Source of the DNA: Gammaproteobacteria bacterium
GTDB lineage: Bacteria; Pseudomonadota; Gammaproteobacteria; UBA4575
Assembly (NCBI GenBank): GCA_965221955.1
Contig: CBDCTA010000005.1
Coordinates: 1-64,000, forward strand
DNA length: 64,000 bases
Reading direction: 5' to 3'
Notes under the pieces: model-generated
What the model was told of the DNA's origin: nothing
Databases searched by the model: none
The model's input: the letters and a program-made list of their open reading frames with translations, nothing else
Program-made: the position numbers and the translations under genes
In this document: positions 1-64,000 of the stretch, piece by piece
How positions within the stretch are numbered: the first letter of the stretch is position 1
How the letters are laid out: every line of letters begins with the position of its first letter

Positions 1-572
1 GAGAAGGTTTGCTATTTGTACATAATGCGCTGGTAGGAATAAATGCCCGAGAAAAAATTAAAATTGGTGTAAGTGGCCAAATCATAACTGGATTTGGTAT
101 GGCTTTTAACATGGCATTAGGTGCAGACTGGTGTAATTCTGCACGCGGATTTATGTTTGCCCTTGGATGTGTACAGTCACAAAAATGTCATACCGATAGA
201 TGTCCTACAGGTATCGCAACTCAAAATCCCTATCGACAACGTGCACTGGTTGTTAATGATAAAGCGAATAGGGTTATTAATTTTCATCACCATACAGTAA
301 GAGCATTAGGTGAAATGGTTGCAGCTGCAGGTTTATACCATCCCACTGAGTTGTGCCCAAGAAATATATGTTATCGTTTGACGCCTACTACAATACGCAC
401 TGCGGACCGTGTGTTTAATTTTCTTCAACCAGGGGAACTATTAGAAGGAACAGACAAACCAGGTTATCGCGAGTTTTGGAAAATGGCTACAGCCGATAGT
501 TTTAATCCTGCTCAGGATTGGAAAGAAACCCAAATTAAATTTAATCCTTTGTTACAAAGCACAATAATGTAA
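1..572 (+). CDS. FMN-binding glutamate synthase family protein, C-terminal part (5' end outside window)
   Basis: ALGAD-x-CNSARGFMFALGC and CHTDRCPTGIATQ motifs of the Glu_synthase FMN / 3Fe-4S region; frame open to the window edge. Confidence 0.88.
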   Translation, partial: EGLLFVHNALVGINAREKIKIGVSGQIITGFGMAFNMALGADWCNSARGFMFALGCVQSQKCHTDRCPTGIATQNPYRQRALVVNDKANRVINFHHHTVRALGEMVAAAGLYHPTELCPRNICYRLTPTTIRTADRVFNFLQPGELLEGTDKPGYREFWKMATADSFNPAQDWKETQIKFNPLLQSTIM

Positions 573-675
573 TGAATGCAGAATTAGGTAAGAGTATTCA
601 TCTCCCATTCATGAAATATCTCATAAAAAAGATGCAATTTTCATAGTCTACGATTCGTATATTCAAATCTTTATA

Positions 676-776
676 ATGTCCGCTATTGGCCGAAAGCAGA
701 CATAAAATAGGATCAAATAGGTTGGAATCAATTACATACAATAGGAAAATGACTGCTAACGACCCAAAGCGGATAT
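676..776 (+). repeat. Inter-cassette element 1 (A 676-703, B 749-776)
   Basis: ATGTCCGCTATTGGCCGAAAGCAGACAT...GGTTGGAATCAA...ATGACTGCTAACGACCCAAAGCGGATAT. Confidence 0.95.
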
Positions 777-794
777 TTTTATAGTGGGTAGGTT

Positions 795-1499
795 ATGAAC
801 AAAATTGCTTCGTCAATATTAATATTTTCTGTTATCTCCTGTAGTACACCACATCAACAGACCGAGATTTCTAAAGAAGATGATGTTCGTATTGGTCATG
901 TTAAGGGTTGCTGGTTATCGGAATACACATCCGCTGAGGAATCAAAATATGTCCTTCCATATCCAGTTGGCAAAGAATATGTAATTGGCCAGGGCAATTG
1001 TGGAATGTTCACTCATCAACCAGCTTCAATTATGAAAGGAGGATCTGTAGGTGACATACAGTTTGCCTATGATTTTTCAATGCCAATTGGTGACGAAATC
1101 GTTGCTGTAGCGGATGGAGTTGTCATTAATGTAGACGAACTTTGGGATGACAAAACTAATGACGTTACAAAACAAAACTTTATTGCTATAGAACATGATG
1201 ATGGAAGAGTCTCCGCCTATGTGCATTTAACGAGTTTTGGAAGTTTTGTTGAGATCGGAGACAAAGTTGAGCAAGGTCAAATTATTGGTAAAAGCGGTCA
1301 ATCAGGTTACGCACTTGACCCACATTTACATTTTTCTATATTTGAAAAGGATTATAAAGATTGCAATATTAGGGCAATTGAGTACCCCAAAGATTCAATA
1401 CTACATGGGTGTAAGACTGTTCCAGTTACATTTAAAAATGCCGAGCCATTAGATACACCTCCAATAGAAGGCAGAACATATAAAGCAGTACAAAACTAG
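795..1499 (+). CDS. Cassette 1: M23 family metallopeptidase lipoprotein
   Basis: Lipobox-like VISC; YxHL and PHLHF M23 motifs. Confidence 0.85.
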   Translation: MNKIASSILIFSVISCSTPHQQTEISKEDDVRIGHVKGCWLSEYTSAEESKYVLPYPVGKEYVIGQGNCGMFTHQPASIMKGGSVGDIQFAYDFSMPIGDEIVAVADGVVINVDELWDDKTNDVTKQNFIAIEHDDGRVSAYVHLTSFGSFVEIGDKVEQGQIIGKSGQSGYALDPHLHFSIFEKDYKDCNIRAIEYPKDSILHGCKTVPVTFKNAEPLDTPPIEGRTYKAVQN

Positions 1500-1507
1500 A
1501 AATATAG

Positions 1508-1607
1508 ATGTCCGCTTATGGCCGAAAGCGGACAAATTAAAGGGGAAACTGGCTGGATTCAATAAACTATAAACATAATATGACTGCTTACGACCCAAAG
1601 CGGACAT
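1508..1607 (+). repeat. Inter-cassette element 2 (A 1508-1535, B 1580-1607)
   Basis: Same A/B consensus, 44-nt linker. Confidence 0.95.
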
Positions 1608-1647
1608 TAAGAGCAGATATTGGAACTAGTAAGGAGATGTAGTTTTC

Positions 1648-2001
1648 GTGAGTAAAATCGTAATTATTGTAAATATTTTATTACTCTCTATTTCAAATTT
1701 AGCAACAGCCTCAAACTTTCAAAATGATTGTGAGGTGTTGAATAATGATTCATTAGAATGTTCTTTTAGTCTTGATCGTGATCATCCAACTATGTTGATA
1801 AAGGCAGAAAGTCGTTCTGTTTTAGATTCATACAAGCATTCTATTAGAAACACTACAAATGACTTTTGCAAAAATACAAAACATTCGTGGGTTATGTACA
1901 TACTTTTAGATGAGAGCCTTGTTAGTGGCGAAATGTGTAATGGTAAAAAAGCTAAGTGGATAACTTACGAGAAATTTAAAAAAGATGGGTTGGACTTTTA
2001 G
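1648..2001 (+). CDS. Cassette 2: small secreted hypothetical protein
   Basis: AAGGAG RBS upstream, signal peptide, 4 Cys; fills the space between two elements. Confidence 0.75.
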   Translation: MSKIVIIVNILLLSISNLATASNFQNDCEVLNNDSLECSFSLDRDHPTMLIKAESRSVLDSYKHSIRNTTNDFCKNTKHSWVMYILLDESLVSGEMCNGKKAKWITYEKFKKDGLDF

Positions 2002-2003
2002 CA

Positions 2004-2114
2004 ATGTCCGCTTATGACCGAAAGCAGACATAAATTAAGCCATTTGAGGGGATTTCAGGTTGGAATCAATGAAACATAAACTTAATATGACTGCTTACGA
2101 CCCAAAGCGGACAT
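2004..2114 (+). repeat. Inter-cassette element 3 (A 2004-2031, B 2087-2114)
   Basis: Same consensus; A core variant TGACCG; 55-nt linker. Confidence 0.95.
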
Positions 2115-2158
2115 TTATCAAAATTTTTATTCATTATTCTTTTGGCAAAAAGTAGTCA

Positions 2159-2464
2159 ATGAAATATTCGAAAAAAATCGTAATTAAATTCGTACTATTT
2201 ATTTATTTTGTATATTGCGTTTATTTAATTACATTTGCTGGAATAGATTTTAAAGCGCTCGATAATGAAAATTTGTTTATAGCAGTGAGTTATATAGTTG
2301 GATTAATTCTGTGTTTACCTGCGAACATTTGTATATTAGTTCCTGAAAGTTGGATTAGTACAACATTTTCATCTGACTTATGTGTATTTATAATAGGGTT
2401 AATTGTTGCAACATTTGTGGTTTTTGTTGCGTCTAAAATCATCTATTCTCATAAAACCGAATGA
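2159..2464 (+). CDS. Cassette 3: small membrane protein
   Basis: About 3 hydrophobic segments; TGA stop lies inside the next A site. Confidence 0.7.
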   Translation: MKYSKKIVIKFVLFIYFVYCVYLITFAGIDFKALDNENLFIAVSYIVGLILCLPANICILVPESWISTTFSSDLCVFIIGLIVATFVVFVASKIIYSHKTE

Positions 2465-2561
2465 TCGCTATTGGCCGAAAGCGGACAAAATAAGGGACAC
2501 AATGTGTTGGAATCAATTAATAACACGTTCAAAATGACTGCTAACGACCCAAAGCGGACAT
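2461..2561 (+). repeat. Inter-cassette element 4 (A 2461-2488, B 2534-2561)
   Basis: Same consensus, 45-nt linker. Confidence 0.95.
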
Positions 2562-2588
2562 TTTATTTATTTAATAGATCCAATAACG

Positions 2589-2971
2589 ATGCATAAAATA
2601 GCTAATGCTCTCGTTTTACTTGTAGTTTTATCAACCAGTCCCTTAGCCGATGAAGGCAATTCATCAGATAAAGTACGTTTCTATGATTTTCGCGAACTTG
2701 AAACTGCAACAATTAAAAAGGCTGCCTCCAAGGATCTGTATATGGTGTGACAATAATATCTTACGGTAACGATGAAAAATCACGGTCATATTACGAAGTC
2801 TTACAATCACTAACCAGCGAAGAATTTAAGATTCAAGCTTTATTTAGAGCAAAGAAAGATAGCTATGGTAGTGCAGATGTATATTTCAATGGGTACGAGT
2901 ATAAAAACGTTACTGATATTGATCAGCTAACTAAAATACTTGTTTTTGGAATGAAAAATATTTACATCTAA
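2589..2971 (+). pseudogene. Cassette 4: secreted hypothetical protein, frameshifted (or sequencing indel)
   Basis: ATG 2589 gives signal peptide MHKIANALVLLVVLSTSPLA; adding one A to the A5 run at 2715-2719 joins it to ORF 2747-2971. Confidence 0.65.
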
Positions 2972-2993
2972 ACTTCGATGGTTCTAGTATCTA

Positions 2994-3104
2994 ATGTCCG
3001 CTATTGGCCGAAAGTGGACGTAAATTAAACCGTTAAAGGGAGAGTCTGGTTGGATTCAATAAATAAAACATTCAAAATGACTGCTTACGACCCAAAGGGG
3101 ACAT
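2994..3104 (+). repeat. Inter-cassette element 5 (A 2994-3021, B 3077-3104)
   Basis: Same consensus, 55-nt linker. Confidence 0.95.
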
Positions 3105-3134
3105 TAATTTCAGGCAAAAATTAGGGGATATATT

Positions 3135-3631
3135 TTGAAACCAGAAAAATAATTGCTGTAGTAGTAAGACTATTTGCAATTGCATTACTTCTTACTATTG
3201 TTCGAGAATTAATTACAGCATTATGGGTAGTAAATGATTCGGTAAGTCTACGCCAGTATGGATTTATTTTTTTAGTCAGCGGGTTAGTTATAGTTGTATC
3301 TATTTTTCTATGGAACTTCCCTCTTACAATCGCGAAAAGAATTTACCCATTTGCTCTAGAAGACGAGCCTAAACATACATTTAACTCTGATGACTATTAT
3401 CAACTTGGTTTTATCCTATTGGGTATGTATCTATTATTTTATGTTATTTCTGATGGTGTGTTTTGGATTGCATTTACACTATATAGTGGTGAAGAGAAGA
3501 TGTATTCACCGCTGAAAGCTTTAGAGAATAAAGCTTCAATTGTTGCTACTTTTGTTGAGCTTGCTATCGCTCTTTATCTAATATTTGGAGCAAAGGGAAT
3601 CACTAATGCAATAAAGACGATCAGAAAGTGA
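3135..3631 (+). pseudogene. Cassette 5: multi-pass membrane protein, frameshifted near the start (or sequencing indel)
   Basis: AGGGGA RBS then TTG AAA CCA GAA AAA TAA; one extra A in run 3145-3149 gives MKPEKIIAVVVRLFAIALL..., open through ORF 3419-3631. Confidence 0.65.
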
Positions 3632-3641
3632 TTTTAGTATT

Positions 3642-3742
3642 ATGTCCGCTATTGGCCGTAAGCAGACATAAAATGGGACACAGTTGGTTGGAATCAAAGA
3701 ACTACAAATTTAAAATGTCCAGTATCGACCCAAAGCGGACAT
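3642..3742 (+). repeat. Inter-cassette element 6 (A 3642-3669, B 3715-3742)
   Basis: Same consensus, 45-nt linker. Confidence 0.95.
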
Positions 3743-3777
3743 TGGCTAATCGCTTGAAATGAAATTTAAATTGAATT

Positions 3778-4110
3778 GTGAATCCTTTATTTAACCGAAA
3801 TTTATTGGTTGTAACTACATTATTTGGTTTGGCATTAGTTGCATGTATGTTTGCTTGGGACTTTTCATCAAATGACCCAAGGATGGCAGATAATGTTATT
3901 TCAACTGGTGAATTTAATTGGTGGGAGACATTTATAATTTTAGTCGGAATACCATCAATTTTATTAGTTTGGGTTTATTCATTTAAACATGCATTCTCTA
4001 ATGGACGTAGAAAATGGGGTGTACTTATATTTATGTTATGGCCGCTAGCATTTTTCTACGCATGGTTTATTGCTGATGCTGTGATAGATTCTTCAAGAGA
4101 ATCTGGATGA
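3778..4110 (+). CDS. Cassette 6: small membrane protein
   Basis: 3 hydrophobic segments; TGA stop is part of the next A site (ATGACCGCT). Confidence 0.72.
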   Translation: MNPLFNRNLLVVTTLFGLALVACMFAWDFSSNDPRMADNVISTGEFNWWETFIILVGIPSILLVWVYSFKHAFSNGRRKWGVLIFMLWPLAFFYAWFIADAVIDSSRESG

Positions 4111-4206
4111 CCGCTATTGGCCGAAAGCAGACATAATTAGGAAATAACAGGTTGGATTCAATAATTTACAGACTTAAAATGGCTGCTAACGACCCAAAGC
4201 GGACAT
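4107..4206 (+). repeat. Inter-cassette element 7 (A 4107-4134, B 4179-4206)
   Basis: Same consensus, 44-nt linker. Confidence 0.95.
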
Positions 4207-4220
4207 CGGCATAAATCAAA

Positions 4221-4535
4221 ATGGCTACCTACATGAAAACGAAGTTAATCGTTTTGACAGTAACTATTTGGGTTATTTTTCCAATTGTTGTGGGAATCGT
4301 TTATTCATTATTTGAAAGAGAGGATTTGGATATTGCATTGATGAATAATGTTATTAGAGTTGGAATATTAATATTCGCACTACTATCAGCTCTAACACTA
4401 TATCTCTGCACCAAATTTTTACTCAAGACAAGTAAAAAAAATACTGATAAGGCCGTCTCTATTGTTTGTATGTTAGCTACATTGGCAGCAGTCGTTTTAT
4501 TTACACCTGCAATGTTGAATAATTTTATTGTTTAA
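4221..4535 (+). CDS. Cassette 7: small membrane protein
   Basis: 3 hydrophobic segments; fills the inter-element space. Confidence 0.7.
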   Translation: MATYMKTKLIVLTVTIWVIFPIVVGIVYSLFEREDLDIALMNNVIRVGILIFALLSALTLYLCTKFLLKTSKKNTDKAVSIVCMLATLAAVVLFTPAMLNNFIV

Positions 4536-4550
4536 TAGGAAAATAGTTAA

Positions 4551-4637
4551 ATGTCCGCTATTGGCCGAAAGGAGACATCAGGTTGGAAATATCAAAACAA
4601 AGTAGTTTAATGACCGCTAACGACCCAAAGCGGACAT
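4551..4637 (+). repeat. Inter-cassette element 8 (A 4551-4578, B 4610-4637), shortest copy
   Basis: 31-nt linker that still keeps GGTTGGAA 29 nt before B. Confidence 0.95.
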
Positions 4638-4674
4638 TAATCCCGTTTTCCAAAATTAAGTTGATGGTGTAAAA

Positions 4675-5067
4675 ATGATTGTGTTAGAAGTTAAATTGAA
4701 TGGAGAGCTCATCGCTAAAGCTGGTAAAAGTGATTTATGTGTATTGAACACAATAGTTGATGGTGTTGGTGTTTTAGGTGCTGATTCTGCCGGAACTAAA
4801 TCAGAAAAAGAAGGATATAAGACTAGTCTGAGTGTGGGTGGGCTAGGTGTAACAGCTGAGGATGAACCTGGCACACATTACAGTTGGGTTGGTAAACAGA
4901 TAATTAATGTAGGTGATGAGGTATCTATTAAATTTCTAGAATCAGAAAATGCACATGATCCTAAAATCGTAAGAGCATATACACCAGAGGAAAAAGAAAA
5001 GGAAATGAAACTACGCTGGGAAACATCACGGGACTACTATTTAAAATACAAAGACAAATATGAATAG
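4675..5067 (+). CDS. Cassette 8: soluble hypothetical protein
   Basis: 130-aa ORF bounded by elements 8 and 9. Confidence 0.75.
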   Translation: MIVLEVKLNGELIAKAGKSDLCVLNTIVDGVGVLGADSAGTKSEKEGYKTSLSVGGLGVTAEDEPGTHYSWVGKQIINVGDEVSIKFLESENAHDPKIVRAYTPEEKEKEMKLRWETSRDYYLKYKDKYE

Positions 5068-5070
5068 CAA

Positions 5071-5181
5071 ATGTCCGCTATTGGCCGAAAGCAGACATTA
5101 TTAAGATGTTACTAGGACAAGCTGGGTTGGAACAATCAAATTATTCATTCAAAATGACCGCTAACGACCCAAAGCGGACAT
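5071..5181 (+). repeat. Inter-cassette element 9 (A 5071-5098, B 5154-5181)
   Basis: Same consensus, 55-nt linker. Confidence 0.95.
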
Positions 5182-5211
5182 TAGGTTAATCAATTTAAAT
5201 GGGAGGTTGGA

Positions 5212-5787
5212 TTGAATAATTCAAAAAAGACATTTCCTTAAATATCTTTTTGGAGCATTTTTGCAGGTGTTGGGGCAACCCTTGCTGCAATACCTTTTTT
5301 TAGATTTCTCTCACCCAAAGATTATTTAAGTGAAGAATATTCTAAAGATATAAATATTTCTAAACTTAAGCCTGGCCAGGTAATGTCTATTGTTTGGCAC
5401 AATAAGCCAATTTACATTTTGAAACGAGATCAAGATGCTATCAATAGTTTAGAAATTGATAATCCTAAATTGCGTGATACGGCTTCAAGTCAGTCTAAAC
5501 AGCCGGAAAATGCAAAGAATACCTTTCGCTCAATTAAGCCAGAAATACTTGTTGTAGAGAGTATTTGCACACATAAAGGATGCTCTGTTGCGTATGACCC
5601 TCCTGGGAAAAACCGTTTCCCCAAGGACCATGTGTTATCAAAATATGGCGGGTTTTATTGTGCCTGTCATGGGGCTGTTTATGATGCTGCTGGTCGCGTA
5701 TTTAAAAACAATCCTGCACCGCATAATTTAGTTGTGCCTCAGCACGAATTTTTAAATGAACACACAATCAGATTTAGTCACAATTGA
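5212..5787 (+). CDS. Cassette 9: Rieske 2Fe-2S protein, PetA (bc1 iron-sulfur subunit)-like; 5' end disrupted by in-frame TAA 5239-5241
   Basis: CTHKGC and CACHG Rieske boxes, GRVFK-x2-PAPxNL; GGAGG RBS before TTG 5212; N-terminal TM segment upstream of ORF 5383. Confidence 0.85.
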
Positions 5788-5809
5788 ATCAATTATGATT
5801 AATTTAGAA

Positions 5810-5910
5810 ATGTCCGCTATTGGCCGTAAGCGGACATAATTAGGGATGCAATGTGTTGGAATCAATAAATTATAAGTTCAAAATGTCTGCTAACGACCCA
5901 AAGCGGACAC
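5810..5910 (+). repeat. Inter-cassette element 10 (A 5810-5837, B 5883-5910)
   Basis: Same consensus, 45-nt linker. Confidence 0.95.
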
Positions 5911-5946
5911 TTCAGGATCAGTTAATAATATTCAGATAAATCAGAA

Positions 5947-6195
5947 ATGAATCCTATTCCACTTATTATTGTTTGGATAATTCTATTCGCTGTTGTAATA
6001 GGATATGTGGTTTATCGTTTACTTACAGACAAAGAAAAAAGTGGCAAAAAACATTGGCTTTACCCTTTAAATAGCAATCCTGGTGATCCCATGTTCCCCA
6101 AACCAGGCAATATATTTGGCTGGGTAATTTACCTGCTGTTATTACTTCCTATAATTTACGTGATTGGAATGTTAGTAAATGAAAATTTATTCTAG
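5947..6195 (+). CDS. Cassette 10: small 2-TM membrane protein
   Basis: Two hydrophobic segments; bounded by elements 10 and 11. Confidence 0.7.
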   Translation: MNPIPLIIVWIILFAVVIGYVVYRLLTDKEKSGKKHWLYPLNSNPGDPMFPKPGNIFGWVIYLLLLLPIIYVIGMLVNENLF

Positions 6196-6219
6196 TTGGA
6201 TTAACCGCACAAAATATAA

Positions 6220-6330
6220 ATGTCTGCTATTGGCCGAAAGCTGACATAAATTAAGCCACTGAGAGGAATTACAGGTTGGAATCTTTAAAATACTTATTCA
6301 ATATGACCGCTAACGACCCAAAGCGGACAT
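6220..6330 (+). repeat. Inter-cassette element 11 (A 6220-6247, B 6303-6330)
   Basis: Same consensus, 55-nt linker. Confidence 0.95.
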
Positions 6331-6370
6331 TTTCGAGAAGTAGAATTTGTTTGAATAAGTCGTATAGCAC

Positions 6371-6739
6371 TTAACAATCCCTGTATCCTTTCTTTTTCTT
6401 ACACGTTAAAGCTAATTTTTTAGCCTCTTCGATTTCAGAAGGAGTCATATTTGCAGTTATTTTTCTTAAAGCTTCATCTGCTGTCGCGCCTAACCCTTGT
6501 TCTACCGCAAAGCTCACCCACATATATGCATATTGATTGTCCTGGGGTACGCCATTGCCTGTGTGATACGCTTTGCCAATTTTTAATTGACTAATCGCTG
6601 CACCATTCTCTGCAGATTTAAGCGCTTTGAACGCATCTTTTTCCGCTCTCTTAGCAGCCATTTCTTCGGGTGATGAGCAACCTGATAGAACTAAAACGAG
6701 AGCAAGCAAGGCTAGAAAAATGCGTAATTTAGGATTCAT
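6371..6739 (-). CDS. Sel1-repeat lipoprotein (inverted relative to the array)
   Basis: Lipobox LSGC; Sel1-like AENG...YHTGNGVPQD...AYMW; GGAG RBS. Confidence 0.82.
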   Translation of the reverse strand: MNPKLRIFLALLALVLVLSGCSSPEEMAAKRAEKDAFKALKSAENGAAISQLKIGKAYHTGNGVPQDNQYAYMWVSFAVEQGLGATADEALRKITANMTPSEIEEAKKLALTCKKKKGYRDC

Positions 6740-6859
6740 AAATAAGGCTCCATTTCAGCGGGCATGATGATAAATGTTGGCGACAGTACACTATATAGCC
6801 ATTATATGCGAATGTATTTCTATGATGAATGATGTGGATAAGCTAATATTTTCTTTAAC

Positions 6860-6887
6860 TTAAGCGCTAACGACCCAAGGCGGACAT
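6860..6887 (+). repeat. Lone degenerate B site
   Basis: TTAAGCGCTAA-CGACCC-AAGGCGGACAT. Confidence 0.85.
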
Positions 6888-6990
6888 TCGCATATAGTTA
6901 TCATGCTAATACTAAATTTTATACGGACTGATATTTTATAACTAACCTAAAAAATTAGTGTATTGGTTTAGATATTATTATTAGCCGCAT

Positions 6991-7680
6991 TTATATCAGC
7001 GTATTAAGTTCTGATAATGATTTGGTAACAAGATCGGGCTTATAAGAAAGCCGTTCCGAGACATGGTCGTAGCGATTTACCCATATAGAGTTAAACCCGC
7101 ATGCTGAAGCTCCAGCTATATCCCAAGAGTTAGAAGATATAAAACAAATTTTATTTCTAGCTAATGCAAGTTGTTCGCCCATAAATTCATATACTGCTGG
7201 AGATGGTTTATATGTACGAATTAATTCTGTGGAATAGATACCATCTATTAAATGATCAACACCAACTTGTTTTAAAGTAGTGCTGAGTATCTGAGGTGGG
7301 CCATTAGAGAGTACTGCTGTTGTTATTCCATTTTCCTTTAGTAATGTAAGAGCATTCTTTGCATCTTGATAGCAGTCTAATTTTGAATGTTCTAGTAGCT
7401 TGCTTTTAATTTTCTCATCGTCAAATCCATACACATCACAAGCGAAATCAAGTGTGTCTTTTCGAATCTTTTCATAATTCACATACTTATTCATTAGGCT
7501 TAGCAAAGAAGAATATTGTAGGCGTTTAGTCAACCACAATTTATAGATTTCTTGAATGTTTTCACCAAGTTGTTCACTATATTCTAAAAATGGTAAATAT
7601 GGATCAAGAATTAAGCCATAGGCATTAAATATATAAGCTTTAATGTTTTTCATATTTTTCTTCAATAATTTGGTTGGCAA
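6991..7680 (-). CDS. Haloacid dehalogenase type II (HAD) family protein; start more likely at ATG 7653
   Basis: FNAYG (motif I with Asp replaced by Asn), LSNG, YKPSP, SSNSWD. Confidence 0.85.
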   Translation of the reverse strand: MPTKLLKKNMKNIKAYIFNAYGLILDPYLPFLEYSEQLGENIQEIYKLWLTKRLQYSSLLSLMNKYVNYEKIRKDTLDFACDVYGFDDEKIKSKLLEHSKLDCYQDAKNALTLLKENGITTAVLSNGPPQILSTTLKQVGVDHLIDGIYSTELIRTYKPSPAVYEFMGEQLALARNKICFISSNSWDIAGASACGFNSIWVNRYDHVSERLSYKPDLVTKSLSELNTLI

Positions 7681-8093
7681 AGTAGACCGCTATGCGAGAT
7701 TGTCCTAATTAAAATAATATACATCTTGAGCTACTAAATTTTAGGTTGAGTACTCGTCTGGTTATAGTCAAAGAATATATATTTATTGAAAGCAAATACC
7801 TCGTGAGGTCTGTGCGAGGATACTAGAAGCTACAGAAACATTTAATGTAACTTCCACTATTTCGTTTATACAATAACTTTGTTTTGAAGTATAGGTAATG
7901 ATCTGAGGCAGTTAAACTGAAAATCAATATATAGCTGATATAGAACAAAGAAGAGTAGTTTATGAAAGTTTATTCTCTAATATCTTCATAGTTCACTTTA
8001 AGACGAGACAAACAATTAAATGATTGAAACTGTATTCATAGAAATGGTAGGCGCGTCAGCTGTTAACTTTAAATTTTTAAAGAGGTTCATCTG

Positions 8094-8585
8094 ATGATTC
8101 ATGAAGTTGCTGGAGATATTTTATTGACAAAAGCAAAAGCTATTGCTCATGGTGTGGCCCCAAATGACCATTTTAAGAATGGCCTAGCCCTTGAGTTGAG
8201 AGAACAATGGCCAGCAATGGCAAAAGATTTTCGTCATTACGCTAATCAGTCACACCCAAAAACTGGAGAGATTTGGGTTTGGAGTGGTGTGGGTGGGGTG
8301 CGTATTCTCAACTTACTAACACAGGAAGGAGGACACGAACACGGTGCCAAACCAGGTAGAGCCACACTGCCGAATGTCAATCACTGTTTGCGAAGATTGC
8401 GACATGAGCTTGAAAAGGGTGAGATTGCTAGTCTTGCATTACCAAAATTAGCCACTGGTGTTGGCGGTCTGAAGTGGAAAGAAGTGTCCCCATTAATCCA
8501 ACAGCATTTGAGTGATTTATCAATTCCTATATATATCTATACAACTTATCTCAAAGGTCAGAAAGCAAACGAAATAGGCATGTAA
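8094..8585 (+). CDS. Macro domain (Appr-1-p processing) protein
   Basis: GDILL, HGVAPNDHF, LALPKLATGVGGL macro-family motifs. Confidence 0.85.
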   Translation: MIHEVAGDILLTKAKAIAHGVAPNDHFKNGLALELREQWPAMAKDFRHYANQSHPKTGEIWVWSGVGGVRILNLLTQEGGHEHGAKPGRATLPNVNHCLRRLRHELEKGEIASLALPKLATGVGGLKWKEVSPLIQQHLSDLSIPIYIYTTYLKGQKANEIGM

Positions 8586-8598
8586 TTAAACTATTATA

Positions 8599-8626
8599 AT
8601 GTCCGCTATTGGCCGAAAGCGGACAT
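8599..8626 (+). repeat. Terminal A site of the array
   Basis: ATGTCCGCTAT-TGGCCG-AAAGCGGACAT, full consensus. Confidence 0.95.
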
Positions 8627-8742
8627 TTCGAGTTCTCTTAACTTTAATCAGATACGTCATCCATGTTGTAAACTTTGTGAGTGCATCCATGCAGTCGTAC
8701 AATTTCTGTGCTTCCGTCATACATGGAGGCCGAAGCAGACAT
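8627..8742 (+). repeat. Conserved array-end sequence with NCATCCNTGN mini-palindromes, then a degenerate half A site (8728-8742)
   Basis: 8627-8692 aligns without gaps to the reverse complement of 25694-25759. Confidence 0.8.
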
Positions 8743-8757
8743 TATTAATCAGTAAGA

Positions 8758-10878
8758 TTAATAATTCCGATATACGAAAGAACTCGAATTTCTTGCTTCT
8801 AGAAGTTTTGTGAGGTCAGTGGCGATATGTGCAGTTTCGTCTAATAATACATCAATAAAAGCTTCATCATCGTCCAACTTATTAAGATTTTCCTCTGTAT
8901 CTTTCAGTAAGTTTTCATACTCGGAGCGTGTTGACTCAAGCCGTTTATATTCTTCTTTTCTAGTGGACTCTAGCAAAGAAACTGTTTTTTGATTTCTAAC
9001 ATCATAGTCCAGTTGAAATATTTCAATTAAAGAATTGAATTTTTCATCTTCGCGTATTCTGCTTTTGTGTTTTTCAGCTGTTTGGTTAATGATCTGTACG
9101 TCTACATCGCCATAATGATGTTTAACAGGGGAGATCGTGCTTGCAGGTAGCGCATTTTTTAATGCGCGTTCACCGTATGCTTCGTCTTCAGATAAGGTAT
9201 TGAAATCGATGTCTGGAACAACACCTTGATGTTGAGTGCTGCTGCCGTTTATACGAAAATATTGCGCTATGGTTGCCTTTAATTGACCAAGCTTTTCGTC
9301 GTCACTCGTGCTGAAATTATTTAAATCTACAAGTTGTTGTACGGTGCCTTTACCAAATGTAGTTTCACCTGCGACGATGCCGCGTCGATAATCCTGAATT
9401 GCGCTGGCTACAATTTCAGAGGCCGATGCACTATAGCGATCAACTAAAACCACTAACGGTCCATAATATGAAATATCAGAGTCACGATCACGATGTACTT
9501 CAATATGGCCACTTGAGTCTTGTACTTGCACGATCGGGCCTTCATCTATAAATAGGCCAGCCAACTGAGTCGCTTCTGTCAGTGAGCCGCCCCCGTTTCC
9601 GCGCAAGTCTAAAATTAATGCATCAATTTTTTGTTTTTTAAGCTCTGTGAGCAAGTTGTTCACATCGCGAGTGGTGCTTCTATAATCTTTGTCACCACGT
9701 TGGTATGCAGCAAAATCGATGTAAAAAGTGGGTACATCGATCACTCCAATTTTATATTGTTGTGCGCCTTCTTCTATTTCGATGACTTCACTCTTGGCAG
9801 CTTGTTCTTCTAATTTAATTTTGTCACGAGTAATTTGAATTTCTTTTATCTTTGCGGCTTGACCTTCATCACCCGGTAATATTTGCAAATTTACTTTGGT
9901 GCCTTTAGCGCCACGAATTAATGCAACCACTTCTTCCAAGCGCCAACCCACTACATCTTTAAATTCTTTTTCGTTTTCTTGTGAGATACCTACAATCCTG
10001 TCAGTACCGTGTAATAAATCACTTAAATCTGCTGGCCCGCCAGGGATGATTTTTTCTACTACTGTATATTCGCCATCTGTTCTCAATAACGCACCAATAC
10101 CTTCTAATGAAAGGCTCATTCGAATTTCAAAGTTTTTAGAAGTTCTTGGTGATAAATAGTTAGTATGAGGTTCTAAAGTACTTGCAAACGCATTGATGAA
10201 AAGTTGATAGACATCTTCAGCATCTACTTGTGTACTGCGTTTAGCAATACCTCTGTACCGCTTTTCTAATGTCTCTTTGATTTCTGAAGGTTTTTTATCT
10301 GCGAGTCTTAAAGTTAGTACATCGTTTTTTACACGCTTACGCCAGATTTCATTTAATTCATTACTGTTCTGAGCCCATGCAGATTCTGAACGATCTATGA
10401 TTAACTCTTCATCAATTTTAAAATTAAATTTATCTTCTAACAAATCTAAGGCAAATAATACACGTTCATCTACTCGTGCTTGATATAAGCGGAACATTTG
10501 GAAAGGAGCATTTAAATCTGTTCTAGAAATTGCATCATCTAGTTTGAAACGAAAGATTTGAAAACTATCAATATCCTTTTGATAGAAATAGCTGCGATTT
10601 GGATCTAATGCTTCGAGATAAGCATTTAATATTTGAGCAGAAAGCGTGTTGTTGATATTAAATTCTTTATAGTGGTACTTATCTAAAAAATGCGTGATCA
10701 GTTTAGTGGCACGATTATGTTGTTTTCCAGGACTAAGAATTTCGCTTGTATTACTATAGCTAACGCTGCTTGCAGCAATCAGCGTTAATGCGGTGAGACA
10801 GAAAAGGATTAATTTTGAAGAGAATTTTTCCAAAATAGAATGCTTAATATTGATGTAATTAATGTGCAGTTTAGACAA
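8758..10878 (-). CDS. prc: Carboxy-terminal processing (tail-specific) protease, S41
   Basis: PDZ GIGA, DLRGNGGG, SASASEI, TFGKGTVQ. Confidence 0.93.
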   Translation of the reverse strand: MSKLHINYINIKHSILEKFSSKLILFCLTALTLIAASSVSYSNTSEILSPGKQHNRATKLITHFLDKYHYKEFNINNTLSAQILNAYLEALDPNRSYFYQKDIDSFQIFRFKLDDAISRTDLNAPFQMFRLYQARVDERVLFALDLLEDKFNFKIDEELIIDRSESAWAQNSNELNEIWRKRVKNDVLTLRLADKKPSEIKETLEKRYRGIAKRSTQVDAEDVYQLFINAFASTLEPHTNYLSPRTSKNFEIRMSLSLEGIGALLRTDGEYTVVEKIIPGGPADLSDLLHGTDRIVGISQENEKEFKDVVGWRLEEVVALIRGAKGTKVNLQILPGDEGQAAKIKEIQITRDKIKLEEQAAKSEVIEIEEGAQQYKIGVIDVPTFYIDFAAYQRGDKDYRSTTRDVNNLLTELKKQKIDALILDLRGNGGGSLTEATQLAGLFIDEGPIVQVQDSSGHIEVHRDRDSDISYYGPLVVLVDRYSASASEIVASAIQDYRRGIVAGETTFGKGTVQQLVDLNNFSTSDDEKLGQLKATIAQYFRINGSSTQHQGVVPDIDFNTLSEDEAYGERALKNALPASTISPVKHHYGDVDVQIINQTAEKHKSRIREDEKFNSLIEIFQLDYDVRNQKTVSLLESTRKEEYKRLESTRSEYENLLKDTEENLNKLDDDEAFIDVLLDETAHIATDLTKLLEARNSSSFVYRNY

Positions 10879-11164
10879 TGAAGTATCTCGCTCGCGGCTG
10901 TAATCTTAGAGGAAAGCTGTGAATGATTAAATTTTATACGTTATGTCACTGAGTGGGGGAGAGCTTTGTTATGCTTTTGACCACTTTAAAATCAAGTATA
11001 TATTTGTAAGCAATTGATTGTAAGGACTATATTTAACTTGTTATGCTTTTACAGTTAAAGCGGCATGAAGAGCCGCCCAAATGCGATAAACTGAAGAAAG
11101 TAATGTCCATGACAATCGCTTAAGTTTGTCGTTATAAAGACCCTAATAACAATATAAAAATCCT

Positions 11165-12649
11165 TTGACTACTGAAAATACCATCGTAATCGGCAAAAGC
11201 GATGCTGTGCAGCGTCTTTTCCTTAACCGAGCTAATCGCCATGGCTTAATCGCAGGCGCTACAGGTACGGGTAAGACCGTCACTTTGCAAATACTGGCTG
11301 AAGGCTTTTCACAAGCAGGTGTACCGGTGTTTGCAGCAGATATTAAGGGAGATTTAAGCGGTATCAGCCAAGCCATCGAAGAAAAGCCCAAACTGGTTGA
11401 GCGGGCAGCTAAAACCGGAGTAGAAGGGTATACACCGCGTGGTTTCCCAACCGTATTTTGGGATATCTTTGGTAAACAGGGGCATCCAGTGCGCACCACA
11501 ATCTCGGAAATGGGTCCGTTGTTGTTGTCGCGTTTGTTGGACTTAAATGACACACAAGAAGGCGTATTAAATATTGCCTTTAAACTGGCGGATGATCAGG
11601 GTCTATTGTTGTTAGATTTCAAAGATTTGAGAGCAATGCTTAACTATGTAGGTGAGAATGCATCTGAGCTCACAATCGACTATGGGAATGTCAGTAAACA
11701 ATCGATAGGTGCGATTCAGCGCCGCTTATTAGTACTTGAACAACAAGGTGCTAAAAACTTTTTTGGTGAGCCTGCTTTAGAGCTGAAAGATCTAATGCGT
11801 ACTACCGAAGAAGGCAAAGGATTTATTAATTTATTTGCTGCGGATGAACTCATGCAAAATCCGCGACTCTATTCGACGTTCTTGCTCTGGCTACTGTCTG
11901 AGTTATTTGAAGAGCTTCCCGAGGTGGGTGATCCAGATAAACCCAAGCTAGTATTTTTCTTCGATGAAGCTCATTTGTTATTTGACGATGCCCCCAAGGC
12001 ATTGGTTCAAAAAGTTGAGCAGGTGGTTCGTTTGATTCGTTCTAAAGGTATAGGCGTATATTTTGTCACGCAGAACCCAATAGATGTCCCTGATGAAGTA
12101 TTAGGGCAATTGGGAAATCGAATTCAACACGCGCTGCGTGCTTACACTCCACGAGACAAGAAAGCGGTTAAAGCCGCTGCCACTACTTTTAGAGAAAATT
12201 CTGAGCTCGATACTGAAAAAGTGATTACTGAACTGGGTGTAGGCGAGGCATTAGTGTCTGTTTTGGATCCGGAGGGTGTACCAACAGTTGTGCAACAAAC
12301 TAAAATTCGTCCTCCTGAATCCAGAATGGGGCCTGCCACGAAGCCAGAGCGCAAGACTGTGTTTGGGCAAAGTCCAATCAAAGATATTTACGATAAACGT
12401 ATAGATCGTGAAAGTGCCGCAGAGAAACTTAAAGCACGTGCTGAAGAAGCAGCTAAAGAAGCTGAAAACAAGGCAAATAAAGAAAGAGAATATGAGGCAA
12501 AGAAACCTAAAAAAACGACTCGTAAAAAACGTAGTAGAAGAGAAACGACAACCCAAACTGTTGTTAAGAGTGCGACTAAAGTAATCACTTCACGGATTGG
12601 GCAATCGATTATCCGTGGAATTATGGGTTCAATTTTTAAAGGAAGATAG
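11165..12649 (+). CDS. HerA-like P-loop ATPase, DUF853/YjgR family
   Basis: [35 protein letters not shown]. Confidence 0.92.
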
Positions 12650-12660
12650 GTATATCAAAG

Positions 12661-13041
12661 ATGGCTGAAAATTTATTACGCGAATGGGAAGTGTGTTTAA
12701 ACAATGGTGATCTTGATGGGATCGTAGATTTATATACTAAGGATGCTGTTTTATGGGGTACTTTCTCAGATATTATTCGTGACAATCATGAATTAATTCG
12801 AGAATACTTTGAAAACTTATTTGAAAGAAAAAATCTTAAGGTAGAATTCGGAGCTTCTAACTTAAGAAGTTTTGGCCAGGCGGCTATATATTCTGGGGAC
12901 TATAAATTCACCTATGAAGAGGATGGAACTGTCGAATGCCCTTCAAGATTTTCATTTGTTTTTTATAAGAAAGCGGGTGAAGAATATAAAATAATTGACC
13001 ATCATTCGTCTTTGATTCCTGATACAGGATCACGCGGATAA
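12661..13041 (+). CDS. NTF2/SnoaL-like (SgcJ/EcaC, CaMKII-association-like) protein
   Basis: LYTKDAVLWGT and RFSFV...IIDHHSS motifs. Confidence 0.8.
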   Translation: MAENLLREWEVCLNNGDLDGIVDLYTKDAVLWGTFSDIIRDNHELIREYFENLFERKNLKVEFGASNLRSFGQAAIYSGDYKFTYEEDGTVECPSRFSFVFYKKAGEEYKIIDHHSSLIPDTGSRG

Positions 13042-14184
13042 GCCTTTTTTAATTCTATCAAGCCCTTCATCAATTTTTTCATCTGATAGTGCCCCATAAG
13101 ACAATCGCAAGAAACAAGATGATTGAATTCCAAAAGCGGATCCAGGGATCGTTGCTACTCCAAATTTTTCAATTAATGTTCTAGCTAACTGCATATCATC
13201 TTGTGTAGTGTCGATGTTCAAGAGCGTATAAAATGCGCCCTCTGATGTAGGTTGAGACTTTAATCTACTCAGATTGCTGAGTTTGTTTAATACCATTTCG
13301 CGTTTTATATACATCGCATGTCGTTTTTCTTCAAGGAAAATGCTTTCTGCACTTAATGCGCCGATTGCTGCATATTGTGAGACCATAGGTGGTGAAATGA
13401 GCACTGTATCTTGAATTTTTTTAACCGCTGATAATAAATGTTGCGGTATTACCATATAACCGATACGCCAACCCGCAAATCCATAACCTTTGGAGAAAGA
13501 AAATAAAGAAATGGTGTGTTCATGTGCGTGTTCTAGTGAAGCCGAGGAAAAATGTTCGTGCTCGCCATAATAAAAATCTTCGTATGCTTCGTCACTGATA
13601 TGATAGATATTATGCTGTTTGCATAATTGATTAATTTCTATTAACTCTTCTTTTGTATATACCACGCCGCTAGGATTATTGGGGCTAATAGTGACAATGG
13701 CTTTAGTTTTGTTTGTGATCGCAGCCTTAATTTTGTCTATGTCTAAATGAAAATCATCTTTACTGGCAACCAACACAGGCTTGCATTGTTCCATCGTTAA
13801 AGACATTTCATGATTAAAATAATAGGGTAGGGATAATATAACTTCCTCTCCTGGATCAGTGATTGCGAGTATCGCGGTATTAAATGCCATATTGGATCCG
13901 GCGGTGACTACAATCGTATTGTTGTCGTCAACTTCAATATTGTTGGTTTGTTTTAATTTGGTTTTTAAGGCCTGTTGTAATTCAGGTATCCCTTCAACGG
14001 GACCATATCGATTAATCTCATCATCATCTAAGTGTTTCCGAACGCTTTGAAAAGCTTGTTTTGGTGGATCATAAAAAGCGATGCCTTGGCCAAATGATAT
14101 CGTGCCTGGATTGTTTCGGCTTAATTCGCCAATGTAGGGAATAATAGGGGATTGAACGGCGTCCAGCCGTTTACTGTTTTTCAT
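13030..14184 (-). CDS. PLP-dependent aminotransferase class I/II
   Basis: SPNNPSG, SDEAY, SFSKGYGFAGWRIG. Confidence 0.92.
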   Translation of the reverse strand: MKNSKRLDAVQSPIIPYIGELSRNNPGTISFGQGIAFYDPPKQAFQSVRKHLDDDEINRYGPVEGIPELQQALKTKLKQTNNIEVDDNNTIVVTAGSNMAFNTAILAITDPGEEVILSLPYYFNHEMSLTMEQCKPVLVASKDDFHLDIDKIKAAITNKTKAIVTISPNNPSGVVYTKEELIEINQLCKQHNIYHISDEAYEDFYYGEHEHFSSASLEHAHEHTISLFSFSKGYGFAGWRIGYMVIPQHLLSAVKKIQDTVLISPPMVSQYAAIGALSAESIFLEEKRHAMYIKREMVLNKLSNLSRLKSQPTSEGAFYTLLNIDTTQDDMQLARTLIEKFGVATIPGSAFGIQSSCFLRLSYGALSDEKIDEGLDRIKKGLSA

Positions 14185-14230
14185 CTCAATTTGAGAAAAT
14201 CTTATTGTCTATTGTTAGATACGAGTGTTA

Positions 14231-16522
14231 TTAAATTGTTATGCGTCGATAAATGTCTGAGACTTTATAAGGCAATTTATCAACATGATCAATGACCGTA
14301 AAATTCACAGCACCATACATATGTTGCAAATAATCCATCGCTTCTTCGTCTATGGTGATACAAAAAGGGTGGATGCCTAAAAATTTAGCTTCTATCAATG
14401 CGCGTCTTGTATCTTCGATTCCATATGGGCCACGATAACCATCTTGATCATCGGGTCTACCATCTGAAAGAGTAATTAAAAGTTTGGTGCGAGCCTCAAC
14501 TTGATGCAATTTTTTTGTTAAATGTCTAATTGCAGCACCCATGCGAGTATAGTCTTGTGGTTCGATTCCGCTAATGCGTGCTTTTACTTCTTTGTCATAG
14601 TTTTCATCAAACTCTTTAATTCTATATAGTTCGCAACGTTGGTGGGTTACACCAGAAAAACCGTAGATTGCATATCGATCACCCAATATTTCAAGTGATT
14701 CACAAAGTAAAATCAAGGCTTCGCGCTCCATTTCATTAATCCAGCCGCTAGTGGAGCCGCTCATATCAATCATGAACATTACTGCAATGTTACGATCAAC
14801 CTTGCGTGACTTAGTAAATAAATTTTCTGAAGCCTCCATACCGATTTTTGTGTCAGTGAAGGCATCGATGACAGCATCCAGATCAATGTCGTCACCAAAA
14901 GGTTGACGTTTCATGCGCTTATCGTCTTCGCGCAAAGCTTCAAATGTTCTATGTAAATGTTTCAATAAGCCACGATGTTTATGTAAGGTGTTATTGACAA
15001 AATTATTATGAATAGGACGTACTTCAATTTCTTTTAAATGGCACCAGTCTTTGCGATATTTCTGCCTAGAGTGATCCCATTCGTCATAGAAGAAAACATT
15101 TTCAATGTTTTCTTCTATGACCTCTAAGTTCCCTTCAGACTCTTCTTCATTTTCAGCATAGTTATAATCAGTAACTAGATATTCGTCAGGAATACTGCCT
15201 TGGTCTTGTAATATCGAAGCTAATAGTTGTTGTATATCTTCTGGTGGTTCAATGGCTTTTTCGTCGAACTGTAATTCGATTTTAAAACCATCCGGCATGC
15301 CATCATCTTCTATTTCTTTAATAGAGAAACCTTTTTCACCATTTTCAGCAATTGAGTCAACTGATATTTCTCCACTTTCATTTTTAGTGTTCTCACGACT
15401 CATTTTTTCAAGCTCTTGCTGCAAGAGTGTAAGCTTATCTTTTAAGGATTGTTTTTCTTTTATCTCTCTTGCTTCAATTGCTAATCGTGTTTCGTGTGGG
15501 TTTAATGAACCTTGATAAATTTTATCTACAGGCATTTGTTCATCTTTATAAACGGCCTCGAGAAAAAACATGGTGTCTTGAACTGTTGCAGTGGGTTTGG
15601 ATAGTTCCAAAAAGGCTCTTTGCCAATTTTTTGATAAATTATCTTGAATGTTATTCTCTTGTTGCTCGCTCAGAGCTTGCATTGCGCGTGCAATTCCAGG
15701 CAACTCGTTTTTAATGCGTGCGTCTAGGCGGATGGTTTCAAGTTTATGGAAGATAGACAAGGCGCGATCAGGATCTTTGAATCGTTTAATCAATGCTTCG
15801 ACATTCATGCGCCAAGTGCCAAACCAGGTTTGTGCCCACTGATGCACAGCCATGGCTTTGTATAAAGTAAAGTTATCTTCGCGTTTATTAAATAGTGAAG
15901 AAATTTCAGGAAGTCGTATTAATTCAGTGTCGGTATAAAGCTCATCGTTTGCTTCAATTCCTAAATATCGCCCGCTTAATCCCATAACAAAACTTTCGAG
16001 TATGCGAGATACTTCATTTAAAGCAACGCTGCTAGGTGCAAGACTTAGCGATGTCACATAGCTTTCAACATTACGCATGGTATTGATGCAATCATCCATA
16101 CCATTTTTATCATAGATAGTTAGTAAGTTAGCAATCCAATCATCCCAATTTTCTTCATCTACGAGCTTTAAACTTTGTGGGCCAAATTGACAGAAGCTGA
16201 AACCTAACTCAATACTGGTATTGCAAATTTTTTCAATAGTATTTAAAAAGCGATCTTGATCTACTTTGGCAGACCCTGCGAGTTCTTTAGCAGGTTCAAA
16301 AACACTGTTTTGAACGCTAAGCACGGGTTCTACTAGTAGCTCCATACGTAGTTGTAGTTCGCGCACCCCCATTCCGCCATAAGATGCACTAGTCGTGAGT
16401 CCTCCTTGGCGTTCTAAGGATTTGATATGTCCACCATCCTTGCTATAAGCGGGGATTTCATATTTTTCATCACCGTTTTTGTTTTGGAGTTTTTTCCATT
16501 GTTTTTTCCAAAACATAATCAA
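14231..16522 (-). CDS. NorD/CbbO-type vWA-domain protein (true start may be further in)
   Basis: YDEWD, C-terminal vWA with MIDAS DMSGST and SDGRPDD...YGIEDTR. Confidence 0.85.
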   Translation of the reverse strand: MIMFWKKQWKKLQNKNGDEKYEIPAYSKDGGHIKSLERQGGLTTSASYGGMGVRELQLRMELLVEPVLSVQNSVFEPAKELAGSAKVDQDRFLNTIEKICNTSIELGFSFCQFGPQSLKLVDEENWDDWIANLLTIYDKNGMDDCINTMRNVESYVTSLSLAPSSVALNEVSRILESFVMGLSGRYLGIEANDELYTDTELIRLPEISSLFNKREDNFTLYKAMAVHQWAQTWFGTWRMNVEALIKRFKDPDRALSIFHKLETIRLDARIKNELPGIARAMQALSEQQENNIQDNLSKNWQRAFLELSKPTATVQDTMFFLEAVYKDEQMPVDKIYQGSLNPHETRLAIEAREIKEKQSLKDKLTLLQQELEKMSRENTKNESGEISVDSIAENGEKGFSIKEIEDDGMPDGFKIELQFDEKAIEPPEDIQQLLASILQDQGSIPDEYLVTDYNYAENEEESEGNLEVIEENIENVFFYDEWDHSRQKYRKDWCHLKEIEVRPIHNNFVNNTLHKHRGLLKHLHRTFEALREDDKRMKRQPFGDDIDLDAVIDAFTDTKIGMEASENLFTKSRKVDRNIAVMFMIDMSGSTSGWINEMEREALILLCESLEILGDRYAIYGFSGVTHQRCELYRIKEFDENYDKEVKARISGIEPQDYTRMGAAIRHLTKKLHQVEARTKLLITLSDGRPDDQDGYRGPYGIEDTRRALIEAKFLGIHPFCITIDEEAMDYLQHMYGAVNFTVIDHVDKLPYKVSDIYRRITI

Positions 16523-17004
16523 CGATTACCTTTGCGTAGATTTTTTATTAAAAAGTCTTTCGCTTGATTGATTTTTGTAGCCAGATAATCGTTACCACCA
16601 CGATCAGGATGAATTTTCTGAATTAATTTTCGATGCGCTTCAATGATTTCTTCTTCAGTAGCATTTCTATCAACGCCCAATACTTTGTATGCTTCTTCGG
16701 TTGTCATTTTGGAATTTTGAGTGCTGTTATTTTCTGTACCTGTATGGTTTGGAGGGGTATCTGTGAATAGTCTTTGTAAAAAAGGCAAAAATTTCAAAAA
16801 CCCCATAAATTTTTGAAATAAAGCTGCAAGCGTTGCGATTAAGGCAAACAACCAATGTAATCTTCCTGTGGCGGCCATTATGATCAAAACAATAGCAGCA
16901 AAGATAAGTACTGCTTGAATTTGTTTATTTTTCGGTTGCTTACGTAGCCAACGCAAGAATAATAAAATTCCAATAATTCCTGCGATGAGTAAGATTTGAT
17001 TCAT
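16519..17004 (-). CDS. Membrane-anchored DnaJ-domain protein
   Basis: N-terminal TM segments; C-terminal J domain with HPDRGG. Confidence 0.9.
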   Translation of the reverse strand: MNQILLIAGIIGILLFLRWLRKQPKNKQIQAVLIFAAIVLIIMAATGRLHWLFALIATLAALFQKFMGFLKFLPFLQRLFTDTPPNHTGTENNSTQNSKMTTEEAYKVLGVDRNATEEEIIEAHRKLIQKIHPDRGGNDYLATKINQAKDFLIKNLRKGNR

Positions 17005-17151
17005 AAGAATGGGTTAGTGTCTAAGGCTGGAAATTGTAGGGTTCCTTGCCAAAATTTAGTAGGTTGATTTTGGGCTATTGCTATATTTTGAAATAATTAA
17101 ATTTTATTTTAACCCAAAAGTGCATTTTGATCGTTTAAGCATGTAAATCTA

Positions 17152-18633
17152 GTGGAAAATAAAGGATTAAGCATGAAACGTATCCAATCTTGGTCAATAT
17201 TCGTAATAAGTTTACTCTTCATCTTAAGTTTAGGGCAGGTAGGGGCTTCTACACATGAAGGAGAGCATAGGAGCACCTTGGAAGATCAGTCAGAAGTCGC
17301 GGTTACTATTTATAACGATCAATTAGCTTTAGTGAAAGACCTACGCACCATTCGTTTGGATAGTGGTTTTAATAAATTGGCGTTTCGTGAAGTGAGTGCC
17401 CAAATGCGACCAGAAACAGCATTATTACGTAGCCTAAACTATCCTGATGGGTTTCGTCTAATCGAACAGAATTTTGATTTTGATCTGTTAACACCGCAAA
17501 AACTATTAGAAAAATATGTCGGTAAAAAAGTCAAAGTAGTGAAAACACATCCAACTACCGGGAAAGAAAAGTTGCTCGATGCAGTTGTGCTAAGTGTCAA
17601 TAACGGGGTGGTATTGCGTATTGGCAATCGTATTGAAACAGGTGTTCCAGGGCGTATTGTATTTGATGAAGTACCAGGTAATTTGCGGGATCGACCAACC
17701 TTGGTTATGCAGCTTAACAGTGCGACTTCGAAAGCACAGCAGTTACAGCTTAGTTATTTAACCGGAGGTCTGTCTTGGAGGGCGGATTATGTAGCTGAGT
17801 TAGATGAGTCAGATGAATTTGTTGATTTAACGGGTTGGGTTACGTTAACCAATCAAAGTGGTGCAACCTATAAAAATGCCAAATTGCAACTTGTAGCCGG
17901 TGATGTAAATCGCGTACAAAATGGTTTTAAAGAGGCTAAGAGAAGATTTGAAATGTTAGCTGAAGAATCTATGGCAGCAGATGCGGATATGGTTGAAGAA
18001 GCTTTATTTGAATATCATTTGTATACCCTACAACGACCCACTACGATAAAAGAAAATCAAACCAAACAGGTTTCATTATTAAGCGCAACAAAAATACCGG
18101 TTAAGAAGGAATTTTTATTAAAAGGTCAGAACTACTACTATCAAAGTTCGTATGGCTCTATTGGGCAAAAAATGAAAGTAGGTGTATTTGTAGAATTTAA
18201 TAACGACAAGGAATCTAATTTAGGTATGCCATTACCGAAAGGAGTGGTGAGGGTTTATAAAAATGATCAATCAGGTAATGCACAGTTTGTAGGTGAAGAC
18301 CGTATTGATCATACACCAAAAAATGAAGAAGTAAGGTTAAAGCTTGGCGATGCCTTTGATGTAACCGCAGATAAAAAACAAACTCATTTCAAAAAAGCAC
18401 ATGCAATTGGTAAGTATAACTATGCATACACCGCTAGTTTTCAAATCGATCTTAAAAATGCTAAAAATCAAGAGGTGGAAGTTGTTGTACAAGAGCCTAT
18501 TCCAGGTGATTGGAAAATGAAAAAGCAAAGCCATGAGCATGAAAAAGTGGCTTCAGGTACTGCGGAGTGGAGAATCAAAGTACCAGCAGAAGGTAAAACC
18601 ACTTTGACATATGAGGTATTGATAAGATATTAG
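17152..18633 (+). CDS. DUF4139 domain secreted protein (copy 1)
   Basis: Signal peptide, VTIYN, LSYLTGGLSWRADY, LPKGVVRVY. Confidence 0.85.
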   Translation: MENKGLSMKRIQSWSIFVISLLFILSLGQVGASTHEGEHRSTLEDQSEVAVTIYNDQLALVKDLRTIRLDSGFNKLAFREVSAQMRPETALLRSLNYPDGFRLIEQNFDFDLLTPQKLLEKYVGKKVKVVKTHPTTGKEKLLDAVVLSVNNGVVLRIGNRIETGVPGRIVFDEVPGNLRDRPTLVMQLNSATSKAQQLQLSYLTGGLSWRADYVAELDESDEFVDLTGWVTLTNQSGATYKNAKLQLVAGDVNRVQNGFKEAKRRFEMLAEESMAADADMVEEALFEYHLYTLQRPTTIKENQTKQVSLLSATKIPVKKEFLLKGQNYYYQSSYGSIGQKMKVGVFVEFNNDKESNLGMPLPKGVVRVYKNDQSGNAQFVGEDRIDHTPKNEEVRLKLGDAFDVTADKKQTHFKKAHAIGKYNYAYTASFQIDLKNAKNQEVEVVVQEPIPGDWKMKKQSHEHEKVASGTAEWRIKVPAEGKTTLTYEVLIRY

Positions 18634-18652
18634 TCTTAATAAAGGATATAAC

Positions 18653-20095
18653 ATGAAAAAAATATCATTTTTGACTTCTACGTTACTATTTTTCTGTCTC
18701 ACGCAAATCGCGGTTGCCGAAGATGAAATACGAAGTACGCTTGAAGATCAACAAGAGGTCGCAGTTACCATCTATAACGAGCAATTAGCACTTGTTAAAG
18801 ATTCAAGACGAATCAAGTTAGATAATGGATTTAATCGCCTTGCATATCGTGAAGTGAGCGCACAAATGCGACCTGAAACCGCGTTACTTCGAAGTATCGA
18901 CCATCCTGATGGGTTTCGTTTGATTGAACAAAATTTTGACTTTGATTTATTAACCCCACAGAAACTTCTAGAAAAATATGTGGGTAAAAAAGTTAGAGTA
19001 GTTAGAACACATCCAACTACTGGTGAAGAAAGAACTGAAGAAGCCGAAGTCTTAAGTGTAAATAATGGTGTTGTGTTAAGGGTTGGAAATCGAGTTGAAA
19101 CCGGTTATCCAGGTCGAATTATTTATGATGAGGTGCCTGAGAATTTGCGCGATCGTCCAACGCTGGTGATTTCGCTGGAAAGTGGTACCTCTAAAACTCA
19201 AGATTTACAGTTAAGTTATTTAACCGGTGGCTTAGGTTGGAAAGCGGACTATGTTGCCGAGTTGGATGAATCAGATCAATTTGTCGATTTGACGGGTTGG
19301 GTTACGTTAACGAACCAAAGTGGTGCCACGTATAAGAATGCTAAATTGCAATTAGTTGCGGGTGATGTGAATCAAGTGCGTCAAGAAATGAATATTCTGC
19401 AGCGGAATATGTCTGGGAAAGTGGGTATGGCAAAAGCAGCAGCACCTGCAATGGTTGAAGAGGGGTTGTTTGAATATCACCTTTATACTTTGCAACGCCC
19501 AACTACTATTTCTCATAATCAAACCAAGCAAGTGTCTTTACTAAGCGCAACCAAAATTCCTGTTAAAAAAGAATTTTTGCTACAAGGTCAAAATTATTAC
19601 TACCGCAGCTCGTATGGGCAAATTGGCCAAAAATTGAAAGTGGGCGTGTTTGTAGAGTTTGAAAATAAAGAAGAGTCTAATCTTGGTATGCCTTTGCCTA
19701 AAGGTGTAGTGCGAGTTTATAAAAATGATCAATCCGGTAATGCACAATTTGTTGGCGAAGATCGTATTGATCATACGCCTAAAAACGAAGAAATTAAGCT
19801 AAAACTTGGCGATGCGTTTGATGTGACGGCAGATAAAAAGCAAACCAACTTTAAAAAAGCGACCGCTATAGGAAAATATAGCCAAGCCTACACCGCAAGC
19901 TTTGAAGTAATATTAAAAAATGCTAAAGATGAAGCAGTGGAAGTCGTAGTTCGTGAACCCATCCCGGGTGACTGGAAAATGAAGCAAGAAAGCCATCAGC
20001 ACAAAAAAGTAGCAGCTGGTACTGCGGAATGGAGAATAAAAGTACCTGCTGAAGGCAAAACTACATTAAGCTATGATGTGTTGGTTCGTTACTAA
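18653..20095 (+). CDS. DUF4139 domain secreted protein (copy 2)
   Basis: Collinear paralog of copy 1 with long identical stretches. Confidence 0.85.
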   Translation: MKKISFLTSTLLFFCLTQIAVAEDEIRSTLEDQQEVAVTIYNEQLALVKDSRRIKLDNGFNRLAYREVSAQMRPETALLRSIDHPDGFRLIEQNFDFDLLTPQKLLEKYVGKKVRVVRTHPTTGEERTEEAEVLSVNNGVVLRVGNRVETGYPGRIIYDEVPENLRDRPTLVISLESGTSKTQDLQLSYLTGGLGWKADYVAELDESDQFVDLTGWVTLTNQSGATYKNAKLQLVAGDVNQVRQEMNILQRNMSGKVGMAKAAAPAMVEEGLFEYHLYTLQRPTTISHNQTKQVSLLSATKIPVKKEFLLQGQNYYYRSSYGQIGQKLKVGVFVEFENKEESNLGMPLPKGVVRVYKNDQSGNAQFVGEDRIDHTPKNEEIKLKLGDAFDVTADKKQTNFKKATAIGKYSQAYTASFEVILKNAKDEAVEVVVREPIPGDWKMKQESHQHKKVAAGTAEWRIKVPAEGKTTLSYDVLVRY

Positions 20096-20114
20096 GTTGA
20101 AGCAATAATAAATT

Positions 20115-21017
20115 TTGTATAACGCAAAGCCTCTAGACTGGCTGGGTATGGTGGCGCTTGTCATCATGTTTGGTAGTGCCTTCATGTTTACAAAGATCTC
20201 TGTTCAAGAGTATCCACCTGTGATTGTAACGGCGGGTAGAATCATCATTGCTGCTGGTTTATTGTTGTTAATTTCTGTAATTAGAAGAGATTCTTTTACA
20301 TTTATTCGGCGACATTGGGGACTATTAATTGCGCTAGCATTTTTTGGAAGTTGTTTGCCTTTTTATTTAATTAGTTGGGGGCAGCAAACAGTAGACAGCA
20401 GTATTGCTGGGATTCTGATGGCGGTGATGCCATTAACGACTATTGTGTTAGCACATTTTTTTGTTGTTGATGAAAAACTAACCACAAATAAAGTCATTGG
20501 TTTTTTTCTAGGGTTTGTAGGTATTCTCGTATTATTCGGGCCCGGAGCATTGGCTAATTTCGAAAGTGACGTGAATAGATTGCTAGCAATGCTCGCGATA
20601 TTAGCAGGAGCGATAAGTTATGCTGTGAATACAATTATTGCTAAACGCTTGCCCAAAGAAAGTTTTGTGGCGATGTCGGCAGCAGTTTTAATAATTGCTA
20701 GTCTGCTTATGTTACCTTCAATATTTATATCCAATCTAGATTGGACATTTTCAATTAGAAGCATTGAGTTCGCTTCTTTGGTTTTATTGGGTGTTTTCCC
20801 TACCGCAGTGGCTACCATCATTTATTTTGCAGTAATCGCAAGAGTGGGGCCTTCATTTTTAGCACAAATAAATTATTTAATTCCTGTTTGGGCTGTATTA
20901 GTGGGGGTTGTATTCTTAAATGAAAAGATCGGTTTCAATGCAATTATCGCTTTATTTATTATTTTACTTGGAATTGCACTTGCACAACGTAAGAAATTAT
21001 CGTTCGCGAGATTTTAA
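20115..21017 (+). CDS. DMT/EamA family transporter
   Basis: About 10 TM segments, duplicated EamA pattern. Confidence 0.9.
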   Translation: MYNAKPLDWLGMVALVIMFGSAFMFTKISVQEYPPVIVTAGRIIIAAGLLLLISVIRRDSFTFIRRHWGLLIALAFFGSCLPFYLISWGQQTVDSSIAGILMAVMPLTTIVLAHFFVVDEKLTTNKVIGFFLGFVGILVLFGPGALANFESDVNRLLAMLAILAGAISYAVNTIIAKRLPKESFVAMSAAVLIIASLLMLPSIFISNLDWTFSIRSIEFASLVLLGVFPTAVATIIYFAVIARVGPSFLAQINYLIPVWAVLVGVVFLNEKIGFNAIIALFIILLGIALAQRKKLSFARF

Positions 21018-21041
21018 GAACAACAAATTAAGGACTTTAGA

Positions 21042-21407
21042 ATGCAAAAGAATGTGCTTGGTGGTGATTTGCAGAGCTGTTGTGAGGAATTGTTAACAGG
21101 CTACTTTCGAAACGGGCGTTGTGATACTGATGAACATGATATTGGCATGCATACTGTGTGTGCAAATGTAACGAAAGAATTTTTAGAATTTTCTAAGATA
21201 AAAGGAAATGACTTAACTACACCTTATCCAGAAGCAGATTTCCCAGGTTTGAAACCTGGAGATAAATGGTGTTTGTGCGTGCAGCGCTGGATAGAAGCGC
21301 TAGAGGAAAATAAAGCGCCTAATATTTATTTACAGGCAACACATAGTTCAGTGTTGGAATATGTTGAACTAGAAGTGCTTGCAAAATATGCGCTAGATAA
21401 AAATTAA
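21042..21407 (+). CDS. DUF2237 family protein
   Basis: NVLGG-x-L-x2-C, TGYFRNG-x-C, FPGLKPGDKWCLC. Confidence 0.9.
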   Translation: MQKNVLGGDLQSCCEELLTGYFRNGRCDTDEHDIGMHTVCANVTKEFLEFSKIKGNDLTTPYPEADFPGLKPGDKWCLCVQRWIEALEENKAPNIYLQATHSSVLEYVELEVLAKYALDKN

Positions 21408-21436
21408 CATTTGTTCTAGTTTCAAGGAGGGTTAAT

Positions 21437-21976
21437 TTATTCTCTAGAGATGAATGCTTCAAGCGCCTCAGGTTTTACTGGGCCTGGATTATGACCTACT
21501 AAATGACCGTCTGGGTTAAACATCAAAAATGTAGGTGTACCACGTAAAGGTTCTTCTGTCGCAGATTGGTAATTAAAAGCGACTACAGTAATTTCCCCAA
21601 TTAAATTATCAAATGTCATTGGCATCTCATCGATGTGCTGAGTAATCTTATCAAGCTCGGAATAACCGTCCAAAGAAACGCCAATTACTTTTGCTTTAGT
21701 ATCTTTATGTTTGTCATGAAACTCTGAAATAACAGGGTATTCGCGTTGGCAAATTCCACAATCTGTTGTCCATAACATTACTAGGGTCCATTTATCTTTT
21801 TCAAAGTGCTGAGATAGAGTAGTAAACTTGCCTTCAAGCGTTCTGACTTCTGTCCAGTCAGACGCCATAGCGCCATAACTAAACAGCAACAGAATAAGTA
21901 GGCTGGCGATACATATGGATTGAAATAAATATGTGCGTTTCATAATGTTGGGGTTGAGTATAATCTTAGTTAACAC
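21437..21976 (-). CDS. TlpA-like periplasmic thioredoxin-fold protein
   Basis: Signal peptide, WTTDCGIC, GTPT. Confidence 0.85.
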   Translation of the reverse strand: MLTKIILNPNIMKRTYLFQSICIASLLILLLFSYGAMASDWTEVRTLEGKFTTLSQHFEKDKWTLVMLWTTDCGICQREYPVISEFHDKHKDTKAKVIGVSLDGYSELDKITQHIDEMPMTFDNLIGEITVVAFNYQSATEEPLRGTPTFLMFNPDGHLVGHNPGPVKPEALEAFISRE

Positions 21977-22073
21977 AACTATCAGTGTGCTGATTTTAGC
22001 TTAGAGTTAGTGGATAATTCGATAGTTCCGATGTGCTGCACTAATATACATAACAAATAACGAGCGAACAAAT

Positions 22074-22952
22074 ATGTCAAACAAAGATCTTCCATATAGC
22101 AGTATTCAGAGCGTGCTAGACCAGGTAGGTGCTTTGGCATTTCCAGGTATTTACGACACGCTTTCTGCAAAAATTGCCGAGCAAGTAGGGTTTCCCATGG
22201 GGTTCATTTCAGGATATTCACTTGCGGCGGCCACCATAGGGGAACCTGATTTTGGACTACTTACCCAAACCGAAGTAGTGGAACGAGCACGTGCTATTTG
22301 CAGTAGTGTTTCTATGCCTATTATTGTAGATGCAGATACCGGATATGGTAATCCATTAAATGTTCATCGTACGGTTACACAGTTAATTGATGCAGGTGCA
22401 AAAGGATGCTTTTTAGAAGATCAAGTTTGGCCAAAAAAATGTGGCCATATGCGTAATAAAAAAGTCATCGAACGTGAGGAATATCTATATAAAATTCAAG
22501 CAGCCGTTGATGCAAGAGGCAATAGTGATTTCTTTATTGTTGCACGTACTGATGCTGAAGCGGTTTTAGGTTTAGATGAAGCAATTGCAAGAGTAAAAGC
22601 AGCACGTAAAATTGGAGCTAATGCGAGCTTTGTTGAAGCACCTGGTTCATTAGAACAACTGAAAAGAATAGGACAAGAATCGCCGCATCCTAATGTTGCT
22701 AACATGATTGAGGGGGGAGCTACTCCTGTATTACCTAAGAGCAAGTTAGAAGAATTAGGCTTCCACTTAATTCTTTACCCCCTCACAGGTTTGTTTACAG
22801 CAGGTAAGGCAATGCGAGATATCTATTCAAAATTACAAAACGATGGTACAACGCTTGGTATGGAAGAAGCCTTGTTAAACTTTGAAGAGTTTAATGATTT
22901 GATTGGAGTTGAAGAGAAGTATAAGCAGTCTGAAAAATATGGTGTTAAGTGA
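22074..22952 (+). CDS. Isocitrate lyase / PEP mutase family lyase (PrpB-like)
   Basis: DADTGYG, EDQ-x2-PKKCGH, ARTDA. Confidence 0.88.
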   Translation: MSNKDLPYSSIQSVLDQVGALAFPGIYDTLSAKIAEQVGFPMGFISGYSLAAATIGEPDFGLLTQTEVVERARAICSSVSMPIIVDADTGYGNPLNVHRTVTQLIDAGAKGCFLEDQVWPKKCGHMRNKKVIEREEYLYKIQAAVDARGNSDFFIVARTDAEAVLGLDEAIARVKAARKIGANASFVEAPGSLEQLKRIGQESPHPNVANMIEGGATPVLPKSKLEELGFHLILYPLTGLFTAGKAMRDIYSKLQNDGTTLGMEEALLNFEEFNDLIGVEEKYKQSEKYGVK

Positions 22953-22954
22953 AG

Positions 22955-23074
22955 GAAGCCTTGATTTAACTTGGTTGCTTCGTTAAAAGATACCTCGAAA
23001 TCGTTCATGTATATTTAAATACATCATACTCTTCTCGATATTTTTTGCCTCGTCCCAAGCTAAATTAATACTTC
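22955..23074. repeat. Intergenic palindromic (MITE-like) element, copy 1
   Basis: Terminal IR TTGATTTAACTTGG / CCAAGCTAAATTAA; core similar to 59064-59197. Confidence 0.6.
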
Positions 23075-23075
23075 T

Positions 23076-24587
23076 TTAGGTTTCTATTATTTTTATTAGG
23101 TTTGGACTTAGTAAATAAGCTAAAGTGGTAAGCATTAACAAACATAATAAGTTTAACCAAAAACCTGATTTTCTCATTTCAGGCATAGAAATGTGTCCTG
23201 ATCCAAAAACAATTGCGTTAGGTGGTGTTGCAATTGGCAGCATAAACGCACAGCTCGCTGCAATAGCTGCAGGAATGATAAGTATATAAGGGTGTATGTT
23301 TAATGCAGGGGCTATGGCGGCAAGCACGGGTACTAACGTTGCAGTGGTTGCAGTATTCGACGTAAGTTCAGTAAGAAATACAACTGCACTCACAATAATC
23401 AAAAGGATAAGTAGTGGCGGCAAAATTGAAAGAATGGTTGCTTGTGCACCAATAAATTCAGTTACACCATTTGCTTTTACTGCTGCAGCTAAACTTAAAC
23501 CACCGCCTAACAAGATTAATATCCCCCAAGGTAGTTCTTTTAAGTTCTCCCATTGTAAAATAAACGACTGGTTTTTTGATTTACTAGGGATTAGAAATAA
23601 TGTAATCGCGGCAAAGATTGCAATACTGGAGTCCGTCAGGCCAGCTAGTGGTTTGTAATGGTTTCCATTTAATGAGAATTCTATGTTTTGTAAAAATGTG
23701 CGGCTTAGCCATAAAGCAATGGTGAAAGAGAAAACAAAACAAACTGCTTTTTCTTCATAGCTCATTTTTCCTAACGCATGTTTTTGCTCACGTAAAGATT
23801 GTGATGAGTGGCCAAGTTTGACTTTATCTACTTTATAAATGAGCTTAGCTAATAACCACCAAGCTACAGGTAATAATATGCATACAACGGGGACTCCAAT
23901 TTTAGTCCATTGCAGGAAACTGATGTCTTGTTGAAAAGGAGAGTCAATGGCGTCTTTAATAAAAGATACTACAAATAGATTTGGTGCTGTTCCAATAATT
24001 GTTGCAATGCCACCAATGTTTGCTGCATAAGCAATGCTTAACATAATGCAGGTTGCAAAAGCTTGTTGATTAAATTCCTTTCCAGCTAACAATACTATGA
24101 CACTTAAAGCAATCGGTAGCATCATTGCAGTGGTGGCTGTATTCGAGATAAACGCACTCAAAAATGCAGTAGCTAACATAAAGCCACCTACAATTCTGGA
24201 AGGAGAGTTGCCGATTTTTGTAAGAATTCCCAAAGCTATACGTTTATCTAAGCTCCAACGTTGAATCGCGATGGCAATAATAAAGCCGCCTAAAAATAAA
24301 AATATAATGTGAGATGCATAAGGCGCTGTTGCTGCTTTAATAGATGCCACCTCAAATAAAGGAAACAATGCGATGGGCATGAGTGCAGTAACAGTGATAT
24401 GTGTAGCTTCTGTTAACCACCAAATTGCCATCCACACGAGTAATGCAATGGTTGCTTTAGCAGGGTGTGCCAGGAGAGTTTGTTCACCATTACTTGCGAT
24501 ATAGTGGTCAGGTAACCACCAATAGACCACTAGTGCCAATATGGGGCCAGAAATAAGCCAAATACCCTTGAATTGAGGTGCTTTCAT
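23076..24587 (-). CDS. DASS/SLC13 family Na+-coupled anion symporter
   Basis: SNTATT twice, GTAPN, PIATPPNAI. Confidence 0.92.
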   Translation of the reverse strand: MKAPQFKGIWLISGPILALVVYWWLPDHYIASNGEQTLLAHPAKATIALLVWMAIWWLTEATHITVTALMPIALFPLFEVASIKAATAPYASHIIFLFLGGFIIAIAIQRWSLDKRIALGILTKIGNSPSRIVGGFMLATAFLSAFISNTATTAMMLPIALSVIVLLAGKEFNQQAFATCIMLSIAYAANIGGIATIIGTAPNLFVVSFIKDAIDSPFQQDISFLQWTKIGVPVVCILLPVAWWLLAKLIYKVDKVKLGHSSQSLREQKHALGKMSYEEKAVCFVFSFTIALWLSRTFLQNIEFSLNGNHYKPLAGLTDSSIAIFAAITLFLIPSKSKNQSFILQWENLKELPWGILILLGGGLSLAAAVKANGVTEFIGAQATILSILPPLLILLIIVSAVVFLTELTSNTATTATLVPVLAAIAPALNIHPYILIIPAAIAASCAFMLPIATPPNAIVFGSGHISMPEMRKSGFWLNLLCLLMLTTLAYLLSPNLIKIIET

Positions 24588-24653
24588 ATCTCTTCAGTCT
24601 AATAGTTTGATATACCTTTAAAAAATTTCATTCGCTAGAATATCAATAAGATA

Positions 24654-25691
24654 TTGGCTTTATTAACGATGCAAGCAAAAACACAAATTCAAGATACTTT
24701 ATCACGACCTATTCGTGATCTAAGAATTTCGGTTACGGATCGTTGTAATTTTCGTTGCACCTATTGTATGCCGAAAGAAGTGTTCAATTCAGAATATGAG
24801 TTTTTACGCAGAGATGATTTGCTTAGTTTCGAAGAAATCGCTCGAATATCAAAAATTTTCGCAAATATAGGCGTCAAAAAAATTCGTTTAACTGGGGGGG
24901 AGCCCTTATTACGAAAGAATCTTCCAGTTTTAATTAAGCAACTATCAAATATTGATGGAATTGAAGATATCAGTTTAACCACTAATGGTGTTCTTCTAAC
25001 TACTGAAGTTGCGCAGCAATTAAAAGATGCAGGCTTGAAACGCATTACCATTAGTTTAGATGCGCTGGATGACGAAACATTTAAAGCGATAAGCGATGTA
25101 AATTTTAATGTAGAAAAAGTATTAGCCTCTGTAGAACATGCTCAGAACGCAGAGCTTGACCCCATTAAAATTAACATGGTGGTGAAAAAAGGTATTAATG
25201 AACATTCTATTTTGCCAATGGCGAAACATTATCACGGCAGTGGCGTTATTTTACGTTTCATTGAATTCATGGATGTGGGTAGCACCAATCAATGGCAAAT
25301 GGATGATGTGTTTTCTGCTAAAGAAATTGCAAATGTAATTCATCAAGAGTTGCCTATTGAACCTGCAGAAGCTAATTATCACGGTGAAGTGGCAAAACGC
25401 TGGCAATATAAAGATGGTGGTGGAGAAATTGGAATTATTTCTTCTGTGACGCAACCATTTTGCCAAAGCTGCACACGCGCAAGGCTTTCTGCAGAAGGCA
25501 AACTCTATACTTGTTTATTTGCTACACAAGGTAAAGATTTACGCCATCTTGTTCGCGAACAAGCAGACGATAAACATATTCAAGATGTCATTACTGCAAT
25601 TTGGAAAAAACGCAATGATCGTTACTCAGAACTACGAACTTCTGAAACCGTCTTGCTCCCAAAAGTAGAAATGTCTTATATTGGTGGGTAA
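24654..25691 (+). CDS. moaA: GTP 3',8-cyclase MoaA (start probably ATG 24669)
   Basis: CNFRCTYC radical-SAM motif, FCQSCTRAR, C-terminal MSYIGG. Confidence 0.96.
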   Translation: MALLTMQAKTQIQDTLSRPIRDLRISVTDRCNFRCTYCMPKEVFNSEYEFLRRDDLLSFEEIARISKIFANIGVKKIRLTGGEPLLRKNLPVLIKQLSNIDGIEDISLTTNGVLLTTEVAQQLKDAGLKRITISLDALDDETFKAISDVNFNVEKVLASVEHAQNAELDPIKINMVVKKGINEHSILPMAKHYHGSGVILRFIEFMDVGSTNQWQMDDVFSAKEIANVIHQELPIEPAEANYHGEVAKRWQYKDGGGEIGIISSVTQPFCQSCTRARLSAEGKLYTCLFATQGKDLRHLVREQADDKHIQDVITAIWKKRNDRYSELRTSETVLLPKVEMSYIGG

Positions 25692-25759
25692 GCGCATGGA
25701 TGCGCGCATATGATGCCCATCAGGGATGATGTAACAGATTAAAGTTAGGTATTTTCAAA

Positions 25760-25787
25760 ATGTCCGCTTTCGGCCATAAGCGGACAT
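25760..25787 (-). repeat. A site of the solo cassette
   Basis: Reverse complement ATGTCCGCTTA-TGGCCG-AAAGCGGACAT. Confidence 0.95.
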
Positions 25788-25828
25788 TTTAGGTTACTAG
25801 TATTTATAATTAGTTATCTACTTAGAAA

Positions 25829-26116
25829 CTATAAAATATGTCGACGAATTAAAATCCAAGCAAGCGGCAGTAACGCAATCAAAGCCGATATTATTAATGA
25901 AGTTCTAAACGTGCCTTCTCGCGCTTCAATAATACACTGATATACAGCTATTCCTGCAATTACAAAGCTGAGCAACACCGGTATGAGAAACAAAGGTGCT
26001 GTAGACCATGCACCCCATCCATCATAATTGCGAATATATAATTCAATTCCAACAAGAACTGAAACAGGAATCAAGCAAAGAAATTCTAGTATATGCTTTC
26101 GGCCAATAGCGGTCAT
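25829..26116 (-). CDS. Solo-cassette cargo: small 3-TM membrane protein
   Basis: Hydrophobic ORF with ATGA overlap to the upstream gene. Confidence 0.72.
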   Translation of the reverse strand: MTAIGRKHILEFLCLIPVSVLVGIELYIRNYDGWGAWSTAPLFLIPVLLSFVIAGIAVYQCIIEAREGTFRTSLIISALIALLPLAWILIRRHIL

Positions 26117-26754
26117 TGATTAACTGGTTTCCAACGATACCAAGAAATTACTTTCCATTTATCTGCAAACAATAAATTCTGACTTATTCTCTTTGTCTCA
26201 CTTTCCATGATCAACCATCCATTTTGGCTTTTACTAAACTTTCGAGTTTCTGATGAACTATGATTGGCTAATACAATAGTATCAACGTTAAATCGTTTCT
26301 TTAAAATTAAGTTCCCATTCTCACAATGGAAGTCACCATTTTTAATACTTAATGTCTGAGTTCCTTTAGGGGAATTACGTTCCCACATTTTAATACTTAG
26401 CTGATCGTGGTTTGGCTGTTGCAGCTCAGCTACCGTACCAGACAAAACCACTTCACATCTGCTCTGCCATGTCCATCTTTTGCTATGACCTGTCCTATAA
26501 TAATCTTCAAATTCAGGCATTTTTTTCGATAAAAGTTGAAAATCTAAACGATAGCAGGAAAGGATTTGAGCTTTTGGGATTTCAGCATCCACATCATAAA
26601 ATCCTGAAACATTGGGGCATTGATTATTTTTATTTTCGTTTTCTAATTTTGACCACTCTATAGGATACTCAACGATTACATCCTCCATATACATGGAACA
26701 TGAGGTCAGTAAAATAATATGCATATAGATGATTGAAATTGAAATCACACGCAT
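26113..26754 (-). CDS. Solo-cassette cargo: hypothetical lipoprotein
   Basis: Lipobox LTSC; starts 29 nt after the B site. Confidence 0.75.
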   Translation of the reverse strand: MRVISISIIYMHIILLTSCSMYMEDVIVEYPIEWSKLENENKNNQCPNVSGFYDVDAEIPKAQILSCYRLDFQLLSKKMPEFEDYYRTGHSKRWTWQSRCEVVLSGTVAELQQPNHDQLSIKMWERNSPKGTQTLSIKNGDFHCENGNLILKKRFNVDTIVLANHSSSETRKFSKSQNGWLIMESETKRISQNLLFADKWKVISWYRWKPVNQ

Positions 26755-26783
26755 GTTTCAAGAGCCAATCTTTAGTGTGCTAA

Positions 26784-26811
26784 ATGTCCGCTTTGGGTCG
26801 TTAAAGGTCAT
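26784..26811 (-). repeat. B site of the solo cassette, abutting the moaB stop codon
   Basis: Reverse complement ATGACCTTTAA-CGACCC-AAAGCGGACAT. Confidence 0.93.
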
Positions 26812-27336
26812 TTATTTTTCTTTAAGCCGTGGCATCAACTCCACCAAGTTACATGGCCGACTTCTATAATCGAGCTGGTGTGAAATCAATTTATCCCAGG
26901 CTTCTGCACAAGCGCCTGCAGAGCCCGGTAAACAAAATATATACGTTGCATTGGCAACGCCTGCAAAAGCACGGGATTGCAGGGTGGAAGTTTTAATCGT
27001 TTCATAAGACAATACGCGAAACATTTCACCAAAACCGGTAATTTCTTTATCCAGCAAAGGGCGAATGGCTTCAGGGGTACCGTCTCGTCCGGTTACACCT
27101 GTTCCACCTGTAGTCAGTACGACATCAGACTTTTCCTCAGCAATCCATTTGGCTACTACGGCGCGAATTTTGTAGATATCATCCGGTACAATAATTTTTT
27201 CACGTAAGTCATGACCAGCTGTGGTTAGACGATCGCAAAGTAATTTACCGGACTTGTCGTCTGCTTCTGTGCGGGTATCTGATATTGTTAGAACCGCGAC
27301 ATTTAAAGGCTTAAAAGACCGTTCGTTGTTACTCAT
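26812..27336 (-). CDS. moaB: Molybdenum cofactor biosynthesis protein B
   Basis: TISDTR, TTGGTG-x-TGRD-x-TPEA, CLPGS. Confidence 0.95.
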   Translation of the reverse strand: MSNNERSFKPLNVAVLTISDTRTEADDKSGKLLCDRLTTAGHDLREKIIVPDDIYKIRAVVAKWIAEEKSDVVLTTGGTGVTGRDGTPEAIRPLLDKEITGFGEMFRVLSYETIKTSTLQSRAFAGVANATYIFCLPGSAGACAEAWDKLISHQLDYRSRPCNLVELMPRLKEK

Positions 27337-27405
27337 ATATAATAGTAGTTAAATTAAATATTCTATTTACTTAATGTAGCGTACTTAGCATTCAATGTCA
27401 TAGAA

Positions 27406-27843
27406 ATGAAAGTCGAAATTAGAGAATCGCAATATGATCCATGGTATGAAGCTTGTGTCCATGAAGAAGAATCTCTACGTAAAGGAGAGCACGGCGCTAA
27501 ATCTATTTTTATTGGTTCGATGCGAGATATGAATGAGGGAGATGCTGTTACTTCAATGGTGTTAGAGCATTATCCAGAGATGACGCAAAAGCACTTAGAG
27601 GCCATTGCGACAGAAGCATTAAAAAAATTTGATATTTTAGATGTACTTATTCTTCATCGAGTAGGCGAAGTATTTCCTAGTGATCCGATTGTATGTGTAG
27701 TGGTGTGGTCACTACATCGTGGAGCTGCATATGATGCAAACCGCTTTATTATGGAGGATTTAAAGTCTAAAGCACCGTTTTGGAAAAAAGAGACATTAGC
27801 AAGTGAGGCTAACCGTTGGGTGGAGAAAAACACACCTGGATAA
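27406..27843 (+). CDS. moaE: Molybdopterin synthase catalytic subunit
   Basis: LEHYPEM, HRVG, HR-x-AA, LKSKAPFWKKE. Confidence 0.95.
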   Translation: MKVEIRESQYDPWYEACVHEEESLRKGEHGAKSIFIGSMRDMNEGDAVTSMVLEHYPEMTQKHLEAIATEALKKFDILDVLILHRVGEVFPSDPIVCVVVWSLHRGAAYDANRFIMEDLKSKAPFWKKETLASEANRWVEKNTPG

Positions 27844-27857
27844 ATTAGAGCTTATTC

Positions 27858-29141
27858 CTAGATAATTGCTTCGAATGGGAGTACTTGTACCTCATCATCG
27901 ACTTCTACGCCACCTGACTCCATGGGTAAGATGATAAAACAGTTCGCATCTGACATTGAACGTAAAATTCCTGAACCTTGTGCTCCAGTTTTAACTACTT
28001 CATAAGAAGTTGGATTGTTATTTGTTTTTGAAAGGATTCCTCGTTGGTACTCTATACGTCCTGGCCGTTTACGCAACTTAGTTTTGCAAGCAGCATTTAG
28101 CATTAAAGGTTCTTTATATTTAAGACCCATTAACTTTTTAAGTGCAGGTTGCACAAACATATAAAAGGTCACCATCACTGAAACAGGATTTCCAGGTAGA
28201 CCGAAAAACCAAGCATTTTTAATTTTTCCAAAGGCAAGAGGTCGGCCAGGTTTCATTGCGACTTTCCAGAAATTAACTTCGCCTATTTTCTCTAACGTTT
28301 CTTTAACAAAATCTGCTTCGCCAACGGATACACCACCCGAAGTAATAATCACATTTGCTTTATCCGCAGCATTTAAAAAAGCTTGTTCCACTGCTTCGCG
28401 CTTATCTTCAATGACTCCTAAATCAATAATTTCTACTCCTAGCTTTGAAAGCATGCCATGTAAGGTATAACGATTACTGTCATAAATTTGCCCAACTTCT
28501 AATTCACTTCCTACAGGTCTAAGTTCATCACCGGTTGAGAAAAAAGCAATACAAATTTTTTTATTTACATTTACTTCATTAATACCAACAGATGCTATCA
28601 ACCCTAAGTCAGCAGGTGTAAGCTGTTTGCCTTTGCAAAGTACTAGTCCGCCTATTGGAATGTCTTCGCCTGCTAAGCGAACGTTTTGACCTATTTTATT
28701 CGAATGGTCAATTGTGATGTCATTATCATTTACTTCAACATGTTCTTGCATGATCACCGTATCAGTATTGGTAGGCATTGCGGCGCCCGTCATAATGCGT
28801 ACACATTCGCCTTTATTGACTTCACCAGTGTAGGGTCGTCCTGCCCATGATGTTCCAATATTTTTAAGTGTAACAGTATCTTGAGTAGGAATGTCTGCGC
28901 CTATAATTGCATAACCATCCATGGCGGAGTTCGTGTGGCCAGGCACATTAATATTTGAAGTTATATCTTCTGCTAGCGTGCGGCCTAGCGATTCTCGAAT
29001 AGGTGATTTCTCTGTCTCAGATATTGAAGAGATCGTGTTTAAAATTCGTTGTAAGGCTTGATTAGCATCGAGTGAAGCTGGATCAAAATCGTCCATACAA
29101 CTAGGATCATGTGTTACAGATTCTGTATTTTTTGATGGCAT
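27858..29141 (-). CDS. moeA: Molybdopterin molybdotransferase
   Basis: SAMDGYA, STGDEL, SGGVSVG, KPGRP, GLPGNPVS. Confidence 0.95.
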   Translation of the reverse strand: MPSKNTESVTHDPSCMDDFDPASLDANQALQRILNTISSISETEKSPIRESLGRTLAEDITSNINVPGHTNSAMDGYAIIGADIPTQDTVTLKNIGTSWAGRPYTGEVNKGECVRIMTGAAMPTNTDTVIMQEHVEVNDNDITIDHSNKIGQNVRLAGEDIPIGGLVLCKGKQLTPADLGLIASVGINEVNVNKKICIAFFSTGDELRPVGSELEVGQIYDSNRYTLHGMLSKLGVEIIDLGVIEDKREAVEQAFLNAADKANVIITSGGVSVGEADFVKETLEKIGEVNFWKVAMKPGRPLAFGKIKNAWFFGLPGNPVSVMVTFYMFVQPALKKLMGLKYKEPLMLNAACKTKLRKRPGRIEYQRGILSKTNNNPTSYEVVKTGAQGSGILRSMSDANCFIILPMESGGVEVDDEVQVLPFEAII

Positions 29142-29282
29142 AAAAAGGTTTTGATGGTTGAAGCAATAATTATTATTATAATGTCACAACGATATGAACT
29201 CGAGTTACTTATTAGAGTCTAACACTCAATTGCATATTTCTGCGTTCAATTTTTCTCTTTAATGATGTATTAATTTATTACC

Positions 29283-30272
29283 ATGCTGCGATTACTCAGT
29301 GTAGTGTTTTTACTATTAATTTCTACTCAGATATTTGCTGAATGGCAAACTGAAGATGCTGCCATTATGGGCACCACAATTCGTGTTGAAGTGTGGCATG
29401 AAGATGCAAAATTGCGTCAACAAGGAATTGACAAAGTATTAGAAGAAATGGAAAGGGTGAATCGCTTAATGAGCCCTTATATTGAAGATAGTCAGCTCTC
29501 AAAAATTAATAAGCATGCACATGAAGGGCCTGTAGAAGTTGATCAAGATTTATTCGATGTAATTAATAGATCACTGGAAGTTTCACGTCTTACTAGCGGA
29601 GCATTTGATATTACTTATGCAAGCGTTGGTCACTTATTCAACTATCGTAAAGAAATCAAACCAAGTGAGGAAGAAATTGAGCAAGCTAGAACATTGATTG
29701 ATTATAAAAACGTAGTACTTGATAAAGATCATTCTAGCGTTGCCTTTTTAAAGCAAGGTGTAAAAATTGATTTGGGTGGAATTGCAAAAGGGTTTGCAGT
29801 GGATCAATCGATTCAACATTTGCGCGATCTTGGTATTCAGCATGCGCTTGTTTCTGCAGGAGGTGATACGCGTTTATTAGGTGATCGACTTGGTCGAGCT
29901 TGGCTGGTGGGAATTCGTGATCCTTCAAATACAGAAGAAGTGATAGTGATGTTACCTTTACAAGATGAAGCGCTATCGACATCTGGTGATTACGAAAGAT
30001 TTTTTATTGAAGATGGTGAAAAATATCACCATATTATTCACCCCAATACCGGCAAATCGGCAAGCGAAGTTCGTAGTGTTTCGATTCTGGCAAGTGATTC
30101 AACCACTACGGATGCACTTTCAACTAGCATATTTGTAATGGGAGTAAGCGAAGGCCTTAGCTTACTAAATAGTCTTCAAGGAGTGGAAGGAGTCATCATC
30201 GATCAACAAGGCAAGCTCTATTACTCAGACGGTCTTCAACAAGAAAAAAACGAAACTCATTCCGACTCTTAA
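29283..30272 (+). CDS. apbE: FAD:protein FMN transferase
   Basis: MGT, DLGGIAKG, STSGDYER, HHIIHP-x-TG, DALST. Confidence 0.95.
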   Translation: MLRLLSVVFLLLISTQIFAEWQTEDAAIMGTTIRVEVWHEDAKLRQQGIDKVLEEMERVNRLMSPYIEDSQLSKINKHAHEGPVEVDQDLFDVINRSLEVSRLTSGAFDITYASVGHLFNYRKEIKPSEEEIEQARTLIDYKNVVLDKDHSSVAFLKQGVKIDLGGIAKGFAVDQSIQHLRDLGIQHALVSAGGDTRLLGDRLGRAWLVGIRDPSNTEEVIVMLPLQDEALSTSGDYERFFIEDGEKYHHIIHPNTGKSASEVRSVSILASDSTTTDALSTSIFVMGVSEGLSLLNSLQGVEGVIIDQQGKLYYSDGLQQEKNETHSDS

Positions 30273-30287
30273 GTGACGTAAATCACA
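30272..30287. promoter_or_regulatory. Candidate CRP-family binding site upstream of the large envelope operon
   Basis: AGTGA-CGTAAA-TCACA, 9/10 match to TGTGA-N6-TCACA. Confidence 0.5.
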
Positions 30288-30529
30288 CTTAACATAGCTG
30301 TAAATTCTTTCCAAATTATGAGCGGTAATCACTTATACCGTTGATCTGTTTAATTTGACCGCCAATACCTCTGCCACGGTTCCACCCATTTAAGGGGTGA
30401 ATAATCGACACCATATAGTCCTTAAAAATCAAGGAGATAGGGCTATTATGTGAGAGCACTTATAGCCGTACTATTTTTGATGTTAGTGGCTGAATCTGTG
30501 TGAATTTTTTTAATGAAATGGATCTTTAG

Positions 30530-33478
30530 GTGTTACTGGAGTTGGTTATGAAAAGGAACTTTACACATATTTGGGTTTTGATCGCCGTCGTGTGTTCCGT
30601 GTTACTGGTTTTACCGAGTTGTAAAACAGGCTCATCTGAATCTGCAGATGGATTTACAACTATTGGAAATTATCCAATGGTGTACGTGCAAAGAAGCATG
30701 GCTGCTCTGGGTAATCCAACCGATGGTGTTACTTTTGCACCGGGTGGCGACCTTATGTACAAAGATGCATCTACAGGTGCCATTACCCCTATTAATATCA
30801 CGTCTGCATATACGCAAGGTCAAGGCGATGTGTCTGATCCTGCGGTAAATTATGATGCCACTAAAGTTATTTTCTCCATGCGTAGACCAGGGGACGAAAC
30901 CTTTAGTCTCTGGGAGATGGATGTTGCTTCAAGACAAATTTCGCAAGTGATGGCAGATCCCGTTGCGGCAGAATTAGGTGATGATGTAGATCCTGCATAT
31001 TTACCAGATGGCAGAATTGTATTTACGTCAAACCGTCAAAAGCGCATGTTGGAAATGCAGCTTGAGCAAAATATTGCTCAACATAAAACACTTGATGAAT
31101 ATGAGCGTGAAGATGTTTTAAACCTTCATATATTCAATCCTCTTACTCAAGATATTACACAAATTTCATTTAACCAAAGTCATGATCGCAATCCTTCAGT
31201 TTTGAAAGACGGTCGCATTATGTTTAGTCGTTGGGATCACTTAGCGAATCGTAACCACTTCCCAATATTTACGGTTAATCCTGATGGTACTGATTTATTT
31301 GTTCTGTATGGTGCATTTAGTCCAGGTAATTCATTCCTGCATCCAATGGAACAACAGAATGGAAACATTCTAACTACATTAATGCCTTTGTCTGGTACAG
31401 ATGAAGGTGGCGCACTGTTTACAATCAACACAAATAATTATTCCGAACATTGTGAGCCAGCACCAGGCGTTGCACCGGGTTGTAATGGTCAAATTAAACC
31501 GGATGGTGCAGTAAACTTAGCAGAAGTAACTTTTGACGGAAGCTTCTCACCTGGTGGTCGTTACTCATCACCGGACCCATTATGGGATGGTACAGGTCGA
31601 GTACTAATCTCACGTGCAATAGCGCCTCACCCCGATTTTGGTGGCATTCCTGTAGAAACACATCCTTTTAACGGTAGTACGAAGCAAGTATTCGGACCAT
31701 CAAACTATCGTATTTATATGATGGACTTTAATAATGATGTACGTCCTGTTCAGACAGGTGCAGCTAATGGTATGGCCTACCTAGACCCTGTAGCCATATA
31801 TCCACGTCGTTTAAGTGATGTGCCTGCAATTCGTCCAGATAAACCTGTTAACCCTGCGATGGTGGTTGAGCCTAATGGCTTAGGTGGCCAAGGTATGGGT
31901 GTACTAGGTGTGCGTTCGGTTTATCACACAGATTTCTTAGACATCATGGGAGATCGTGTTTTAGTGCCTGCATTAGGTGAAAACATTCCTAAAATTGGTA
32001 GCACACCTGATTTGTTAGCGTTAAAAGATCCTAACAATCCAAGTTATTTGAATCGTCCAGGATATTTTGCACGCGTGACACGTGCATTACCAACACCTCC
32101 AGGAATTTCGCGAAGTGCAATTGGTCGCACTAACTTTGAAATGCAAGAAGTATTAGGTTATGTGCCTGTTGAGCCAGATGGTTCAATTTTAGCTAAGGTT
32201 CCTGCAGATTCTGCGTTAACCATTGCTGTTTTGGATGAATCGGGACGTGCATTTCAAACTCATACAAACTGGTTACAAGTACGTCCAGGTGAAACACGCA
32301 CTTGTAATGGCTGTCATTCACCTAGACGTGCGTTGAACTCTATTAATGTTGCACCAATTGCGGGTAGCCATGTTAATGCATTGGGTGCAGAAACGATGGC
32401 TGAAACACGTGCACGTTTAAATAATGAAACCGCACCTGCATTAAATTCAAATGTGGAGTTTACAGAGTTCTGGTCAAACGGATTAGAGCAAAACTTTACG
32501 CTTTCATTAGCAAATTTAGATACACCGGTTCCAGATAACGGCCGTATTGATTACGTAACGCATATACAACCTATCTTTGAAAAAGATCGTGGTGCAAACA
32601 CATGTACGAGCTGTCATAACAATAATTTGTTAGCGGATCCAGTTTCTGGCGGTTTGACATTAGAAGGTGGTTTGTCAGGTTTTGCAGGACATATTATTTC
32701 TTATGATCAACTTATGCGTGGTCCGTTTAAGGTAGATGAAAATGGAAATCCACTACCACCTATTGTGACCGAAAGTGGTCGTGTTATTTTTCCACGTGGC
32801 CCTGCATTAGTACGAGTAGGAAGTTCAGCAAACAGCTCACGTACTAGTCATTTAATAGAAACGGTTTACAACACTAAGCTGAGAGCAGGTGGAAGCTATT
32901 CTTTAGGTTTAGTAGATCATTCCACAATGTTATCTGCTGATGAAAAATGGTTGCTTTCTACTTGGGTAGATGTAGGCGCGCAATATACTAACGAGCCTTA
33001 TGAGCTTGTAAACGGACAATATGTTGTTCGCGATGCAATCGTTTCAAGTAGAACGGTTAGTCGTTCAGTATTCAATGATCAAATTCATCCGATCTTAAAA
33101 GCTGAGTGCATGTCATGTCACGTTGCAGATGGTTTCGATGCAGAGTCTTCTCAAGATCCAAACTTATTTGCAGATGAAAATGATGAAGACCACGAATTTA
33201 ATCGATTCGTGCTTACAGGAAATCAATCTGGTGACTTTAATGTTACTCGTGCAATGATTAATAATCTTTGTGATCCGATGAACAATAATATTCTACTACG
33301 TCCAATTTCGGACAACATTGCTCCTAACTTACCTCATCCACAAATCCTGGTTGATATTAATGATCCAAATGGTGCCACTCGGCCGGTTTTCCAAGACACT
33401 GGTCCTGGATCCTCCTACGACATAATTTTGACCTGGCTTATGATGGGTGAAGCTAGTAATCCAACCTGTCTAAATTAG
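30530..33478 (+). CDS. HzsA-like (PD40/TolB beta-propeller) multiheme c-type lipoprotein
   Basis: Lipobox LPSC; DVDPAYLPDGRIVFTS repeats; CNGCH, CTSCH and CMSCH heme motifs. Confidence 0.8.
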   Translation: MLLELVMKRNFTHIWVLIAVVCSVLLVLPSCKTGSSESADGFTTIGNYPMVYVQRSMAALGNPTDGVTFAPGGDLMYKDASTGAITPINITSAYTQGQGDVSDPAVNYDATKVIFSMRRPGDETFSLWEMDVASRQISQVMADPVAAELGDDVDPAYLPDGRIVFTSNRQKRMLEMQLEQNIAQHKTLDEYEREDVLNLHIFNPLTQDITQISFNQSHDRNPSVLKDGRIMFSRWDHLANRNHFPIFTVNPDGTDLFVLYGAFSPGNSFLHPMEQQNGNILTTLMPLSGTDEGGALFTINTNNYSEHCEPAPGVAPGCNGQIKPDGAVNLAEVTFDGSFSPGGRYSSPDPLWDGTGRVLISRAIAPHPDFGGIPVETHPFNGSTKQVFGPSNYRIYMMDFNNDVRPVQTGAANGMAYLDPVAIYPRRLSDVPAIRPDKPVNPAMVVEPNGLGGQGMGVLGVRSVYHTDFLDIMGDRVLVPALGENIPKIGSTPDLLALKDPNNPSYLNRPGYFARVTRALPTPPGISRSAIGRTNFEMQEVLGYVPVEPDGSILAKVPADSALTIAVLDESGRAFQTHTNWLQVRPGETRTCNGCHSPRRALNSINVAPIAGSHVNALGAETMAETRARLNNETAPALNSNVEFTEFWSNGLEQNFTLSLANLDTPVPDNGRIDYVTHIQPIFEKDRGANTCTSCHNNNLLADPVSGGLTLEGGLSGFAGHIISYDQLMRGPFKVDENGNPLPPIVTESGRVIFPRGPALVRVGSSANSSRTSHLIETVYNTKLRAGGSYSLGLVDHSTMLSADEKWLLSTWVDVGAQYTNEPYELVNGQYVVRDAIVSSRTVSRSVFNDQIHPILKAECMSCHVADGFDAESSQDPNLFADENDEDHEFNRFVLTGNQSGDFNVTRAMINNLCDPMNNNILLRPISDNIAPNLPHPQILVDINDPNGATRPVFQDTGPGSSYDIILTWLMMGEASNPTCLN

Positions 33479-33499
33479 TAATTAAAACAGAGGTTTGTC

Positions 33500-33988
33500 G
33501 TGCAATTATTGCGGCTGGTGTTACTACTAGTCGCAGTAGCACCGTTATTCTTATTCCAAGGATGTGATAGTACGTCCAACGAGCCACTTCCAAACAGTGG
33601 CCAAAGTCTATGCTTTGATCTTTACGAGACGTGCATAGATCCAATTTTTCATAACCTCACTTCTACAGGTAATTCTTGTTCACAGGCAGGTTGTCATAAC
33701 CCACCTATTGGCCAGGATGGGTTCTTTTTGTTTCCTGCAGCAGGTATGGGGTCTACAGAAATGATGAATAATTTTAATCAGGTTGAGTCAAGAACACTTA
33801 ATAACAATTTATTGCTTAGCAAAGCCACCGGTAATGCTCACGGTGGTGGACAACAATTAAGAGTAGGAGATCTTTGTTATACCGCTATTCAAGAATGGAG
33901 TGTTATTAGTTTTAACGGTGGTGCATGTCCTCCGCTTCCCAGTGGCTGTCCTATGCCAGCACAAATACCACTTTTCTGCGGGCCGTAA
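33500..33988 (+). CDS. Cys-rich lipoprotein with a CX4CH putative heme motif
   Basis: FQGC lipobox; CSQAGCH; HGGG. Confidence 0.7.
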   Translation: MQLLRLVLLLVAVAPLFLFQGCDSTSNEPLPNSGQSLCFDLYETCIDPIFHNLTSTGNSCSQAGCHNPPIGQDGFFLFPAAGMGSTEMMNNFNQVESRTLNNNLLLSKATGNAHGGGQQLRVGDLCYTAIQEWSVISFNGGACPPLPSGCPMPAQIPLFCGP

Positions 33989-34803
33989 TTGGTATGAATA
34001 CAACCAATAATAAACATATGGATCGTTACAGCATGAAGCTGAACATAACTCACTTATTTTACGTGATTTTATTTTTTGTTTTGTTATTTGCGCCATTTAC
34101 TAATGCTTTTGCAGATCTATTTGGAAAAAAAGAATATCAGCGCGTCAAGATTGTAGATCCCTATATTGAATTACACACAGGTCCAGGTCGAGGTTATCCA
34201 ATTTTTCATGTAGTCAAACGTCATGAGTGGATTGACATCATGAAGCGTAAAACAGATTGGTTCAAAGTGAAAAATGATCGAGGTGTTGAAGGTTGGGTGA
34301 GTCGCAAGCAAATGGAGCAAACATTAACCGTGGCAGGAATTCCTAAGTCATTTAGAGATGTACTCTATGACGATTTCCTACACCGACGTTTAGAATTTGG
34401 TATATCTGCAGGTGAGTTTGATAACGATCCAATCGTTTCTGCAAGGCTTGCATACAAATTTTCAGAAAATATCGCACTTGAGTTCCAAGTTTCTAAAGTT
34501 GCAGGAAAGTTATCAAGCTCAGATATTTATGCCGTCAATCTAGTTTCTATGCCTTTTCCTGATTGGCGACTAACGCCACATTTCACTATTGGTTACGGGC
34601 GTTTTGAGAATGAACCTAAAGGTTCGCTCATTCAAGATGCTGAAACTGAAGATGACCTAGCTAATTATGGTTTAGGGATTCGTTATTACTTAACAAAAAG
34701 ATTCTTTCTGCGTGGAGATTATCGACGTTACATCGTTTTATCAGAAGACGATAGAAACGATGAGTTTGATGAATTCAGCGCAGGGGTTTCATTTTTTTTC
34801 TGA
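33925..34803 (+). CDS. SH3-domain plus outer-membrane beta-barrel protein (start probably 34018 or 34033)
   Basis: HTGPGRGYPI...WFKV...EGWV bacterial SH3; C-terminal GVSFFF barrel signal. Confidence 0.8.
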   Translation: MSSASQWLSYASTNTTFLRAVIGMNTTNNKHMDRYSMKLNITHLFYVILFFVLLFAPFTNAFADLFGKKEYQRVKIVDPYIELHTGPGRGYPIFHVVKRHEWIDIMKRKTDWFKVKNDRGVEGWVSRKQMEQTLTVAGIPKSFRDVLYDDFLHRRLEFGISAGEFDNDPIVSARLAYKFSENIALEFQVSKVAGKLSSSDIYAVNLVSMPFPDWRLTPHFTIGYGRFENEPKGSLIQDAETEDDLANYGLGIRYYLTKRFFLRGDYRRYIVLSEDDRNDEFDEFSAGVSFFF

Positions 34804-34825
34804 TGCTTAACTCATAGGACATCAT

Positions 34826-35464
34826 ATGAAAGTTAAATTACTTATTATTTTATTACTCATGTTTGTGTTACATCCGGTATGCGCTGATGATGAAGCGCCT
34901 GAACCTGAATCAACCCAAGAACAAGTGATTGAACCGGATATCTACCGTAGAGATATCGTCGTACCTCGCATTGATACGGAAAATTTTGAAATCACTGCGT
35001 ATTACGGCGTATTGGATATCGAAGATTTTGGTACTGAGCCTGCATATGGATTGCGAGCGGCTTATCACGTAACTGAAGATTTTTTCATAGAAGGTGCAAT
35101 AGGGATGTCTGAAACATCAGATGAAACTCTAGAGAATTTGACCACCTTTAATATCCTGCAAGATGAAGACGTTACTTATTACAACGTATCAATTGGTTAC
35201 AACATCTTTCCTGGCGAGGTGTTCCTAGGTAGCGATATTGCCATGACCAGTAGTTTTTACCTGATGTTTGGAGTAGGCAACGTTGAGTTTAATGAAGAAG
35301 ATGAGTTTGCTTATAACATAGGTTTTGGGTTGAAAGTGTTACCTACAGATTGGTTGTCATTCCGATTTGATGTGCGTGACATCGTATATGAAACAGATTT
35401 GTTAGGGGATAACGAATTCACCAATAACTTTGAAGTTACGGCAAATGTAGGAGTGTTTTTCTAA
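34826..35464 (+). CDS. Outer-membrane beta-barrel protein
   Basis: Signal peptide, alternating strands, terminal VGVFF. Confidence 0.82.
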   Translation: MKVKLLIILLLMFVLHPVCADDEAPEPESTQEQVIEPDIYRRDIVVPRIDTENFEITAYYGVLDIEDFGTEPAYGLRAAYHVTEDFFIEGAIGMSETSDETLENLTTFNILQDEDVTYYNVSIGYNIFPGEVFLGSDIAMTSSFYLMFGVGNVEFNEEDEFAYNIGFGLKVLPTDWLSFRFDVRDIVYETDLLGDNEFTNNFEVTANVGVFF

Positions 35465-35482
35465 TGCAGAAAAACATCGCTT

Positions 35483-36019
35483 TTGAAAAGTTTTATTCAG
35501 GGAAGGAATGCTATGAGTAGAAATAAGTTATTAGTAATTGGGTTAGTAGCGTTAATTACGTTAAGCATTACCAGTGTTGTGTCGTTTGCCAAAATCAAAG
35601 CAAACAGCGCACCAGATTTTGTCTTGAAAAGCGCAGCAGGAAAGAATGTTCGCTTAAGCGAACTTAAAGGGCGTGTCGTCTTGTTGAACTTTTGGGCAAC
35701 TTGGTGTGGTCCTTGTGCAGAAGAAATTCCTCATCTTAATGAACTGCATGCATCAATAGATCCTTATGACTTTGAATTGCTGGGTATCAATATTGATGAA
35801 GATCAATCGAAAGCGGTTCATTTGGCAAAAAAGTTAGATGTTAATTTTCCTATTTTATTTGATGTAGATAAAAGCGTGAGTAAGAACTTTGATATTAAAG
35901 CGATGCCTACCACGATCATTATTGATCGTGAAGGAAAAATTAGACATGTAAATAAAGGTTTCAAGAAAGGTTATATAGAGCGTTACCACAAACAAGTACA
36001 AGCCTTGAGAAAAGAGTAG
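35483..36019 (+). CDS. TlpA disulfide reductase family protein
   Basis: NFWATWCGPC, MPTT. Confidence 0.92.
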   Translation: MKSFIQGRNAMSRNKLLVIGLVALITLSITSVVSFAKIKANSAPDFVLKSAAGKNVRLSELKGRVVLLNFWATWCGPCAEEIPHLNELHASIDPYDFELLGINIDEDQSKAVHLAKKLDVNFPILFDVDKSVSKNFDIKAMPTTIIIDREGKIRHVNKGFKKGYIERYHKQVQALRKE

Positions 36020-36025
36020 TTCAAA

Positions 36026-36298
36026 GTGATTATGCTAAAAAAATTAAAATGCACAGCAGCCAGGCTGATAGTTTTTGGTTTGATAATTTCCATTGGAGCG
36101 TGTTCATCATTTAGTTTGCCAAACATATCTAACATAGAACCTTGGGTGCCTCCATATGAACGTGAATATTTGGCTGACCCTATTATGAGTTTTAATAAAG
36201 ATCCACTATCTAATAAATATAGACAACATGTTTTTAATACACGTGAAGGTGCGCGAGGTGCGGGTTATGCGCATGGTGGTGGTTGTGGTTGCAATTAA
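36026..36298 (+). CDS. DUF4266 lipoprotein
   Basis: PYEREYLADPIM and C-terminal GGGCGCN. Confidence 0.9.
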   Translation: MIMLKKLKCTAARLIVFGLIISIGACSSFSLPNISNIEPWVPPYEREYLADPIMSFNKDPLSNKYRQHVFNTREGARGAGYAHGGGCGCN

Positions 36299-36315
36299 AT
36301 TTTGTAAATTGATAA

Positions 36316-37438
36316 ATGATTAACCTTATATTTAAAACTTATTTATTAATACTTTTGCTAAGTATTTTTACCAATACATGGGCCGAAGTGTTACCCGAAG
36401 AACGGGCTGATATTGGGTATCACTATTATGATGGTGGTGGGGTAGAAGTAGATGGTGCCACCATGTTGGTGCGTAAAAACTTTGCAGGTAAATATTCTAT
36501 TTATGGTGGGTATCACCACGATAGCATAAGTGGTGCTTCACCTGATGTATTAGCTGGTGCAAGTAAATATGATGAAGAGCGTGATGAATACACGATTGGT
36601 GGTACGTATTTACGTGATAACACCTTAATGGATCTTTCTTACACTTATAGTGATGAGGATGACTACGAATCTAATACAGTAAGTTTCGATATTTCGCATG
36701 AAATGTTTGGTGCCATGACAAAGATGTATATCGGCACATCGATCGGAGCCGATGATGTTGAACGAACTGATTTGCCAAGTTTTGAAGAAGACTTAGATCG
36801 ATATTCTTTTCGAGCTGGAATATCGCAAGTGATCACCAAAACCTTCGCGATGGCAGTTTGATTATGAAGCCACAGTAGAAGAAGGCTTTCTAAATAACCC
36901 ATATCGATTCGTATTTTTAAATGGCGTATCTCTTGGTAGTGGATCAGAAGAATATCCCGATACCCGTACAGGACAAGCTTATGCTCTAAAGGGAATTAAA
37001 TATTGGCAACATCGCGCCTCCACATCTCTCGGTTATCGGTTTTATAGGGACACTTGGGATGTTCGTTCCCATACCTTAGACCTTAATTATTCACAATACA
37101 TTGGAAATCAATGGGTTGTTGACGTTTATGGACGTTATTACACGCAAGATAAGGCGGATTTCTATAGCGACAATTTCACCGCCCAGTTGAGGTATATGGC
37201 GCGAGATAAAGAGCTAAGTAGTTTTGATAGTTTTGCAGTAGGCGGGCGACTTCGTTACGACTTATTTAAGGATTATAAATTTTTACGTACCGCTTCATTA
37301 AATCTCGCAGTTGAGTATTTGGATTATGACTATGACGATTATTCCGGAATTGAATCAGTGGCAGATACTGCAAGTTTAGGCGGTGGATATTCATTTGATG
37401 CAACTACTATTCAATTTTACATTTCAACTTGGTTTTAA
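36316..37438 (+). pseudogene. DUF3570 outer-membrane protein split by a +1 T at 36857-36859 (likely read error)
   Basis: DSISGAS flavinylation-type motif; removing one T gives a continuous frame (DYEATVEEGFLNNPYR...) into ORF 37187-37438 ending TWF. Confidence 0.8.
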
Positions 37439-37441
37439 CTG

Positions 37442-38035
37442 TTGGGTTTAGCAAAAAGAAGCAGTTTGAGTTTGCGGAGAAAAAAGATGTATAAAAAATT
37501 TATTTTATTTATCAGCTGCATTTTGCTGGCATATGTTTGCAGTGTCGGAGCAGATATAGGCGAACTAAACGCAAGTGAAGATCAAGATTTTCAAGATTTA
37601 GATAATGATATACAAGATTTAAAAGAAGAAGTGCTTGAGCTTAATCGTGATCTTTATATCTTAGAAGAAGAGCTACTTTATCCATCCAGCACCCAAGTCG
37701 CAGTTTATGTTTCTGTAGATGTTGGTGATTTTTTTGATCTTGATTCTGTTCAAGTCATGTTAAATGAAAAAATAGTAGCAAATTATTTATATACGGAACG
37801 TGAAGTAGATGCTTTGTTACGCGGAGGTGTGCATCAAATTTATATCGGAAACTTACCCTCAGGTGAACATGAATTAGTTGCATATTTTGTTGGCCGTGGC
37901 CCTAAAGGTAGAGATTTCAAGCGTGGTGCGAATCGTATCATAGATAAAGGTTTGGGGGCTAAATATTTAGAGTTAAAAATTACCGACCGGACTCCAAAGC
38001 ATCAGCCTGACTTTATTGTTAAAGAGTGGGAATAA
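37442..38035 (+). CDS. Secreted coiled-coil hypothetical protein (start probably ATG 37487)
   Basis: Signal peptide; LNRDLYILEEELLYP; in operon. Confidence 0.78.
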   Translation: MGLAKRSSLSLRRKKMYKKFILFISCILLAYVCSVGADIGELNASEDQDFQDLDNDIQDLKEEVLELNRDLYILEEELLYPSSTQVAVYVSVDVGDFFDLDSVQVMLNEKIVANYLYTEREVDALLRGGVHQIYIGNLPSGEHELVAYFVGRGPKGRDFKRGANRIIDKGLGAKYLELKITDRTPKHQPDFIVKEWE

Positions 38036-40014
38036 AGAGATTAATGTTAGCCGCTAAATACACAACAGTGGTGAGCAAATTTAAAGCCAAGGCACACTTG
38101 GCTTTTTGCATTTCAGTGCTTTTATTATATTCAGGCATATCGAGTGCGAAAATTGAAGAACCTAATATTATTAAAGACCTTCACTATGGTGAAGTTCTAT
38201 TTCATTTTTATCAAGAAGATTATTTTACTTCCATTGTTCATTTATTAGCAGCACGCGATTTAAATCGTACTTCTAATCATGTGCCTGAAGATGAATTATT
38301 GTTAGGTGGAATCGATTTATCTTACGGTCTTCACAAAGAGTCTAAGCGCATTTTCAATAAGCTTTTAGCCGGCAATGTACGCGATACGATTAAGAACCGT
38401 GCTTATTATTATTTAGCTAAAATTTACTATCAACGTGGTTATTTAGATGAATCTGCTGATTTTCTTAGTAATGTTAATGGTCCGGTGCAAGAAAGTATAT
38501 TTGGTGAGTTAAAGCTGTTAACAGGCCAAGTATATATGTCGCAGGGCAATTACGATGCGGCGATTTCAAGTTTAGCTAAATGGAAAGCCCCAAAAGCTTA
38601 TAAAAATTACGCAAATTATAATTTAGGCGTAGCGCATACTAAACGCGGTAATGTTGATACAGGTATTGATTACTTAAAAAAAGTTGGCAAGTTAAAAGCT
38701 AAAACTGAAACCATGCGAACACTGCGCGATCGTGCAAATCTTGCCTCAGGTTTAACACTCATTCAAAACGATCGTCCTGAAGATGCTATCAAATATTTAG
38801 AAAAAGTACGTCTAGAGGGTTTATATTCAAACTTGGCGTTACTCGGTATTGGTTGGGCAAATAGCAATGCCAATAGACATAATTCTGCGTTAGCACCTTT
38901 GATGGAATTGCGTAACCGCAGTGCTTATCACTCAGAAGTGCAGGAAGGAATTTTAGCGCTTGCGCATGCTTACAATGAAATGGGACATCACGGTCGTGCC
39001 GTTCAAGCATATGAGAAAGCAGCAGATATTTATTTAACTGAAGCCCAAGAGCTTTCATATGCTGCAAATGAAATTGAACAGGGTGCGTTAGTGAATGCTT
39101 TGTTAGATCGCACTAAAGGCGGTGCACAGATGGGATGGTTCTGGACACTTCGTGATCTGCCCGATTTGCCTGAGGTGAAGTACTTTACAGAGCTATTAGC
39201 CGAACATGAATTTCATGAAGCATTAAAAAATTTCCGTGATCTATTGTTCTTGAAGAAAAATCTAAAATATTGGGACGAAAATATAGATATTTATCTGACT
39301 ATGTTAGATACACGTAAAGCACGTTATCAAAAATATTTACCTTTAGTGCAACAGCGTTTACATGAACTAGACCTAAGTAAATTACAGTCACAACAAGATA
39401 CATTATCTTTTGTTTTGAATGAAATTGAAAATGATAATGCATTTATCAAGCTAGCTACTGCAGAAGAAAAACGTAAGCTTTCTGAACTTGACGAGTTAGA
39501 AAAGCGTTTAGCGCTCTTAAAAGAGCAAGAACCTAATAACAATAAAATTGCGAAAATGAGTGAAAAGCTTGAGTTAATGCGTGGCATCATGCGTTGGCAA
39601 ATTCATAGTGCATATATCGAGCGTAAGTGGAATCACAAGCAAGAGATTTCTGAAATTAATAAACATTTATCGATTACTCCTGGAAAAAGTAGCTCTATTA
39701 AAAAAGCGATTAGCGATAGTGTAGAAAAATTTGATGAATTTGAAGCACGGATACTAGCTTTACAAAAAGAAATTAAAAGAATTATTCCTATTGCAGATCG
39801 TGTTTTTATTGAGCAATCACGTTATCTAGAGCATGTTGCTGTAAAAGAATTGAAAAAGCGTGAAAAAATACTCGCAGGTTATGAAAAGCATGCGCGTTAT
39901 GAACTTGCATCTGCATATGATGCTGCAGCATCTTCAATTGTTCCTGGCGCAGAGTCAAACAACGTTGATGATGGCGAAGCTAAGAAGAGCAAAAAATGGT
40001 GGAAGTTTTGGTAA
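38026..40014 (+). CDS. Periplasmic TPR protein
   Basis: Signal segment, TPR-like helices, coiled-coil C-terminal half. Confidence 0.82.
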   Translation: MGIKRLMLAAKYTTVVSKFKAKAHLAFCISVLLLYSGISSAKIEEPNIIKDLHYGEVLFHFYQEDYFTSIVHLLAARDLNRTSNHVPEDELLLGGIDLSYGLHKESKRIFNKLLAGNVRDTIKNRAYYYLAKIYYQRGYLDESADFLSNVNGPVQESIFGELKLLTGQVYMSQGNYDAAISSLAKWKAPKAYKNYANYNLGVAHTKRGNVDTGIDYLKKVGKLKAKTETMRTLRDRANLASGLTLIQNDRPEDAIKYLEKVRLEGLYSNLALLGIGWANSNANRHNSALAPLMELRNRSAYHSEVQEGILALAHAYNEMGHHGRAVQAYEKAADIYLTEAQELSYAANEIEQGALVNALLDRTKGGAQMGWFWTLRDLPDLPEVKYFTELLAEHEFHEALKNFRDLLFLKKNLKYWDENIDIYLTMLDTRKARYQKYLPLVQQRLHELDLSKLQSQQDTLSFVLNEIENDNAFIKLATAEEKRKLSELDELEKRLALLKEQEPNNNKIAKMSEKLELMRGIMRWQIHSAYIERKWNHKQEISEINKHLSITPGKSSSIKKAISDSVEKFDEFEARILALQKEIKRIIPIADRVFIEQSRYLEHVAVKELKKREKILAGYEKHARYELASAYDAAASSIVPGAESNNVDDGEAKKSKKWWKFW

Positions 40015-42812
40015 AACTTACACATAAAGTTATTGTAATAATGGCGATTGCAGCCATTGTGGTTTCGTGTGGAAGCTTTGGTAAAAACCGCGGTGAAACA
40101 ATAGGCAGTGTCAGTAAAAAACGCGTTAAGGTAAAAGAAGACTTACCCGTTCAAAGTAGTCGTAGCAAAGCGATTAGTCAATACAGAAAGCTGGTTAATG
40201 AAGATCCTGATAACGTGCACCCAGAGGTGCTGCGTAGGTTAGGGGATTTGCGCATGGAAGAGACAGAGGACCATCTTGCGGAAAAAGTTCAAGTGCCAGA
40301 TAAGCATACTTATGCTGAAACCATCAAACATTATGAAGATATTTTAGCTAAGCATGCAAACTACAAAGGCCGGGATCGTGTGTTATATCAAATTTCACGT
40401 GCCTATGAGCTCAGTGGTGAACACGAAAAAGCACTGAAAGCGCTAGATCAATTGGTTTATGAATATCCTGATTCCCCTTATTTTGCAGAAACGCAGTTTA
40501 GGCGTGCAGAAATCTTATTTGTAGAAAAGCAATATTCTCAAGCCGAGAATGCCTATGAGTCTGTAATTCGACAAGGACCGGAAGGTCGTTTTTATATTCA
40601 TTCTTTATACAAGCATGGTTGGTCGCATTTCAAACAAGTCGATTATGACTATGGTCTTCCATCATTTAACACTGTACTAGATAACTTGTTAGTTAATGGC
40701 GTGGAAGCAGAGCAAATTGCACAACTTTCACAGCCTGATCAGGAATTGCTAGACGACACACTTCGTGCAATTAGCCTAAGTTTTGCTTACCTAGGTGGGC
40801 CAGATGAAGTGTCTAATTTTTTTGCAGACTCAGGCAGAAAGCCACATGAAATATTAGTTTATGAAAGATTGGGTAAACAATATTTAGAAAAACGACGTTG
40901 GAGTGATGCTGCAAATACCTACAGACAGTTTGTTGAGACACATCGCTTTAGTCCTCAAGCACCTCATTTTCAAATTAAATCGATTGAAGCTTACAAGAAA
41001 GGGAAGTTCCCATCTGAAGTGTTGCGTGCCAAGAAAGAGTTTGTGGTCGATTACAATTTAAAATCTGAATACTGGGCGCATAACGATATTTCACAATCAG
41101 ATGATATTGTTTCATTGCTTAAGTCAACGATCACTGATTTAGCTAAACACTATCACTCAGTAGCACAAAAAGAACGTAAACAACCAAAAGAATTCTACGA
41201 TGAAGCTGCTACATGGTATACCGCTTACTTAGAATCATTCCCACAAGATGAAAAAGCTCCTGAGATGAATTTTTATCTTGCGGAAGTGCGATATGAAACT
41301 AAACAATATGCAGGTGCTGTACAGGCTTATGAAAAAACAGCATATGGATACAAGAAGCATCCAAAGTCAGCTGAAGCGGGTTATGCAGCAATCATTGCTT
41401 ACAACGAATGGCTGAAAGTAGAAAAACAAGCTGCACAGCAATCAGCAATTAAAAATCAATTAATCGATAGTTCATTTAGGTTTAACGAAAATCATCCTGA
41501 GCATCCTGAAGTGGCTAAGGTGATGACGGTTACTGCAGAAGAACTTTATGCACGCAAAGATTTTAATCGTGCTACAAAAGCGTCAGATATTATTATCAAT
41601 GATCATCCGAGCGCAGATAAAAAATTGATGTTGTCCGCGTGGACAGTGAAAGCGAATTCAGCATTCGACACAGCACAATACGCAGATTCAGAAAAAGCTT
41701 ATGTGGAAGCTTTACGAAGAGTAGAAGCCAATAAAAAACTACGCGACCCATTAAAAGATCGGCTTGCAGCATCTGTATATAAACAGGGTGAAGCGAGTAA
41801 AAAAGAAGGCGATTTAGAGGCTGCGGTTTCTCACTATTTAAGAGTAGGGCAAGTTGTTCCTGATGCCGAGATACGTGCGACGGCGCATTATGATGCTTCC
41901 GCAGCGTTATTAGAACTTGAAGATTGGGGGCGTGCGTCAAGAACATTGGAGGATTTTCGAGCGCGTTTTCCTAAACACGAACTACAGGGTGATGTAACTA
42001 AAAAGTTAGCCGTTTCTTATGACAAAGGCGGACAGCATCTTAAAGCCGCAAAAGAATACGAAGCGATTGGTGCAAGTTCTAACGATCCCCGTCTAAAACG
42101 CGAAGCACGCTTACAAGCGGCAGACCTATATGGCAAAGGTGGAGATTTTTATGGCGCTGAAAAAAGTTTGCTTGCCTATATTGAAGAAAATCCAAGACCT
42201 GTTGAACCTGCTATGGAGGCCATGCATAAACTTGTCGTTATGTATACCGAGCGAAAATACATTGATGACAAACTTAATTGGCAACGCAAAATCATAGAAG
42301 CAGACGCACGTGCAGGTGCTGAACGCAGCAGTCGTACTAAATTTTTAGCTGCTACTGCATCATTAGATTTTGCAAAAATAGAATATGACGCATATAGCCA
42401 AATCTTTTTGATTCATCCGTTAGAGAAAAATTTAAAACGTAAGAAAAAGCAAATGCAAGTAGCACTAGATGCTTATGAAGCAGCTAGTAATTATAAAGTT
42501 GCGCAAGTCACAACAGCCGCTACATATTGGACGGGGAAAATTTACCAAGATTTTGCGGTGGCAATGATGGAGTCTGACCGGCCAGGCAAGCTTTCAGGTG
42601 AAGAGCTTGCTCAATATGAAATTTTATTAGAAGAACAGGCTTACCCATTTGAAGAACAAGCGATTGAGGTGCACGAATTAAATGCTTCACGTATTTCTGA
42701 CAACGTCTATGACGAATGGGTAAAAAAGAGTATGACTGAGCTAGCTAAGCTTGCGCCAGCACAATATGTAAAAGCTGAAAGGAGTGAAGACCTTGTTCAG
42801 AACATCTACTAA
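39996..42812 (+). CDS. Large TPR lipoprotein (GltD/AgmU-like)
   Basis: VVSC lipobox, many TPRs, C-terminal YEILLEEQAYPFEEQAI. Confidence 0.82.
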   Translation: MVEVLVKLTHKVIVIMAIAAIVVSCGSFGKNRGETIGSVSKKRVKVKEDLPVQSSRSKAISQYRKLVNEDPDNVHPEVLRRLGDLRMEETEDHLAEKVQVPDKHTYAETIKHYEDILAKHANYKGRDRVLYQISRAYELSGEHEKALKALDQLVYEYPDSPYFAETQFRRAEILFVEKQYSQAENAYESVIRQGPEGRFYIHSLYKHGWSHFKQVDYDYGLPSFNTVLDNLLVNGVEAEQIAQLSQPDQELLDDTLRAISLSFAYLGGPDEVSNFFADSGRKPHEILVYERLGKQYLEKRRWSDAANTYRQFVETHRFSPQAPHFQIKSIEAYKKGKFPSEVLRAKKEFVVDYNLKSEYWAHNDISQSDDIVSLLKSTITDLAKHYHSVAQKERKQPKEFYDEAATWYTAYLESFPQDEKAPEMNFYLAEVRYETKQYAGAVQAYEKTAYGYKKHPKSAEAGYAAIIAYNEWLKVEKQAAQQSAIKNQLIDSSFRFNENHPEHPEVAKVMTVTAEELYARKDFNRATKASDIIINDHPSADKKLMLSAWTVKANSAFDTAQYADSEKAYVEALRRVEANKKLRDPLKDRLAASVYKQGEASKKEGDLEAAVSHYLRVGQVVPDAEIRATAHYDASAALLELEDWGRASRTLEDFRARFPKHELQGDVTKKLAVSYDKGGQHLKAAKEYEAIGASSNDPRLKREARLQAADLYGKGGDFYGAEKSLLAYIEENPRPVEPAMEAMHKLVVMYTERKYIDDKLNWQRKIIEADARAGAERSSRTKFLAATASLDFAKIEYDAYSQIFLIHPLEKNLKRKKKQMQVALDAYEAASNYKVAQVTTAATYWTGKIYQDFAVAMMESDRPGKLSGEELAQYEILLEEQAYPFEEQAIEVHELNASRISDNVYDEWVKKSMTELAKLAPAQYVKAERSEDLVQNIY

Positions 42813-43440
42813 ATTATTGTTCGCGAATATTATTTTGGTTTTAAGCATTACGCTATTAACCAGTTGTGCAAATATGCCAAGTCTTAAAAAGCCAGCATCA
42901 AGTTCTAAAAGTGCAGAAAAAACTGAAAAATCTACAGATAAAATTTTAGCGCAACCAAATTTTAGAATCAGTAAAAAAACAGCAGCTGCTTACAATGATG
43001 CATTAAAACATATGCGTGCCAAAAATTACGATACAGCAATTTTGGAAATGCAAAAAGTTGCCAAGATGGACCAACGCATTTCAGGGCCTTGGGTAAATAT
43101 GGGGGTGGCTTATAAAGAACTGGGTAATGCAAAAAATGCAAAAATTGCATTTGAAAAGGCAATAATTATTAATCCTAATAATCCTTATGCCTTGAATCAG
43201 TTGGCCATTTTAAAGCGCGAAGATGGCAAGTTTGATGAAGCAGAGAAATTGTATAAGAAAGCATTGGCCGCATATCCGGATTATAAAAACGCTCATCTGA
43301 ATCTAGCTATTTTGTGTGATGTTTATTTAAGGAAAATAGGCTGCGCGTTGGACCATTATCAAAAATATTTGAATCTGTCCGGTGGCCAGGATAAGCAAGT
43401 AATTGCTTGGATGTCGCAGTTAAAAAAGCAAGGTAGCTGA
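42784..43440 (+). CDS. TPR lipoprotein (GltE-like)
   Basis: LTSC lipobox, about 4 TPRs, NLAILCDVYL. Confidence 0.82.
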   Translation: MKTLFRTSTKLLFANIILVLSITLLTSCANMPSLKKPASSSKSAEKTEKSTDKILAQPNFRISKKTAAAYNDALKHMRAKNYDTAILEMQKVAKMDQRISGPWVNMGVAYKELGNAKNAKIAFEKAIIINPNNPYALNQLAILKREDGKFDEAEKLYKKALAAYPDYKNAHLNLAILCDVYLRKIGCALDHYQKYLNLSGGQDKQVIAWMSQLKKQGS

Positions 43441-43445
43441 GTCAA

Positions 43446-43730
43446 ATGAAAACAATATCAATACTTATCAGCATGCTTTTGCTCTGTTGCATAGCATCAG
43501 CCGAGGACTCTCCTCGTGTACAGAAGGCTGGACCTACACAAGAGTTACAAGGGATAGATGTTATTGGTAACCGTGAGTTACCTAAAGCATTGGTTATCGT
43601 GCCGTGGAAAGCTCCAGAACCAGGTGAGCTCGATGGTTCGCCTTTGCAAAGTTTAATAGATGAAGTGCTAGGCCCTGTAGATAAGGATGTGCACAAAAGA
43701 AAAGTGAGTTATTACGAACAATATTATTAA
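43446..43730 (+). CDS. Small secreted protein (GltF-like position)
   Basis: Signal peptide; GNRELPKALVIVPW. Confidence 0.72.
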   Translation: MKTISILISMLLLCCIASAEDSPRVQKAGPTQELQGIDVIGNRELPKALVIVPWKAPEPGELDGSPLQSLIDEVLGPVDKDVHKRKVSYYEQYY

Positions 43731-43741
43731 TGGTTTTTTAT

Positions 43742-43768
43742 TCCAGTTATGAAGCTGGATTTTTATTT
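43742..43768 (+). terminator. Possible intrinsic terminator / attenuator inside the operon
   Basis: TCCAGTT-ATGA-AGCTGGA hairpin followed by TTTTTATTT. Confidence 0.4.
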
Positions 43769-43794
43769 AAGCGTTAAACGCTAAGGAGCAAAAA

Positions 43795-44535
43795 ATGGAA
43801 GACAACGGGTCAGAAATCATCACTACAGATGGTTCAGAGACTGTAATGATGGATGGAGCAGAAATGCTTGTTACTCCAGAAGTACATGATCCGAGCCTAT
43901 ATGAAACTGTAGTTTCATTTTTCCAATCGGGTGGACCATTCATGATCCCGATTGCAATTATTCTTGCAATTGGTATTGCGATTGCAGTTGAAAGATATCT
44001 TTATCTTTCTGCGTCTCGCACACGTAATCAACTTGCTTGGGGCAAGTTACAGTCTGCCTTACAAAGTGGAAATTTATCCCAAGCAATGGGTTTTGCAGAA
44101 AAATCCAAAGCCGCAGTAAGTCGCATTATTCATTATGGGTTTCTACGTGCAAAAACATCACGTCGCCGTGATGATGTTGAAATTGCAATGGAAGAAGGTT
44201 TAATGGAAGTGTTACCTAAACTTGAAAAGCGCACACACTACCTTGCAACTTTTGCAAATATTGCAACATTACTTGGATTGCTTGGAACCATTATTGGTTT
44301 GATTGGTGCCTTCACATCCATTGCTGAAGCGAATCCTGCAGATAAAGCCGATATTTTATCTGCAAATATATCAGTAGCGATGAACACTACAGCGTTTGGT
44401 TTGATGGTCGGTATTCCTCTTTTACTTATCCATGCATGGCTATCTACTAAGACTACTGAAATTGTAGACAGTCTTGAAATGGCATCTGTGAAGGTTCTTA
44501 ACTTTGTAACAGATAATAAACCCGCTGCTGCGTAA
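43795..44535 (+). CDS. MotA/TolQ/ExbB proton channel protein
   Basis: ATLLGLLGTI-x-GLI, AMNTTAFGL. Confidence 0.93.
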   Translation: MEDNGSEIITTDGSETVMMDGAEMLVTPEVHDPSLYETVVSFFQSGGPFMIPIAIILAIGIAIAVERYLYLSASRTRNQLAWGKLQSALQSGNLSQAMGFAEKSKAAVSRIIHYGFLRAKTSRRRDDVEIAMEEGLMEVLPKLEKRTHYLATFANIATLLGLLGTIIGLIGAFTSIAEANPADKADILSANISVAMNTTAFGLMVGIPLLLIHAWLSTKTTEIVDSLEMASVKVLNFVTDNKPAAA

Positions 44536-44568
44536 TACTTGTAAGTAATAAACTAAAGGTAAACCAGA

Positions 44569-45069
44569 ATGCGTAATAAGAGACGTTGGAAAAAACGCTT
44601 TCAGAAAAATGAAGCGGAACTAAGTGTTACGCCATTTATGAATTTGATGGTAATCCTGGTTCCTTTCCTACTCATCATGTTGGTCTTCGCCAAGATTACA
44701 GTCTTGGAATTACACCTTCCTGCTGCATCAAACGAAGCGAAACCGAACGAACGCGAATTGGTTTTAGAAATCATCGTTAAAGAAGATTATCTAATTGTTC
44801 AAGATAAAAATGGTAGTTTTCAAAGATACAGGATTGATAAGAAAGAAGAAGCCTATGATGTTGAGTTACTTTCGCTCACGCTTCAATCTCTCAAGAACAA
44901 ACATCCTGAAAACGTTGCAGCATCCATTCTGCTAGAGCCAGACATTGGTTATGAAAGCTTGGTTTTGGTTATGGATGCGGTGCGTGCGATCGATATAGAA
45001 GATGATCTAGGTAATTTTACACGTGCTGAACTTTTTCCAGAAATATCATTAGGTGATGCTCCTGCCTAA
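44569..45069 (+). CDS. ExbD/TolR family protein 1
   Basis: VTPFMNLMVILVPFLL (Asn at the usual TM Asp position), LVLVMDAVR. Confidence 0.88.
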   Translation: MRNKRRWKKRFQKNEAELSVTPFMNLMVILVPFLLIMLVFAKITVLELHLPAASNEAKPNERELVLEIIVKEDYLIVQDKNGSFQRYRIDKKEEAYDVELLSLTLQSLKNKHPENVAASILLEPDIGYESLVLVMDAVRAIDIEDDLGNFTRAELFPEISLGDAPA

Positions 45070-45109
45070 GATAAGTATGAGTTAAGTTTAAGGAAATAGG
45101 TAATAAAGA

Positions 45110-45622
45110 GTGAACGATCGAAGAGTAAAACGTATGGAACGTCAACATGGGCGAAATAAACAACCGCCTTTTAATGTTGTTTCATTAATGGACATTTTTA
45201 CCATCTTGGTATTCTTCTTATTGGTGAATACCAATGAGATTACCCCATTGCCTAATCCTAAAGGAATTGAAATGCCAGAGTCGATTTCTGAGGTAACTCC
45301 TCAGGAATCAGTAGTTGTAATGCTGAGTAAAGAAGCAGTACGACTTCAAGGCGAAGATGTCATTACGATAGAAGAGGTGATGAAAGAAGATTCTATTGAG
45401 GTTTCTTTATTTGTAGAGAAATTAAAGCAACTTGCGAATGAAGTTGAGCCAGTATCTGAAGAAGATCCAGAACGGGAAGTTACTATTATGGGTGATAAAG
45501 AAGTACCTTATAAAGTGCTCGACCGCATAATGCGTTTATGTGCAAGTTATGCTGGATTTTCAAAAATTTCGTTATCTGTAATACAAAAAGAAACGCAACT
45601 AGAGTCCCATATAGAGTCGTAA
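45110..45622 (+). CDS. ExbD/TolR family protein 2
   Basis: NVVSLMDIFTILVFFLL, GDKEVPY. Confidence 0.9.
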   Translation: MNDRRVKRMERQHGRNKQPPFNVVSLMDIFTILVFFLLVNTNEITPLPNPKGIEMPESISEVTPQESVVVMLSKEAVRLQGEDVITIEEVMKEDSIEVSLFVEKLKQLANEVEPVSEEDPEREVTIMGDKEVPYKVLDRIMRLCASYAGFSKISLSVIQKETQLESHIES

Positions 45623-45624
45623 GC

Positions 45625-46605
45625 ATGGCTGCAGTAATAAATAATTCATATTTCCCACACGATTTACCCTGGACAATAAATCCAGAACAACAGGCTCGTT
45701 TTAATAAATTATTACGTTGGTCGGTTGCGGCAATAATATTCTTGGCATTTTTATTTTCATTTTTGCCATTGCCAGAACTTGAAGAGCCCGAAAAACAAGA
45801 ACCAGAACGTTTAGTAAAATTAATTCCTAAGGTGGAAGTGCCTCCGCCACCACCGCCTAAAATAGTACCGGTAGAAACAAAGGTTAAACCGAAACCAAAA
45901 CCAAAGGTTAAACCGAAACCACAACCAAAAAAAGAACCGATTAAAACGGCTGCTAAACCTAAGAAAGCACCGATCCCACAGAAATCTGCTAAAGAAGTTG
46001 CTGCAAGCTCAGGTTTGTTAGCTATGAAAGATGATTTATCAGATATTAAAAAGAGTTCATCATCTGCAGCATTAGGAGAACGATCGCTTAATACTAGTGG
46101 TACAACTGGACAAACAACGAAACGCTCACTTGTAACGAAGAACTATGGCAAAGCTAGCGGTGGAATCAACACGGCTAGTTTAAGTACAAACACCGGAGGC
46201 AATGGTCTTGGTGGGCGCGCAGCAGGTTCTATTGGTGGTTCCGGTATTGGTGGGGGAGGAACAGGTTCGGGTAGTGGAGATGGTTCCGGTAATGGCGATG
46301 GGAGTGGTTATGGTAAAACGCGTGATTTAGAAAAAATTCAAATCATGTTTGATCGCAATAAGAGCGGATTATTTACACTTTATAATCGTGAGTTGCGCAA
46401 AGATGCATCTTTACAAGGTAAGGTTGTGCTTAACATTACGATTGCACCATCGGGTAAAGTTACCAGCGCAAGCATAGTTTCCAGCCAATTAGGAAACTCA
46501 CAACTTGAAGGTAAAATTCTTCAACGTGTGAAACTAATTAACTTTGGAGCAGAAGATGTTCCACCGTTCAATTTCAATTACCCTATTGATTTCTATCCTA
46601 CTTAA
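45625..46605 (+). CDS. TonB-like protein with AgmX/PglI-type C-terminal domain (GltG-like)
   Basis: One TM, Pro/Lys-rich and Gly-rich linkers, LYNRELRKDASLQGKV...ITIAPSG. Confidence 0.85.
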   Translation: MAAVINNSYFPHDLPWTINPEQQARFNKLLRWSVAAIIFLAFLFSFLPLPELEEPEKQEPERLVKLIPKVEVPPPPPPKIVPVETKVKPKPKPKVKPKPQPKKEPIKTAAKPKKAPIPQKSAKEVAASSGLLAMKDDLSDIKKSSSSAALGERSLNTSGTTGQTTKRSLVTKNYGKASGGINTASLSTNTGGNGLGGRAAGSIGGSGIGGGGTGSGSGDGSGNGDGSGYGKTRDLEKIQIMFDRNKSGLFTLYNRELRKDASLQGKVVLNITIAPSGKVTSASIVSSQLGNSQLEGKILQRVKLINFGAEDVPPFNFNYPIDFYPT

Positions 46606-47224
46606 ACAAGCACTGCCTTCGTTATTACTGTTGGTTTTGCTTGTTTCTGTTAACGCTACTCAACCCAATTGGGTGTTAAGCGGCACATTCTTAAATGCGG
46701 ATAATACGCATGCCATGTTTGTTGACGAAAATGGAGATGAATTATTACTAGAGCTTGGTGATGATATCCAAGGCTGTGATCTTGTGGATGTACTACAAGG
46801 CTCTGCAAGAATTCAATGCAGTGGTAAAGAATATGTTTTAGAACTTCGCAATAGCGTTGGCGATGTTCTTCTACAAGCTGAATATGAACAATCATTGGCA
46901 CAAACAAAAACCGTCGTATTGTCCAAAGAAGAAGTAGCCGATTATATAAAAGAGAAACAACGCTTGGTTTCAGAGATTGGCTTTTTGCCATTAGTAGAGG
47001 GTCAAGAAGTCGTCGGGTTTACCTTATCTAAGATTGAGCCTGATACCAAAGCTGCTATGTTAGGGCTAAATAATGGTGACATCATCAAAGCAGTAAATGG
47101 CGTTCATGCTTCAGAGTCAGAGCAGTTTATACAAACGGTAGAAGGGTTATCGGATGCGCCAGAAGTGACGGTAGAAGTGGATCGTGATGGTCAGTTAATG
47201 GCTTATACTTATATATTAGAGTAG
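46544..47224 (+). CDS. GspC-like protein with a C-terminal PDZ domain
   Basis: Hydrophobic N-terminus, WVLSGT...AM, LGLNNGDIIKAVNG...VDRDG. Confidence 0.7.
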   Translation: MEQKMFHRSISITLLISILLKQALPSLLLLVLLVSVNATQPNWVLSGTFLNADNTHAMFVDENGDELLLELGDDIQGCDLVDVLQGSARIQCSGKEYVLELRNSVGDVLLQAEYEQSLAQTKTVVLSKEEVADYIKEKQRLVSEIGFLPLVEGQEVVGFTLSKIEPDTKAAMLGLNNGDIIKAVNGVHASESEQFIQTVEGLSDAPEVTVEVDRDGQLMAYTYILE

Positions 47225-47448
47225 AAATTGATAAAAAATCACTGAAATACATATATTTCAGCTAGTTATGTAACTTATCTAATATAAATTCTCCTGCTTA
47301 AGCATCTTTACTCCAAACTTATCCAAATACATTCCATATCTAATATATAGGTATGTCTGTGTTGTACGGAATCCCGTATCAACACGGTCTATTGCAGTAC
47401 AATGTTCATATATATGAGAAAAAAAGTTCCATTTACTGGAGATCCATT

Positions 47449-49899
47449 ATGACGTTACTCGTGTGGTTGTTGGCTTTGGGAGCATTGGCTTTTGGCCTAG
47501 CTAGAGCGAAATGGTCATTTGCGGTTTGGACTGCAGTGATCGCAGGCGCATTAGCGGTACTTACTTTAACTGGTTTTTTGAACGGTATTGCAGCATGGAT
47601 TCTTTGGATACTGTTTATTCCACTTGCTTTGCTCAATGTCACAAATCTTCGTGTTTCGTATCTAAGCAAGCCAATGCTTGGATATGTTAAAAAAGTGCTA
47701 CCTCCAATGTCGCAAACCGAACGTGATGCGATCGAAGCTGGCACCGCATGGTGGGAAGCGGAATTATTTCGTGGAAACCCTGAGTGGGACCAGCTGCTCA
47801 ATCATGATGTATCCGAACTTTCTGCTGAAGAACAAGCATTTATAGATGGTCCGGTAGATGAACTATGTAGCATGATTGATGATTGGCAGGTGACAAATGA
47901 TCTAAACGATCTATCTCCTAAAACATGGAAATTTATTAAAGAGAATAAATTTCTAGGCATGATCATTCCAAAAAAATATGGTGGCTTAGAATTTTCAGCA
48001 ATTGCGCATTCCACCGTAGTCATGAAAATCTCTACTCGCAGTGGTACGGCAGGGGTGTCCGTAATGGTGCCAAATTCATTAGGACCTGCAGAACTTCTTT
48101 TGCATTATGGTACAGAAGAACAAAAAGATTATTACCTTCCGCGTTTGGCAGTGGGCGAAGAAATTCCATGTTTCGCATTAACAGGGCCTAATGCAGGTTC
48201 GGATGCGGGCGCAATTCCAGACACAGGAATCGTTTGTAAAGGTAAATATGAAGGCAAAGAAGTTTTAGGTTTACGCTTAAACTGGGAAAAGCGTTACATC
48301 ACCTTAGGGCCAATCGCGACAGTACTCGGTTTAGCATTTAAAGCGTATGACCCGGATGGTTTGTTAGGCGATAAAGAAGATTTAGGTATCACTTGTGCAT
48401 TGATCCCAACGACTACTCCTGGCGTTACTATTGGTAATCGACACAATCCGCTAAATTCTGCGTTTATGAATGGCCCAAATTGGGGGAAAGATGTTTTTAT
48501 TCCAATGGATTGGATTATTGGCGGGCAAGATCAAATTGGTAAAGGTTGGCGTATGTTAGTGGAGTGTCTGTCAGTTGGGCGTGGTATTTCATTGCCCGCG
48601 TTGGGAACTGGTGCAGGGAAGTTCGCCAGTTACATGACAGGTGCTTATGCAGCCGTTCGCAAACAATTTAATGTACCTATCGGTAAGTTCGAAGGGGTTG
48701 AAGAAGCATTAACTCGAATTGGTGGTTTAACCTATATGATGGAAGCCGCACGCAGATTAACTGCTTCTGCGATTGATCACGGTGAAAAACCTTCAGTCGT
48801 TACAGCAATACTGAAATATCACAACACAGAAGGAATGCGGCAAGTGATAAACGATGCAATGGATGTGCATGGTGGGCGAGGCATATGTATCGGCCCAAGT
48901 AACTATCTTGCACGTGCGTATCAATCCATTCCAATCAGTATCACAGTTGAAGGCGCAAATATTTTAACCAGAAGTTTAATTATCTTTGGTCAAGGTGCCA
49001 TGCGTTGTCATCCGTATATCATTGAACTCATTAATGCTTCTGCAGATCCGGATAAAGAACAAGGCTTAAAACAATTTGATGAAGCACTTTTCAAACACAT
49101 AGGTTATGCAACCTGCAATGGTGCACGATCATTTTTATATGGTTTAACGCGAAGTCGTTTAGCGGAAAGCCCAGTTCAGGGACCAACACGTGGCTACTTC
49201 AAACGTTTGGCACGAATGAGTGCAAGTTATGCGTTTGTATCCGATTTTGCCATGCTGTTTTTAGGTGGAGGATTAAAACGAAAAGAAAAACTTTCTGGTC
49301 GTTTTGCTGATGCACTCAGTTATATGTATTTAAGTTCTGCAGTATTAAAACGTTTCGAAGATACAGGCCGCCCAGCAGAAGATTTACCTTTTGTAGAGTG
49401 GAGTACTAAATATTGTTTATACAATGTGCAAGATGCATTAGATGAAATATTAAGAAACTTCCCATCGGTTATTGTGGGGCAACTTTTACGCTTGATTGTC
49501 TTTCCAACAGGAAAAAGCTTGCGTTACCCAAATGATCGTGTAGGACACGAAGTCGCAAAACGATTAATCGTACCATCTGAAACCAGAGATCGATTGACTG
49601 AAGGCGTTTACAAAACAACGGATCCAAAGGATCCTATTGGTTGTGTGCAATACGCTTTTCATGCAGTTGCAGCAGCGTATGAAGCAGAAAAGAAACTTAA
49701 AAAAGCGCACATCGGTCCTCCCGAGTTAGGTCGGCCTAGTAATTGGTTAGAAGATGCAGTTGAGCAAGGAGTCATCACAAAAGAAGAAGCTAAGCTAGTC
49801 GAAGAAGCGCATAAAGCCACTCGCGAAGCCATTATGGTAGATGACTTTCCTCCAAAGAAGGCAGCAGCAAAACGAAAAGCCACTAAAAAAGCAGCTTAA
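47449..49899 (+). CDS. fadE: Long-form acyl-CoA dehydrogenase
   Basis: VPNSLGPAELL, FALTGP-x-AGSDA, ITVEGANILTR; ATG 47449 preferred (GGAG RBS). Confidence 0.95.
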   Translation: MTLLVWLLALGALAFGLARAKWSFAVWTAVIAGALAVLTLTGFLNGIAAWILWILFIPLALLNVTNLRVSYLSKPMLGYVKKVLPPMSQTERDAIEAGTAWWEAELFRGNPEWDQLLNHDVSELSAEEQAFIDGPVDELCSMIDDWQVTNDLNDLSPKTWKFIKENKFLGMIIPKKYGGLEFSAIAHSTVVMKISTRSGTAGVSVMVPNSLGPAELLLHYGTEEQKDYYLPRLAVGEEIPCFALTGPNAGSDAGAIPDTGIVCKGKYEGKEVLGLRLNWEKRYITLGPIATVLGLAFKAYDPDGLLGDKEDLGITCALIPTTTPGVTIGNRHNPLNSAFMNGPNWGKDVFIPMDWIIGGQDQIGKGWRMLVECLSVGRGISLPALGTGAGKFASYMTGAYAAVRKQFNVPIGKFEGVEEALTRIGGLTYMMEAARRLTASAIDHGEKPSVVTAILKYHNTEGMRQVINDAMDVHGGRGICIGPSNYLARAYQSIPISITVEGANILTRSLIIFGQGAMRCHPYIIELINASADPDKEQGLKQFDEALFKHIGYATCNGARSFLYGLTRSRLAESPVQGPTRGYFKRLARMSASYAFVSDFAMLFLGGGLKRKEKLSGRFADALSYMYLSSAVLKRFEDTGRPAEDLPFVEWSTKYCLYNVQDALDEILRNFPSVIVGQLLRLIVFPTGKSLRYPNDRVGHEVAKRLIVPSETRDRLTEGVYKTTDPKDPIGCVQYAFHAVAAAYEAEKKLKKAHIGPPELGRPSNWLEDAVEQGVITKEEAKLVEEAHKATREAIMVDDFPPKKAAAKRKATKKAA

Positions 49900-49909
49900 A
49901 AAATAAAAA

Positions 49910-50371
49910 ATGTCAGATGCTGAATTAGGGGGTGCCATAAAGCGGCTTGAAAACTTCGAGCCGTTTAAAATGATGCAAGTCAAAATCTTGGAGCTCACCC
50001 CAGATTGGCGCACGATTAAATTATTATTACCTCTTTCAGAAGCCGCAACTAACCATCAAGGCACCATGTTTGGTGGTTTTATGGCATCTCTTGCAGATCC
50101 AGTTGCAGCGCTTTCATGCGGCAAGTTGTTTCCTGGTTATGCGGCGTGGACACGGAAATTAACCGTAGACTTTTTGCGTGCAGGCACAGGCGATCTCGAA
50201 TTACATTTTGAATTCCCAGCTAAATTAGAACCAATTATTAAAAAAGAATTAGAAGAAAAACAAAGAAGCACGCCGACATTTACATATGCCTATTATTTAA
50301 AAGATGGAACTCTATGTGCTCAAGTCGAATGCACTGTAGCGATTCGTCCACAGGGTTATATGAAGAAATAA
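49910..50371 (+). CDS. Hotdog-fold thioesterase (PaaI/YiiD-like)
   Basis: NHQGTMFGG...LADP. Confidence 0.82.
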   Translation: MSDAELGGAIKRLENFEPFKMMQVKILELTPDWRTIKLLLPLSEAATNHQGTMFGGFMASLADPVAALSCGKLFPGYAAWTRKLTVDFLRAGTGDLELHFEFPAKLEPIIKKELEEKQRSTPTFTYAYYLKDGTLCAQVECTVAIRPQGYMKK

Positions 50372-50488
50372 ATGTTTCAAATATTTGAGGCATTTATTTT
50401 AAACTCTTCTAAATTATTCAAAGTTTCAGTTGCCTTTTGCTATAATTTAGTAGTTGGGCGATAAGAGAAATGTTATCTCTACGCAATC

Positions 50489-51301
50489 TTGAGTGACAAA
50501 CATATAATAAGGCCAGGGCGTTCTATGAAAAAAATACTCATCAGTTTGGTTGTGATTATTGCAATTATTGCAGTCGGTGCTTATTTCCTTTTAGGTAACT
50601 TAGACAATATTGTTAAAGCTGCGATTGTGAAATATGGCTCTGAAGTGACTCAAACCAGTGTTGGAGTGGGTGGCGTAAAAATTGGGTTATCCGATGGTTT
50701 AGGTTCTATTTCTAATTTAAGCGTTGCGAACCCTAAAGGGTTTTCAAATAATGATTTGTTTCAAATGGATAACACTAGTGTTCAGCTTAGTTTGGAAAGA
50801 ACGACGACTGACGTGATTGTAATTGAACAAGTGTTGTTAGATGGTCCGTCGATTATATATGAGTTGAGTAAGAAGGGCAGCAATGTGGATACGATTAAAA
50901 AGAATGTTGATGCGTATACTGCTGGTGGTTCGGATAGCGGAGAGAGTAGTGGGCCGAAATTGATTATTGAGAATTTAATTATCAAAAACGGTGAGGTTCA
51001 AGTGACTTCTGATATGGTAAAAGGCAAAACGTTATCTACACCGCTTCCTGCAATTCATTTGCGTGATATTGGTAAAGACACTGGGGGCGCAACACCTGCA
51101 GAGGTCGCAAAGAAAGTGGTTGCAGTACTTACGAGCCAAATTGGAGCGGCAGCAGGTAAGCTTGATTTGCGTTCGTTAATGGATGAAGAGATGTTGAAGC
51201 AGCTTGGGGCTGAAAAATTAAAAGGAGTTGAAGGCAAAACCATGGATAAGCTAAAAGGTATCGGTGGTGATGCGGGTGAAAAACTTAAGAAGTTGTTTTA
51301 A
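50489..51301 (+). CDS. AsmA/DUF748-like membrane-anchored protein (start probably ATG 50525)
   Basis: N-terminal TM, ANPKGFS, LPAIHLRDIG. Confidence 0.7.
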   Translation: MSDKHIIRPGRSMKKILISLVVIIAIIAVGAYFLLGNLDNIVKAAIVKYGSEVTQTSVGVGGVKIGLSDGLGSISNLSVANPKGFSNNDLFQMDNTSVQLSLERTTTDVIVIEQVLLDGPSIIYELSKKGSNVDTIKKNVDAYTAGGSDSGESSGPKLIIENLIIKNGEVQVTSDMVKGKTLSTPLPAIHLRDIGKDTGGATPAEVAKKVVAVLTSQIGAAAGKLDLRSLMDEEMLKQLGAEKLKGVEGKTMDKLKGIGGDAGEKLKKLF

Positions 51302-51398
51302 AACAAAAATTGAACTTATTATTTTTGTCAGTCTTTTTGCATTTTTAGGCCACATTTGAATGCAATGATGTAAATAAGTTGTTTACGTCATTGCATCT

Positions 51399-51920
51399 AT
51401 GAAGCGTCGAAAATTTTTAATTTGTTCATCAATACTCGCTAGTTCTTTCGGGCTTGGTGGGTTTTATTGGGCAAACCGTTGGGAATACATTGTAGTTCAC
51501 CATAGTGCGGGCAATTATGGTGATATCGAATTTTTACAGAAAGTGCATCGTCAAAGACAAGCAGGTGATCCTATTGATGCGATTCCCTATCACTTTGTAA
51601 TCGGAAATGGCAATGGTTTAGAGTTGGGGGAAATCGCAAGTGACTGGAGAAATGATTACAAACTTTGGGGCATGCACGTCTCCGCAAACAATATAGAGCG
51701 TAACTTTCGTGGATTGGGGATTTGTTTAATTGGTAATTTTGAAACCCACAAAGTACCCGAGCAGCAGTATCAAGCTTTGGTTTTGTTAACGAAATCGTTA
51801 ATGAAGCAATATGACATTCGTGCTGATCATGTTACGGGACATGGCCATACGAAAGGAGAATCTACGAAATGTCCAGGGAAGTATTTTCCGATGGAGAGGT
51901 TTAAGGGGGATATTGTGTAG
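51399..51920 (+). CDS. N-acetylmuramoyl-L-alanine amidase (Amidase_2/PGRP), Tat-like signal
   Basis: MKRRKFL; IVVHHS, YHFVIGNG, GICLIGNF, GH...TKCPG. Confidence 0.9.
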   Translation: MKRRKFLICSSILASSFGLGGFYWANRWEYIVVHHSAGNYGDIEFLQKVHRQRQAGDPIDAIPYHFVIGNGNGLELGEIASDWRNDYKLWGMHVSANNIERNFRGLGICLIGNFETHKVPEQQYQALVLLTKSLMKQYDIRADHVTGHGHTKGESTKCPGKYFPMERFKGDIV

Positions 51921-52029
51921 AACCTACATTAATAGGCTCAAGCATATTTAATAAACTAATTACATTTTAATTTATGGCAAGAAGTGCACGTTCAGTTCAC
52001 TAAATAAAACTTACCAAGTTAGTTGTTCA

Positions 52030-52190
52030 TTTTCTTTGCTTGTCCAAAGAAAACGAACCAAAAGAAAGGACACCCAAATTTAATTGTCCTAAAGGATTCG
52101 CGCGTTTCACAGAACGACTTGGCTGTCGGCATGATTCGCATCCATGCTCAACACGCCTCAAATGAACATCCTTGTTCATTTGTCAGCCGT
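52030..52190. repeat. Structured intergenic element with GCATCCATGC / ACATCCTTGT hairpins
   Basis: TTTCTTTG-N5/6-CAAAGAAA hairpin, AATGAACA-TCCT-TGTTCATT hairpin, GGCTG/CAGCC flanks. Confidence 0.55.
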
Positions 52191-52421
52191 CTTGTCTGTT
52201 CACTTACAAAGCAAATAATGGGTTTAATTTAAGAAGGTCTTCCTAGACTCTCTAGAAGAAATTTGGGTTCAAAAAGCTTTTATATTTTGGTGCTTAGAAT
52301 TTTGCTTGGAGGGATCAAGATTTGGGTCAATTAGCCTAGCAATAAGCCCATTTATCATTATTTTAGTGGGTCTTTTTGCTCATATTTATACAATTTAATC
52401 AATTATTTAGGATTAATTGTT

Positions 52422-53579
52422 ATGAGTGAAATGTCCACTTATACGGTAATTAGTACCGGTCAGCTTCAAGAGGATTTTGGCCTCGAAGAGGTTAAAAATA
52501 GCTTCGCAAAATTGTTTAAAACCACTCCTGAAAAGGCGAGTGCTTATGTTGGCGTGAAAAAGATTTTAAAGAAAAATCTTGATCATTCAAAAGCGCATAA
52601 ATTGAAAGCACGCCTTGAACAGATCGGTATGGTGGTTGCACTGAAAGAAAATAAGCAAGCAACTTCTGCAGATGCAATGTCTTTATCGGTTGAAGACAAA
52701 GCACCCACTAAAGAAGATACGACGATGACGTGTCCTAAATGTAATTTACGTCAAGAGAAGGCAGAGCAGTGTTCGGGTTGTGGCGTATATGTGGAAAAAT
52801 TACTAGCACCTTCTGCAACGGATACGGTAATTGGGCAATCCACTATAATGAAAGCACCTCCAATTGAAGATCCGTCAAATGCTACGGGCATTACGACGGC
52901 CCCCACCATGCAAACTTCAAGTGGTGCTAAGGGAATTAATCTTGTAGGTATTGCCGCTGCAGCAGGTGTTGCTGTAGTAGGTGCGTTGTTATGGAAATAT
53001 ATTACCGTTTGGTTTGGTTATGAGTTTGCGATTATTGCAATTGGCATTGGCGCAGGTGTGGGCATTGCTGCAGTGATGTTTGAATCGGAAGGTGTTGCTA
53101 CTGGAATAATTTGTGCAATTTTTACTTTGCTTTCTATTTTTGGTGGCAAATATATGGCGATGTCTTATTTGCAAGAAACTTGGTCGCAAGATATAACAGC
53201 GGCCATAGAAGGTGAAGAAGATATTTATAGAGATTATTATCAGCAAGACTTAAAAGCTGCTGAAGCCTTTGGTGATGGAATTGAAGACAAAAAAGAGCTT
53301 GTTGCATTCCTTAAAGAGCATGGCTATGAAGAATATTATGATGTTGACAATATTTCTGAAGCTGAAATCGCAGACTTTAACGAATATGTGGTTCCGCATT
53401 TAAAAAGAATTTCTGAAACGACCCCGAGTTTTGAAGAATGGTTGCAGGGTAGTTTCCAAGAGAATGTTGAAGATCTCTCTACTTCTTCATTAGTGTTTTT
53501 AGATTTTGGTTTAATGGGAATCTTGTTTCTACTTTTAGGTGTGGGCACTGCATTTAAGATGGGAATGGGTGAAGGATAA
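52422..53579 (+). CDS. Membrane protein with zinc-ribbon motif
   Basis: CPKC-x8-CSGC, several TM segments. Confidence 0.78.
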   Translation: MSEMSTYTVISTGQLQEDFGLEEVKNSFAKLFKTTPEKASAYVGVKKILKKNLDHSKAHKLKARLEQIGMVVALKENKQATSADAMSLSVEDKAPTKEDTTMTCPKCNLRQEKAEQCSGCGVYVEKLLAPSATDTVIGQSTIMKAPPIEDPSNATGITTAPTMQTSSGAKGINLVGIAAAAGVAVVGALLWKYITVWFGYEFAIIAIGIGAGVGIAAVMFESEGVATGIICAIFTLLSIFGGKYMAMSYLQETWSQDITAAIEGEEDIYRDYYQQDLKAAEAFGDGIEDKKELVAFLKEHGYEEYYDVDNISEAEIADFNEYVVPHLKRISETTPSFEEWLQGSFQENVEDLSTSSLVFLDFGLMGILFLLLGVGTAFKMGMGEG

Positions 53580-53583
53580 AATT

Positions 53584-53943
53584 ATGAGTACAGCAGAATT
53601 TGATAAATTTGATCTTGAAGGTTTGTCGCTTGAGGACATAGAACCTGCCAAACCAGTAGAGGTGGAACAGAAAGTGCCACAAGATTTGCCGCAAGAGATT
53701 GAGGAAATTCAGGTAAAACCTGTTGAACAGGAACCAGTAAAGAAAGCAGCTGAGCCTATGCCGCAGGCACAAAATACACAGAATGCAGAAAGTGCTGATG
53801 TGCCAGAAGGCAAAATGGTTTGTCCTAAATGTGAGCTTTTGCAAGATAAAGCTGAGCAGTGTTCGGGTTGTGGTGTATATGTTGCTAAAGCCCAAGCACA
53901 AGTAGGTCAATCTAAAATTCAAATTACCTCAACAAAATTCTAG
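53584..53943 (+). CDS. Acidic protein with the same zinc-ribbon motif
   Basis: AAGGA RBS then ATG; CPKCELLQDKAEQCSGC. Confidence 0.72.
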   Translation: MSTAEFDKFDLEGLSLEDIEPAKPVEVEQKVPQDLPQEIEEIQVKPVEQEPVKKAAEPMPQAQNTQNAESADVPEGKMVCPKCELLQDKAEQCSGCGVYVAKAQAQVGQSKIQITSTKF

Positions 53944-53962
53944 TTCCAATATTCAAGAATAA

Positions 53963-54529
53963 TTAACGTAAGGATTTTAAGAGCACGTAAACGGCTCCTG
54001 TCCCTCCATCATTAGGTCTTGCAGAACAAAAGGCAAGTATTTCACTGCGTTGTTGAAGCCACTTGTTTACCAGAGGTTTAATTTTTGGTCCCTGGTTGTT
54101 TGAGCCATAGCCTTTGCCGTGAATAATGCGCACACACCTAATATTATCTTCTCTAACGGTTTGAATAAATTTAGCCAGTGCAACTTGAGCTTCTACTTGA
54201 GTGTGGCCGTGTAAATCTAATTCTGCACCGATATTGTATTGGCCTTTTTTAAGTTTTTTGAAAATACTTTTTTGAATTCCTGAGCGGCAAAATGAAAGAC
54301 TGTCGCCAGGCTGCAAATCTTCAACGTCTAGGCTGACTTCCAATGACTCTTCTAATACACGTTGCTTGTCTTTAAGCGTTTCATTAGGCGTGGGCTTTAG
54401 TTTTGGGGTTTGATGGGCAGCACGATTATGGTGTTCAGCATTCAGTGGCTTAACATCATCCAATAGATCCGCAAAACGCATATCTTCATCTATATTCGAA
54501 TTGTCTTTTGTGTCTTTATCCTGAGACAT
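53963..54529 (-). CDS. Smr/MutS2 family endonuclease (SmrA-like)
   Basis: LDLHG, IIHGKG, GGTGAVYVLL. Confidence 0.92.
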   Translation of the reverse strand: MSQDKDTKDNSNIDEDMRFADLLDDVKPLNAEHHNRAAHQTPKLKPTPNETLKDKQRVLEESLEVSLDVEDLQPGDSLSFCRSGIQKSIFKKLKKGQYNIGAELDLHGHTQVEAQVALAKFIQTVREDNIRCVRIIHGKGYGSNNQGPKIKPLVNKWLQQRSEILAFCSARPNDGGTGAVYVLLKSLR

Positions 54530-54629
54530 TAGTAACTACCACTTTAGTCCTTGAATTTGTTACTATTTTCATCGTAGACAGAAATCTATCTACCACTCAT
54601 AATAATTTTACCTAATTTCTACAATACGC

Positions 54630-55382
54630 ATGCACCTATTATTAAGTAATGACGATGGCATTCATGCCAGCGGTTTGAAGCTATTGGCTGAGGCACTTGC
54701 CCCGCTAGGCAAAATTTCTGTGGTTGCGCCGAATCGTAATCGTAGTGCTGCGAGTAATTCTTTGACCTTGGAGCGGCCCATTCGTGCCCAAAAAGTTGCG
54801 GAAAATTGGTATAGCGTTGATGGCACTCCTACAGATTGCGTGCACCTAGCCATTACTGGCCTGTTAAAAGATGAGCCAGATATTGTCGTTTCGGGTATTA
54901 ATACAGGCGCTAATTTGGGTGATGACGTGATTTACTCGGGGACCGTAGCGGCTGCAATTGAAGGTCGTTTTTTGGGGTTGCCTGCCGTGGCCGTTTCACT
55001 GACCTCTTTTCAGCCCATGTTCATGCAAGATGCTGCAGAAGTTACACATGGGTTGGTTTCAAATTTAACCAAAACAACTTTACCCAATGATGTAATTATT
55101 AATATTAATATTCCTGATGTTGCTAAAGAAGAGCTAAAGGGTGTGCAAACCACACGCTTAGGAAACCGACACAAAGCCGAGCCGGTAATTGAAGCGCAAG
55201 ATCCACGCGGTAAACCTATTTATTGGGTAGGTGCTGCAGGGCCCGAGCAAGATGCAGGAATTGGTACAGATTTTTATGCGGTGAATAACAATTATATTTC
55301 AGTTTCACCAATGCATCTTGATTTGACGCATTACAAAGCTATGGAAGATGTTGAAAAATGGATATCAAATTGTGAACTCTAA
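54630..55382 (+). CDS. surE: 5'/3'-nucleotidase SurE
   Basis: LSNDDG, GTPTDCV, SGIN-x-[13 protein letters not shown]. Confidence 0.96.
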
Positions 55383-56037
55383 TAATCATGCTGGCATAGG
55401 AATGACTTCTCAGCGGACGCGAGATCGTTTGGTTACGCGTTTAGAAGAGAAAGGGATTAGCAATATACACGTTTTGGAAGCCATGCGTATGACCCCTAGG
55501 CATTTATTTGTTGACGAAGCTTTGGCTTCGCGAGCTTATGAAGACACCGCATTACCGATTGGACATAAGCAAACTATTTCGCAACCGTATGTGGTAGCAC
55601 GCATGACTGAAGCTATTTTAAAAGATGGAATACCAGAAAAAGTTTTAGAAATTGGAACCGGTTCAGGATATCAAGCGGCTATTCTTGCTGCCATTGTTAA
55701 AGAAGTTTATACCGTTGAAAGAATTGAACCATTATATCAACAAGCACGCCGTCGTGCGATGCAACTTGGTTTAAGAAATATTCGCTTTAAACTTTCTGAT
55801 GGTACATGGGGTTGGGAAAGCTATGCACCTTATGATGCGATTGTAGTAACAGCTGCGCCAAAAGAAGTTCCTGAGGCATTAATAGAGCAGCTGGGTGAAA
55901 ATGGTAGATTAGTTATTCCAGTAGGTAAGACTTCTGAAATTCAAGATTTATTACTGTTGCATAAAACGCCTGAAGGAATTCGTAAAGAACATCTTGATGC
56001 GGTAAGTTTTGTGCCACTTATTCAGGGTGGTGTATGA
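55372..56037 (+). CDS. pcm: Protein-L-isoaspartate O-methyltransferase
   Basis: [30 protein letters not shown]. Confidence 0.96.
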
Positions 56038-56053
56038 GTACTAATATGTCGTT

Positions 56054-56638
56054 ATGAAAATATTTAGTTGGTTGTATGAAAAAGTAATGGGGTGGTCAAG
56101 ACATCCACATGCGAGTTATTACTTGGGGGCATTGAGTTTTGCGGAATCTTCTTTTTTCCCCATTCCTCCTGATGTCATGCTGGCACCGATGTCAGTGGCG
56201 AGTCCAAATAAAGCGTGGGGGTTTGCGCTATTAACGACGGTTACATCCGTTTTAGGCGGTATATTTGGTTATTTTATTGGCGCCTTTGCATTTGAGTATA
56301 TTGAGCCTTGGATACAGTCATCCGCTTATTTGCCTAAATTTGAAACGGCGAAAGCTTGGTTCGCAGAGTGGGGCGTGTGGATCGTGTTTGTTGCAGGTTT
56401 TTCACCTATTCCTTATAAATTATTCACAGTAACCGCAGGTTTGCTATCACTGGCTCTGATTCCTTTCATTATTGCTTCTTTTATTGGTCGTGGTTCGCGA
56501 TTCTTCCTGGTTGCAGGCTTACTTAAAATTGCTGGTCCTAAGATTGAACCAATGGTAAAAAAATATGTGGAATGGATTGGCTGGATTACGGTCTTATTAC
56601 TTATCTTAGCTATCGTTTATTTTAAATATTTGCATTAA
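56054..56638 (+). CDS. yqaA: YqaA/DedA family membrane protein
   Basis: SFAESSFFPIPPD, FSPIPYK. Confidence 0.88.
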   Translation: MKIFSWLYEKVMGWSRHPHASYYLGALSFAESSFFPIPPDVMLAPMSVASPNKAWGFALLTTVTSVLGGIFGYFIGAFAFEYIEPWIQSSAYLPKFETAKAWFAEWGVWIVFVAGFSPIPYKLFTVTAGLLSLALIPFIIASFIGRGSRFFLVAGLLKIAGPKIEPMVKKYVEWIGWITVLLLILAIVYFKYLH

Positions 56639-57381
56639 TGCCTAGCTTAATAAGAAAAGTAATCTTTTGTTTGCTTTTATTGTCGGTTATTTCATGTGTA
56701 TCGAATCGTAATAGTCAGGTTTATTATGATTATGATCACGGATATCACACTGTACTTAAAGGTGAAACGCTGTATTCCATCGCTTTTAGACATGGTGTCG
56801 ATTACAAAAGGTTAGCAAGATGGAACGGTATACGTTCGCCTTATACGATTTATGCGGGCCAAAGGCTCAGGTTGACTCGTTCGCAAGTTACTTCTAAAAC
56901 CTATGCTGTAAAAAAGAAAAGCACACCTACAAATGATACGAGTACAAAGAAAAAAACTACTAGCACCGTTTCAACAAAACCTAAAGTTAGTAGACCTGAA
57001 AAGTTAATTAAGCATGAATGGAATTGGCCAACTAAAGGTAAAGTGATTCGCACTTATTCGTCTCGATTAGGAGGCAACAAGGGAATTGATATAGCGGGTA
57101 AAGTTGGTCAACCTGTTTTGGCAGCTTCGTCAGGAAAAGTAGTATACAGCGGTAATGGATTAACAGGCTATGGTAATTTAATTATTGTTAAACATAGCGA
57201 ACAATTTTTAAGTGCGTATGCGCATAATAAAAGACTGTTTGTAAAAGAAGGTGGCGAAGTAAAACGCGGTGAAAAAATTGCCGAACTGGGTAAGTCAGGA
57301 ACCAATGAGGCGAAGTTGCATTTTGAAATTCGATATAAAGGTAAGCCCGTGGATCCTCTAAAATATTTACCTAAACTTTGA
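56638..57381 (+). CDS. nlpD: LysM + M23 lipoprotein NlpD
   Basis: Lipobox, LysM GETLYSIA, NKGIDI, YAHN, LHFEIR; surE-pcm synteny. Confidence 0.9.
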   Translation: MPSLIRKVIFCLLLLSVISCVSNRNSQVYYDYDHGYHTVLKGETLYSIAFRHGVDYKRLARWNGIRSPYTIYAGQRLRLTRSQVTSKTYAVKKKSTPTNDTSTKKKTTSTVSTKPKVSRPEKLIKHEWNWPTKGKVIRTYSSRLGGNKGIDIAGKVGQPVLAASSGKVVYSGNGLTGYGNLIIVKHSEQFLSAYAHNKRLFVKEGGEVKRGEKIAELGKSGTNEAKLHFEIRYKGKPVDPLKYLPKL

Positions 57382-57408
57382 AGCATTAAAATTAAATCAA
57401 AGCTTCTT

Positions 57409-57786
57409 TTATGATTTAGGGAGAATTACGGCTGCAGTAGCTTTTCTACCTTCCGCAATTAAAATTCCATAGGTTCTGCATGCCGCGCTGGTATTCATCG
57501 TTTCTAATCCGATTTGATGTTGCGCAAATAATGCAATGATTTTTGGATCCGGAAGTGCTAAATGCTCACCTGTTCCAATGATGGCAATTTCGGGTTGTTG
57601 ATGAAGAATTGTAGCTGAGGCGGTTTCATCTAATTGGCTTATATGTGTGACTTCCCATGGCGAAATTAATGACTCTGGGCTGATTATCAGGCTTTGATAG
57701 TGGGGTTCATTATTGATCATCACACAATCGGATCGATAGCCTGTGATAGTGTATTTAGCGTCAGCGAAATCTTGAGTGATATCCAT
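57409..57786 (-). CDS. Mth938-like (DUF498) protein
   Basis: IGTG, METMNTSAACRTY-type motif, EGR. Confidence 0.9.
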   Translation of the reverse strand: MDITQDFADAKYTITGYRSDCVMINNEPHYQSLIISPESLISPWEVTHISQLDETASATILHQQPEIAIIGTGEHLALPDPKIIALFAQHQIGLETMNTSAACRTYGILIAEGRKATAAVILPKS

Positions 57787-57878
57787 CTTTGATGAGTTAG
57801 GGTGGTAATTGTTTATCTATACAATGGGTTGGGCACAAGTTGGTTAATCGCGTATTATACTCAGCGCTTACAGGATAG

Positions 57879-59063
57879 ATGAATCAGATGGAAGATTTCC
57901 CCAGAATATCACGGCTTCCCCCGTACGTATTTAATATCGTAAATGAACTGAAAGCCAACGCGCGAGCGCGAGGTGAGGACATTGTCGATTTCGGTATGGG
58001 AAATCCTGATAAGCCTGCACCGAAACATATTACGGATAAATTAGTGGAAGCTGCACAGCGTGAAAACACGCATCGATATTCGTTGTCTCGCGGGATACCA
58101 CGACTGCGCAAAGCGGTAGCGGATTGGTATCAACGAAAGTTCAATGTTGAAATTGATCCCGAAAAAGAAGCCATTGTTACCATTGGATCAAAAGAAGGTT
58201 TGGCGCATTTAACTTTGGCGACTTTAGGGCCGGGTGATGCGGTATTGGTGCCTAATCCAGCCTATCCGATTCACCCCTATGGTTGTGTGATTGCGGGTGC
58301 TGACATTATATATGTACCCCTCACTGAGGATTCTGATTTCTTTTCAGAGCTGGAGAAGGCGATCGAAGATTCTTGGCCTAAGCCAAAAATGCTGATTGTA
58401 AATTTTCCAGGTAACCCGACGACACAATGTGTAGATCTTGCTTTTTTAGAACGTTTGGTTGCGATCGCGAAACAGCACCAAATGTGGTTGGTGCATGATA
58501 TAGCATACGGAGAGATTACCTTTGATGGCTATGAGGCACCTTCAATTCTTCAAGTGGATGGAGCAAAAGATATCGCTGTAGAATTTTACTCCTTATCGAA
58601 AACTTACAACATGCCAGGCTGGCGAGTGGGTTTTATGTGTGGCAATCCGATCTTAGTCGAGGCACTATCACGCATTAAATCCTATTTGGATTACGGTATG
58701 TTCACTCCTATCCAAGTGGCCGCTATAGAGGCGTTAAACAGTCCACAAGAAGTCATTGATGAAGTGCGCGATGTATATAGAAGAAGACGGGATGTGTTGT
58801 GTGAAGGATTGTGCAATGCAAGTTGGCAAATAGAGAAGCCGAAAGCCACAATGTTTGTTTGGGCAAAGATTCCAGATGAGTATGCGCATTTAGGCTCTTT
58901 AGAGTTTTCTAAGAAGTTGTTAGAAGAAGCAAAAGTTGCGGTTTCTCCTGGAGTAGGATTTGGTAAGTATGGCGACACACATGTGCGTTTTAGTTTGATT
59001 GAAAACGAGCATCGAACTAGACAGGCCGTGCGGAGTATTAAAAAGATGCTAAGGAAACATTAA
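57879..59063 (+). CDS. alaC: Alanine transaminase AlaC
   Basis: [47 protein letters not shown]. Confidence 0.9.
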
Positions 59064-59197
59064 AGAAACACTGATTTATTCTGATATTTCATTAAAAATG
59101 ATCTCAATGTCGCTCATGTATAAATCAATACATGTCATTCACCTCGACATTTTTTTGCCTAATATCAGTCATTACGTTTATGAATATATGCTTTCTT
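59064..59197. repeat. Intergenic palindromic (MITE-like) element, copy 2
   Basis: CTGATATT/AATATCAG IR; shares TCGYTCATGTATA...AATACAT...CTCGA-x-ATTTTTT-GCCT with 22955-23074. Confidence 0.6.
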
Positions 59198-59234
59198 GAG
59201 AAATTGTTTAGGTGTTAATAGGTAAAATTTAAAG

Positions 59235-60554
59235 ATGTCTGCGTTAGAGCCTGTAAAAGTAGGAGTATTAGGTTTAGGTACTGTGGGTTGCGGTACTGCA
59301 AATATTTTATCGCGTAATGCAGATGAAATTGCGCGCCGAGCAGGCCGAGGTATAGAAATTACAATTGCCAGTATGCGTGATACTAAAAAACCACGCGCAT
59401 GTGATACTTCGTCGATAACCTTAACCGAAGATTCTAATAAAGTAGTAACGGATCCTAATGTTGAAATAGTGCTTGAGTTGATCGGCGGTACAGATGAAGC
59501 GAAAGATTTAGTGCTTAAAGCTATCGATCATGGTAAACATGTTGTCACGGCAAACAAAGCGTTGATTGCCTTGCATGGCAATGAAATCTTCCAACGCGCA
59601 CAAGATAAAGGTGTAACGATTGCATTTGAAGCTGCAGTAGCTGGTGGGATTCCCATTATTAAAGCGATCCGCGAAGGATTGTCGGGAAATGCGATTCAAT
59701 GGTTGGCAGGCATTATTAATGGTACGGGTAATTTCATTCTTACTGAAATGCGAGACAAAGGTCGCGACTTTGATGATGTATTAAAAGAAGCGCAGCAATT
59801 AGGTTATGCAGAAGCGGATCCAACTTTTGACGTAGAAGGGATTGATGCTGCACACAAGTTAACTATCCTCGCTTCCATTGCTTTTGGTGTACCGCTTCAG
59901 TTTGAAAAAGTTTATACAGAAGGTATCACCGAGATTACTCGTGAAGATGTAGCATATGCTGCAGAACTGGGTTATCGCATCAAGCATTTAGGGATTGCTA
60001 AGCGTACTATTAATGGCTTAGAGATGCGTGTGCACTCAACACTTATTCCACACAGAAGGCTTATCGCTAATGTTGATGGCGTGATGAATGCAATAGTGAT
60101 AAAAGCAGATGCGCTGGGGCCAAGTTTGTATTACGGAGCTGGAGCAGGTGCAGAACCCACAGGTTCTGCAGTGGTTGCGGATTTAGTAGATGTTGTGCGG
60201 GCATTAACCTCTGACCCCGAAAATCGTGTGCCCCATTTGGCATTTCAACCTGGTGCGTTGTCCGATATACCTATTTTATCTATGGATGATGTATCGACCG
60301 CATACTATTTGCGTATTCACGTACAGGATAGGCCCGGCGTATTGGCAGATGTAACCCAAATTTTCGCTGACCATGCTATTAGCATAGAAGCTATTATCCA
60401 AAAAGAACCGCAAGCCAATATTACAAGTGTGCCAATTGTTATTCTCACTCACGAAGTAAGAGAACAAGATATGAACCAAGCGATTGCTGAAGTTGAAAAG
60501 CTTGAAGCGGTAACGGATAAAATTATGCGCATCCGACTGGAAACGTTGTCGTGA
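59235..60554 (+). CDS. hom: Homoserine dehydrogenase with C-terminal ACT domain
   Basis: GLGTVG, VVTANK, FEAAVAGGIP, GYAEADP, DRPGVLA. Confidence 0.96.
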   Translation: MSALEPVKVGVLGLGTVGCGTANILSRNADEIARRAGRGIEITIASMRDTKKPRACDTSSITLTEDSNKVVTDPNVEIVLELIGGTDEAKDLVLKAIDHGKHVVTANKALIALHGNEIFQRAQDKGVTIAFEAAVAGGIPIIKAIREGLSGNAIQWLAGIINGTGNFILTEMRDKGRDFDDVLKEAQQLGYAEADPTFDVEGIDAAHKLTILASIAFGVPLQFEKVYTEGITEITREDVAYAAELGYRIKHLGIAKRTINGLEMRVHSTLIPHRRLIANVDGVMNAIVIKADALGPSLYYGAGAGAEPTGSAVVADLVDVVRALTSDPENRVPHLAFQPGALSDIPILSMDDVSTAYYLRIHVQDRPGVLADVTQIFADHAISIEAIIQKEPQANITSVPIVILTHEVREQDMNQAIAEVEKLEAVTDKIMRIRLETLS

Positions 60555-60598
60555 TAGATTAGCGTATTCTTTGTATTTAAATATAAGTCATTAAATTT

Positions 60599-61735
60599 AT
60601 GAAACCTAAACACTATACCGGTCTAATCGACCGATACCGCTCGGTATTACCATTGGCTCCTGATTGTAGAGTTATTAGCTTATGTGAAGGGGATACACCT
60701 TTAATCGAATGTCACAATATTCAACAAGCCAATGAAAGAAATATAAAATTATTTCTTAAATTTGAAGGGTTAAATCCTACCGGCTCATTTAAAGATCGTG
60801 GGATGACGGTCGCTGTAACTCAAGCGGTTTCTGAGGGTAGTCAAGCAATTATTTGTGCTTCAACAGGAAATACTTCAGCGTCAGCAGCAGCGTATGCGGC
60901 ACGTGCAGGGATAAAAGCTTTTGTACTTATACCAGATGGCAAAATTGCCATGGGTAAACTCGCGCAAGCGATGATGCATGGTGCAACCATTTTACAGATT
61001 CGCGGCAACTTCGACGATGGAATGCGCTTAGTCAAAGAAGTTGCCAGTGAAGCCCCAGTTAATATCGTAAATTCAATTAATCCATATCGCTTACAAGGGC
61101 AGAAGACTGCATCGTACGAAATAGTTGAAGCATTAGGGCGTGCACCAGATTTTCATTGTATACCTGTAGGAAATGCTGGAAATATTTCTGCGCATTGGAC
61201 AGGTTATTCAGAACTTGCGGCAACTTCAGGCAAAGAGGTTACAAAGGCGTGTGGGTTTTGTAATGGTGATTGTCAGTTTGTAAACGAGCCTGTTATAGCT
61301 CTACGACCAAAAATGTTGGGTTATCAAGCGGCTGGCGCAGCACCCTTTATTAAAGGCGTGATGATTGATGAGCCGGATACAGTTGCTACTGCGATTCGTA
61401 TTGGTCATCCTCAAAGTTGGGATTATGCACATGCTGCAGTGAATGAGTCTGGTGGTTGGTTTAATTCTTTTGCAGACGGAGAAATTTTAGCTACACAGAA
61501 ATTACTGGCTTCTGCTGAAGGTGTTTTTTGTGAACCAGCTTCTGCAACTTCTATGACAGGAGCTTTGCATGATATTGAAGCGGGTAACATTCCAGAAGGC
61601 AGTACAGTAGTTTGTACTCTAACTGGTCATGGTCTGAAAGATCCTGATATCGCAATTAAGCAGAGTAATACTGAAATGCTTACCATTGATGCAGAACTGG
61701 ATTCTGTCAAGCGTGCAATATTAGATAATATATAG
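60599..61735 (+). CDS. thrC: Threonine synthase
   Basis: EGLNPTGSFKDRG, CASTGNTSAS, PVGNAGN, TGHGLKD. Confidence 0.96.
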   Translation: MKPKHYTGLIDRYRSVLPLAPDCRVISLCEGDTPLIECHNIQQANERNIKLFLKFEGLNPTGSFKDRGMTVAVTQAVSEGSQAIICASTGNTSASAAAYAARAGIKAFVLIPDGKIAMGKLAQAMMHGATILQIRGNFDDGMRLVKEVASEAPVNIVNSINPYRLQGQKTASYEIVEALGRAPDFHCIPVGNAGNISAHWTGYSELAATSGKEVTKACGFCNGDCQFVNEPVIALRPKMLGYQAAGAAPFIKGVMIDEPDTVATAIRIGHPQSWDYAHAAVNESGGWFNSFADGEILATQKLLASAEGVFCEPASATSMTGALHDIEAGNIPEGSTVVCTLTGHGLKDPDIAIKQSNTEMLTIDAELDSVKRAILDNI

Positions 61736-61763
61736 TTTTCTTTTTAAGTGTTGGGAGCCCTGT

Positions 61764-62684
61764 GTGATTAAAAAATTATTAATCAAAAAATATTGGCAAT
61801 TTTTCATTCTTGCCATATTTCTGCCTATATTAAGTACTACTGCGTCTGCAGAAGCAATTCAAAAGCCTTTCTTATGGGAAATTAAAGGCGATAGGGCAAC
61901 TTCTTATTTGTTTGGCACGATCCACTTACCTGACGAACGAGTGACGACATTACATCCCAGTGTGGAAGAAGCTTTTAAAGCTAGCGAGTATGTTTATACA
62001 GAAATTCCATTAGATACTAGCGATTTGCTCTCACAAACAAATTATTTAATGTTAAGTGGGGACCAAACATTGGCTGACATTGTAGAGACTGATTTGTTAG
62101 AGCGGATAAATAATATTGTTAAAGAAATAAATCCAATTCTAACTATTGACCCGTTCATAAAATTTAAAGCGTGGGCATTGGCAACGAGTTTGCCATTGTT
62201 AGAACAACAATTGATGAACCCAGGAATATTGCCACTCGATGCGCAGTTATATCAACGTGCAGGCAATGAAGGTAAAGGCACTGGTGGACTAGAGACCATG
62301 CAAGAGCAGCTCAGTTATTTTGATAATTTAACACGAGATGAAGAACTTAAAATGTTGCGTGATACTGTTGAATTTATGGAGCAAGCCGGTACACAAGAAA
62401 AAAATATTGCAGAAGAATTTATTCAATACTACATGCAGGGCGACGTAGATGCATTTGGCGATTTAATGGTGAAATATGTGAAAGAAGATGAATTTTCAAA
62501 AGATTTTATGAAGAAAATTTTACATGACCGTAACATTATTATGGCAGATCGCATTCAAGCAAAACTAAAGAAAAACCCTTCACGAAGTTACTTTTTTGCG
62601 ATAGGTGCAGGACACTTTTGGGGATCAACAGGTATACAAAACCTTCTTATAGAAAAAGAACTTAAAATAAATCGAGTTAAATAA
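61764..62684 (+). CDS. TraB/GumN family protein
   Basis: SYLFGTIH, GLET-x2-EQ, RN-x2-MA, AIGAGH. Confidence 0.9.
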   Translation: MIKKLLIKKYWQFFILAIFLPILSTTASAEAIQKPFLWEIKGDRATSYLFGTIHLPDERVTTLHPSVEEAFKASEYVYTEIPLDTSDLLSQTNYLMLSGDQTLADIVETDLLERINNIVKEINPILTIDPFIKFKAWALATSLPLLEQQLMNPGILPLDAQLYQRAGNEGKGTGGLETMQEQLSYFDNLTRDEELKMLRDTVEFMEQAGTQEKNIAEEFIQYYMQGDVDAFGDLMVKYVKEDEFSKDFMKKILHDRNIIMADRIQAKLKKNPSRSYFFAIGAGHFWGSTGIQNLLIEKELKINRVK

Positions 62685-62688
62685 ATAC

Positions 62689-63417
62689 TTAAATCATCCA
62701 TTCTGCCGGATTTAACGAATCATCTTGTTCCCATCTAAAGTTTTCAGGTGTAGACTTGCAAAGAGGAGACATTGATTCAATATATTTTAATCTGCTGATG
62801 GATTCAGCTCCAAGACTTGCTAAATGCGCGGAGGGTAATTGGCAATCTAATAATGGAAACCCCCAGTGATGCATGTGCATGGCTAAATAAGCGAGGGCTA
62901 CTTTAGAGGCGTTGGTTTGAAAGCTGAACATCGATTCTCCGTAAAACATTTTGCCAATCATCACGCCATAAATACCTCCAATCAAGCGTTCTTGTTGATC
63001 CCATAATTCAATTGAGTGTGCATGCCCTACTTGATATAAATGGCAATAGGCCTCTGTCATTTCGTTAGTGATCCAAGTGCCGCGTGCATAACTTCTAGGT
63101 GCAGCACATGCCATCACTGTTTTTTTAAAATCACCATCAAAGGTGACTGTCCAATTATGTTTACGCAGCGTTCTTCTAAGACTAGAGGATATTTTAAAAT
63201 TTTTGGTAAATAACACTCCACGCGGGTTAGGGGACCACCATAAAATAGGCTGCCCGTCTTCATACCAAGGAAAAATGCCATTGCGATAAGCGTTTAATAA
63301 TCTGGTTTCACTAAGGTCTCCGCCTGCGGCTAGCAAGCCTTCAGGGTTAATCAGCGCACTTTCAATGTCTGGGAAAGTAGCAGTTGGGTCACTTGGGTCT
63401 AACCAGGTAATATCCAT
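62689..63417 (-). CDS. aat: Leucyl/phenylalanyl-tRNA--protein transferase
   Basis: GLLAAGGDL, GIFPW, WWSPNPR, GESMFS, NASKVA, DCQ. Confidence 0.96.
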   Translation of the reverse strand: MDITWLDPSDPTATFPDIESALINPEGLLAAGGDLSETRLLNAYRNGIFPWYEDGQPILWWSPNPRGVLFTKNFKISSSLRRTLRKHNWTVTFDGDFKKTVMACAAPRSYARGTWITNEMTEAYCHLYQVGHAHSIELWDQQERLIGGIYGVMIGKMFYGESMFSFQTNASKVALAYLAMHMHHWGFPLLDCQLPSAHLASLGAESISRLKYIESMSPLCKSTPENFRWEQDDSLNPAEWMI

Positions 63418-63443
63418 ATAGGTGTGCGAATACTCTTTTATAA

Positions 63444-64000
63444 TTAAGATCGGTATGGTGAGAGTTTCATTAGCTCATCATAATCCTGCTGCATGTAATG
63501 TTGCTCGCGCTGACAAAAATCTCGAATTGATGGTTCAAAACGTACATCATGAATAGCATGCGAAGACCATGTTTTTTTAGGTAAAAAACCACGACTGATT
63601 TTATGTTCGCCCTGAGCCCCCGGCTCAAAAACTTGTAGTTTATTTTCAATTGCGTGTTCAATACCTTGGTAATAACAAGCCTCAAAATGCAAACTATGAA
63701 AAGATTGACTGCAGCCCCAGAAACGTCCGTATAGTTTTTTTGTACTGCAAAAGTTAATCGCACATGCAATGAGTTGGTTTTTGCTATAAGCGAGCACCAA
63801 CATTATTTGTTCACCTAAAGTCTGTCCAACTTCTATAAAGAACTCCAAACTTAACGTAGGTATGCCGCTTTTTCGATAAAATGTGCTTTCATAAAAAGCA
63901 TGGATTTGTTGCCATTGCGATTCATTTAATTCTTTTCCATACAAACGTTTTATTTCGATATTTTGTTCGTATACATATCTACGTTCTTGCTTAACTTTTT
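63444..64000 (-). CDS. GNAT / FemAB-like (DUF482) protein, 5' end outside window
   Basis: LYGRFWG, LHFEACYYQGIE, EPGAQGEHKISRGF; frame open to the window edge. Confidence 0.9.
   Translation of the reverse strand, partial: KVKQERRYVYEQNIEIKRLYGKELNESQWQQIHAFYESTFYRKSGIPTLSLEFFIEVGQTLGEQIMLVLAYSKNQLIACAINFCSTKKLYGRFWGCSQSFHSLHFEACYYQGIEHAIENKLQVFEPGAQGEHKISRGFLPKKTWSSHAIHDVRFEPSIRDFCQREQHYMQQDYDELMKLSPYRS

What the first reader, a model, noticed from the sequence alone, without database searches (positions are those of the whole stretch)
676..6330. A and B sites have dif-like 11-6-11 geometry with two different conserved cores
Seen: both sites are 28 bp, with inverted arms (ATGTCCGCTWW / AAAGCGGACAT type) around a 6-bp core. 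The B core is CGACCC in all 13 B copies in the window. The A core is TGGCCG in 12 of 13 A copies, with one TGACCG. The gene-facing arms are better conserved than the linker-facing arms. Established: 28-bp 11-6-11 sites are typical of Xer-family tyrosine recombinases (dif and pdif modules), where core identity decides which sites recombine. The arm sequence here is not the E. coli dif sequence. Inference: AxA or BxB recombination could excise or reorder single gene-plus-element units, while AxB is blocked.
Basis: partly seen in the sequence, partly recalled or inferred. Interest (0 to 1): 0.85.

Follow-up and report, generated by a model that had tools for sequence, protein, structure and literature searches.

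The report
Palindromic joints of a gene-cassette array
Two kinds of 28-base palindromic site bracket every small gene in this array, and related bacteria gain, lose and swap genes exactly at these sites, so they look like the joints of a widespread, undescribed gene-cassette system whose enzyme is still unknown.

Summary
Window 676-6330 has 11 A sites (core TGGCCG, one TGACCG) alternating with 11 B sites (core CGACCC). The whole window has 14 A and 13 B; shuffles give none.

The unit is B-gene-A. Units are joined by 31-, 45- or 55-nt linkers. The genome holds 177 sites. Arrays and single units sit inside inverted roughly 60-115-nt "caps", the ends of a small mobile element.

Cassette content changes at the sites. 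Two 99%-identical contigs differ by blocks that end within 4 nt of a site. The locus beside prc holds no cassettes in some congeners and at least 12 units here.

The same arms occur in Alpha-, Beta- and Gammaproteobacteria, 276 plasmids and 461 E. coli genomes, sometimes with other cores.

Changes in the arms break pairing far more often than they restore it (161 against 9 cells), so I read the sites as protein sites, not hairpins.

The Xer reading is not supported by sequence. The genome has a canonical dif that matches A and B no better than chance. No integron integrase, Y1 transposase or consistently present serine recombinase was found, so the enzyme is unknown.

Earlier notes of this scan (e1-779594, e1-779592, e1-897287) met the same palindromes elsewhere.

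The parts
676..6330 (+). Array of 10 B-gene-A units joined by 11 A-linker-B junctions. The contig starts at window base 1, so the left end of the array is not seen.
676..703 (+). A site, core TGGCCG
749..776 (+). B site, core CGACCC
1508..1535 (+). A site, core TGGCCG
1580..1607 (+). B site
2004..2031 (+). A site with the variant core TGACCG
2087..2114 (+). B site
2461..2488 (+). A site
2534..2561 (+). B site, identical to the B consensus
2994..3021 (+). A site
3077..3104 (+). B site
3642..3669 (+). A site
3715..3742 (+). B site with a divergent left arm (ATGTCCAGT)
4107..4134 (+). A site
4179..4206 (+). B site
4551..4578 (+). A site, followed by the shortest linker (31 nt)
4610..4637 (+). B site
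5071..5098 (+). A site
5154..5181 (+). B site
5810..5837 (+). A site
5883..5910 (+). B site
6220..6247 (+). A site
6303..6330 (+). B site. It is followed by a reverse-strand Sel1-repeat gene (6371-6739), not by a B-to-A ORF.
6860..6887 (+). B site with a degenerate left arm. One metagenome contig joins 6307 directly to 6865.
6888..8598 (.). Last module: HAD hydrolase gene (6991-7680, -) and Macro-domain gene (8094-8585, +), between B' at 6860 and A at 8599
8599..8626 (+). Terminal A site, identical to the A consensus
8627..8695 (-). Right-hand cap (inverted terminal element) that closes the array, just before the prc gene (8758-10878, -)
25686..25759 (+). Cap of a second, reverse-oriented short array
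25760..25787 (-). A site of the second array. Its cassette recurs on contig C11 at 96.9% identity in another context.
26089..26116 (-). Degenerate A site (5 mismatches)
26784..26811 (-). B site of the second array

Best explanation
A and B are the double-stranded joints of a gene-cassette system. I propose that a sequence-specific site-specific recombinase binds the shared 9-bp arms (consensus ATGTCCGCT, inverted) and cuts in or beside the asymmetric core.

Each gene module carries the well-kept arms: B right arm, gene, A left arm. Each linker module carries the variant arms. Recombination between like sites (AxA or BxB) would then excise, insert or swap a gene together with one junction. Different cores on the same arms would act as separate partner classes.

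In this lineage the sites sit in the middle of a small mobile element, two inverted 'caps'. That element has seeded landing pads around the chromosome, and these have filled with anything from no cassettes to more than ten.

Shown: the anatomy; that content changes exactly at the sites; the wide distribution; the lack of hairpin-preserving variation.

Inferred: that a dedicated recombinase does this, that it acts on duplex DNA, and that cores set partner choice. The enzyme is not identified and is probably not encoded next to the arrays here.
For: Anatomy.
- 177 sites lie in the genome, 86 A and 91 B.
- 31 A-linker-B junctions have gaps of 31, 43-45 or 54-55 nt.
- About 15 single B-gene-A units exist.
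- Roughly 60 caps bracket units in inverted orientation.
- Empty cap-site-cap elements exist.

Change at the sites.
- Contigs C14 and C23 share flanks at 99.0-99.5% identity but differ by replaced cassette blocks. They also differ by one module lying between two direct A sites. Every breakpoint lies within 4 nt of a site edge.
- The locus beside prc has neither caps nor sites in G001 and G013, and cap-A-cap in G002.
- It has one or two cassettes in G014 and G011, six junctions in G010 and at least 12 units in the window.
- No cassette gene is shared between the window array and the G010 array.
- Twenty junction pairs share a linker (at least 85% identical) but have unrelated genes on both sides.
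- The same cassettes recur in other contexts with homology ending at the site edges.
- One metagenome contig joins B to B', skipping 557 nt.

Protein site rather than hairpin.
- At arm positions paired in the consensus, variant cells are 9 compensated, 30 G-T and 107 broken in A.
- In B they are 0, 28 and 54.

Conserved recognition sequence.
- The exact 22-mer of B occurs in at least 106 stretches from many taxa.
- The arms occur 139 times in an alphaproteobacterial genome with other cores.
- They form an array of 53 sites over about 31 kb in a Lysobacter-family genome.
- A-like sites occur in 276 plasmids and 461 of 5426 E. coli genomes.

Cassette genes are typical accessory cargo: GNAT acetyltransferases, globins, glyoxalase, HSP20, OsmC, Imm8, M23 peptidase. 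No recombinase is among them.
Against: No recombinase is identified.
- The genome has only XerC, XerD (on two contigs), one 437-aa integrase and one large serine recombinase.
- The serine family is missing from complete relatives that carry sites.
- A small tyrosine recombinase that sits beside A-type sites in other lineages was found in none of the 24 other genomes of this family.

The crossover point could not be mapped. All sites are alike, so homology runs through them.

Breakpoints at the sites would also arise from homologous recombination, because the sites are the best-conserved stretches. The C14/C23 difference could be an allelic exchange through the long flanks.

The two cores differ at 4 of 6 positions. 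A simple model with one circular cassette and one target site does not produce B on the left and A on the right.

No circular cassette and no raw junction reads were seen. The runs available were assembled contigs with small shares of the query.
Confidence: 0.55

Rival explanations
1. A and B are dif-like sites used by the host XerC/XerD, as in Acinetobacter pdif modules.
For: The sites are 28 bp and can be read as 11-6-11. One arm is well kept and the other more variable, in mirror image in A and B.

XerC and XerD are present and score above their NCBIfam cut-offs. In the complete congener G010 two searches found no other tyrosine recombinase.

An array lies about 0.6-1.3 kb upstream of xerD in G000, G010 and one further relative.
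Against: The genome's own dif is canonical and single. A and B match it at 9-10 of 28 positions, which is chance level. One canonical dif is present in each of three complete relatives.

The same arms occur in E. coli, Klebsiella, Lysobacter-family and alphaproteobacterial DNA. From my own knowledge, known Xer substrates keep dif-like arms.

No site lies within 1.5 kb of xerD in G019.
Confidence: 0.12
2. No dedicated recombinase exists. The junction is conserved expression punctuation (a promoter-like TTGGAA-17-nAAAAT, a short leader frame, hairpins at mRNA ends). Cassettes move by transformation plus homologous recombination, or by replication slippage between these conserved joints, as with REP/BIME-like elements.
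For: GGTTGGAAT lies at a fixed distance before B.

The frame through B is open for at least 10 codons upstream in 39 of 43 such copies, against 25 and 12 of 43 in the other frames.

No enzyme was found. Breakpoints fall in the longest conserved stretches, as homologous recombination would also give.
Against: Sequence-level conservation of a 28-bp site across classes and G+C contents of about 38-67% is not explained by a hairpin or a promoter role.

Arm variants mostly break pairing. No RAYT or Y1 transposase was found.

Only 1 of 11 junctions passes the promoter scan's threshold, and only 2 terminator-like hits fall on sites.

From my own knowledge, 28 bp of imperfect identity is a poor RecA substrate.
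Confidence: 0.2
3. The whole A-linker-B junction is an attC-like element. One strand folds into a long imperfect hairpin (A pairing with B), which an integron-type integrase supplied in trans recombines.
For: Four of six junction strands fold as a long A-B hairpin with bulges, z -2.4 to -3.2.

The linker length is variable, like the variable loop of attC. Cargo and array form resemble integrons and CALINs.

79 of 94 B sites in G019 are co-oriented with replication.
Against: No integron integrase scored above the family cut-off in any of 5 site-rich genomes.

The AAC triplet in B is not kept in Lysobacter-family copies.

Single units carry B and A apart, on either side of the gene, which the integron reaction does not give.

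Conservation is of sequence rather than structure. There is no A-B covariation at the polymorphic positions in 31 junctions.
Confidence: 0.1

Closest known systems
pdif (Xer) modules of Acinetobacter plasmids and chromosomes
   Same: 28-bp sites with inverted arms round a 6-bp centre. One arm is better kept than the other. Small gene modules are bracketed by sites and strung together, with no recombinase gene inside. For PMC12907356 and PMC7399989 I saw only the search listing and the start of the abstract; the rest is recalled.
   Different: The arms are unrelated to the host's own dif. There are two or more fixed core classes and conserved linker modules. A chromosome holds hundreds of copies, spread over several classes of Proteobacteria. 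Whether A and B are inverted relative to each other cannot be told from sequence: by my own comparison of the two consensus sites, A matches B at 22 of 28 positions read forwards and 21 of 28 read backwards.
Integron cassette arrays, attC sites and CALINs
   Same: Arrays of single, mostly co-oriented small accessory genes are separated by imperfect palindromes of variable length. Many arrays lie without an adjacent integrase. Cargo is similar. For the IntegronFinder paper PMC4889954 I saw only the listing and the start of the abstract.
   Different: No IntI was found. The sites are conserved in sequence, not only in structure. Single units have a full site on each side of the gene. The junction can be as short as A plus about 5-12 nt plus B.
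REP / BIME / REPIN elements
   Same: High-copy intergenic palindromes, often in pairs, that differ between strains. Earlier notes of this scan filed the palindromes here (e1-779594, e1-779592).
   Different: No RAYT or Y1 transposase was found. There is no compensatory maintenance of the stem. The same sequence occurs across classes and on plasmids. The order B-gene-A round cassettes is strict.
ERIC / Correia-type MITEs (for the caps only)
   Same: Roughly 60-115-nt inverted terminal parts with internal hairpins that show compensatory changes, inserted between genes. Note e1-779590 described a MITE family in this genome.
   Different: Here the centre of the element carries an A-type site, and in many copies gene cassettes as well.

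Membership tests
Xer / dif-like sites (including pdif modules) | 28-bp site: two 11-bp arms in inverted orientation round a 6-bp centre | tested here: met
   A 9-10-9 reading fits equally well.
Xer / dif-like sites (including pdif modules) | Arms resemble the host's XerC and XerD half-sites, that is, its own dif | tested here: not met
   The genome's dif was found at C4:59807. A and B match it at 9-10 of 28 positions; shuffled A gives a mean of 6.7 and a 95th percentile of 10.
Xer / dif-like sites (including pdif modules) | XerC and XerD are encoded by the host | tested here: met
Xer / dif-like sites (including pdif modules) | XerC/XerD bind and recombine the sites | not testable with these tools
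   Needs EMSA and recombination assays.
Integron / attC | An integron integrase (IntI) in the genome or beside the array | tested here: not met
   TIGR02249 scored above its cut-off in 0 of 5 site-rich genomes. No tyrosine recombinase was found in the 40 kb fetched round the G090 array.
Integron / attC | Conserved AAC and GTT triplets at the two ends of the element (feature recalled) | tested here: not met
   There is no GTT at the 3' end. The AAC inside B is replaced by TTC in Lysobacter-family copies.
Integron / attC | One strand folds into a long imperfect hairpin with extrahelical bases | tested here: inconclusive
   4 of 6 strands fold this way. There is no covariation between A and B in 31 junctions.
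REP / REPIN | A RAYT (Y1 transposase) in the genome | tested here: not met
   PF01797 gave 0 matches in G000, which is 96.6% complete.
REP / REPIN | The stem is kept by compensatory change | tested here: not met
   9 compensated against 161 broken variant cells, A and B together.
Serine resolvase / invertase sites | A small serine recombinase is present wherever the sites are | tested here: not met
   PF00239 was found in 12 of 41 relatives. It is absent from the complete, site-bearing G001 and G014.

The most novel reading that the evidence does not exclude
This is a third, sequence-defined gene-cassette system beside integrons and pdif modules. One conserved arm sequence, recognised by an as yet unrecognised recombinase, is combined with interchangeable cores that act as partner codes. 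The system spans several classes of Proteobacteria, plasmids and prophages. In this marine lineage it is spread round the chromosome on MITE-borne landing pads.
Probability: 0.4. Interest if true: 0.9.

Novelty: new variant of a known kind. Interest (0 to 1): 0.8.

Why it matters
If a dedicated recombinase works on these sites, they mark a large and so far unannotated route by which single accessory genes move between chromosomes, plasmids and prophages. That route would reach Klebsiella, Enterobacter and E. coli replicons.

The site is short and conserved enough to serve as a search key for such cassettes in any genome.

Same arms with different cores would be a natural counterpart of engineered heterospecific recombination sites.

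The MITE that carries a landing pad would explain how cassette hot spots become scattered round a small genome.

Tried and rejected
RNA families. Rfam searches found nothing credible on the array or on cap-bearing loci.

Mobile-element enzymes. Y1 transposase and IS110 transposase are absent from G000. The serine recombinase family does not track the sites. No integron integrase was found.

Small 218-aa tyrosine recombinase found inside the Lysobacter dokdonensis site cluster.
- It sits 40-130 nt from an A-type site in Lysobacter, an alphaproteobacterial MAG and pMOL30.
- It is present in 3 of 6 site-rich Lysobacter-family genomes against 7 of 115 others.
- It is absent from all 24 other genomes of the window's family and from the 40 kb fetched around the G090 array (the whole G090 genome gave no match at E <= 1e-20).
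- It remains a lead for other lineages, not an explanation here.

Crossover mapping. Comparing junction pairs that share a linker gave only a weak tendency for the B left arm to travel with the linker (mismatch 0.100 against 0.179). No tendency was seen for A 20-28.

Sequencing runs. Only assembled contigs with shares of 0.14-0.20 were on hand. Most joints are cross-matches between repeated junctions. No circular form could be looked for.

Promoter scan. Only 1 of 11 junctions passed the threshold.

Serine-resolvase idea. The outer 9 bp of the arms fit my recollection of the subsite consensus of Tn3-type resolvases. This is recalled and post hoc, and no small resolvase is present, so I dropped it.

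Literature. Three searches found no description. The two long site strings occur in no held paper. Supplementary files were not open to me and could hold such sequences.

Failed calls. One search failed on a term format and was not repeated. One search timed out and was rewritten.


Full report
**Observation**

The stretch 676-6330 holds 11 A sites and 11 B sites in strict alternation on the + strand. With up to 6 mismatches the window holds 27 sites, 14 A and 13 B. None appears in 100 shuffles at 3 mismatches.

All 13 B sites have the core CGACCC. Thirteen of 14 A sites have TGGCCG; the copy at 2004 has TGACCG.

Gene-facing arms match the consensus at 231 of 242 positions in the array. Linker-facing arms match at 215 of 242. 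The cores are at least as well kept as the arms, 0.94-0.95 genome-wide.

**Anatomy beyond the finding**

The repeating unit is B-gene-A. In the array, A is followed by a linker of 31, 44-45 or 55 nt and then the next B. The linker carries GGTTGGAATCAAT at a fixed 19 nt before B.

The window is contig C5 of a 2.69-Mb, 29-contig assembly. The genome holds 177 sites, 86 A and 91 B. They form 31 A-linker-B junctions and about 15 isolated B-gene-A units.

Upstream of the first B and downstream of the last A lies a roughly 60-115-nt element that I call a cap. It is present in inverted orientation at the two ends. It has two hairpins that show compensatory changes between copies. nhmmer finds about 60 caps in the genome.

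The window's array ends A (8599), cap (8627-8695, -), prc. Its left end lies beyond the contig start.

Elements consisting of cap, one decayed A-type site and cap also exist. The caps therefore look like the ends of a MITE whose centre carries a site. Note e1-779590 had described a MITE family in this genome.

Cassette genes are typical accessory cargo: M23 peptidase, Rieske protein, GNAT acetyltransferases, globins, glyoxalase, HSP20, OsmC, Imm8, PPK2 and cyanase. About half have no Pfam match. None is a recombinase.

**Distribution**

- The B pattern occurs in 20 of 41 relatives, G000 included, and in 18 of the 24 other genomes of its family.
- The exact 22-mer of B occurs in at least 106 stretches of the species collection. 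Record titles include Woeseiaceae, Thiotrichales, Nitrospina, Caulobacteraceae, Alphaproteobacteria, Lysobacter, Billgrantia and Hahella. Some of these are MAG bins and could be mis-binned.
- The bare arms, with any core, occur 16 times in L. dokdonensis and 139 times in an alphaproteobacterial MAG. There the cores fall into at least three classes.
- In the Lysobacter family, 33 of 121 genomes have at least one site and four have 16-52.
- G090 has 53 sites in about 31 kb with the same A, short gap, B, gene order.
- A-like sites occur in 276 plasmid records, 88 each from Pantoea and Klebsiella, and in 461 of 5426 complete E. coli genomes.
- One of the E. coli sites lies at the edge of extra genes in a lambdoid prophage. 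None of the copies whose annotation I read is annotated. This confirms the lead of note e1-779594.

**Are they recombination joints?**

Contigs C14 and C23 carry the same xerD-dsbC neighbourhood at 99.0-99.5% identity. Between the shared parts, C14 has three cassettes (1.5 kb) where C23 has about eleven kilobases of others. C14 also has an HxlR-flavodoxin module between two direct A sites where C23 has one A site. All four breakpoints lie within 4 nt of a site edge. At one of them the 10 central bases of the site are inverted between the two contigs.

Beside prc, seven congeners compare as follows:
- G001 and G013: no cap and no site.
- G002: cap-A-cap.
- G014 and G011: one or two cassettes between caps.
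- G004: two A-type sites on a short contig end.
- G010: six junctions.
- The window: at least 12 units.

The window and G010 arrays share only junction elements, with hits of at most 136 nt.

Twenty junction pairs share a linker but have unrelated genes on both sides. Two cassettes recur elsewhere in the genome with homology ending at the site edges. One metagenome contig joins B (6307) to B' (6865), without the Sel1 gene.

These data show that content changes at the sites. They do not show the rate. They also do not separate site-specific from homologous recombination, because the sites are the longest conserved stretches.

**Duplex protein site or hairpin?**

At arm positions that pair in the consensus, variant cells are 9 compensated, 30 G-T and 107 broken for A. 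For B they are 0, 28 and 54. The common variants are one-sided: A position 23 G to A in 31 of 86 copies, B position 4 A in 60 of 91, and B position 6 T in 45 of 91.

In 31 junctions there is no association between A and B at the positions that would pair in a long hairpin. Folding predicts such a long hairpin for 4 of 6 strands, so it is physically possible. Nothing in the variation asks for it.

Conservation of the same letters in DNA of about 38-67% G+C points to recognition by a protein.

**Which enzyme?**

G000 has four Phage_integrase matches:
- XerD on C14 and on C23, 402 bits against the XerD model;
- XerC, 367 bits;
- one 437-aa integrase.

It has one 544-aa serine recombinase. It has no Y1 transposase and no IS110 transposase.

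The genome's dif is canonical and resembles A and B no better than chance. G019, G010 and G001 each have one such dif. No integron integrase passes its cut-off in any of five site-rich genomes. The serine family is found in 12 of 41 relatives and not in the complete G001 and G014.

A 218-aa tyrosine recombinase lacking an N-terminal domain lies between two A sites in L. dokdonensis. Homologues in an alphaproteobacterial MAG and on pMOL30 also have an A-type site shortly upstream. It is enriched among site-rich Lysobacter-family genomes, 3 of 6 against 7 of 115. It is absent from G090 and from all 24 other genomes of the window's family.

So in this lineage the only site-specific recombinases always present are XerC and XerD, whose known specificity does not fit. 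The enzyme is unknown.

**Cores and partner choice**

The same arms carry TGGCCG and CGACCC here and in the Lysobacter family. In enterobacterial plasmids they carry TGGCAC. In the alphaproteobacterial MAG they carry TGGCAC-type, TGACCC and a G/C-run class.

No experiment-like evidence for an AxB block was obtained.

By my own comparison of the two consensus sites, A matches B at 22 of 28 positions read forwards and 21 of 28 read backwards. Their relative polarity therefore cannot be told from sequence. Only the mirror-image arm asymmetry suggests that they face each other across the gene.

**Comparison with known systems**

- The system works most like pdif modules and integron cassette arrays.
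- It fails the defining sequence test for Xer sites, and the integrase and end-motif tests for attC.
- It fails the RAYT and stem-maintenance tests for REP elements.
- I found no description in three literature searches. For the papers named I saw listings and abstract starts only, and supplements were closed.

**Limits**

- Several genomes are MAGs.
- G000 has 4.3% contamination. C14 and C23 may be two strains or a duplication.
- Kin are not independent, so the counts across relatives are descriptive.
- The tally includes the unpublished G129 (3 sites).

Noticed in passing
window 709-781 and the ten other junctions; genome-wide, 43 B sites with GGTTGGAAT upstream: A short frame starts at the TTG of GGTTGG, 27 nt before B, and runs through B (peptides such as LESINYKFKMTANDPKRT...). 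It stops within about 60 nt after B (peptides of 18-39 residues), and in the window's units this is just before the cassette ORF. It is open for at least 10 codons upstream in 39 of 43 copies, against 25 and 12 of 43 in the other frames. A purine-rich AGGGA/AGGGG lies 6-9 nt before the TTG. It may be a leader peptide or a translational coupling device. The copies are related, so the count overstates.
   Followed up: partly
window junctions, for example 3688-3716: TTGGAA, 17 nt, then nAAAAT, ending on the AT of B's ATG, looks like a sigma-70 promoter at a fixed place in every junction. Only 1 of 11 passes the scan's threshold of 9 of 12.
   Followed up: partly
window 8627-8695 (-), 25686-25759 (+); about 60 copies in G000: The caps are roughly 60-115-nt elements with two hairpins that show compensatory changes. 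They are always in inverted pairs round arrays, single cassettes or a lone decayed site, and are often followed on the outside by a 20-21-nt truncated site. They have no Rfam match. They were found in related gammaproteobacterial MAGs only, not in the Lysobacter locus scanned.
   Followed up: partly
G019 (complete relative), 94 B sites: 79 of 94 B sites point the way replication runs, taking dnaA at 585 kb as the origin and dif at 1.912 Mb as the terminus. The sites are clustered, so they are not independent.
   Followed up: partly
A-to-B gaps: G000 31 / 45 / 55 nt; G090 11-12 / 22 / 32-33 nt (26-nt frame): Linker lengths step by about 10-11 nt within a lineage. This could mean helical phasing of two bound sites, or simply a few linker families related by descent.
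   Followed up: no
G000 contigs C14:1-16000 and C23:3228-27587: The xerD-dsbC region is assembled twice at 99.0-99.5% identity with different cassette arrays. This is either two co-assembled strains or a duplication.
   Followed up: partly
window 2589-2971 and 3105-3631: Two cassettes look damaged. One has two abutting ORFs of 53 and 74 aa. In the other, the listed ORF starts only at 3419 although B ends at 3104.
   Followed up: no
L146:5698-6354 (L. dokdonensis); plasmid hits: A family of roughly 200-220-aa tyrosine recombinases without an N-terminal core-binding domain is common on large plasmids at about 65% identity, for example P. aeruginosa megaplasmids, pMOL30 and Burkholderia. It is annotated only as 'tyrosine-type recombinase/integrase'. 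Its sites and role seem uncharacterised.
   Followed up: partly

Follow-up and report, generated by a model that had tools for sequence, protein, structure and literature searches.

A conserved, promoter-like module in the linker of a palindromic repeat pair separating small genes in a gammaproteobacterial array

Introduction

The 64-kb stretch of DNA analyzed here (the window) contains an array in which 11 head-to-head A-linker-B junctions separate small plus-strand genes (676..6330), which raises the question of whether the linker in front of each gene provides it with a promoter of its own. A preliminary description had proposed this, reading a sigma70-like promoter at an invariant position in every linker and setting the array against integrons, whose cassettes are generally promoterless and reliant on Pc (PMC11511950, 10.1101/2023.11.21.568050). 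Repeats with promoters have been described elsewhere: in Neisseria, Correia elements can give rise to promoters at their ends (PMC2649163), and in T4-type phages conserved promoter and stem-loop motifs (PeSLs) flank orphan genes and mediate their shuffling; the authors of that report saw no evidence for such plasticity in cellular organisms (PMC2839356).

Layout of the array

The near-palindromic units A and B, each 28 bp long, belong to a REP-like family (repetitive extragenic palindromes) with approximately 160 copies in the genome. The units begin with ATG and end with CAT, with 9-bp arms around a 10-nt centre, and they have fixed roles, A marking the ends of genes and B their starts. Ten small plus-strand genes (795..6195) are each located between one B and the next A, with start codons about 14–44 nt after B and stop codons 0–24 nt before A or overlapping it. 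They include an M23 peptidase gene (795-1499) and a Rieske-domain gene whose 5' part is out of frame (5383-5787), and the remaining ones code mostly for orphan membrane or secreted proteins.

Directly abutting B is a 38-nt module, M, with the GGTTGG motif as part of its core. Junction 1 (676..776; all junctions and motifs of the array are on the plus strand) is composed of A at 676-703, a 45-nt linker at 704-748 with M at 711-748, and B at 749-776, and holds GGTTGG at 720-725, a -35-like TTGGAA at 722-727 and a -10-like GAAAAT at 745-750. Linkers of 45 nt were also found in Junction 4 (2461..2561; A 2461-2488, B 2534-2561, TGTTGG 2505-2510, TTGGAA 2507-2512, CAAAAT 2530-2535), Junction 6 (3642..3742; A 3642-3669, B 3715-3742, GGTTGG 3686-3691, TTGGAA 3688-3693, TAAAAT 3711-3716) and Junction 10 (5810..5910; A 5810-5837, B 5883-5910, TGTTGG 5854-5859, TTGGAA 5856-5861, CAAAAT 5879-5884), and linkers of 44 nt in Junction 2 (1508..1607; A 1508-1535, B 1580-1607, GGCTGG 1551-1556, CTGGAT 1553-1558, TAATAT 1576-1581) and Junction 7 (4107..4206; A 4107-4134, B 4179-4206, GGTTGG 4150-4155, TTGGAT 4152-4157, TAAAAT 4175-4180). 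The linker measures 55 nt in Junction 3 (2004..2114; A 2004-2031, B 2087-2114, GGTTGG 2058-2063, TTGGAA 2060-2065, TAATAT 2083-2088), Junction 5 (2994..3104; A 2994-3021, B 3077-3104, GGTTGG 3048-3053, TTGGAT 3050-3055, CAAAAT 3073-3078), Junction 9 (5071..5181; A 5071-5098, B 5154-5181, GGTTGG 5125-5130, TTGGAA 5127-5132, CAAAAT 5150-5155) and Junction 11 (6220..6330; A 6220-6247, B 6303-6330, GGTTGG 6274-6279, TTGGAA 6276-6281, CAATAT 6299-6304). Junction 8 (4551..4637; A 4551-4578, B 4610-4637) has a short linker of 31 nt, i.e., 2 nt followed by GGTTGG (4581-4586), with TTGGAA at 4583-4588 and TTTAAT, lacking A at its second position, at 4606-4611. No plus-strand ORF follows Junction 11, the next gene (6371-6739) being on the minus strand.

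The motif placement claimed in the preliminary description was reproduced in full: GGTTGG or a variant starts exactly 29 nt before B in all 11 junctions (starts 720 to 6274, B 749 to 6303), as GGTTGG in eight, TGTTGG in two and GGCTGG in one. The first hexamer, given as TTGGAW, is TTGGAA or TTGGAT in 10/11 and CTGGAT in 1/11, and the second hexamers are, as claimed, TAAAAT (two), TAATAT (two), CAAAAT (four), CAATAT, TTTAAT and GAAAAT. The sigma70-like geometry, with a second hexamer that has A at position 2 and T at position 6 and ends on the first two bases of B, holds for ten junctions and fails at the B starting at 4610 (TTTAAT). The agreement among the 11 junctions is far beyond chance, but only because all of them are copies from a single repeat family. 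In the whole window, TTGGAW-N17-NWWWAT occurs 11 times on the plus strand (10 in the array) and three times on the minus strand.

Distribution of module M

The motif also occurs beyond this array, as part of a conserved spacer between paired palindromic repeats that are widespread. M precedes 41 of the 84 B sites in this genome, and a genome-wide search with an M profile gave 47 hits, 42 followed by B and four by an interrupted B. The module is never free-standing; every occurrence immediately precedes a B-type site, with the register and the orientation towards the gene unchanged. When the sister genomes are included, all 74 A-linker-B junctions examined contain M, with GGTTGG 29 nt before B, in contrast to the A-side part of the linker, which varies in length classes. 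A co-oriented ORF lies within 160 nt behind 35 of the 41 M-bearing B sites, and no intact ORF behind the other six, Junction 11 among them. B sites without M (38 of the 82 classed) have the same gene flanking as the M-bearing ones, M accompanies just 24 of the 119 B contexts from other genomes, and distant lineages keep A and B with 0–20 nt linkers or G+C-rich linkers, without M. Since the same B core occurs without M in many other genomes, M is dispensable for the sites themselves. The same M23 cassette was found preceded by two different types of linker and also by a bare B, and single A/B sites are scattered genome-wide.

Some of the sites are flanked by a structured element, E (48 copies), with two hairpins that are backed by compensatory changes; nearly all of its 34 distinct full-length copies have GGA in both loops. 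Its contexts are E-M-B (11 copies), E-B (eight) and E to an inverted A-type site (13), and no M was found on the A side in any of these last 13 junctions. E is also found inverted at the far ends of arrays, and B...A units sit between inverted E elements.

Sequence conservation of M

Conservation was assessed in 108 distinct M-B junctions, with positions counted relative to B. The hexamer at -27..-22 is TTGGAA in 64 and TTGGAT in 23, while that at -4..B2 is TAAAAT in 40, CAAAAT in 27, TAATAT in nine, TTTAAT in nine, GAAAAT in six, CAATAT in four and TATAAT in three. Neither a spacer of 16 or 18 nt nor a single indel within the 29 nt was found in this set. The 17 nt between the hexamers had been described as variable; the length is indeed constant (11/11 in the array), but the free variability did not stand, as C-20 (86 of 108), A-15 (97), A-11 (99) and A-9 (95) are conserved. 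These positions, together with a likewise conserved GG at -39/-38, are kept without a promoter reason. The G residues at -28 and -24 show the same degree of fixation as TTG. Position 4 of the -35 hexamer is G throughout where the consensus has A, the first -10 base is C in 38/108, and an extended -10 is lacking, as G at -6 is avoided. Conservation centres on GTTGGA and the four spacer positions, and this core, whose weakest position is the final A of GTTGGA (92/108), is not a -35 box. Half of the '-10' (the last three bases) belongs to B and its flank, whether M is present or not; of the B sites without M in this genome, 82% have A at -1, 60% have T at -4 and 57% have A at -3.

A putative promoter for the downstream gene

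M and the first bases of B would form a sigma-70 promoter of weak to moderate strength for the next gene, with TTGGAW as -35, a spacing of 17 bp, YAAAAT as -10 (its last two bases being the AT that opens B) and a transcription start near B positions 9–11. Genes behind an A-M-B junction could thereby have their own start, independent of upstream read-through, and a protein bound at B would cover both the -10 box and the start site, making repression possible. The junctions may double as portable homology or recombination sites for gene gain, loss and swapping, in the manner of PeSLs. Judging from the sequence, we tentatively give a probability of about 0.42 to M being a promoter for the downstream gene. 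This reading is coherent in that M faces the downstream gene, is absent from A-side ends, and is absent in distant hosts with the same sites.

At least 8/12 sigma-70 consensus matches with A2 and T6 were found in 77 of the 108 junctions, and at least four matches per hexamer with A2 and T6 at one fixed register in only 0.13% of sampled genome positions, the latter criterion being slightly stricter than the former. The window junctions have about 6–9 of 12 matches, only 6/11 reach at least four per hexamer with A2 and T6, and a promoter scan with a 9-of-12 rule passes only one, Junction 6 (3688-3716). The scan of 500-7000 found 20 promoter-like sites vs. 28.5 (sd 5.3) in shuffles; in DNA this rich in A+T, such matches come easily. 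The inward E-to-inverted-A junctions look similar, yet no gene follows in sense. In favour of a promoter, the M-less E-B junction, an independent type, also reads TTCAGA-17-TAGAAT with its register to B unchanged (by eye). The proposal that each cassette has its own promoter is therefore only partly borne out: M is invariably oriented towards the next gene and restricted to positions in front of B-type sites, but the consensus match is weak and Junction 11 has no plus-strand gene behind it.

Alternative readings

M might instead be a DNA-binding site with an accessory or architectural role for the machinery acting on B, its promoter look being incidental. An extra subunit contact, or a nucleoid-protein site comparable to that for IHF in the long linker of REP pairs in E. 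coli, would then position or bend the intervening DNA for recombination or insertion. The fixed distance to B in 108 copies fits such a site, as do conserved contacts (GTTGGA and the four spacer positions) over approximately 21 bp. Linker lengths are moreover quantised at 45 nt (36/74) and 55 nt (29/74), rarely 31, in this and the sister genomes, 45 and 55 differing by one helical turn. The arms of A and B vary without compensating changes, and A without co-variation with B; both would thus behave as double-stranded protein sites, B as one for a dimeric protein. The A-linker-B unit is an imperfect inverted repeat of about 100 nt that is able to form a bulged hairpin. Two strain variants of one locus differ by an A x A event and by an inverted A centre, and head-to-head REP dimers are known for conserved spacers (PMC3733652). 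We nevertheless consider an accessory site rather unlikely, as M-less B sites still flank genes, the M23 cassette manages with two linker types and with bare B, distant lineages keep A and B with other linkers, and M is never on the A side. No candidate protein emerged, and the IHF consensus fits at most 1–2 of the 11 linkers (by eye).

That M is a functionless passenger of a recently spread repeat, conserved through shared ancestry and concerted evolution of A-linker-B, would explain why junction sub-families recur at 85–93% identity between unrelated genes; B variants track linker classes, so the junctions were copied or homogenised as units. This is improbable, however, as positions -36, -34, -32, -10, -8, -7 and -6 are saturated (information < 0.4 bit) next to a core (GTTGG, C-20, A-15, A-11, A-9, AAA) kept at 80–99% across sub-families and genomes, with zero indels in the 29 nt. 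M could also act in RNA, as GGA-type islands on read-through transcripts (A/G-GG-A/G at -40..-37 and GGA at -25..-23) through which a CsrA/RsmA-type protein would control translation or stability downstream. Both conserved linker islands have GG(G)A, the E hairpin loops are of the same flavour as the M core (e.g., UUGGAU), csrA is present in the genome, and read-through RNA carrying M is likely since no terminator lies between the array genes. Still, GTT ahead of GGA is equally conserved while the final A is weakest, M lies outside any conserved hairpin loop and 42–72 nt from the ribosome-binding site (all of B included), the inverted E at far array ends points to a role at the DNA level, and an Rfam search gave no match, which makes an RNA role very improbable.

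Relation to known systems

By analogy, the junctions are akin to REP dimers with conserved spacers and to phage PeSLs. Like the REP dimers and BIMEs described in PMC3733652 and PMC3333891, including transposase-less 'CGTC-tagged' REPs, they are made of short palindromes after stop codons or between genes, mostly form head-to-head heterodimers with conserved spacers (20–100 bp), occur in several phyla without a dedicated transposase, and sometimes lie inside longer palindromes, as B...A does between inverted E. They differ in that A and B are without a GTAG or CGTC end tag and have a 10-nt centre instead of 4–5 nt loops, and in their fixed A/B roles, promoter-like spacer module and variable genes bounded in arrays.

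The likeness to PeSLs consists of a sigma-70-like promoter beside a palindrome at small-orphan-gene junctions in hyperplastic regions (PMC2839356, PMC4122927), and of gene gain, loss and replacement at motifs for which no dedicated recombinase was identified (PMC2839356). PeSL promoters are described there as strong, consensus and reporter-proven, and the stem-loops as proven terminators (PMC2839356, PMC4122927), whereas here the putative promoter match is weak, the palindromes are without U-tracts and the host is a bacterial chromosome; because site A has no U-tract behind it, the junction is without the terminator half of a PeSL. Correia elements, as far as PMC2649163 describes them, similarly span ~100–150 bp between inverted repeats, with a possible promoter for the adjacent gene and nucleoid-protein binding, but bound no gene cassettes and have promoters at their ends, not in a central spacer. 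Integron arrays share small, co-oriented, mostly orphan genes and ~100-nt imperfect inverted repeats (PMC11511950, 10.1101/2023.11.21.568050), and cassettes recur in different contexts here as well. The machinery is not integron-like: there is no IntI, there are no attC core triplets at the ends and no A:B co-variation, and sites occur scattered and single.

Machinery and further copies in the window

No genes for an integron integrase, a RAYT (REP-associated tyrosine transposase), an IS110-type transposase, a reverse transcriptase or an rve-type integrase were found in the genome; its tyrosine recombinases are limited to XerC, XerD and a single integrase of the P4 type. The pdif/Xer modules of Acinetobacter plasmids have 28-bp sites that flank small gene modules. 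A and B are similarly readable as 11-6-11, and no recombinases other than XerC and XerD are conserved here, but A/B bear no resemblance to the canonical dif site of this genome, which was located on contig 4 near 59.8 kb, and arrays are near xerD in only 4/12 genus genomes.

Outside the array, a lone degenerate B without M lies at 6860..6887 (+), and a lone A at 8599..8626 (+), 13 nt 3' of a macro-domain gene (8094-8585) and followed by a degenerate inverted E copy. A second set is located on the minus strand (25688..26811), with B at 26784-26811, directly 3' of a stop codon and without M, and A at 26089-26116 and 25760-25787; its E element (25688-25740) has its own sense on the plus strand and is thus oriented inwards.

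Composite junctions of the array and their motif

The first 6.4 kb of the window contain 11 composite junctions (676–6330 region, numbered along the plus strand), each consisting of two 28-nt near-palindromes, A and B, with a linker between them, together with 10 small plus-strand genes, each located between a B and the following A; junction 11 (6220–6330) is followed by a minus-strand gene. The A sites lie 0–24 nt past stop codons, and the units have ATG...CAT ends, starting with ATGTC or ATGAC and only rarely with ACGTC variants. One array gene codes for an M23 peptidase and one for a Rieske-domain protein, and no Pfam family above the curated cut-off was found for the other array genes. The gene of cassette 5 (3135–3631) is out of frame at an A-run, where a metagenome contig (run X1) has one extra A after 3144 that gives a single open frame of ~165 codons; the genes at 2589–2971 and 5212–5787 (Rieske) are likewise split across frames.

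The preliminary description reported a promoter-like motif at an invariant position in every linker, and all of its coordinates were reproduced. A six-mer (GGTTGG in eight junctions, TGTTGG in two, GGCTGG in one) starts exactly 29 nt upstream of B in 11/11 cases (720, 1551, 2058, 2505, 3048, 3686, 4150, 4581, 5125, 5854, and 6274), and two bases into it begins a first hexamer (TTGGAA/TTGGAT in 10/11, CTGGAT in 1/11). After a spacer of 17 nt in all 11 copies comes a second hexamer (TAAAAT and TAATAT twice each, CAAAAT four times, CAATAT, TTTAAT, and GAAAAT once each), the last two bases of which are the AT that opens B. The motif recurs beyond chance, but only by virtue of the shared origin of the junctions as copies of a single repeat.

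Module M across genomes

The genome (2.69 Mb, 29 contigs, 96.6% complete) was searched for A and B sites with up to 5 mismatches and for GGTTGG at position –29 (counted back from B) with up to 1 mismatch. This yielded 84 B and 77 A sites, located in further arrays as well as in single B...gene...A units, with the six-mer present at 41/84 B sites. The 14 sister genomes of the genus all have junctions of the same kind, as does one genome of the next genus, and in 43 more junctions from 20 regions of these genomes the register of GGTTGG is identical throughout. Linkers (n = 74 junctions) are mostly 45 nt (36) or 55 nt (29) long, the remaining ones having 44 nt (3), 54 nt (3), 31 nt (2), or 43 nt (1). 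Across these 74 junctions from the own and sister genomes the 45- and 55-nt classes are one helical turn apart, and the B variants track the linker classes; therefore, whole junctions evolve as units.

Comparison with the other kinds of DNA found upstream of B shows that the 38 nt abutting B constitute a module of their own, hereafter M. A profile search of the genome matched M at 47 places, with B following in 42 and an interrupted B in 4, thus M never occurs as a free-standing regulatory sequence. It is always oriented toward the gene, and a co-oriented ORF lies within 160 nt of 35 of the 41 M-bearing B sites. In addition, 25 nt where the Rieske gene has its ribosome-binding site and start (5197–5221) have 84% identity to the M core of junction 7 (4142–4166), including GGTTGGATT, a likeness that may be a hint at the origin of M, or chance.

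Promoter-like properties of M

The –35-like hexamer TTGGAA/TTGGAT matches TTGACA at 3–4 of 6 positions, with TTG in 10/11 window copies and 104–107/108 distinct copies overall, and position 4 is always G. The –10-like hexamer qualifies as such, with 3–5 of 6 matches to TATAAT in the window and its second and sixth bases (A2 and T6) conserved in 10/11; among the 108 distinct copies, A is found at –3 in 98, T at the second base of B in 107, and the first base of the hexamer is T in 62 and C in 38. The spacer of 17 bp, within the 16–18 bp range of promoters, is kept in 11/11 window copies and 108/108 distinct copies, none of which has 16 or 18 nt. At least 8 of 12 consensus matches together with A2 and T6 are present in 77/108 distinct copies; only 0.13% of sampled genome positions pass a slightly stricter form (at least 4 matches per hexamer) in one fixed register.

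The suggestion that each cassette may get its own promoter is thus supported in part: the fixed 17-bp geometry, the orientation of M toward the genes, its restriction to B-type sites and its dispensability for the sites in other lineages speak for it, whereas the weak match to the consensus and the conservation of bases outside the promoter motif speak against it. The window copies total 6–9/12 matches, and only one of them is listed by a promoter scan of the region, which gave 20 promoter-like sites, fewer than in shuffles (28.5). In the 108 copies the conserved core is GTTGGA and not TTG plus consensus, and C at –20, A at –15, –11 and –9, and GG at –39/–38 are conserved at 78–92% amid saturated neighbouring positions. 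The A just before B is also seen at B sites lacking M, and so, though less often, are T at –4 and A at –3. In favour of a promoter, the M-less type of junction between the flanking element E (see the section on that element) and B reads TTCAGA-17-TAGAAT, placed as in M relative to B (by eye). A promoter on the reverse strand of M would be a poor match, and no U-tract follows A, hence there is no terminator half. A run search found no RNA run matching window positions 500–7000; two matching runs (contigs of DNA or unknown type, 6–8% of words) contain only scattered repeat copies and parts of some cassettes, one such contig covering most of cassette 5.

The palindromes A and B

Changes in the arms of A and B are not compensated, and no co-variation links A to B (74 junctions); both therefore look like double-stranded sites for a dimeric protein, and not like selected hairpins. 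As a single strand, the junction can nevertheless fold well into one long, attC-like bulged hairpin (z of –3.3 to –6.7), but without co-variation. Exact copies of a 22-nt core of B were found in at least 124 stretches of other genomes (loci L017–L140), including the isolates Luteimonas soli, Noviluteimonas lactosilytica, and Billgrantia saliphila as well as MAGs labelled Alphaproteobacteria, Burkholderiales, Nitrospina, Gemmatimonadales, and others. In distant lineages the core mostly occurs once per genome, often with an A-like unit across a short or G+C-rich linker without M; M is carried by 24/119 of the B-core contexts in other genomes, and the palindromes are present without it in records labelled as several other phyla. 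No common family was found among the genes beside single B sites in 18 distant genomes (73 open frames vs. Pfam), blastn with a junction as query matched no plasmid or phage, and four 15–16-nt site strings were not found in the papers covered by a full-text literature search.

The flanking element E

A structured element of ~55 nt, E, is present in 48 copies in the own genome and forms two short hairpins backed by compensatory changes (one pair is A-U in 16 copies, U-A in 16, and G-C in 2; another is A-U in 10, G-C in 9, and C-G in 6), with GGA in both loops of nearly all 34 distinct full-length copies. It is followed after ~25 nt by a site, either B or an inverted A, and M may be inserted before B, as in 11 E-to-B junctions (8 are without M); M precedes B-type sites only, being absent from all 13 E-to-inverted-A junctions. 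E copies form the inverted outer arms that bracket B...A gene sets, and about a quarter of them split a B or inverted-A site, of which roughly 21 nt come before E. In the window, E lies at 25688–25740 (plus strand) beside an A (25760–25787), and a degenerate inverted copy is found at about 8640–8700, after the A at 8599–8626. Rfam searches of window positions 1–9000 and of eight loci with E gave only chance matches at E-values up to 1 (a plant miRNA hairpin; SymR, E-value 0.76). A repeat of ~75 nt (C2:220226, C29:464313, C29:70725) flanks some B sites, and in inverted form lies beside some A sites, in the place of E; it creates a perfect TATAAT across the B boundary.

Interpretation of M and alternative explanations

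Judged from these sequence patterns, the reading that we favour, with a probability of roughly 40%, is that M together with the edge of B acts as a weak to moderate promoter, and that genes behind A–M–B junctions would get their own start inside B. Transcription would then start near B positions 9–11, giving leaders of ~30–65 nt, and B, as a protein site, could also repress. Alternatively, M could be an accessory DNA-binding site, which would account for the fixed register, the additional conserved bases and the step of one helical turn between 45- and 55-nt linkers. A parallel for such a role comes from E. coli, where the linker of REP pairs has an IHF site. We regard this alternative as rather unlikely. 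Sites for IHF, sigma-54, or sigma-E were not found by eye with consensus motifs. That M would be a passenger segment of the repeat without a function of its own seems improbable, since pure hitch-hiking does not agree with conserved bases whose neighbouring positions are saturated.

A role in RNA, of the CsrA type, is suggested by the GGA in the E loops and by the GG(G)A contained in both conserved linker islands, together with the presence of csrA in the genome. However, E is also found inverted at array ends and GTT is conserved as strongly as GGA, and we consider a role of M in RNA unlikely; none of the GGA motifs of the E loops or linker islands is tied to a ribosome-binding site. Neither a small ORF conserved across linkers nor a conserved hairpin around M was found by eye.

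If M is a promoter, gene-cassette arrays are not bound to the scheme of integrons, with their single Pc promoter and largely silent distal cassettes. A start would come with every junction, and expression would show no positional fall-off. A single palindrome-binding factor could then switch whole sets of accessory genes, and the conserved spacers of REP-type repeats, largely unexplained so far, would gain a concrete function. Regardless of the promoter, the family is of interest for its two palindromes of fixed role that bracket variable genes in a marine, uncultured genus of Gammaproteobacteria (at least 15 genomes), with the 22-nt core exact in isolates and MAGs of many lineages.

Comparison with known systems

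Among known systems, REP dimers with a conserved spacer come closest, including the CGTC-tagged families, whose end-tag and loop-size definition A and B do not fit. Short palindromic units, many intergenic copies (often near gene 3′ ends), and head-to-head dimers with conserved spacers (here 74 junctions, 45/55 nt, with conserved blocks) are shared with REP dimers/BIMEs, but there is neither a terminal GTAG or CGTC tag (as defined in PMC3733652) nor a RAYT here. That paper places the CGTC-tagged families in five phyla and associates no transposase with them, and its authors mention that repeats may act as promoters, which they call speculative as long as experiments are lacking (PMC3733652). 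With integrons only the layout is common to both: in comparison with attC, core triplets at both ends are missing here, and the A:B pairing is without compensatory change in 74 junctions. According to PMC11511950 and 10.1101/2023.11.21.568050, integron cassettes lack promoters and rely on Pc. Correia elements are an example of small repeats with inverted-repeat ends that can provide a promoter (PMC2649163).

Compared by layout, the nearest functional parallel appears to be the PeSL known from T4-type phages. This conserved motif, a promoter with a stem-loop, lies at junctions of orphan genes and mediates their shuffling; its authors saw no evidence of a cellular equivalent (PMC2839356). For PeSLs, the promoter and terminator stem-loop are known from reporter assays, and mini-circles form between the motifs. 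Here, gain or loss between two A sites was seen between strain variants. As a tentative and rather doubtful picture, the arrays could be a cellular counterpart of the phage PeSL cassettes on a bacterial chromosome. A transposase-less, REP-like 28-bp pair would bound each small accessory gene, the spacer would be a portable promoter fused to one palindrome, and the resulting hypervariable arrays of self-expressing modules might be both silenced (on the start site in B) and recombined by one palindrome-binding protein.

Gene reshuffling and search for a mobilising enzyme

Two contigs, C14 (1–12000) and C23 (7000–28000), contain 99% identical versions of one locus beside xerD-dsbC, which are due either to strain heterogeneity within the assembly or to a genuine duplication. 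C14 has a 1,035-bp insert with two genes (an HxlR-type regulator and a flavodoxin-like gene) bounded by an A site on either side; at the corresponding place C23 has a single hybrid A. In addition, 1.5 kb lying between a B and an A common to both are replaced by 11 kb of cassettes, and this A has an inverted centre. In a sister genome the M23 peptidase gene of the window follows another linker class, and at another place in its own genome it follows a bare B; a macro-domain gene has only A here and only B in two sister genomes, with neither site in a third. Together, these three comparisons indicate that genes and sites are reshuffled and that the linker is bound to neither neighbouring gene.

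Searches of the genome found no known mobilising enzyme for the A/B family. PF00589 had 4 matches, which by their neighbouring genes are XerD (a single locus represented on two contigs), XerC, and, at a different locus, a P4-type integrase of 431 aa; no IntI was found next to the array. The 96.6%-complete genome gave 0 matches for Y1 transposase/RAYT (PF01797), and likewise 0 for IS110 DEDD transposases, reverse transcriptases, and rve integrases. The one serine recombinase (540 aa) adjoins a phage terminase, and was ruled out as the enzyme of the repeats because its family occurs in only 4/15 genus genomes. One canonical dif-like site is present on contig 4; A and B are unlike it, and a Xer/dif-type module is not supported. 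In 4/12 genus genomes, xerD has an A site or an E core no more than 1.5 kb away. In a distant gammaproteobacterial MAG (L172, G036:C1:361000–370857), the end of a 244-codon tyrosine recombinase ORF (5174–5908, minus strand) falls exactly at a B site, the only one there.

Follow-up and report, generated by a model that had tools for sequence, protein, structure and literature searches.

We are inclined to regard positions 676 to 8,742 of the window (the entire stretch of 64,000 nucleotides which was analysed, from a marine bacterium) as an array of mobile single-gene cassettes which are bounded by one 28-bp palindrome in two orientations and moved site-specifically. In keeping with the original prediction of a cassette array whose units each contain one gene in a common orientation, eleven full copies of an A-linker-B element (87 to 111 bp each) are found within 676-6330. 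They separate ten cassettes, each of which contains a plus-strand ORF, and the ten encoded proteins are mutually unrelated (Table 1).

Boundary element and cassettes of the array

Each element consists of two related 28-bp palindromes, A being located just past a stop codon and B about 30 nt upstream of the next start. A and B are one and the same palindrome in opposite orientations, in which 7-nt outer arms (ATGTCCG / CGGACAT) flank an asymmetric 14-nt core (nt 8-21). The A-form core, placed after the stop codon, reads CTATTGGCCGAAAG, and the B-form core approximates its reverse complement. B is preceded by a conserved linker motif (CAGGTTGGAAT...). The linkers are of discrete length (31, about 45 or about 55 nt) and carry a TTGGAA-N17-TAAAAT-like motif; a lenient promoter rule is passed by one of the eleven. 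No T run was found after the plus-strand A hairpins. The repeats are confirmed as genuine and far above chance: searching both strands of the window with a degenerate 28-mer for A/B, up to three mismatches being tolerated, returns 35 matches compared to none in 100 shuffles, and repeat finding recovers the hairpin core in 23 copies and the B half together with its linker in eleven.

Judged from its sequence, A-linker-B represents an inverted doublet which can presumably fold, as a single strand, into one long imperfect hairpin in the manner of attC. Single-strand folding yields such a hairpin, with unpaired bases, for nine of the eleven window copies, while across 58 doublets the paired fractions of two local hairpins (0.87 and 0.89) and of a single long one (0.94 and 0.83) do not tell the two folds apart. 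The claim that the elements are not attC sites is borne out by the lack of any complementary RYYYAAC...GTTRRRY pair within positions 1-9000 of the window, whereas the same crude scan does find such pairs beside the true intI genes of two relatives.

As had been predicted, the stop codons of all ten cassettes lie close to the next palindrome, namely 2 to 24 nt upstream of A or, in two cases (2464 and 4110), 4 nt inside it. The claim that starts follow B by 14 to 44 nt holds for the longest ORFs of seven cassettes but fails for the remaining three (after B at 2561, 3104 and 5181), whose longest ORF begins 185 to 314 nt past B. Two of the ten cassettes yield a Pfam match over the curated cut-off (an M23 peptidase and a Rieske protein), two give sub-threshold matches only and six give none. 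Past 6330 the one-gene-per-unit pattern loosens. The description of the genes as short, mutually unrelated and plus-strand is accurate for the ten genes of the array. In the part past 6330 two genes (Sel1 and HAD) lie on the minus strand. One metagenome contig retains 6865-7567 and differs in the DNA to the left of the B remnant.

Table 1. Coordinates of elements, cassettes and accompanying features in the window.
Feature	Position	Strand	Description
Element 1	676..776	+	A 676-703, 45-nt linker, B 749-776
Cassette 1 gene	795..1499	+	234 aa, M23 peptidase
Element 2	1508..1607	+	A 1508-1535, B 1580-1607
Cassette 2 gene	1648..2001	+	117 aa, signal-peptide-like N terminus (by eye), no Pfam family
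Element 3	2004..2114	+	A 2004-2031, B 2087-2114; long 55-nt linker
Cassette 3 gene	2159..2464	+	101 aa membrane protein; stop inside next A
Element 4	2461..2561	+	A 2461-2488, B 2534-2561
Cassette 4	2589..2971	+	two short ORFs, 2589-2750 and 2747-2971, possibly one broken gene
Element 5	2994..3104	+	A 2994-3021, B 3077-3104
Cassette 5 gene	3419..3631	+	70 aa membrane protein
Element 6	3642..3742	+	A 3642-3669, B 3715-3742
Cassette 6 gene	3778..4110	+	110 aa membrane protein; stop inside next A
Element 7	4107..4206	+	A 4107-4134, B 4179-4206
Cassette 7 gene	4221..4535	+	104 aa membrane protein
Element 8	4551..4637	+	A 4551-4578, 31-nt linker, B 4610-4637; shortest form
Cassette 8 gene	4675..5067	+	130 aa, no Pfam family
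Element 9	5071..5181	+	A 5071-5098, B 5154-5181
Cassette 9 gene	5383..5787	+	134 aa, Rieske [2Fe-2S] domain
Element 10	5810..5910	+	A 5810-5837, B 5883-5910
Cassette 10 gene	5947..6195	+	82 aa membrane protein
Element 11	6220..6330	+	A 6220-6247, B 6303-6330
Sel1-repeat lipoprotein gene	6371..6739	-	reverse orientation, between B 6303-6330 and B remnant
B remnant	6866..6887	+	22 nt
HAD hydrolase gene	6991..7680	-	in last atypical stretch (6991..8585) before terminal A
Macro-domain gene	8094..8585	+	in last atypical stretch before terminal A
Terminal lone A palindrome	8599..8626	+	perfect match to A consensus
Repeat X copy	8638..8693	-	inward-facing; right-hand closure of cluster
Second small cluster	25691..26811	-	brackets 213-aa ORF; X 25691-25751 (+, inward), A 25760-25787, A 26094-26116, B 26784-26811 (all -)

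Distribution of the sites and exchange of cassettes

The source genome (G000, 2.7 Mb) contains 177 sites (86 A and 91 B) in 44 clusters on 19 of its 29 contigs. The REP- or MITE-like scatter which the original prediction had set against its own reading is thus present, extending into spacers between housekeeping genes; there, however, the sites still bracket an extra small gene, which is why we do not consider the element an ordinary REP or MITE. Of 64 B-to-A units, 58 have their largest ORF in the unit's own orientation; the ORF occupies 90% of the interior, with a median start 31 nt past B and a median stop 9 nt upstream of A. The B-gene-A unit is found both in arrays and singly, the latter at dozens of loci. 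Many clusters are framed by a second repeat, X, which is found no further than 160 nt from 23 of the 44 clusters, all 32 copies near clusters pointing inward. At least ten X copies are joined to a truncated palindrome exactly behind its nt 21, and two cassette-free X..X copies contain one A-like palindrome each. From this arrangement X looks like a portable landing pad for clusters. The linker resembles the tail of X. Single B-gene-A units, the identity of A and B as one inverted palindrome and the framing by X had not been part of the original prediction.

Cassette content, as compared between strains and species, differs, with breaks at the palindromes. In contigs C14 and C23, which stem from co-assembled strains, flanks of 99% identity (with an lptG-like gene at one end and RDD/xerD at the opposite end) enclose 4 kb and 12.4 kb, respectively, of differing cassettes with a single one in common, and a second locus (C10 versus C29:123-138 kb) likewise displays differing cassette sets between identical flanks. 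Individual window cassettes recur elsewhere: the whole of cassette 1 (756-1534) is 86% identical to C26:69643-70422 of G000, the whole of cassette 5 (3077-3669) reappears as a singleton at G000 C17:16509-17104 (78% identity), and part of cassette 3 (2098-2333) is found with 86% identity in G016, where it lies within the xerD hot spot and is flanked by decayed hairpins. This hot spot has kept cassette genes while its palindromes persist only as remnants, and G016 is devoid of B matches. The similarity of recurring cassettes ends at the palindromes, the 45 nt upstream being 0.56-0.64 identical compared to a background of 0.59. A 675-nt X-B-gene-A-X block on contig C4 of G000 is absent from G020 and G009, and G008 and G016 carry larger inserts at the same site. 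Where G000 carries X-motif-B-gene-A, G020 possesses only X and an A-like palindrome. These genome comparisons confirm that the B-gene-A unit behaves as mobile and that related strains appear to swap genes as units at the palindromes.

The junctions also narrow down where exchange would take place. In a set of three related palindromes, one parent accounts for nt 3-4 of the recombinant and the other for nt 10, and the junction between G020 and G000 falls at nt 7|8, the sequence shared to its left amounting to only 6 to 7 nt. At one boundary the two haplotypes carry the 14-nt core (nt 8-21) in exactly opposite orientations, arms and downstream cassette being unchanged. Taken together, the junction comparisons point to exchange about 7 nt inside each palindrome arm, at the arm/core borders. 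At two boundaries, namely B of C10/C29 and the left margin of the cassette shared by C14 and C23, the difference lies at nt 23, 1 to 2 nt past the proposed cut, which calls for either later mutation or a slightly different cut. We know of no recombinase that fits exchange points 14 bp apart.

Sites occur in 32 of 56 genomes of the source family and in 8 of 401 sampled Gammaproteobacteria. They are present in 9 of 61 genomes of the Noviluteimonas family, just three of which have many copies; a 36-kb array of the cultured Noviluteimonas caseinilytica has the same layout of B-ORF-A units and A-linker-B junctions. Exact palindrome 22-mers are present in alpha-, beta- and gammaproteobacterial, Nitrospinaceae and Nitrospirota records. 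Such a patchy spread over Proteobacteria and beyond is typical of mobile DNA. No description of such palindrome-bounded cassettes was found in the literature searched.

Putative mechanism and alternative explanations

According to the explanation we favour, cassettes would leave as circles carrying one palindrome, and such a circle would enter an A-type palindrome via conservative site-specific recombination, the exchange point being located some 7 nt into an arm. Entry would place the cassette core at the left (B) and the landing-pad core at the right (A), and repeated entry together with recombination between units would give rise to arrays. The A-linker-B junction common in arrays departs, however, from simple serial insertion into a terminal A, which predicts B-gene-B-gene-A. 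The X..X element would play the role which attI has in integrons, as a docking site that is itself portable. The array may be served by a distinct gene-capture enzyme, presumably encoded away from the arrays, which could be supplied by the host or by a transient element. The predicted distinct system with a recombinase acting in trans or encoded off-window is supported as far as swapping at the palindromes is concerned, but no recombinase tracking the sites was found in the genomes searched.

As predicted, no intI gene adjoins the array, and none is present anywhere in G000. IntI scores over the cut-off in five of the 56 family genomes (G001, G016, G023, G033 and G037), uncorrelated with the sites. 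A tyrosine recombinase of about 375 aa adjoins palindromes in G007 and G006 and is present only in site-bearing genomes; it is missing from the complete genomes G008 and G020 (32 to 50 sites) and from site-rich genomes of other taxa. The complete genomes G019 and G020 (about 31 B sites each) contain no match to serine recombinase, rve or IS110, and searches of G019 with IntI and the 375-aa protein gave nothing but fragments of the 375-aa protein and matches resembling XerC and XerD. Altogether, these searches found no recombinase tracking the sites. Public runs held contigs only and contained no clear circular cassette junction.

A doubtful though possible alternative is that the palindromes are intergenic structural elements (for mRNA end protection, as a protein-binding site or as a weak linker promoter) which were spread or kept for expression, and that genes between these repeats of about 100 bp are exchanged by RecA-type or replication-slippage recombination without a dedicated recombinase. 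Homology-driven exchange of this kind has been proposed for the promoter/stem-loop (PeSL) cassettes of T4-type phages. The position of the sites at gene ends and gene starts, the promoter-like motif of the linker, the lack of a recombinase tracking the sites and the nearly transposase-free genomes all agree with this explanation, as does the opposite orientation of A and B around discrete linkers, which resembles the Y-linker-Z build of BIMEs. However, no RAYT/Y1 gene (PF01797; Y1-HUH) was found in six genomes tested, ten of the eleven linkers fail even the lenient promoter rule, and no T run follows any plus-strand A hairpin. Moreover, the short left-side homology at the G020/G000 junction is insufficient for RecA, the exact core inversion and the fusion of X after nt 21 point to fixed cut positions, and cassette paralogues share no sequence outside the palindromes.

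It seems unlikely that host XerC/XerD, which are present in every genome, bind the 28-bp sites and move the cassettes as pdif-like modules. A universal enzyme would account for the missing linked recombinase; site length, inverted arms around a central region and alternating orientation of the sites flanking each module would suit it, and in G000, which encodes both proteins, the richest hot spot adjoins xerD. Yet this genome has its own canonical dif-like site (C4:59807, four mismatches to the E. coli dif motif), from which motif no A or B site differs by seven mismatches or fewer. In addition, Xer acts at the 11|12 arm/centre border, which falls outside the mapped exchange window (nt 4-10), and the sites are patchy among genomes all of which have Xer.

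Still less probable is a non-autonomous one-gene transposon, a mobile insertion cassette (MIC), with B and A as terminal inverted repeats and a DDE transposase acting in trans. B and A are indeed mutually imperfect inverted repeats, single units occupy many loci, and the palindrome begins with TGT and ends with ACA, as do many DDE transposon ends. On the other hand, rve and IS110 transposases are absent from G000, G008, G019 and G020, all dispersed long repeats recovered from G000 proved to be ordinary genes, no target-site duplication was seen at singletons, and entry occurs into a pre-existing palindrome instead of new targets. An atypical integron array (CALIN) with diverged attC sites and an IntI encoded elsewhere or now lost is the least probable explanation, to which the single co-oriented ORF per unit, the foldable doublet and the IntI genes of the family would conform, but these genes are confined to five genomes, of which G016 lacks B sites, site-rich G000, G006, G007, G008 and G015 lack IntI, the intI-adjacent cassette arrays of G023 and G001 contain neither A nor B, the element ends lack AAC/GTT core triplets, and units also stand singly at dozens of loci.

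Comparison with known systems

REPs, BIMEs and REPINs share with the present sites the build as short GC-rich palindromes in AT-rich intergenic DNA at gene ends, the pairing in opposite orientations with discrete linker lengths, and tens to hundreds of copies per genome. They differ in that here neither RAYT (six genomes tested) nor a GTAG tag accompanies the sites, and in that the pairs bracket swappable genes, the gene-plus-palindromes unit recurring at other loci. REPINs are not known to bracket swappable, recurring gene units, nor do the passages of PMC3733652 consulted describe them as doing so.

The likeness to PeSLs (promoter-early stem-loop) consists in short repeated units of a stem-loop and a promoter-like motif which bracket small orphan genes shuffled between close relatives. 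PeSLs are mobile regulatory cassettes of T4-type phages with a strong early promoter, for which homologous recombination has been proposed, whereas here the promoter-like motif is weak (one of eleven pass) and the junctions seem tied to fixed positions. In Acinetobacter plasmids, pdif modules likewise comprise genes between 28-bp sites of alternating orientation without a module-borne recombinase. In contrast to them, the present sites are unlike dif, two sites and a conserved linker instead of one shared site lie between modules, the setting is chromosomal and spans many phyla, and the exchange window does not fit Xer cleavage positions. MICs such as MIC231 of Bacillus cereus also carry a passenger gene without transposase between inverted repeats; here, however, the searches revealed neither an IS nor a transposase to match, target duplications were not seen, and entry is into an existing palindrome copy.

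With integrons and their attC sites (59-base elements) the array has in common promoter-poor, single-ORF, co-oriented and unrelated cassettes whose content varies by strain, and a boundary made of inverted 'simple sites', 87-111 bp end to end, which is foldable as an imperfect hairpin with unpaired bases. The exchange point would again lie 6-7 nt inside the outer arm, and a separate docking site seems to exist. Unlike in integrons, there is neither IntI nor an RYYYAAC/GTTRRRY core, and each half-site is itself a 28-bp palindrome. The true integrons of the same family do not use A or B sites. Instead of occupying one platform, the units are distributed over about 44 loci per genome, the last element of an array is usually a half (a lone A) and not a full one, and the putative docking site resides on a dispersed, MITE-like repeat, X.

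Anatomy and genomic distribution of the palindromes

The source assembly (G000) comprises 2.69 Mb in 29 contigs with a G+C content of about 38%, and the public runs containing matching sequence are labelled marine metagenome, none of those listed being RNA. Between positions 676 and 6330 the window harbours 11 copies of an element of 87 to 111 bp, as the original prediction had stated. In each copy, a 28-bp palindrome A (ATGTCCGCTATTGGCCGAAAGCGGACAT in consensus) and a related palindrome B (ATGACYGCTWACGACCCAAAGCGGACAT) are joined by a linker which contains the motif CAGGTTGGAAT and measures 31, about 45 or about 55 nt. The 5' end of the element reads ATGTCCGCT and its 3' end AGCGGACAT. A degenerate 28-mer finds 35 A/B palindromes in the window compared to none in 100 shuffled versions. 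Each interval between elements contains one plus-strand ORF, ten in total (70 to 234 aa). Also in agreement with that prediction, the encoded proteins are mutually unrelated, the only Pfam matches above cut-off being an M23 peptidase and a Rieske domain; several appear, judged by eye, to be small membrane proteins. Stop codons are situated 2 to 24 nt 5' of A or 4 nt inside it, which conforms to the predicted limit of 24 nt, while a start 14 to 44 nt past B, equally predicted, is found in seven of these cassettes (B-gene-A units) only, the longest ORF of the other three commencing 185 to 314 nt past B. Cassette 4 (2589-2971) contains two overlapping short ORFs in different frames and probably represents one gene disrupted by a frameshift. 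Past position 6330 the array becomes irregular: genes for a Sel1 lipoprotein and, beyond a remnant of B, for a HAD hydrolase, both reversed, are followed by one for a macro-domain protein.

The 14-nt core of B (nt 8-21, enclosed by arms of 7 nt) approximates the reverse complement of the A core, and between the left A arm and the right B arm complementarity is perfect. Of the loop positions of the cores, seven of ten agree in the B form frequent in other taxa, and fewer in that of G000 itself. Judged by sequence, A and B are a single palindrome present in two orientations. Because their arms are complementary and their cores inverted, the A-linker-B doublet is built like an attC site, the cassette site of integrons, or like a REPIN, i.e. 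from two inverted simple sites. In nine of the 11 elements a long imperfect A:B hairpin, as opposed to two local hairpins, represents the minimum-energy fold of the top strand (z between -1.5 and -6.0 with DNA parameters); pair counts on the 58 distinct A-linker-B doublets of G000 do not favour either fold. Rfam returns a single chance match in window positions 1-9000 (23 bits compared to a gathering score of 113) and none in 14 other loci (52,613 bases).

Coordinates of palindromes, repeats and recombinase genes outside the regular array (X, second repeat framing many palindrome clusters; C4, contig of G000; L156 and L157, loci examined)
Feature	Sequence	Position	Strand	Remark
B remnant	window	6866-6887		
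Lone A	window	8599-8626		perfect
Repeat X	window	8638-8693	-	after lone A
Repeat X	window	25691-25751	+	
36-kb array of Noviluteimonas caseinilytica	NZ_AP024545.1	2,774,503-2,810,770		
Second small cluster of N. caseinilytica	NZ_AP024545.1	269,106-271,608		same two palindrome types
~375-aa recombinase family	G000 C4	24716-25059		
~375-aa recombinase family	G000 C4	43222-43494		
~375-aa recombinase family	L156	452-1579		
~375-aa recombinase family	L157	4460-5599		
~375-aa recombinase family	L157	9696-10832		

Profile searches reveal 177 sites in the G000 genome (86 A and 91 B), which form 44 clusters, 30 of them with at least two and eight with at least seven sites. Genome-wide scattering in the manner of an ordinary repeat, which the original prediction regarded as incompatible with a cassette array, is thus literally present; the scattered copies are, however, no bare repeats since each brackets an extra small gene. 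B-gene-A is the recurring unit: among 64 such units the interior has a median length of 476 nt, 90% of which is occupied by the ORF, the median start lies 31 nt past B and the median stop 9 nt ahead of A, and in 58 units the largest ORF is co-oriented. Many units are singletons inserted between co-directional housekeeping genes. Repetition of other kinds is found in G000 as well. Tandem repeats, perfect or nearly so and with periods of ~339 nt and ~294 nt, are present at C22:1-1926 (contig start) and C29:662144-663592 (near a contig end), C26:24485-25642 and C29:202067-203222 are 99.7% identical copies of a gene for a 385-aa membrane protein resembling, by eye, an AlkB-type hydroxylase, and a gene for a 449-aa periplasmic binding protein is likewise duplicated.

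Repeat X, with 62 matches in G000, forms two stem-loops with NGGA loops which are accompanied by clear compensatory changes across 47 distinct copies (pair 5:14, for instance, is AT in 17, GC in 13 and CG in seven). In 23 of the 44 clusters X lies within 160 nt outside the cluster, and all 32 such copies face inward, the 15 on the left being plus and the 17 on the right minus. Two X..X copies free of cassettes contain a single A-like palindrome beside the linker motif, and the linker itself resembles the tail of X. In our reading, X..X is a small palindromic MITE, and cassettes would enter at the palindrome in its centre. The loop of X together with its closing pairs resembles the CsrA/RsmA binding consensus, and X may be a mobile CsrA-binding module in addition to framing cassette clusters.

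Cassette mobility and the position of the junctions

The G000 assembly represents a mix of at least two closely related strains, whose duplicate stretches (contig pairs C14/C23, C10/C29, C8/C18, C11/C26, C12/C13 and C1/C25) are 97-99.8% identical. C14/C23 and C10/C29, the two pairs studied in detail, show strain differences at the palindrome arrays, and these concern cassette content, the feature which the original prediction proposed to compare. The C14 and C23 arrays are bordered by an lptG-like gene and, at the opposite end, by an RDD-protein gene together with xerD and dsbC; these flanks are 99.0-99.5% identical and enclose 4 kb and 12.4 kb of palindrome-bounded cassettes, respectively, with one cassette in common; the same pattern of unlike cassette content is observed between C10 and C29:123-138 kb. 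Contigs C5, the start of which is the window, and C11 begin at arrays. Two cassettes of the window recur elsewhere in G000, that of the M23 peptidase on C26 (86% identity) and that at 3077-3669 as a singleton on C17 (78% identity). The similarity of recurrent cassettes stops at the palindromes, the flanking 45 nt and 25 nt being at the level of random pairs. Following a stop codon in C4 of G000, a 675-nt block X-motif-B-gene-A-X is present which is absent from the relatives G020 and G009, while G008 and G016 carry larger inserts at this place. Upstream of ampD, G020 possesses X and an A-like palindrome only, G000 one cassette, and G009 and G012 longer inserts. G016, the sole member of the genus without B matches, still holds cassette genes between decayed palindromes at the xerD hot spot. 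Across strains, paralogues and relatives, genome comparison demonstrates that cassettes move as B-gene-A units. The contigs of four public runs mainly match the repeats and have unlike flanks; apparent back-joins in them are ambiguous, with no clear cassette circle.

The 22-mer of B occurs in 32 of 56 family genomes in up to 120 copies. A scan for exact matches with one genome per species returned at least 123 stretches, and the taxa among the matches listed include Kiloniella, Lysobacter, Frateuria, Dyella, Noviluteimonas, Sphingomonas/Sphingomicrobium, Caulobacter, Onishia, Burkholderiales, Woeseiaceae, Nitrospinaceae, Nitrospirota and others. The cultured Noviluteimonas caseinilytica JCM 32879 (NZ_AP024545.1; G056) contains 64 palindromes within two mismatches, most of which reside in one 36-kb array showing the same order of B-ORF-A and A-linker-B. 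In G503, a genome from the same family, 71 matches are distributed over many loci, and the B orientations listed for it look mixed. The pattern is present in eight of 401 evenly sampled Gammaproteobacteria, with high copy numbers only in the family of G000 and one other, and in nine of 61 genomes of the Noviluteimonas family, three of which have many copies. This patchy spread fits horizontally moving DNA and not a conserved housekeeping signal. A plasmid collection searched with the B site gave weak partial matches only.

The palindrome at the right end of the C23 array agrees with one C14 palindrome at nt 3-4 and with a second one at nt 10. It hence mixes two C14 parents with a switch between nt 4 and nt 10. 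Comparison of an empty place in G020 with its filled counterpart in G000 puts the junction at ATGNNNG|CT, i.e. nt 7|8. In at least ten copies X is joined to truncated palindromes which break off precisely at the mirror position, after nt 21. At the left border of the cassette common to both contigs, C14 and C23, one strain carries the exact reverse complement of the 14-nt core (nt 8-21) of the other, with the 7-nt arms and all downstream sequence unchanged. As these four observations agree, the site reads as 7-14-7, and exchange would take place 7 nt into either arm; the fit to 7-14-7 is imperfect in that nt 23 differs as well at two boundaries. The main rival explanation, less likely but still plausible, sees in the palindromes REP/BIME-like regulatory hairpins between which genes would be exchanged by homologous recombination. 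Shuffling of this kind has reportedly been proposed for the PeSL cassettes of phages; two features argue against it here, the very short homology available at one of the junctions and the fixed cut positions.

Candidate recombinases and further readings

The original prediction proposed to look for a recombinase gene co-occurring with the arrays; of the candidates searched for, namely IntI (the integron integrase), RAYT, IS110, rve, serine and ~375-aa recombinases, none tracks the sites. A divergent tyrosine recombinase of ~375 aa looked promising because all ten genomes with family-level matches, often fragments, bear sites. It adjoins palindromes in the family genomes G007 and G006, and in every intact copy read a palindrome lies no more than 37 nt from the stop codon. 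Intact copies exist in G007, G006 (two) and G026, while the gene is broken in G000 and several relatives; no specific NCBIfam match exceeds the cut-off. As the general enzyme it is rejected since it is absent from G008 and G020, both complete and with 32-50 B sites, as well as from the site-rich genomes G056, G503, G513 and G060 of other orders. One of its copies, next to tRNA-Leu, is an ordinary island integrase. Around the N. caseinilytica array there is no PF00589 tyrosine recombinase match within ~96 kb, and Pfam finds no recombinase among 12 flanking ORFs.

An integron operated by IntI is rejected as well. IntI (NCBIfam TIGR02249) exceeds its curated cut-off in only five of the 56 family genomes (G001, G016, G023, G033 and G037). 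In G000 the best score is far under the cut-off and matches are Xer-level only, so the predicted lack of an intI gene next to the array holds for the whole genome. Across the 56 genomes, the presence of IntI is uncorrelated with site counts, G016 possessing IntI but no B and the five site-richest genomes being devoid of IntI; the palindromes are independent of this enzyme. Ordinary integrons with IntI above cut-off and short divergent cassettes are found in the same family at G023 C29:533-8018, G001 C9:390112-398293 and G016 C20:40013-41572. In G023 and G001, the arrays next to intI are free of A and B sites. Since these integrons share no sites with the palindromes, two cassette systems coexist, for example in G023. 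PMC8352920 discusses Xanthomonadales-type attC sites of aadA-type cassettes. The window elements lack AAC/GTT core triplets, and their ends differ from RYYYAAC...GTTRRRY, as was predicted. A crude scan for complementary RYYYAAC..GTTRRRY pairs found none in window positions 1-9000; applied to three true intI loci, it produced matches in L215 and L216 and none in L214. The Xanthomonadales-type attC sites of aadA-type cassettes are not known to bear any likeness to these palindromes.

A REP-RAYT system is rejected because PF01797 (RAYT, a Y1 HUH transposase) has no match in G000, G006, G007, G008, G015 and G016, while it has matches in six of 14 known genomes serving as positive control. Of the REP tags GTAG and CGTC, GTAG is absent; the copies of G000 begin with ATGTCC and some of those in GC-rich genomes with CGTCC. 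A mobile insertion cassette, or a MITE with a passenger gene, is rejected on the grounds that rve and IS110 are missing from four genomes of the genus (G000, G008, G019 and G020); no target-site duplication was seen at the junctions read, and the sole long dispersed repeats of G000 are ordinary genes. Large serine recombinases are represented by a ~545-aa copy in a phage-like block of G000 and by one copy each in G008 and G006. As G019 and G020 have none, this enzyme is no consistent partner. Independence from Xer/pdif sites follows from a search within seven mismatches of the dif motif, which retrieved only C4:59807 and one weak place, no A/B site being among them. Nor is Xer-type exchange at the borders of a 6-8-bp centre matched by a parent switch within nt 4-10 and a flipping core of 14 nt. 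The place at C4:59807 (minus strand) is a canonical dif-like site ~5 kb from a small palindrome cluster (C4:64595-65817). With ~88% of its 8-mer occurrences inside annotated palindromes, the arm is no dispersed uptake sequence; a promoter role is dismissed with 24 promoter-like sites compared to 37 expected in a consensus scan, which one of 11 linkers passes, and a terminator role with no plus-strand A scored as terminator and no enrichment in the consensus scan.

Proposed mechanism and comparison with known systems

With somewhat less than even confidence, we tentatively propose a second, integrase-independent bacterial cassette system, in which single-gene cassettes with one 28-bp palindrome (7-14-7) would move into and out of copies of that palindrome, these copies being spread over the chromosome on a small MITE-like landing pad. 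In the mechanism considered most likely, cassettes would excise as circles with one palindrome, and the circles would enter A-type palindromes, the exchange at the arm/core border being conservative and site-specific. A recombinase, as yet undiscovered or co-opted, would work in trans. Such a system would have spread patchily and horizontally across Proteobacteria and into Nitrospinota and Nitrospirota, its arrays reaching 36 kb in cultured Xanthomonadales. The literature searched yielded no description of the palindrome or of such arrays, and the main text of PMC3733652 does not contain this palindrome family.

Integrons matter greatly for adaptation and drug resistance and are, to our knowledge, the only well-understood system which stockpiles and shuffles single genes as cassettes. 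Here, an integron-like outcome, namely arrays of unrelated small genes which are unlike between co-existing strains, is reached via different sites and without IntI, both in streamlined marine bacteria almost devoid of transposases and in cultured soil and water Xanthomonadales. Given a dedicated or co-opted recombinase, a new tool-like enzyme acting on a defined 28-bp target would be at hand, X would be a portable docking site, and the arrays would constitute an unrecognised reservoir of accessory genes, probably missed by annotation pipelines and tools of the IntegronFinder type. Cassette arrays on inverted-doublet sites could amount to a categorically new system should a dedicated enzyme be found. 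Even if the shuffling were driven by homology, the element would explain where much of the strain-level variation in gene content of these genomes is located and why assemblies break at the arrays.

With REPs and REPINs the palindromes have in common that they are short, intergenic and often arranged as inverted doublets with a linker; a difference is that RAYT is missing from all six genomes searched for it. The arrays differ from integrons by the lack of IntI and of RYYYAAC/GTTRRRY cores, and the true integrons of relatives are free of A/B sites. Like integrons, they hold one co-oriented ORF per cassette (58/64) and vary in content between strains, and, as is the case for attC, the element can fold as one imperfect hairpin with unpaired bases.

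Follow-up and report, generated by a model that had tools for sequence, protein, structure and literature searches.

Two small genes lie between moaB and moaA in the genome of an uncultured marine gammaproteobacterium (lineage UBA4575), and 28-nt palindromes mark both edges of the insert. How did these genes come to be there, and how might they be expressed? We analyzed a 64,000-nt stretch of DNA (the window; contig CBDCTA010000005.1), which is part of an assembly of 2.69 Mb in 29 contigs that is 96.6% complete (GCA_965221955.1). We conclude that the insert illustrates cleanly, at a second locus, a genome-wide cassette system that is integron-like but has no integrase. It is probably a two-gene member of a family of promoterless cassettes, which would be exchanged through 28-bp sites and expressed by read-through from the gene upstream and by a translational relay.

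Anatomy of the insert and its counterparts in the genome

The features of the locus, which is read on the minus strand, are listed in Table 1. An earlier note, made from the letters of this DNA, had described most of them. As it stated, a B site directly follows the stop codon of moaB: the base after the TAA is the first base of the site (and of the ATG of B), so there is no gap. The two cargo genes do overlap, by 4 nt (ATGA), and it was fair to call them orphans, as neither protein matches any Pfam family. Gene 1 has a relative in just 1 of 40 related genomes, and it is distant (34% identity). A spacer of 41 nt leads from gene 2 to the A site, which is present at the position given for it. 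The conserved element at the end of the insert, which we call END, is also real, but it does not stop 2 nt short of moaA as had been claimed. Instead, its second hairpin (GCGCATCCATGCGC, 25705-25692) abuts the stop codon of moaA (25691-25689), with a gap of 0 nt. A profile built from the genome's own copies of END, with this copy among the seeds, matches here with E = 5e-18.

There is also a third site that the earlier note did not mention. This site, A', is a degenerate A-type site that makes up the first 28 nt of gene 2; the gene starts with the ATG of A', which overlaps the TGA of gene 1.

Table 1. Coordinates of the features at the moaB-moaA locus and of the array in the same window
Feature	Position	Strand	Description
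moaB, 174 aa	26812..27336	-	upstream gene, TAA stop; orthologues in 31/41 genomes
GTTG in moaB	26836..26839	-	register of the array-linker TTG start; Leu codon
B site ATGACCTTTAACGACCCAAAGCGGACAT	26784..26811	-	28-nt imperfect palindrome, left boundary of cassette; site profile E = 4.4e-8
mini-ORF from ATG of B, 17 codons + TGA	26758..26811	-	proposed translational relay
cargo gene 1, 213 aa	26113..26754	-	lipoprotein-signal-like N-terminus (LLTSC); no Pfam family
A' site, degenerate A-type ATGACCGCTATTGGCCGAAAGCATATAC	26089..26116	-	left boundary of gene-2 unit
cargo gene 2, 95 aa	25829..26116	-	predicted small membrane protein; no Pfam family
A site ATGTCCGCTTATGGCCGAAAGCGGACAT	25760..25787	-	28-nt near-perfect palindrome, right boundary of cassette
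END, conserved, 68 nt	25692..25759	-	stem-loops at ~25731-25718 and 25705-25692
moaA, 345 aa	24654..25691	+	convergent downstream neighbour
array of A-linker-B-gene repeats, 24 sites	676..8703	+	final A 8599-8626, END 8628-8703

The arm that the two types of sites share is a true repeat. With up to two mismatches, the 12-mer AAGCGGACATTT from this arm occurs 41 times in the window, compared to 7.06 ± 2.36 times in shuffled sequence, and 0 of 100 shuffles reached 41 copies, so the repeat is not due to chance. No Rfam family reached its gathering score in the window, and the matches at the locus itself were at chance level only.

The assembly as a whole has 174 sites, of which 81 are A and 93 are B. 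They form 48 clusters, and 18 of the 29 contigs have at least one. Nine of the clusters have at least five sites, while 11 are simple two-site pairs (B..A). This agrees with the inference, made from the window alone, that units of the form B-gene(s)-A operate at more than one chromosomal position. The sites are short imperfect palindromes that are extragenic and present at high copy. A and B share the arms ATGNCNGCT and AGCGGACAT but differ at their centres, which are TTGGCCG in A and ACGACCC in B. Thirty of the A sites are joined to a B site by a linker, which is usually 45 or 55 nt long (range 31-55), to form a doublet. For example, the array in the window consists of 11 A-linker-B-gene repeats, followed by a more irregular tail and then by a final A and END. 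It lies between a glutamate-synthase-like gene and prc.

END occurs 62 times in the genome. It is placed either directly after an outward-pointing terminal A, or inverted, at 16 or 39 nt before the first B, so many cassettes and arrays are framed by inverted copies of END. There is at least one empty copy of this frame, an inverted END (rcEND), a site and an END, at C29:575432-575615. Each END has two stem-loops with loops of ATCC(A/C)T and with stems that covary. In an alignment of the copies, 153 of 175 cells of hairpin 1 were paired, compared to 131.0 ± 3.4 for shuffled partners, and 158 of 174 cells of hairpin 2 were paired, compared to 137.4 ± 2.6; for either hairpin, 0 of 2000 shuffles reached the observed value. 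On its outer side, END often adjoins a partial site of about 20 nt. We did not recognise any target duplication at END, nor any transposase. In copy number, and in often forming inverted pairs around a central site, END is similar to palindromic MITEs (of the ERIC, Correia or RUP type). Unlike those elements, pairs of END enclose cassettes or whole arrays, and the two hairpins of each END are local, with fixed loops and stems that covary.

Cassette boundaries and turnover

The earlier note had predicted that an alignment of the interval between moaA and moaB across relatives would reveal empty sites or different cargo. We found MoaB in 31 of 41 genomes and read the region downstream of moaB in 23 of these: the genome under study, all 21 matches from its family, and G038 (seven more distant matches, L028-L034, were set aside). 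In 18 of the 23 genomes, moaA adjoins moaB, and the gap between the genes ranges widely (33, 35, 93, 99, 117, 398, 409, 436, 513, 646, 667, 957, 1058, 1085, 1120, 1225, 1836 and 2956 nt). Eight of the 23 genomes have A, B or END elements downstream of moaB, and the contents are different in each case.

Both of the predicted outcomes were present. In the closest relative (G011, whose MoaB is 96% identical), the gap of 99 nt holds only a B-type site, which abuts the stop codon of moaB, and an END, which abuts the stop codon of moaA; there is no cargo. G014 (MoaB 95% identical) retains the orthologous site and END in decayed form, and two other ORFs lie between the two. In G007, the gap is a series of partial B, rcEND, B, other cargo, A, END, partial A and END. 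G008 and G015 have inverted arrays in the gap, and in G002, an rcEND abuts moaB. G013 and G023, which have no B motif anywhere in their genomes, have gaps of 35 and 33 nt. The findings that would have counted against a cassette were absent, as no relative in this set carries the same two genes without the sites, and the gap is far from invariant. Another solo cassette, on contig C18, gives a similar picture: the interval is 580 nt in our genome and 87 nt in G011. At C18, the B site supplies the TGA of the upstream gene.

Copies of the same cassette in different contexts can show where a unit begins and ends. The unit that comprises A', gene 2 and A is nearly the same as a segment of another contig (C11:3056-2700), with 347 of 358 positions identical (97%). 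The homology runs from 1 nt before A' through the last base of A. Beyond that, C11 continues with a linker and a B site, while the moaA locus continues with END, and the upstream neighbours differ as well. Gene 2 also has a counterpart in G011 (73% identical protein), with its own A' and A, at another locus of that genome, whose moa locus is empty. Similarly, the first cassette of the array in the window, which encodes an M23 peptidase, has an 86% identical copy on C26 in the form of a bare B..A unit, with neither a linker nor an END adjoining it.

We also compared C14 and C23, which are two haplotypes of the locus on the xerD-dsbC side that were binned together in this metagenome-assembled genome. 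They share blocks that are 99.5% (7621 nt), 99.1% (2730 nt) and 98.7% (1492 nt) identical. Between these blocks, one haplotype has about 1.5 kb of cassettes and the other has about 11 kb, and C14 has one additional A-to-A unit of 1034 nt relative to C23. All four ends of the blocks lie inside a site or within 5 nt of its edge. The single A site in C23 resembles a mosaic of the two A sites in C14, with the switch between positions 4 and 10 of the site and one further difference that fits neither of them. Overall, the units end at the sites, the cassettes turn over between relatives and between haplotypes, and the loci behave as hot spots.

How might this have come about? Our explanation is that cassettes are gained, lost and exchanged through breakage and joining inside the A and B sites. 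This would be conservative site-specific recombination, carried out by an enzyme that our searches did not pick out (see below), with the crossover in or beside the parts that the sites share, so that units can stack into arrays or stand alone beside housekeeping genes. Between moaB and moaA, an older docking structure of B and END, such as the empty one in G011, may have taken up gene 1. The unit with A', gene 2 and A would then have joined at the A site of gene 1.

The main rival to this explanation is that the sites are structural or regulatory palindromes like REP or BIME elements, and that cassettes differ because of RecA-dependent or illegitimate recombination. Short, near-identical repeats could recombine in this way, for instance after DNA uptake from relatives. 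REP, BIME and REPIN elements, with their RAYT enzymes, are palindromes of 20-40 nt that occur outside genes at high copy, often as doublets with conserved linkers, in many Proteobacteria. Our 28-nt sites share this trait (174 sites between genes, 30 doublets with conserved linkers), we found no dedicated enzyme, and the mosaic A site in C23 fits either account. However, general recombination requires flanking homology on both sides, and here identical units are found in unrelated contexts, with no shared flank and with homology that ends exactly at the edges of the sites. Unrelated housekeeping genes have B..A units directly at their stop codons, and the strict polarity of B-gene-A, together with the quantised lengths of the linkers, suggests a directed process. 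The sites also differ from REP, BIME and REPIN elements in that they bracket individual variable genes and mark the exact boundaries of exchange, no RAYT is associated with them, and one type of site is read through by a leader ORF. We consider the REP-like account to be rather unlikely, and we prefer exchange at the sites.

Sequencing runs gave no counterpart of movement at this locus. In contigs from four runs that match positions 24000-28200, which are short pieces, we saw neither an excision circle nor an empty allele of this strain. No RNA run was among those listed as containing the locus. Most of the apparent joints in these contigs have sides of 21-29 nt (one has 38 nt), which is about the length of the repeat, so they derive from other cassette loci and are uninformative about excision. 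In one run, moaA and moaB were covered and gene 1 was not, with no contig that bridges the gap, so we draw nothing from it. An exact search of metagenome contigs for this strain's end of moaB gave 0 matches.

A leader ORF and proposed expression from the neighbouring gene

The linker and the B site together encode a leader ORF, which is led by an SD motif and ends at the start of the cargo. This feature was not in the earlier note. Every one of the 30 A-linker-B units has, within a conserved GGTTGG, a start codon that shares the frame of the ATG of B and precedes it by 27 nt. The start codon is TTG in 28 units, CTG in 1 and GTG in 1. The leader frame is open in 30 of 30 units, compared to 9 and 17 of 30 for the two shifted frames. 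In 27 of the 30 units, there is a purine-rich, SD-like motif at 4-16 nt upstream of the leader's start; in the two linkers of 31 nt, the SD comes from a variant arm of A (AAAGGAGACAT).

At the other end of the leader, 29 of 36 units have the stop codon of the ORF that starts at B between -8 and +20 nt from the cargo's first start codon. With shuffled spacers, this was the case for 19.3 ± 2.5 units, and the maximum in 1000 shuffles was 27.

At the moa locus, the first half of the leader is replaced by the end of moaB. From there on, stop and start codons form an unbroken chain: TAA|ATG at the 17-codon ORF that begins in B, TGA-aac-ATG at gene 1 (3 nt from the stop codon of the mini-ORF to the ATG), and ATGA at gene 2. 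If transcription reads through from moaB, then ribosomes that finish at the TAA of moaB might restart at the ATG of B. The 17-codon ORF would release them 3 nt before gene 1, and the overlap between the stop codon of gene 1 and the ATG of gene 2 would pass them on to gene 2. We found no excess of promoter or terminator signals in 25400-27500, which includes the junction of moaB and the cargo. As far as the letters can tell, the locus is consistent with expression of the cargo from moaB, which the earlier note had raised as a possibility.

The earlier note had pointed out that a GTTG inside moaB is in the same register as the GTTG of the array linkers, and had cautioned that this might be chance. 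A TTG does lie 27 nt before the ATG of B. We also judge this to be chance, because it is a Leu codon in the conserved tail of MoaB, where relatives read GAATTG or GAACTC.

There is a precedent for this type of leader. In class 1 integrons, ORF-11 of attI1 is a short upstream ORF that bears a ribosome binding site and ends at the start of the cargo, as do synthetic bicistronic leaders. A leader like ORF-11 allows cassettes that lack their own initiation signals to be translated. In contrast to ORF-11, here every cassette has its own leader, with an SD, a TTG start and about 20-30 codons that run through B. If the relay is real, it would be a natural solution to the problem of expressing arbitrary captured genes.

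The leader might be restricted to one lineage, because in metagenome contigs of intermediate GC content, the B site does not begin with ATG. Given these sequences, the leader ORF may be an add-on that is special to the AT-rich lineage, or it may be a coincidence.

Candidate enzymes and distribution of the sites

We searched for a recombinase whose presence tracks the sites and found none among the genomes that we compared. The genome itself encodes just four candidates: XerC, XerD, a single phage-type integrase (on contig C29) and a single large serine recombinase. XerC and XerD are present in genomes with sites and in genomes without them. The phage-type integrase has a close relative only in G014. 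G010, which is a complete genome with 50 B motifs, has only three tyrosine recombinases, namely XerD, XerC and a weak third one. Furthermore, the centres of A and B differ, so ordinary two-step tyrosine recombination between A and B would not be tolerated. In a self-comparison of the genome's 2359 ORFs, no transposase was present in multiple copies, and the repeated genes were AlkB-like. Searches of the genome for Y1_Tnp, the IS110 family Transposase_20, rve, RVT_1 and Cas1 gave no match. (A search for Y2_Tnp gave no match either, but neither did its control, so that search was uninformative.) Metagenomes did not point to an enzyme: among the 646 ORFs at 80 metagenome loci that have the core of B, no recombinase family was prominent as a recurrent neighbour. 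An Agrobacterium plasmid has an ISNCY transposase directly beside an A/B-like sequence; we rejected this candidate, which has no relative in our genome.

One alternative is that a phage- or element-borne large serine recombinase, of the family of the one in our genome (C26:85304-86926), acts in trans on the palindromes and moves the cassettes whenever such an element is present. Our searches gave one lead here: contigs L170 and L173, from a viral collection, encode enzymes that are 41-42% identical to the one in our genome, and in each of them the recombinase gene is followed, about 120-220 nt beyond its stop codon, by a double palindrome of the family to which A and B belong. However, these are just 2 of 23 viral contigs, and in our own genome, the 2.9 kb on either side of the gene contain no site. 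Among the relatives, the enzyme was found only in G010, G011 and G019; three complete genomes with many sites (G001, G014 and G022) and 12 others with the B motif gave no match. The sites of serine recombinases are usually longer than A or B and have a 2-bp crossover, which also counts against this idea. We think that it is very unlikely.

Another alternative is that the units move as single strands, by means of an HUH enzyme of the IS200/IS605 or RAYT type, with B and A as the left and right subterminal hairpins of an element that carries passengers. This would account for the two similar, co-oriented hairpins that bracket each unit and are both wholly included in it, and the hairpins of END, with their conserved loops and covarying stems, would fit it too. 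But the hairpins of IS200/IS605 are here and the enzyme was not found. Y1_Tnp, which was not found in our genome, occurs in 4 of 24 genomes from the family, one of which has no sites, and it does not correlate with the sites; at the three Y1_Tnp loci that we inspected, there were no sites within 1.5 kb. Nor is there a conserved motif upstream of solo B sites that could be a fixed target; GTTG was rejected as a target motif. We consider single-strand mobilization highly improbable.

We found no covariation of the arms of A and B beyond the consensus, as shuffled partners pair equally well (for A on its own, the test was borderline, at 96/2000). This leaves a folded single-strand substrate unsupported. 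When A was paired to B, shuffled partners did as well as the real ones (626.7 ± 2.4 cells, compared to 622 of 840 observed), and pairing of B with A across the cargo did not covary, although one of the two units that we folded formed a long A x B hairpin.

The layout of the arrays resembles that of integrons, so a further alternative is an integron-type array (a CALIN) with unusual attC sites that are acted on by IntI. As in integron cassettes and CALINs, the units are small, mostly promoterless and with a single gene, each has its own recombination-site module, they form head-to-tail arrays that vary between close relatives, and small membrane proteins, lipoproteins and proteins of unknown function are frequent among the cargo. 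In contrast to integrons, the site module is two self-palindromes of 28 bp and a linker instead of the R''-L''...L'-R' hairpin, units also occur singly at dozens of unrelated intergenic places, each unit has its own leader ORF, and site-rich genomes have no IntI. Specifically, IntI (TIGR02249) did not pass its cut-off in our genome or in five complete genomes with many sites (G001, G010, G014, G019 and G022). It scored above the cut-off in 6 of 41 genomes (G013, G015, G025, G035, G039 and G040), 5 of which have no sites. Each site is a palindrome of its own, and the ends of the units do not have the RYYYAAC...GTTRRRY frame of attC.

A related possibility is a system of dif modules that are moved by XerC and XerD, which are the only recombinases common to all of the genomes with sites. 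The 28-bp sites can be read as 11-6-11, like dif. Plasmid-borne pdif sites resemble the dif of their host, and dif modules, which are on plasmids, have bounding sites in opposite orientations. Our genome has a normal dif (C4:59807, ACTTCGCATAATATATATTATGTTAAAT), which shares no arm with A or B; the agreement is limited to the length of 28 bp and the 11-6-11 reading. Also, A and B are co-oriented, chromosomal, and found in long arrays. The dif modules of Acinetobacter are described as having 28-bp pdif sites with 11-6-11 geometry that are used by XerC/XerD, and as shuffling between replicons while carrying no recombinase of their own (PMC10132070, PMC13141974, PMC12907356). In those respects, the units here are similar: genes are bounded by 28-bp sites, and the module has no recombinase. 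Given the results for IntI, for the attC frame, for A-B covariation and for dif, we give an integron-type or dif-type system hardly any chance of being correct.

Overall, our searches gave no known cassette-moving enzyme that would account for the movement of these units. Within the genus, 13 of 14 genomes have the B motif, and it also occurs in other genera of the family (6 of 10), with up to 114 copies. Altogether, 19 of the 24 family genomes have the motif and 5 do not. Outside of the family, we found it in one other family. The exact 22-mer core of B is also present in at least 120 metagenome contigs, and the 80 metagenome loci with this core range from 33% to 64% GC. Of 5426 E. coli genomes, 380 have an A-like palindrome, and 217 plasmid records, most of them from Klebsiella and Pantoea, contain one as well. 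In the one E. coli case that we opened, the palindrome is beside an AbiH gene in a prophage region. The presence of one palindrome family in such different bacteria (the metagenome contigs, E. coli and plasmids) also fits the REP-like account.

More speculatively, these palindromes could belong to an undescribed system that spans the Proteobacteria, in which a pair of 28-bp palindromes is the joint for cutting and pasting genes by a novel enzyme, and in this lineage doubles as a portable leader for translation. This is possible, but we would not bet on it. In the literature that we searched, we found no description of the A or B sites, and the matches to the site strings were coincidental ones to primers. 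The 22-base core is unchanged across contigs of 33-64% GC, prophage regions of E. coli and plasmids, so the factor that acts on it may be common and overlooked. The enzyme might be a host factor, or it might be a new recombinase from outside the families that are known to move cassettes. Integrons are the textbook route for collecting single genes, and dif modules are a second route. The A and B sites would be a third set of joints with this function, found at about 48 places in a genome of 2.7 Mb, including directly beside essential cofactor genes. If this broader reading is true, then any captured ORF could be expressed from a neighbour's transcript, and once the enzyme is found, a new path of gene flow could be studied, perhaps along with a new tool for recombination. 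At the 80 metagenome loci, the core of B is usually part of a doublet, with the second palindrome 17-18 nt upstream.

At least two strains in one bin

The xerD-dsbC region is present twice in the bin of our metagenome-assembled genome (contigs C14:1588-16000 and C23:3228-26000). The two versions are about 99% identical, and their cassette arrays differ. Because near-identical versions with unlike arrays share one bin, the genome is a mix of at least two strains (contamination 4.3%).

Variant sites and the edge of END

Two A sites are followed by linkers of 31 nt, and in both of them one arm has the variant sequence AAAGGAGACAT (see table), which places AGGAG nine nucleotides upstream of the leader's TTG. 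The outer edge of END, the conserved terminal element, is often joined to an incomplete site, about 20 nt long and without the first 8 nt (TAATTGGCCGAAAGCGGACAT). These partial sites hint that breakage may occur at a constant point, close to position 8/9.

Coordinates of sites and repeated genes
Feature	Sequence	Position
Partial site at outer END edge	window	8729-8744
Partial site at outer END edge	L010 (related genome G007)	2703-2730
A site with arm variant, before 31-nt linker	window	4551-4578
A site with arm variant, before 31-nt linker	own genome, C23	18598-18625
Double palindrome past large serine recombinase	L170 (viral-collection contig)	247-330
Double palindrome past large serine recombinase	L173 (viral-collection contig)	7170-7445
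AlkB-like alkane hydroxylase gene	own genome, C26	24488-25642
AlkB-like alkane hydroxylase gene	own genome, C29	141322-142509
AlkB-like alkane hydroxylase gene	own genome, C29	202077-203219

Related palindromes in other genomes

An A-like palindrome, ATGTCCGCTGTTGGCACAAAGCGGACA, lies in a prophage region of E. coli (NZ_CP025892.1; 4001-4031 of L125). On one side of it is a DUF977 gene, and on the other a pair made up of AbiH and a gene of unknown function. The palindrome was matched in 380 of 5,426 E. coli genomes. In viral-collection contigs, double palindromes of the A/B family, 17 nt apart, lie just beyond the stop codon of a large serine recombinase, which has a DUF2924 partner. They could be attachment sites of serine-recombinase elements.

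Other repeats and dif

AlkB-like alkane hydroxylases (three genes) are the genome's only multi-copy ORF family of at least 380 amino acids, which suggests a hydrocarbon-degrading lifestyle. Within the window, two paralogous genes of about 485 amino acids each lie side by side (17173-20095, spacing 1462 nt); their DNA is 75-80% identical, and the pair shows up as repeat families D6, D7, and D9. Repeat family D10 is a CxxC...CxxC zinc-ribbon-like coding motif, with two copies 1090 nt apart (52731-53899). The chromosomal dif site (C4:59807) and a small cluster of cassettes (C4:64595-65817) are roughly 5 kb apart; the two are neighbours only and are not related in sequence.
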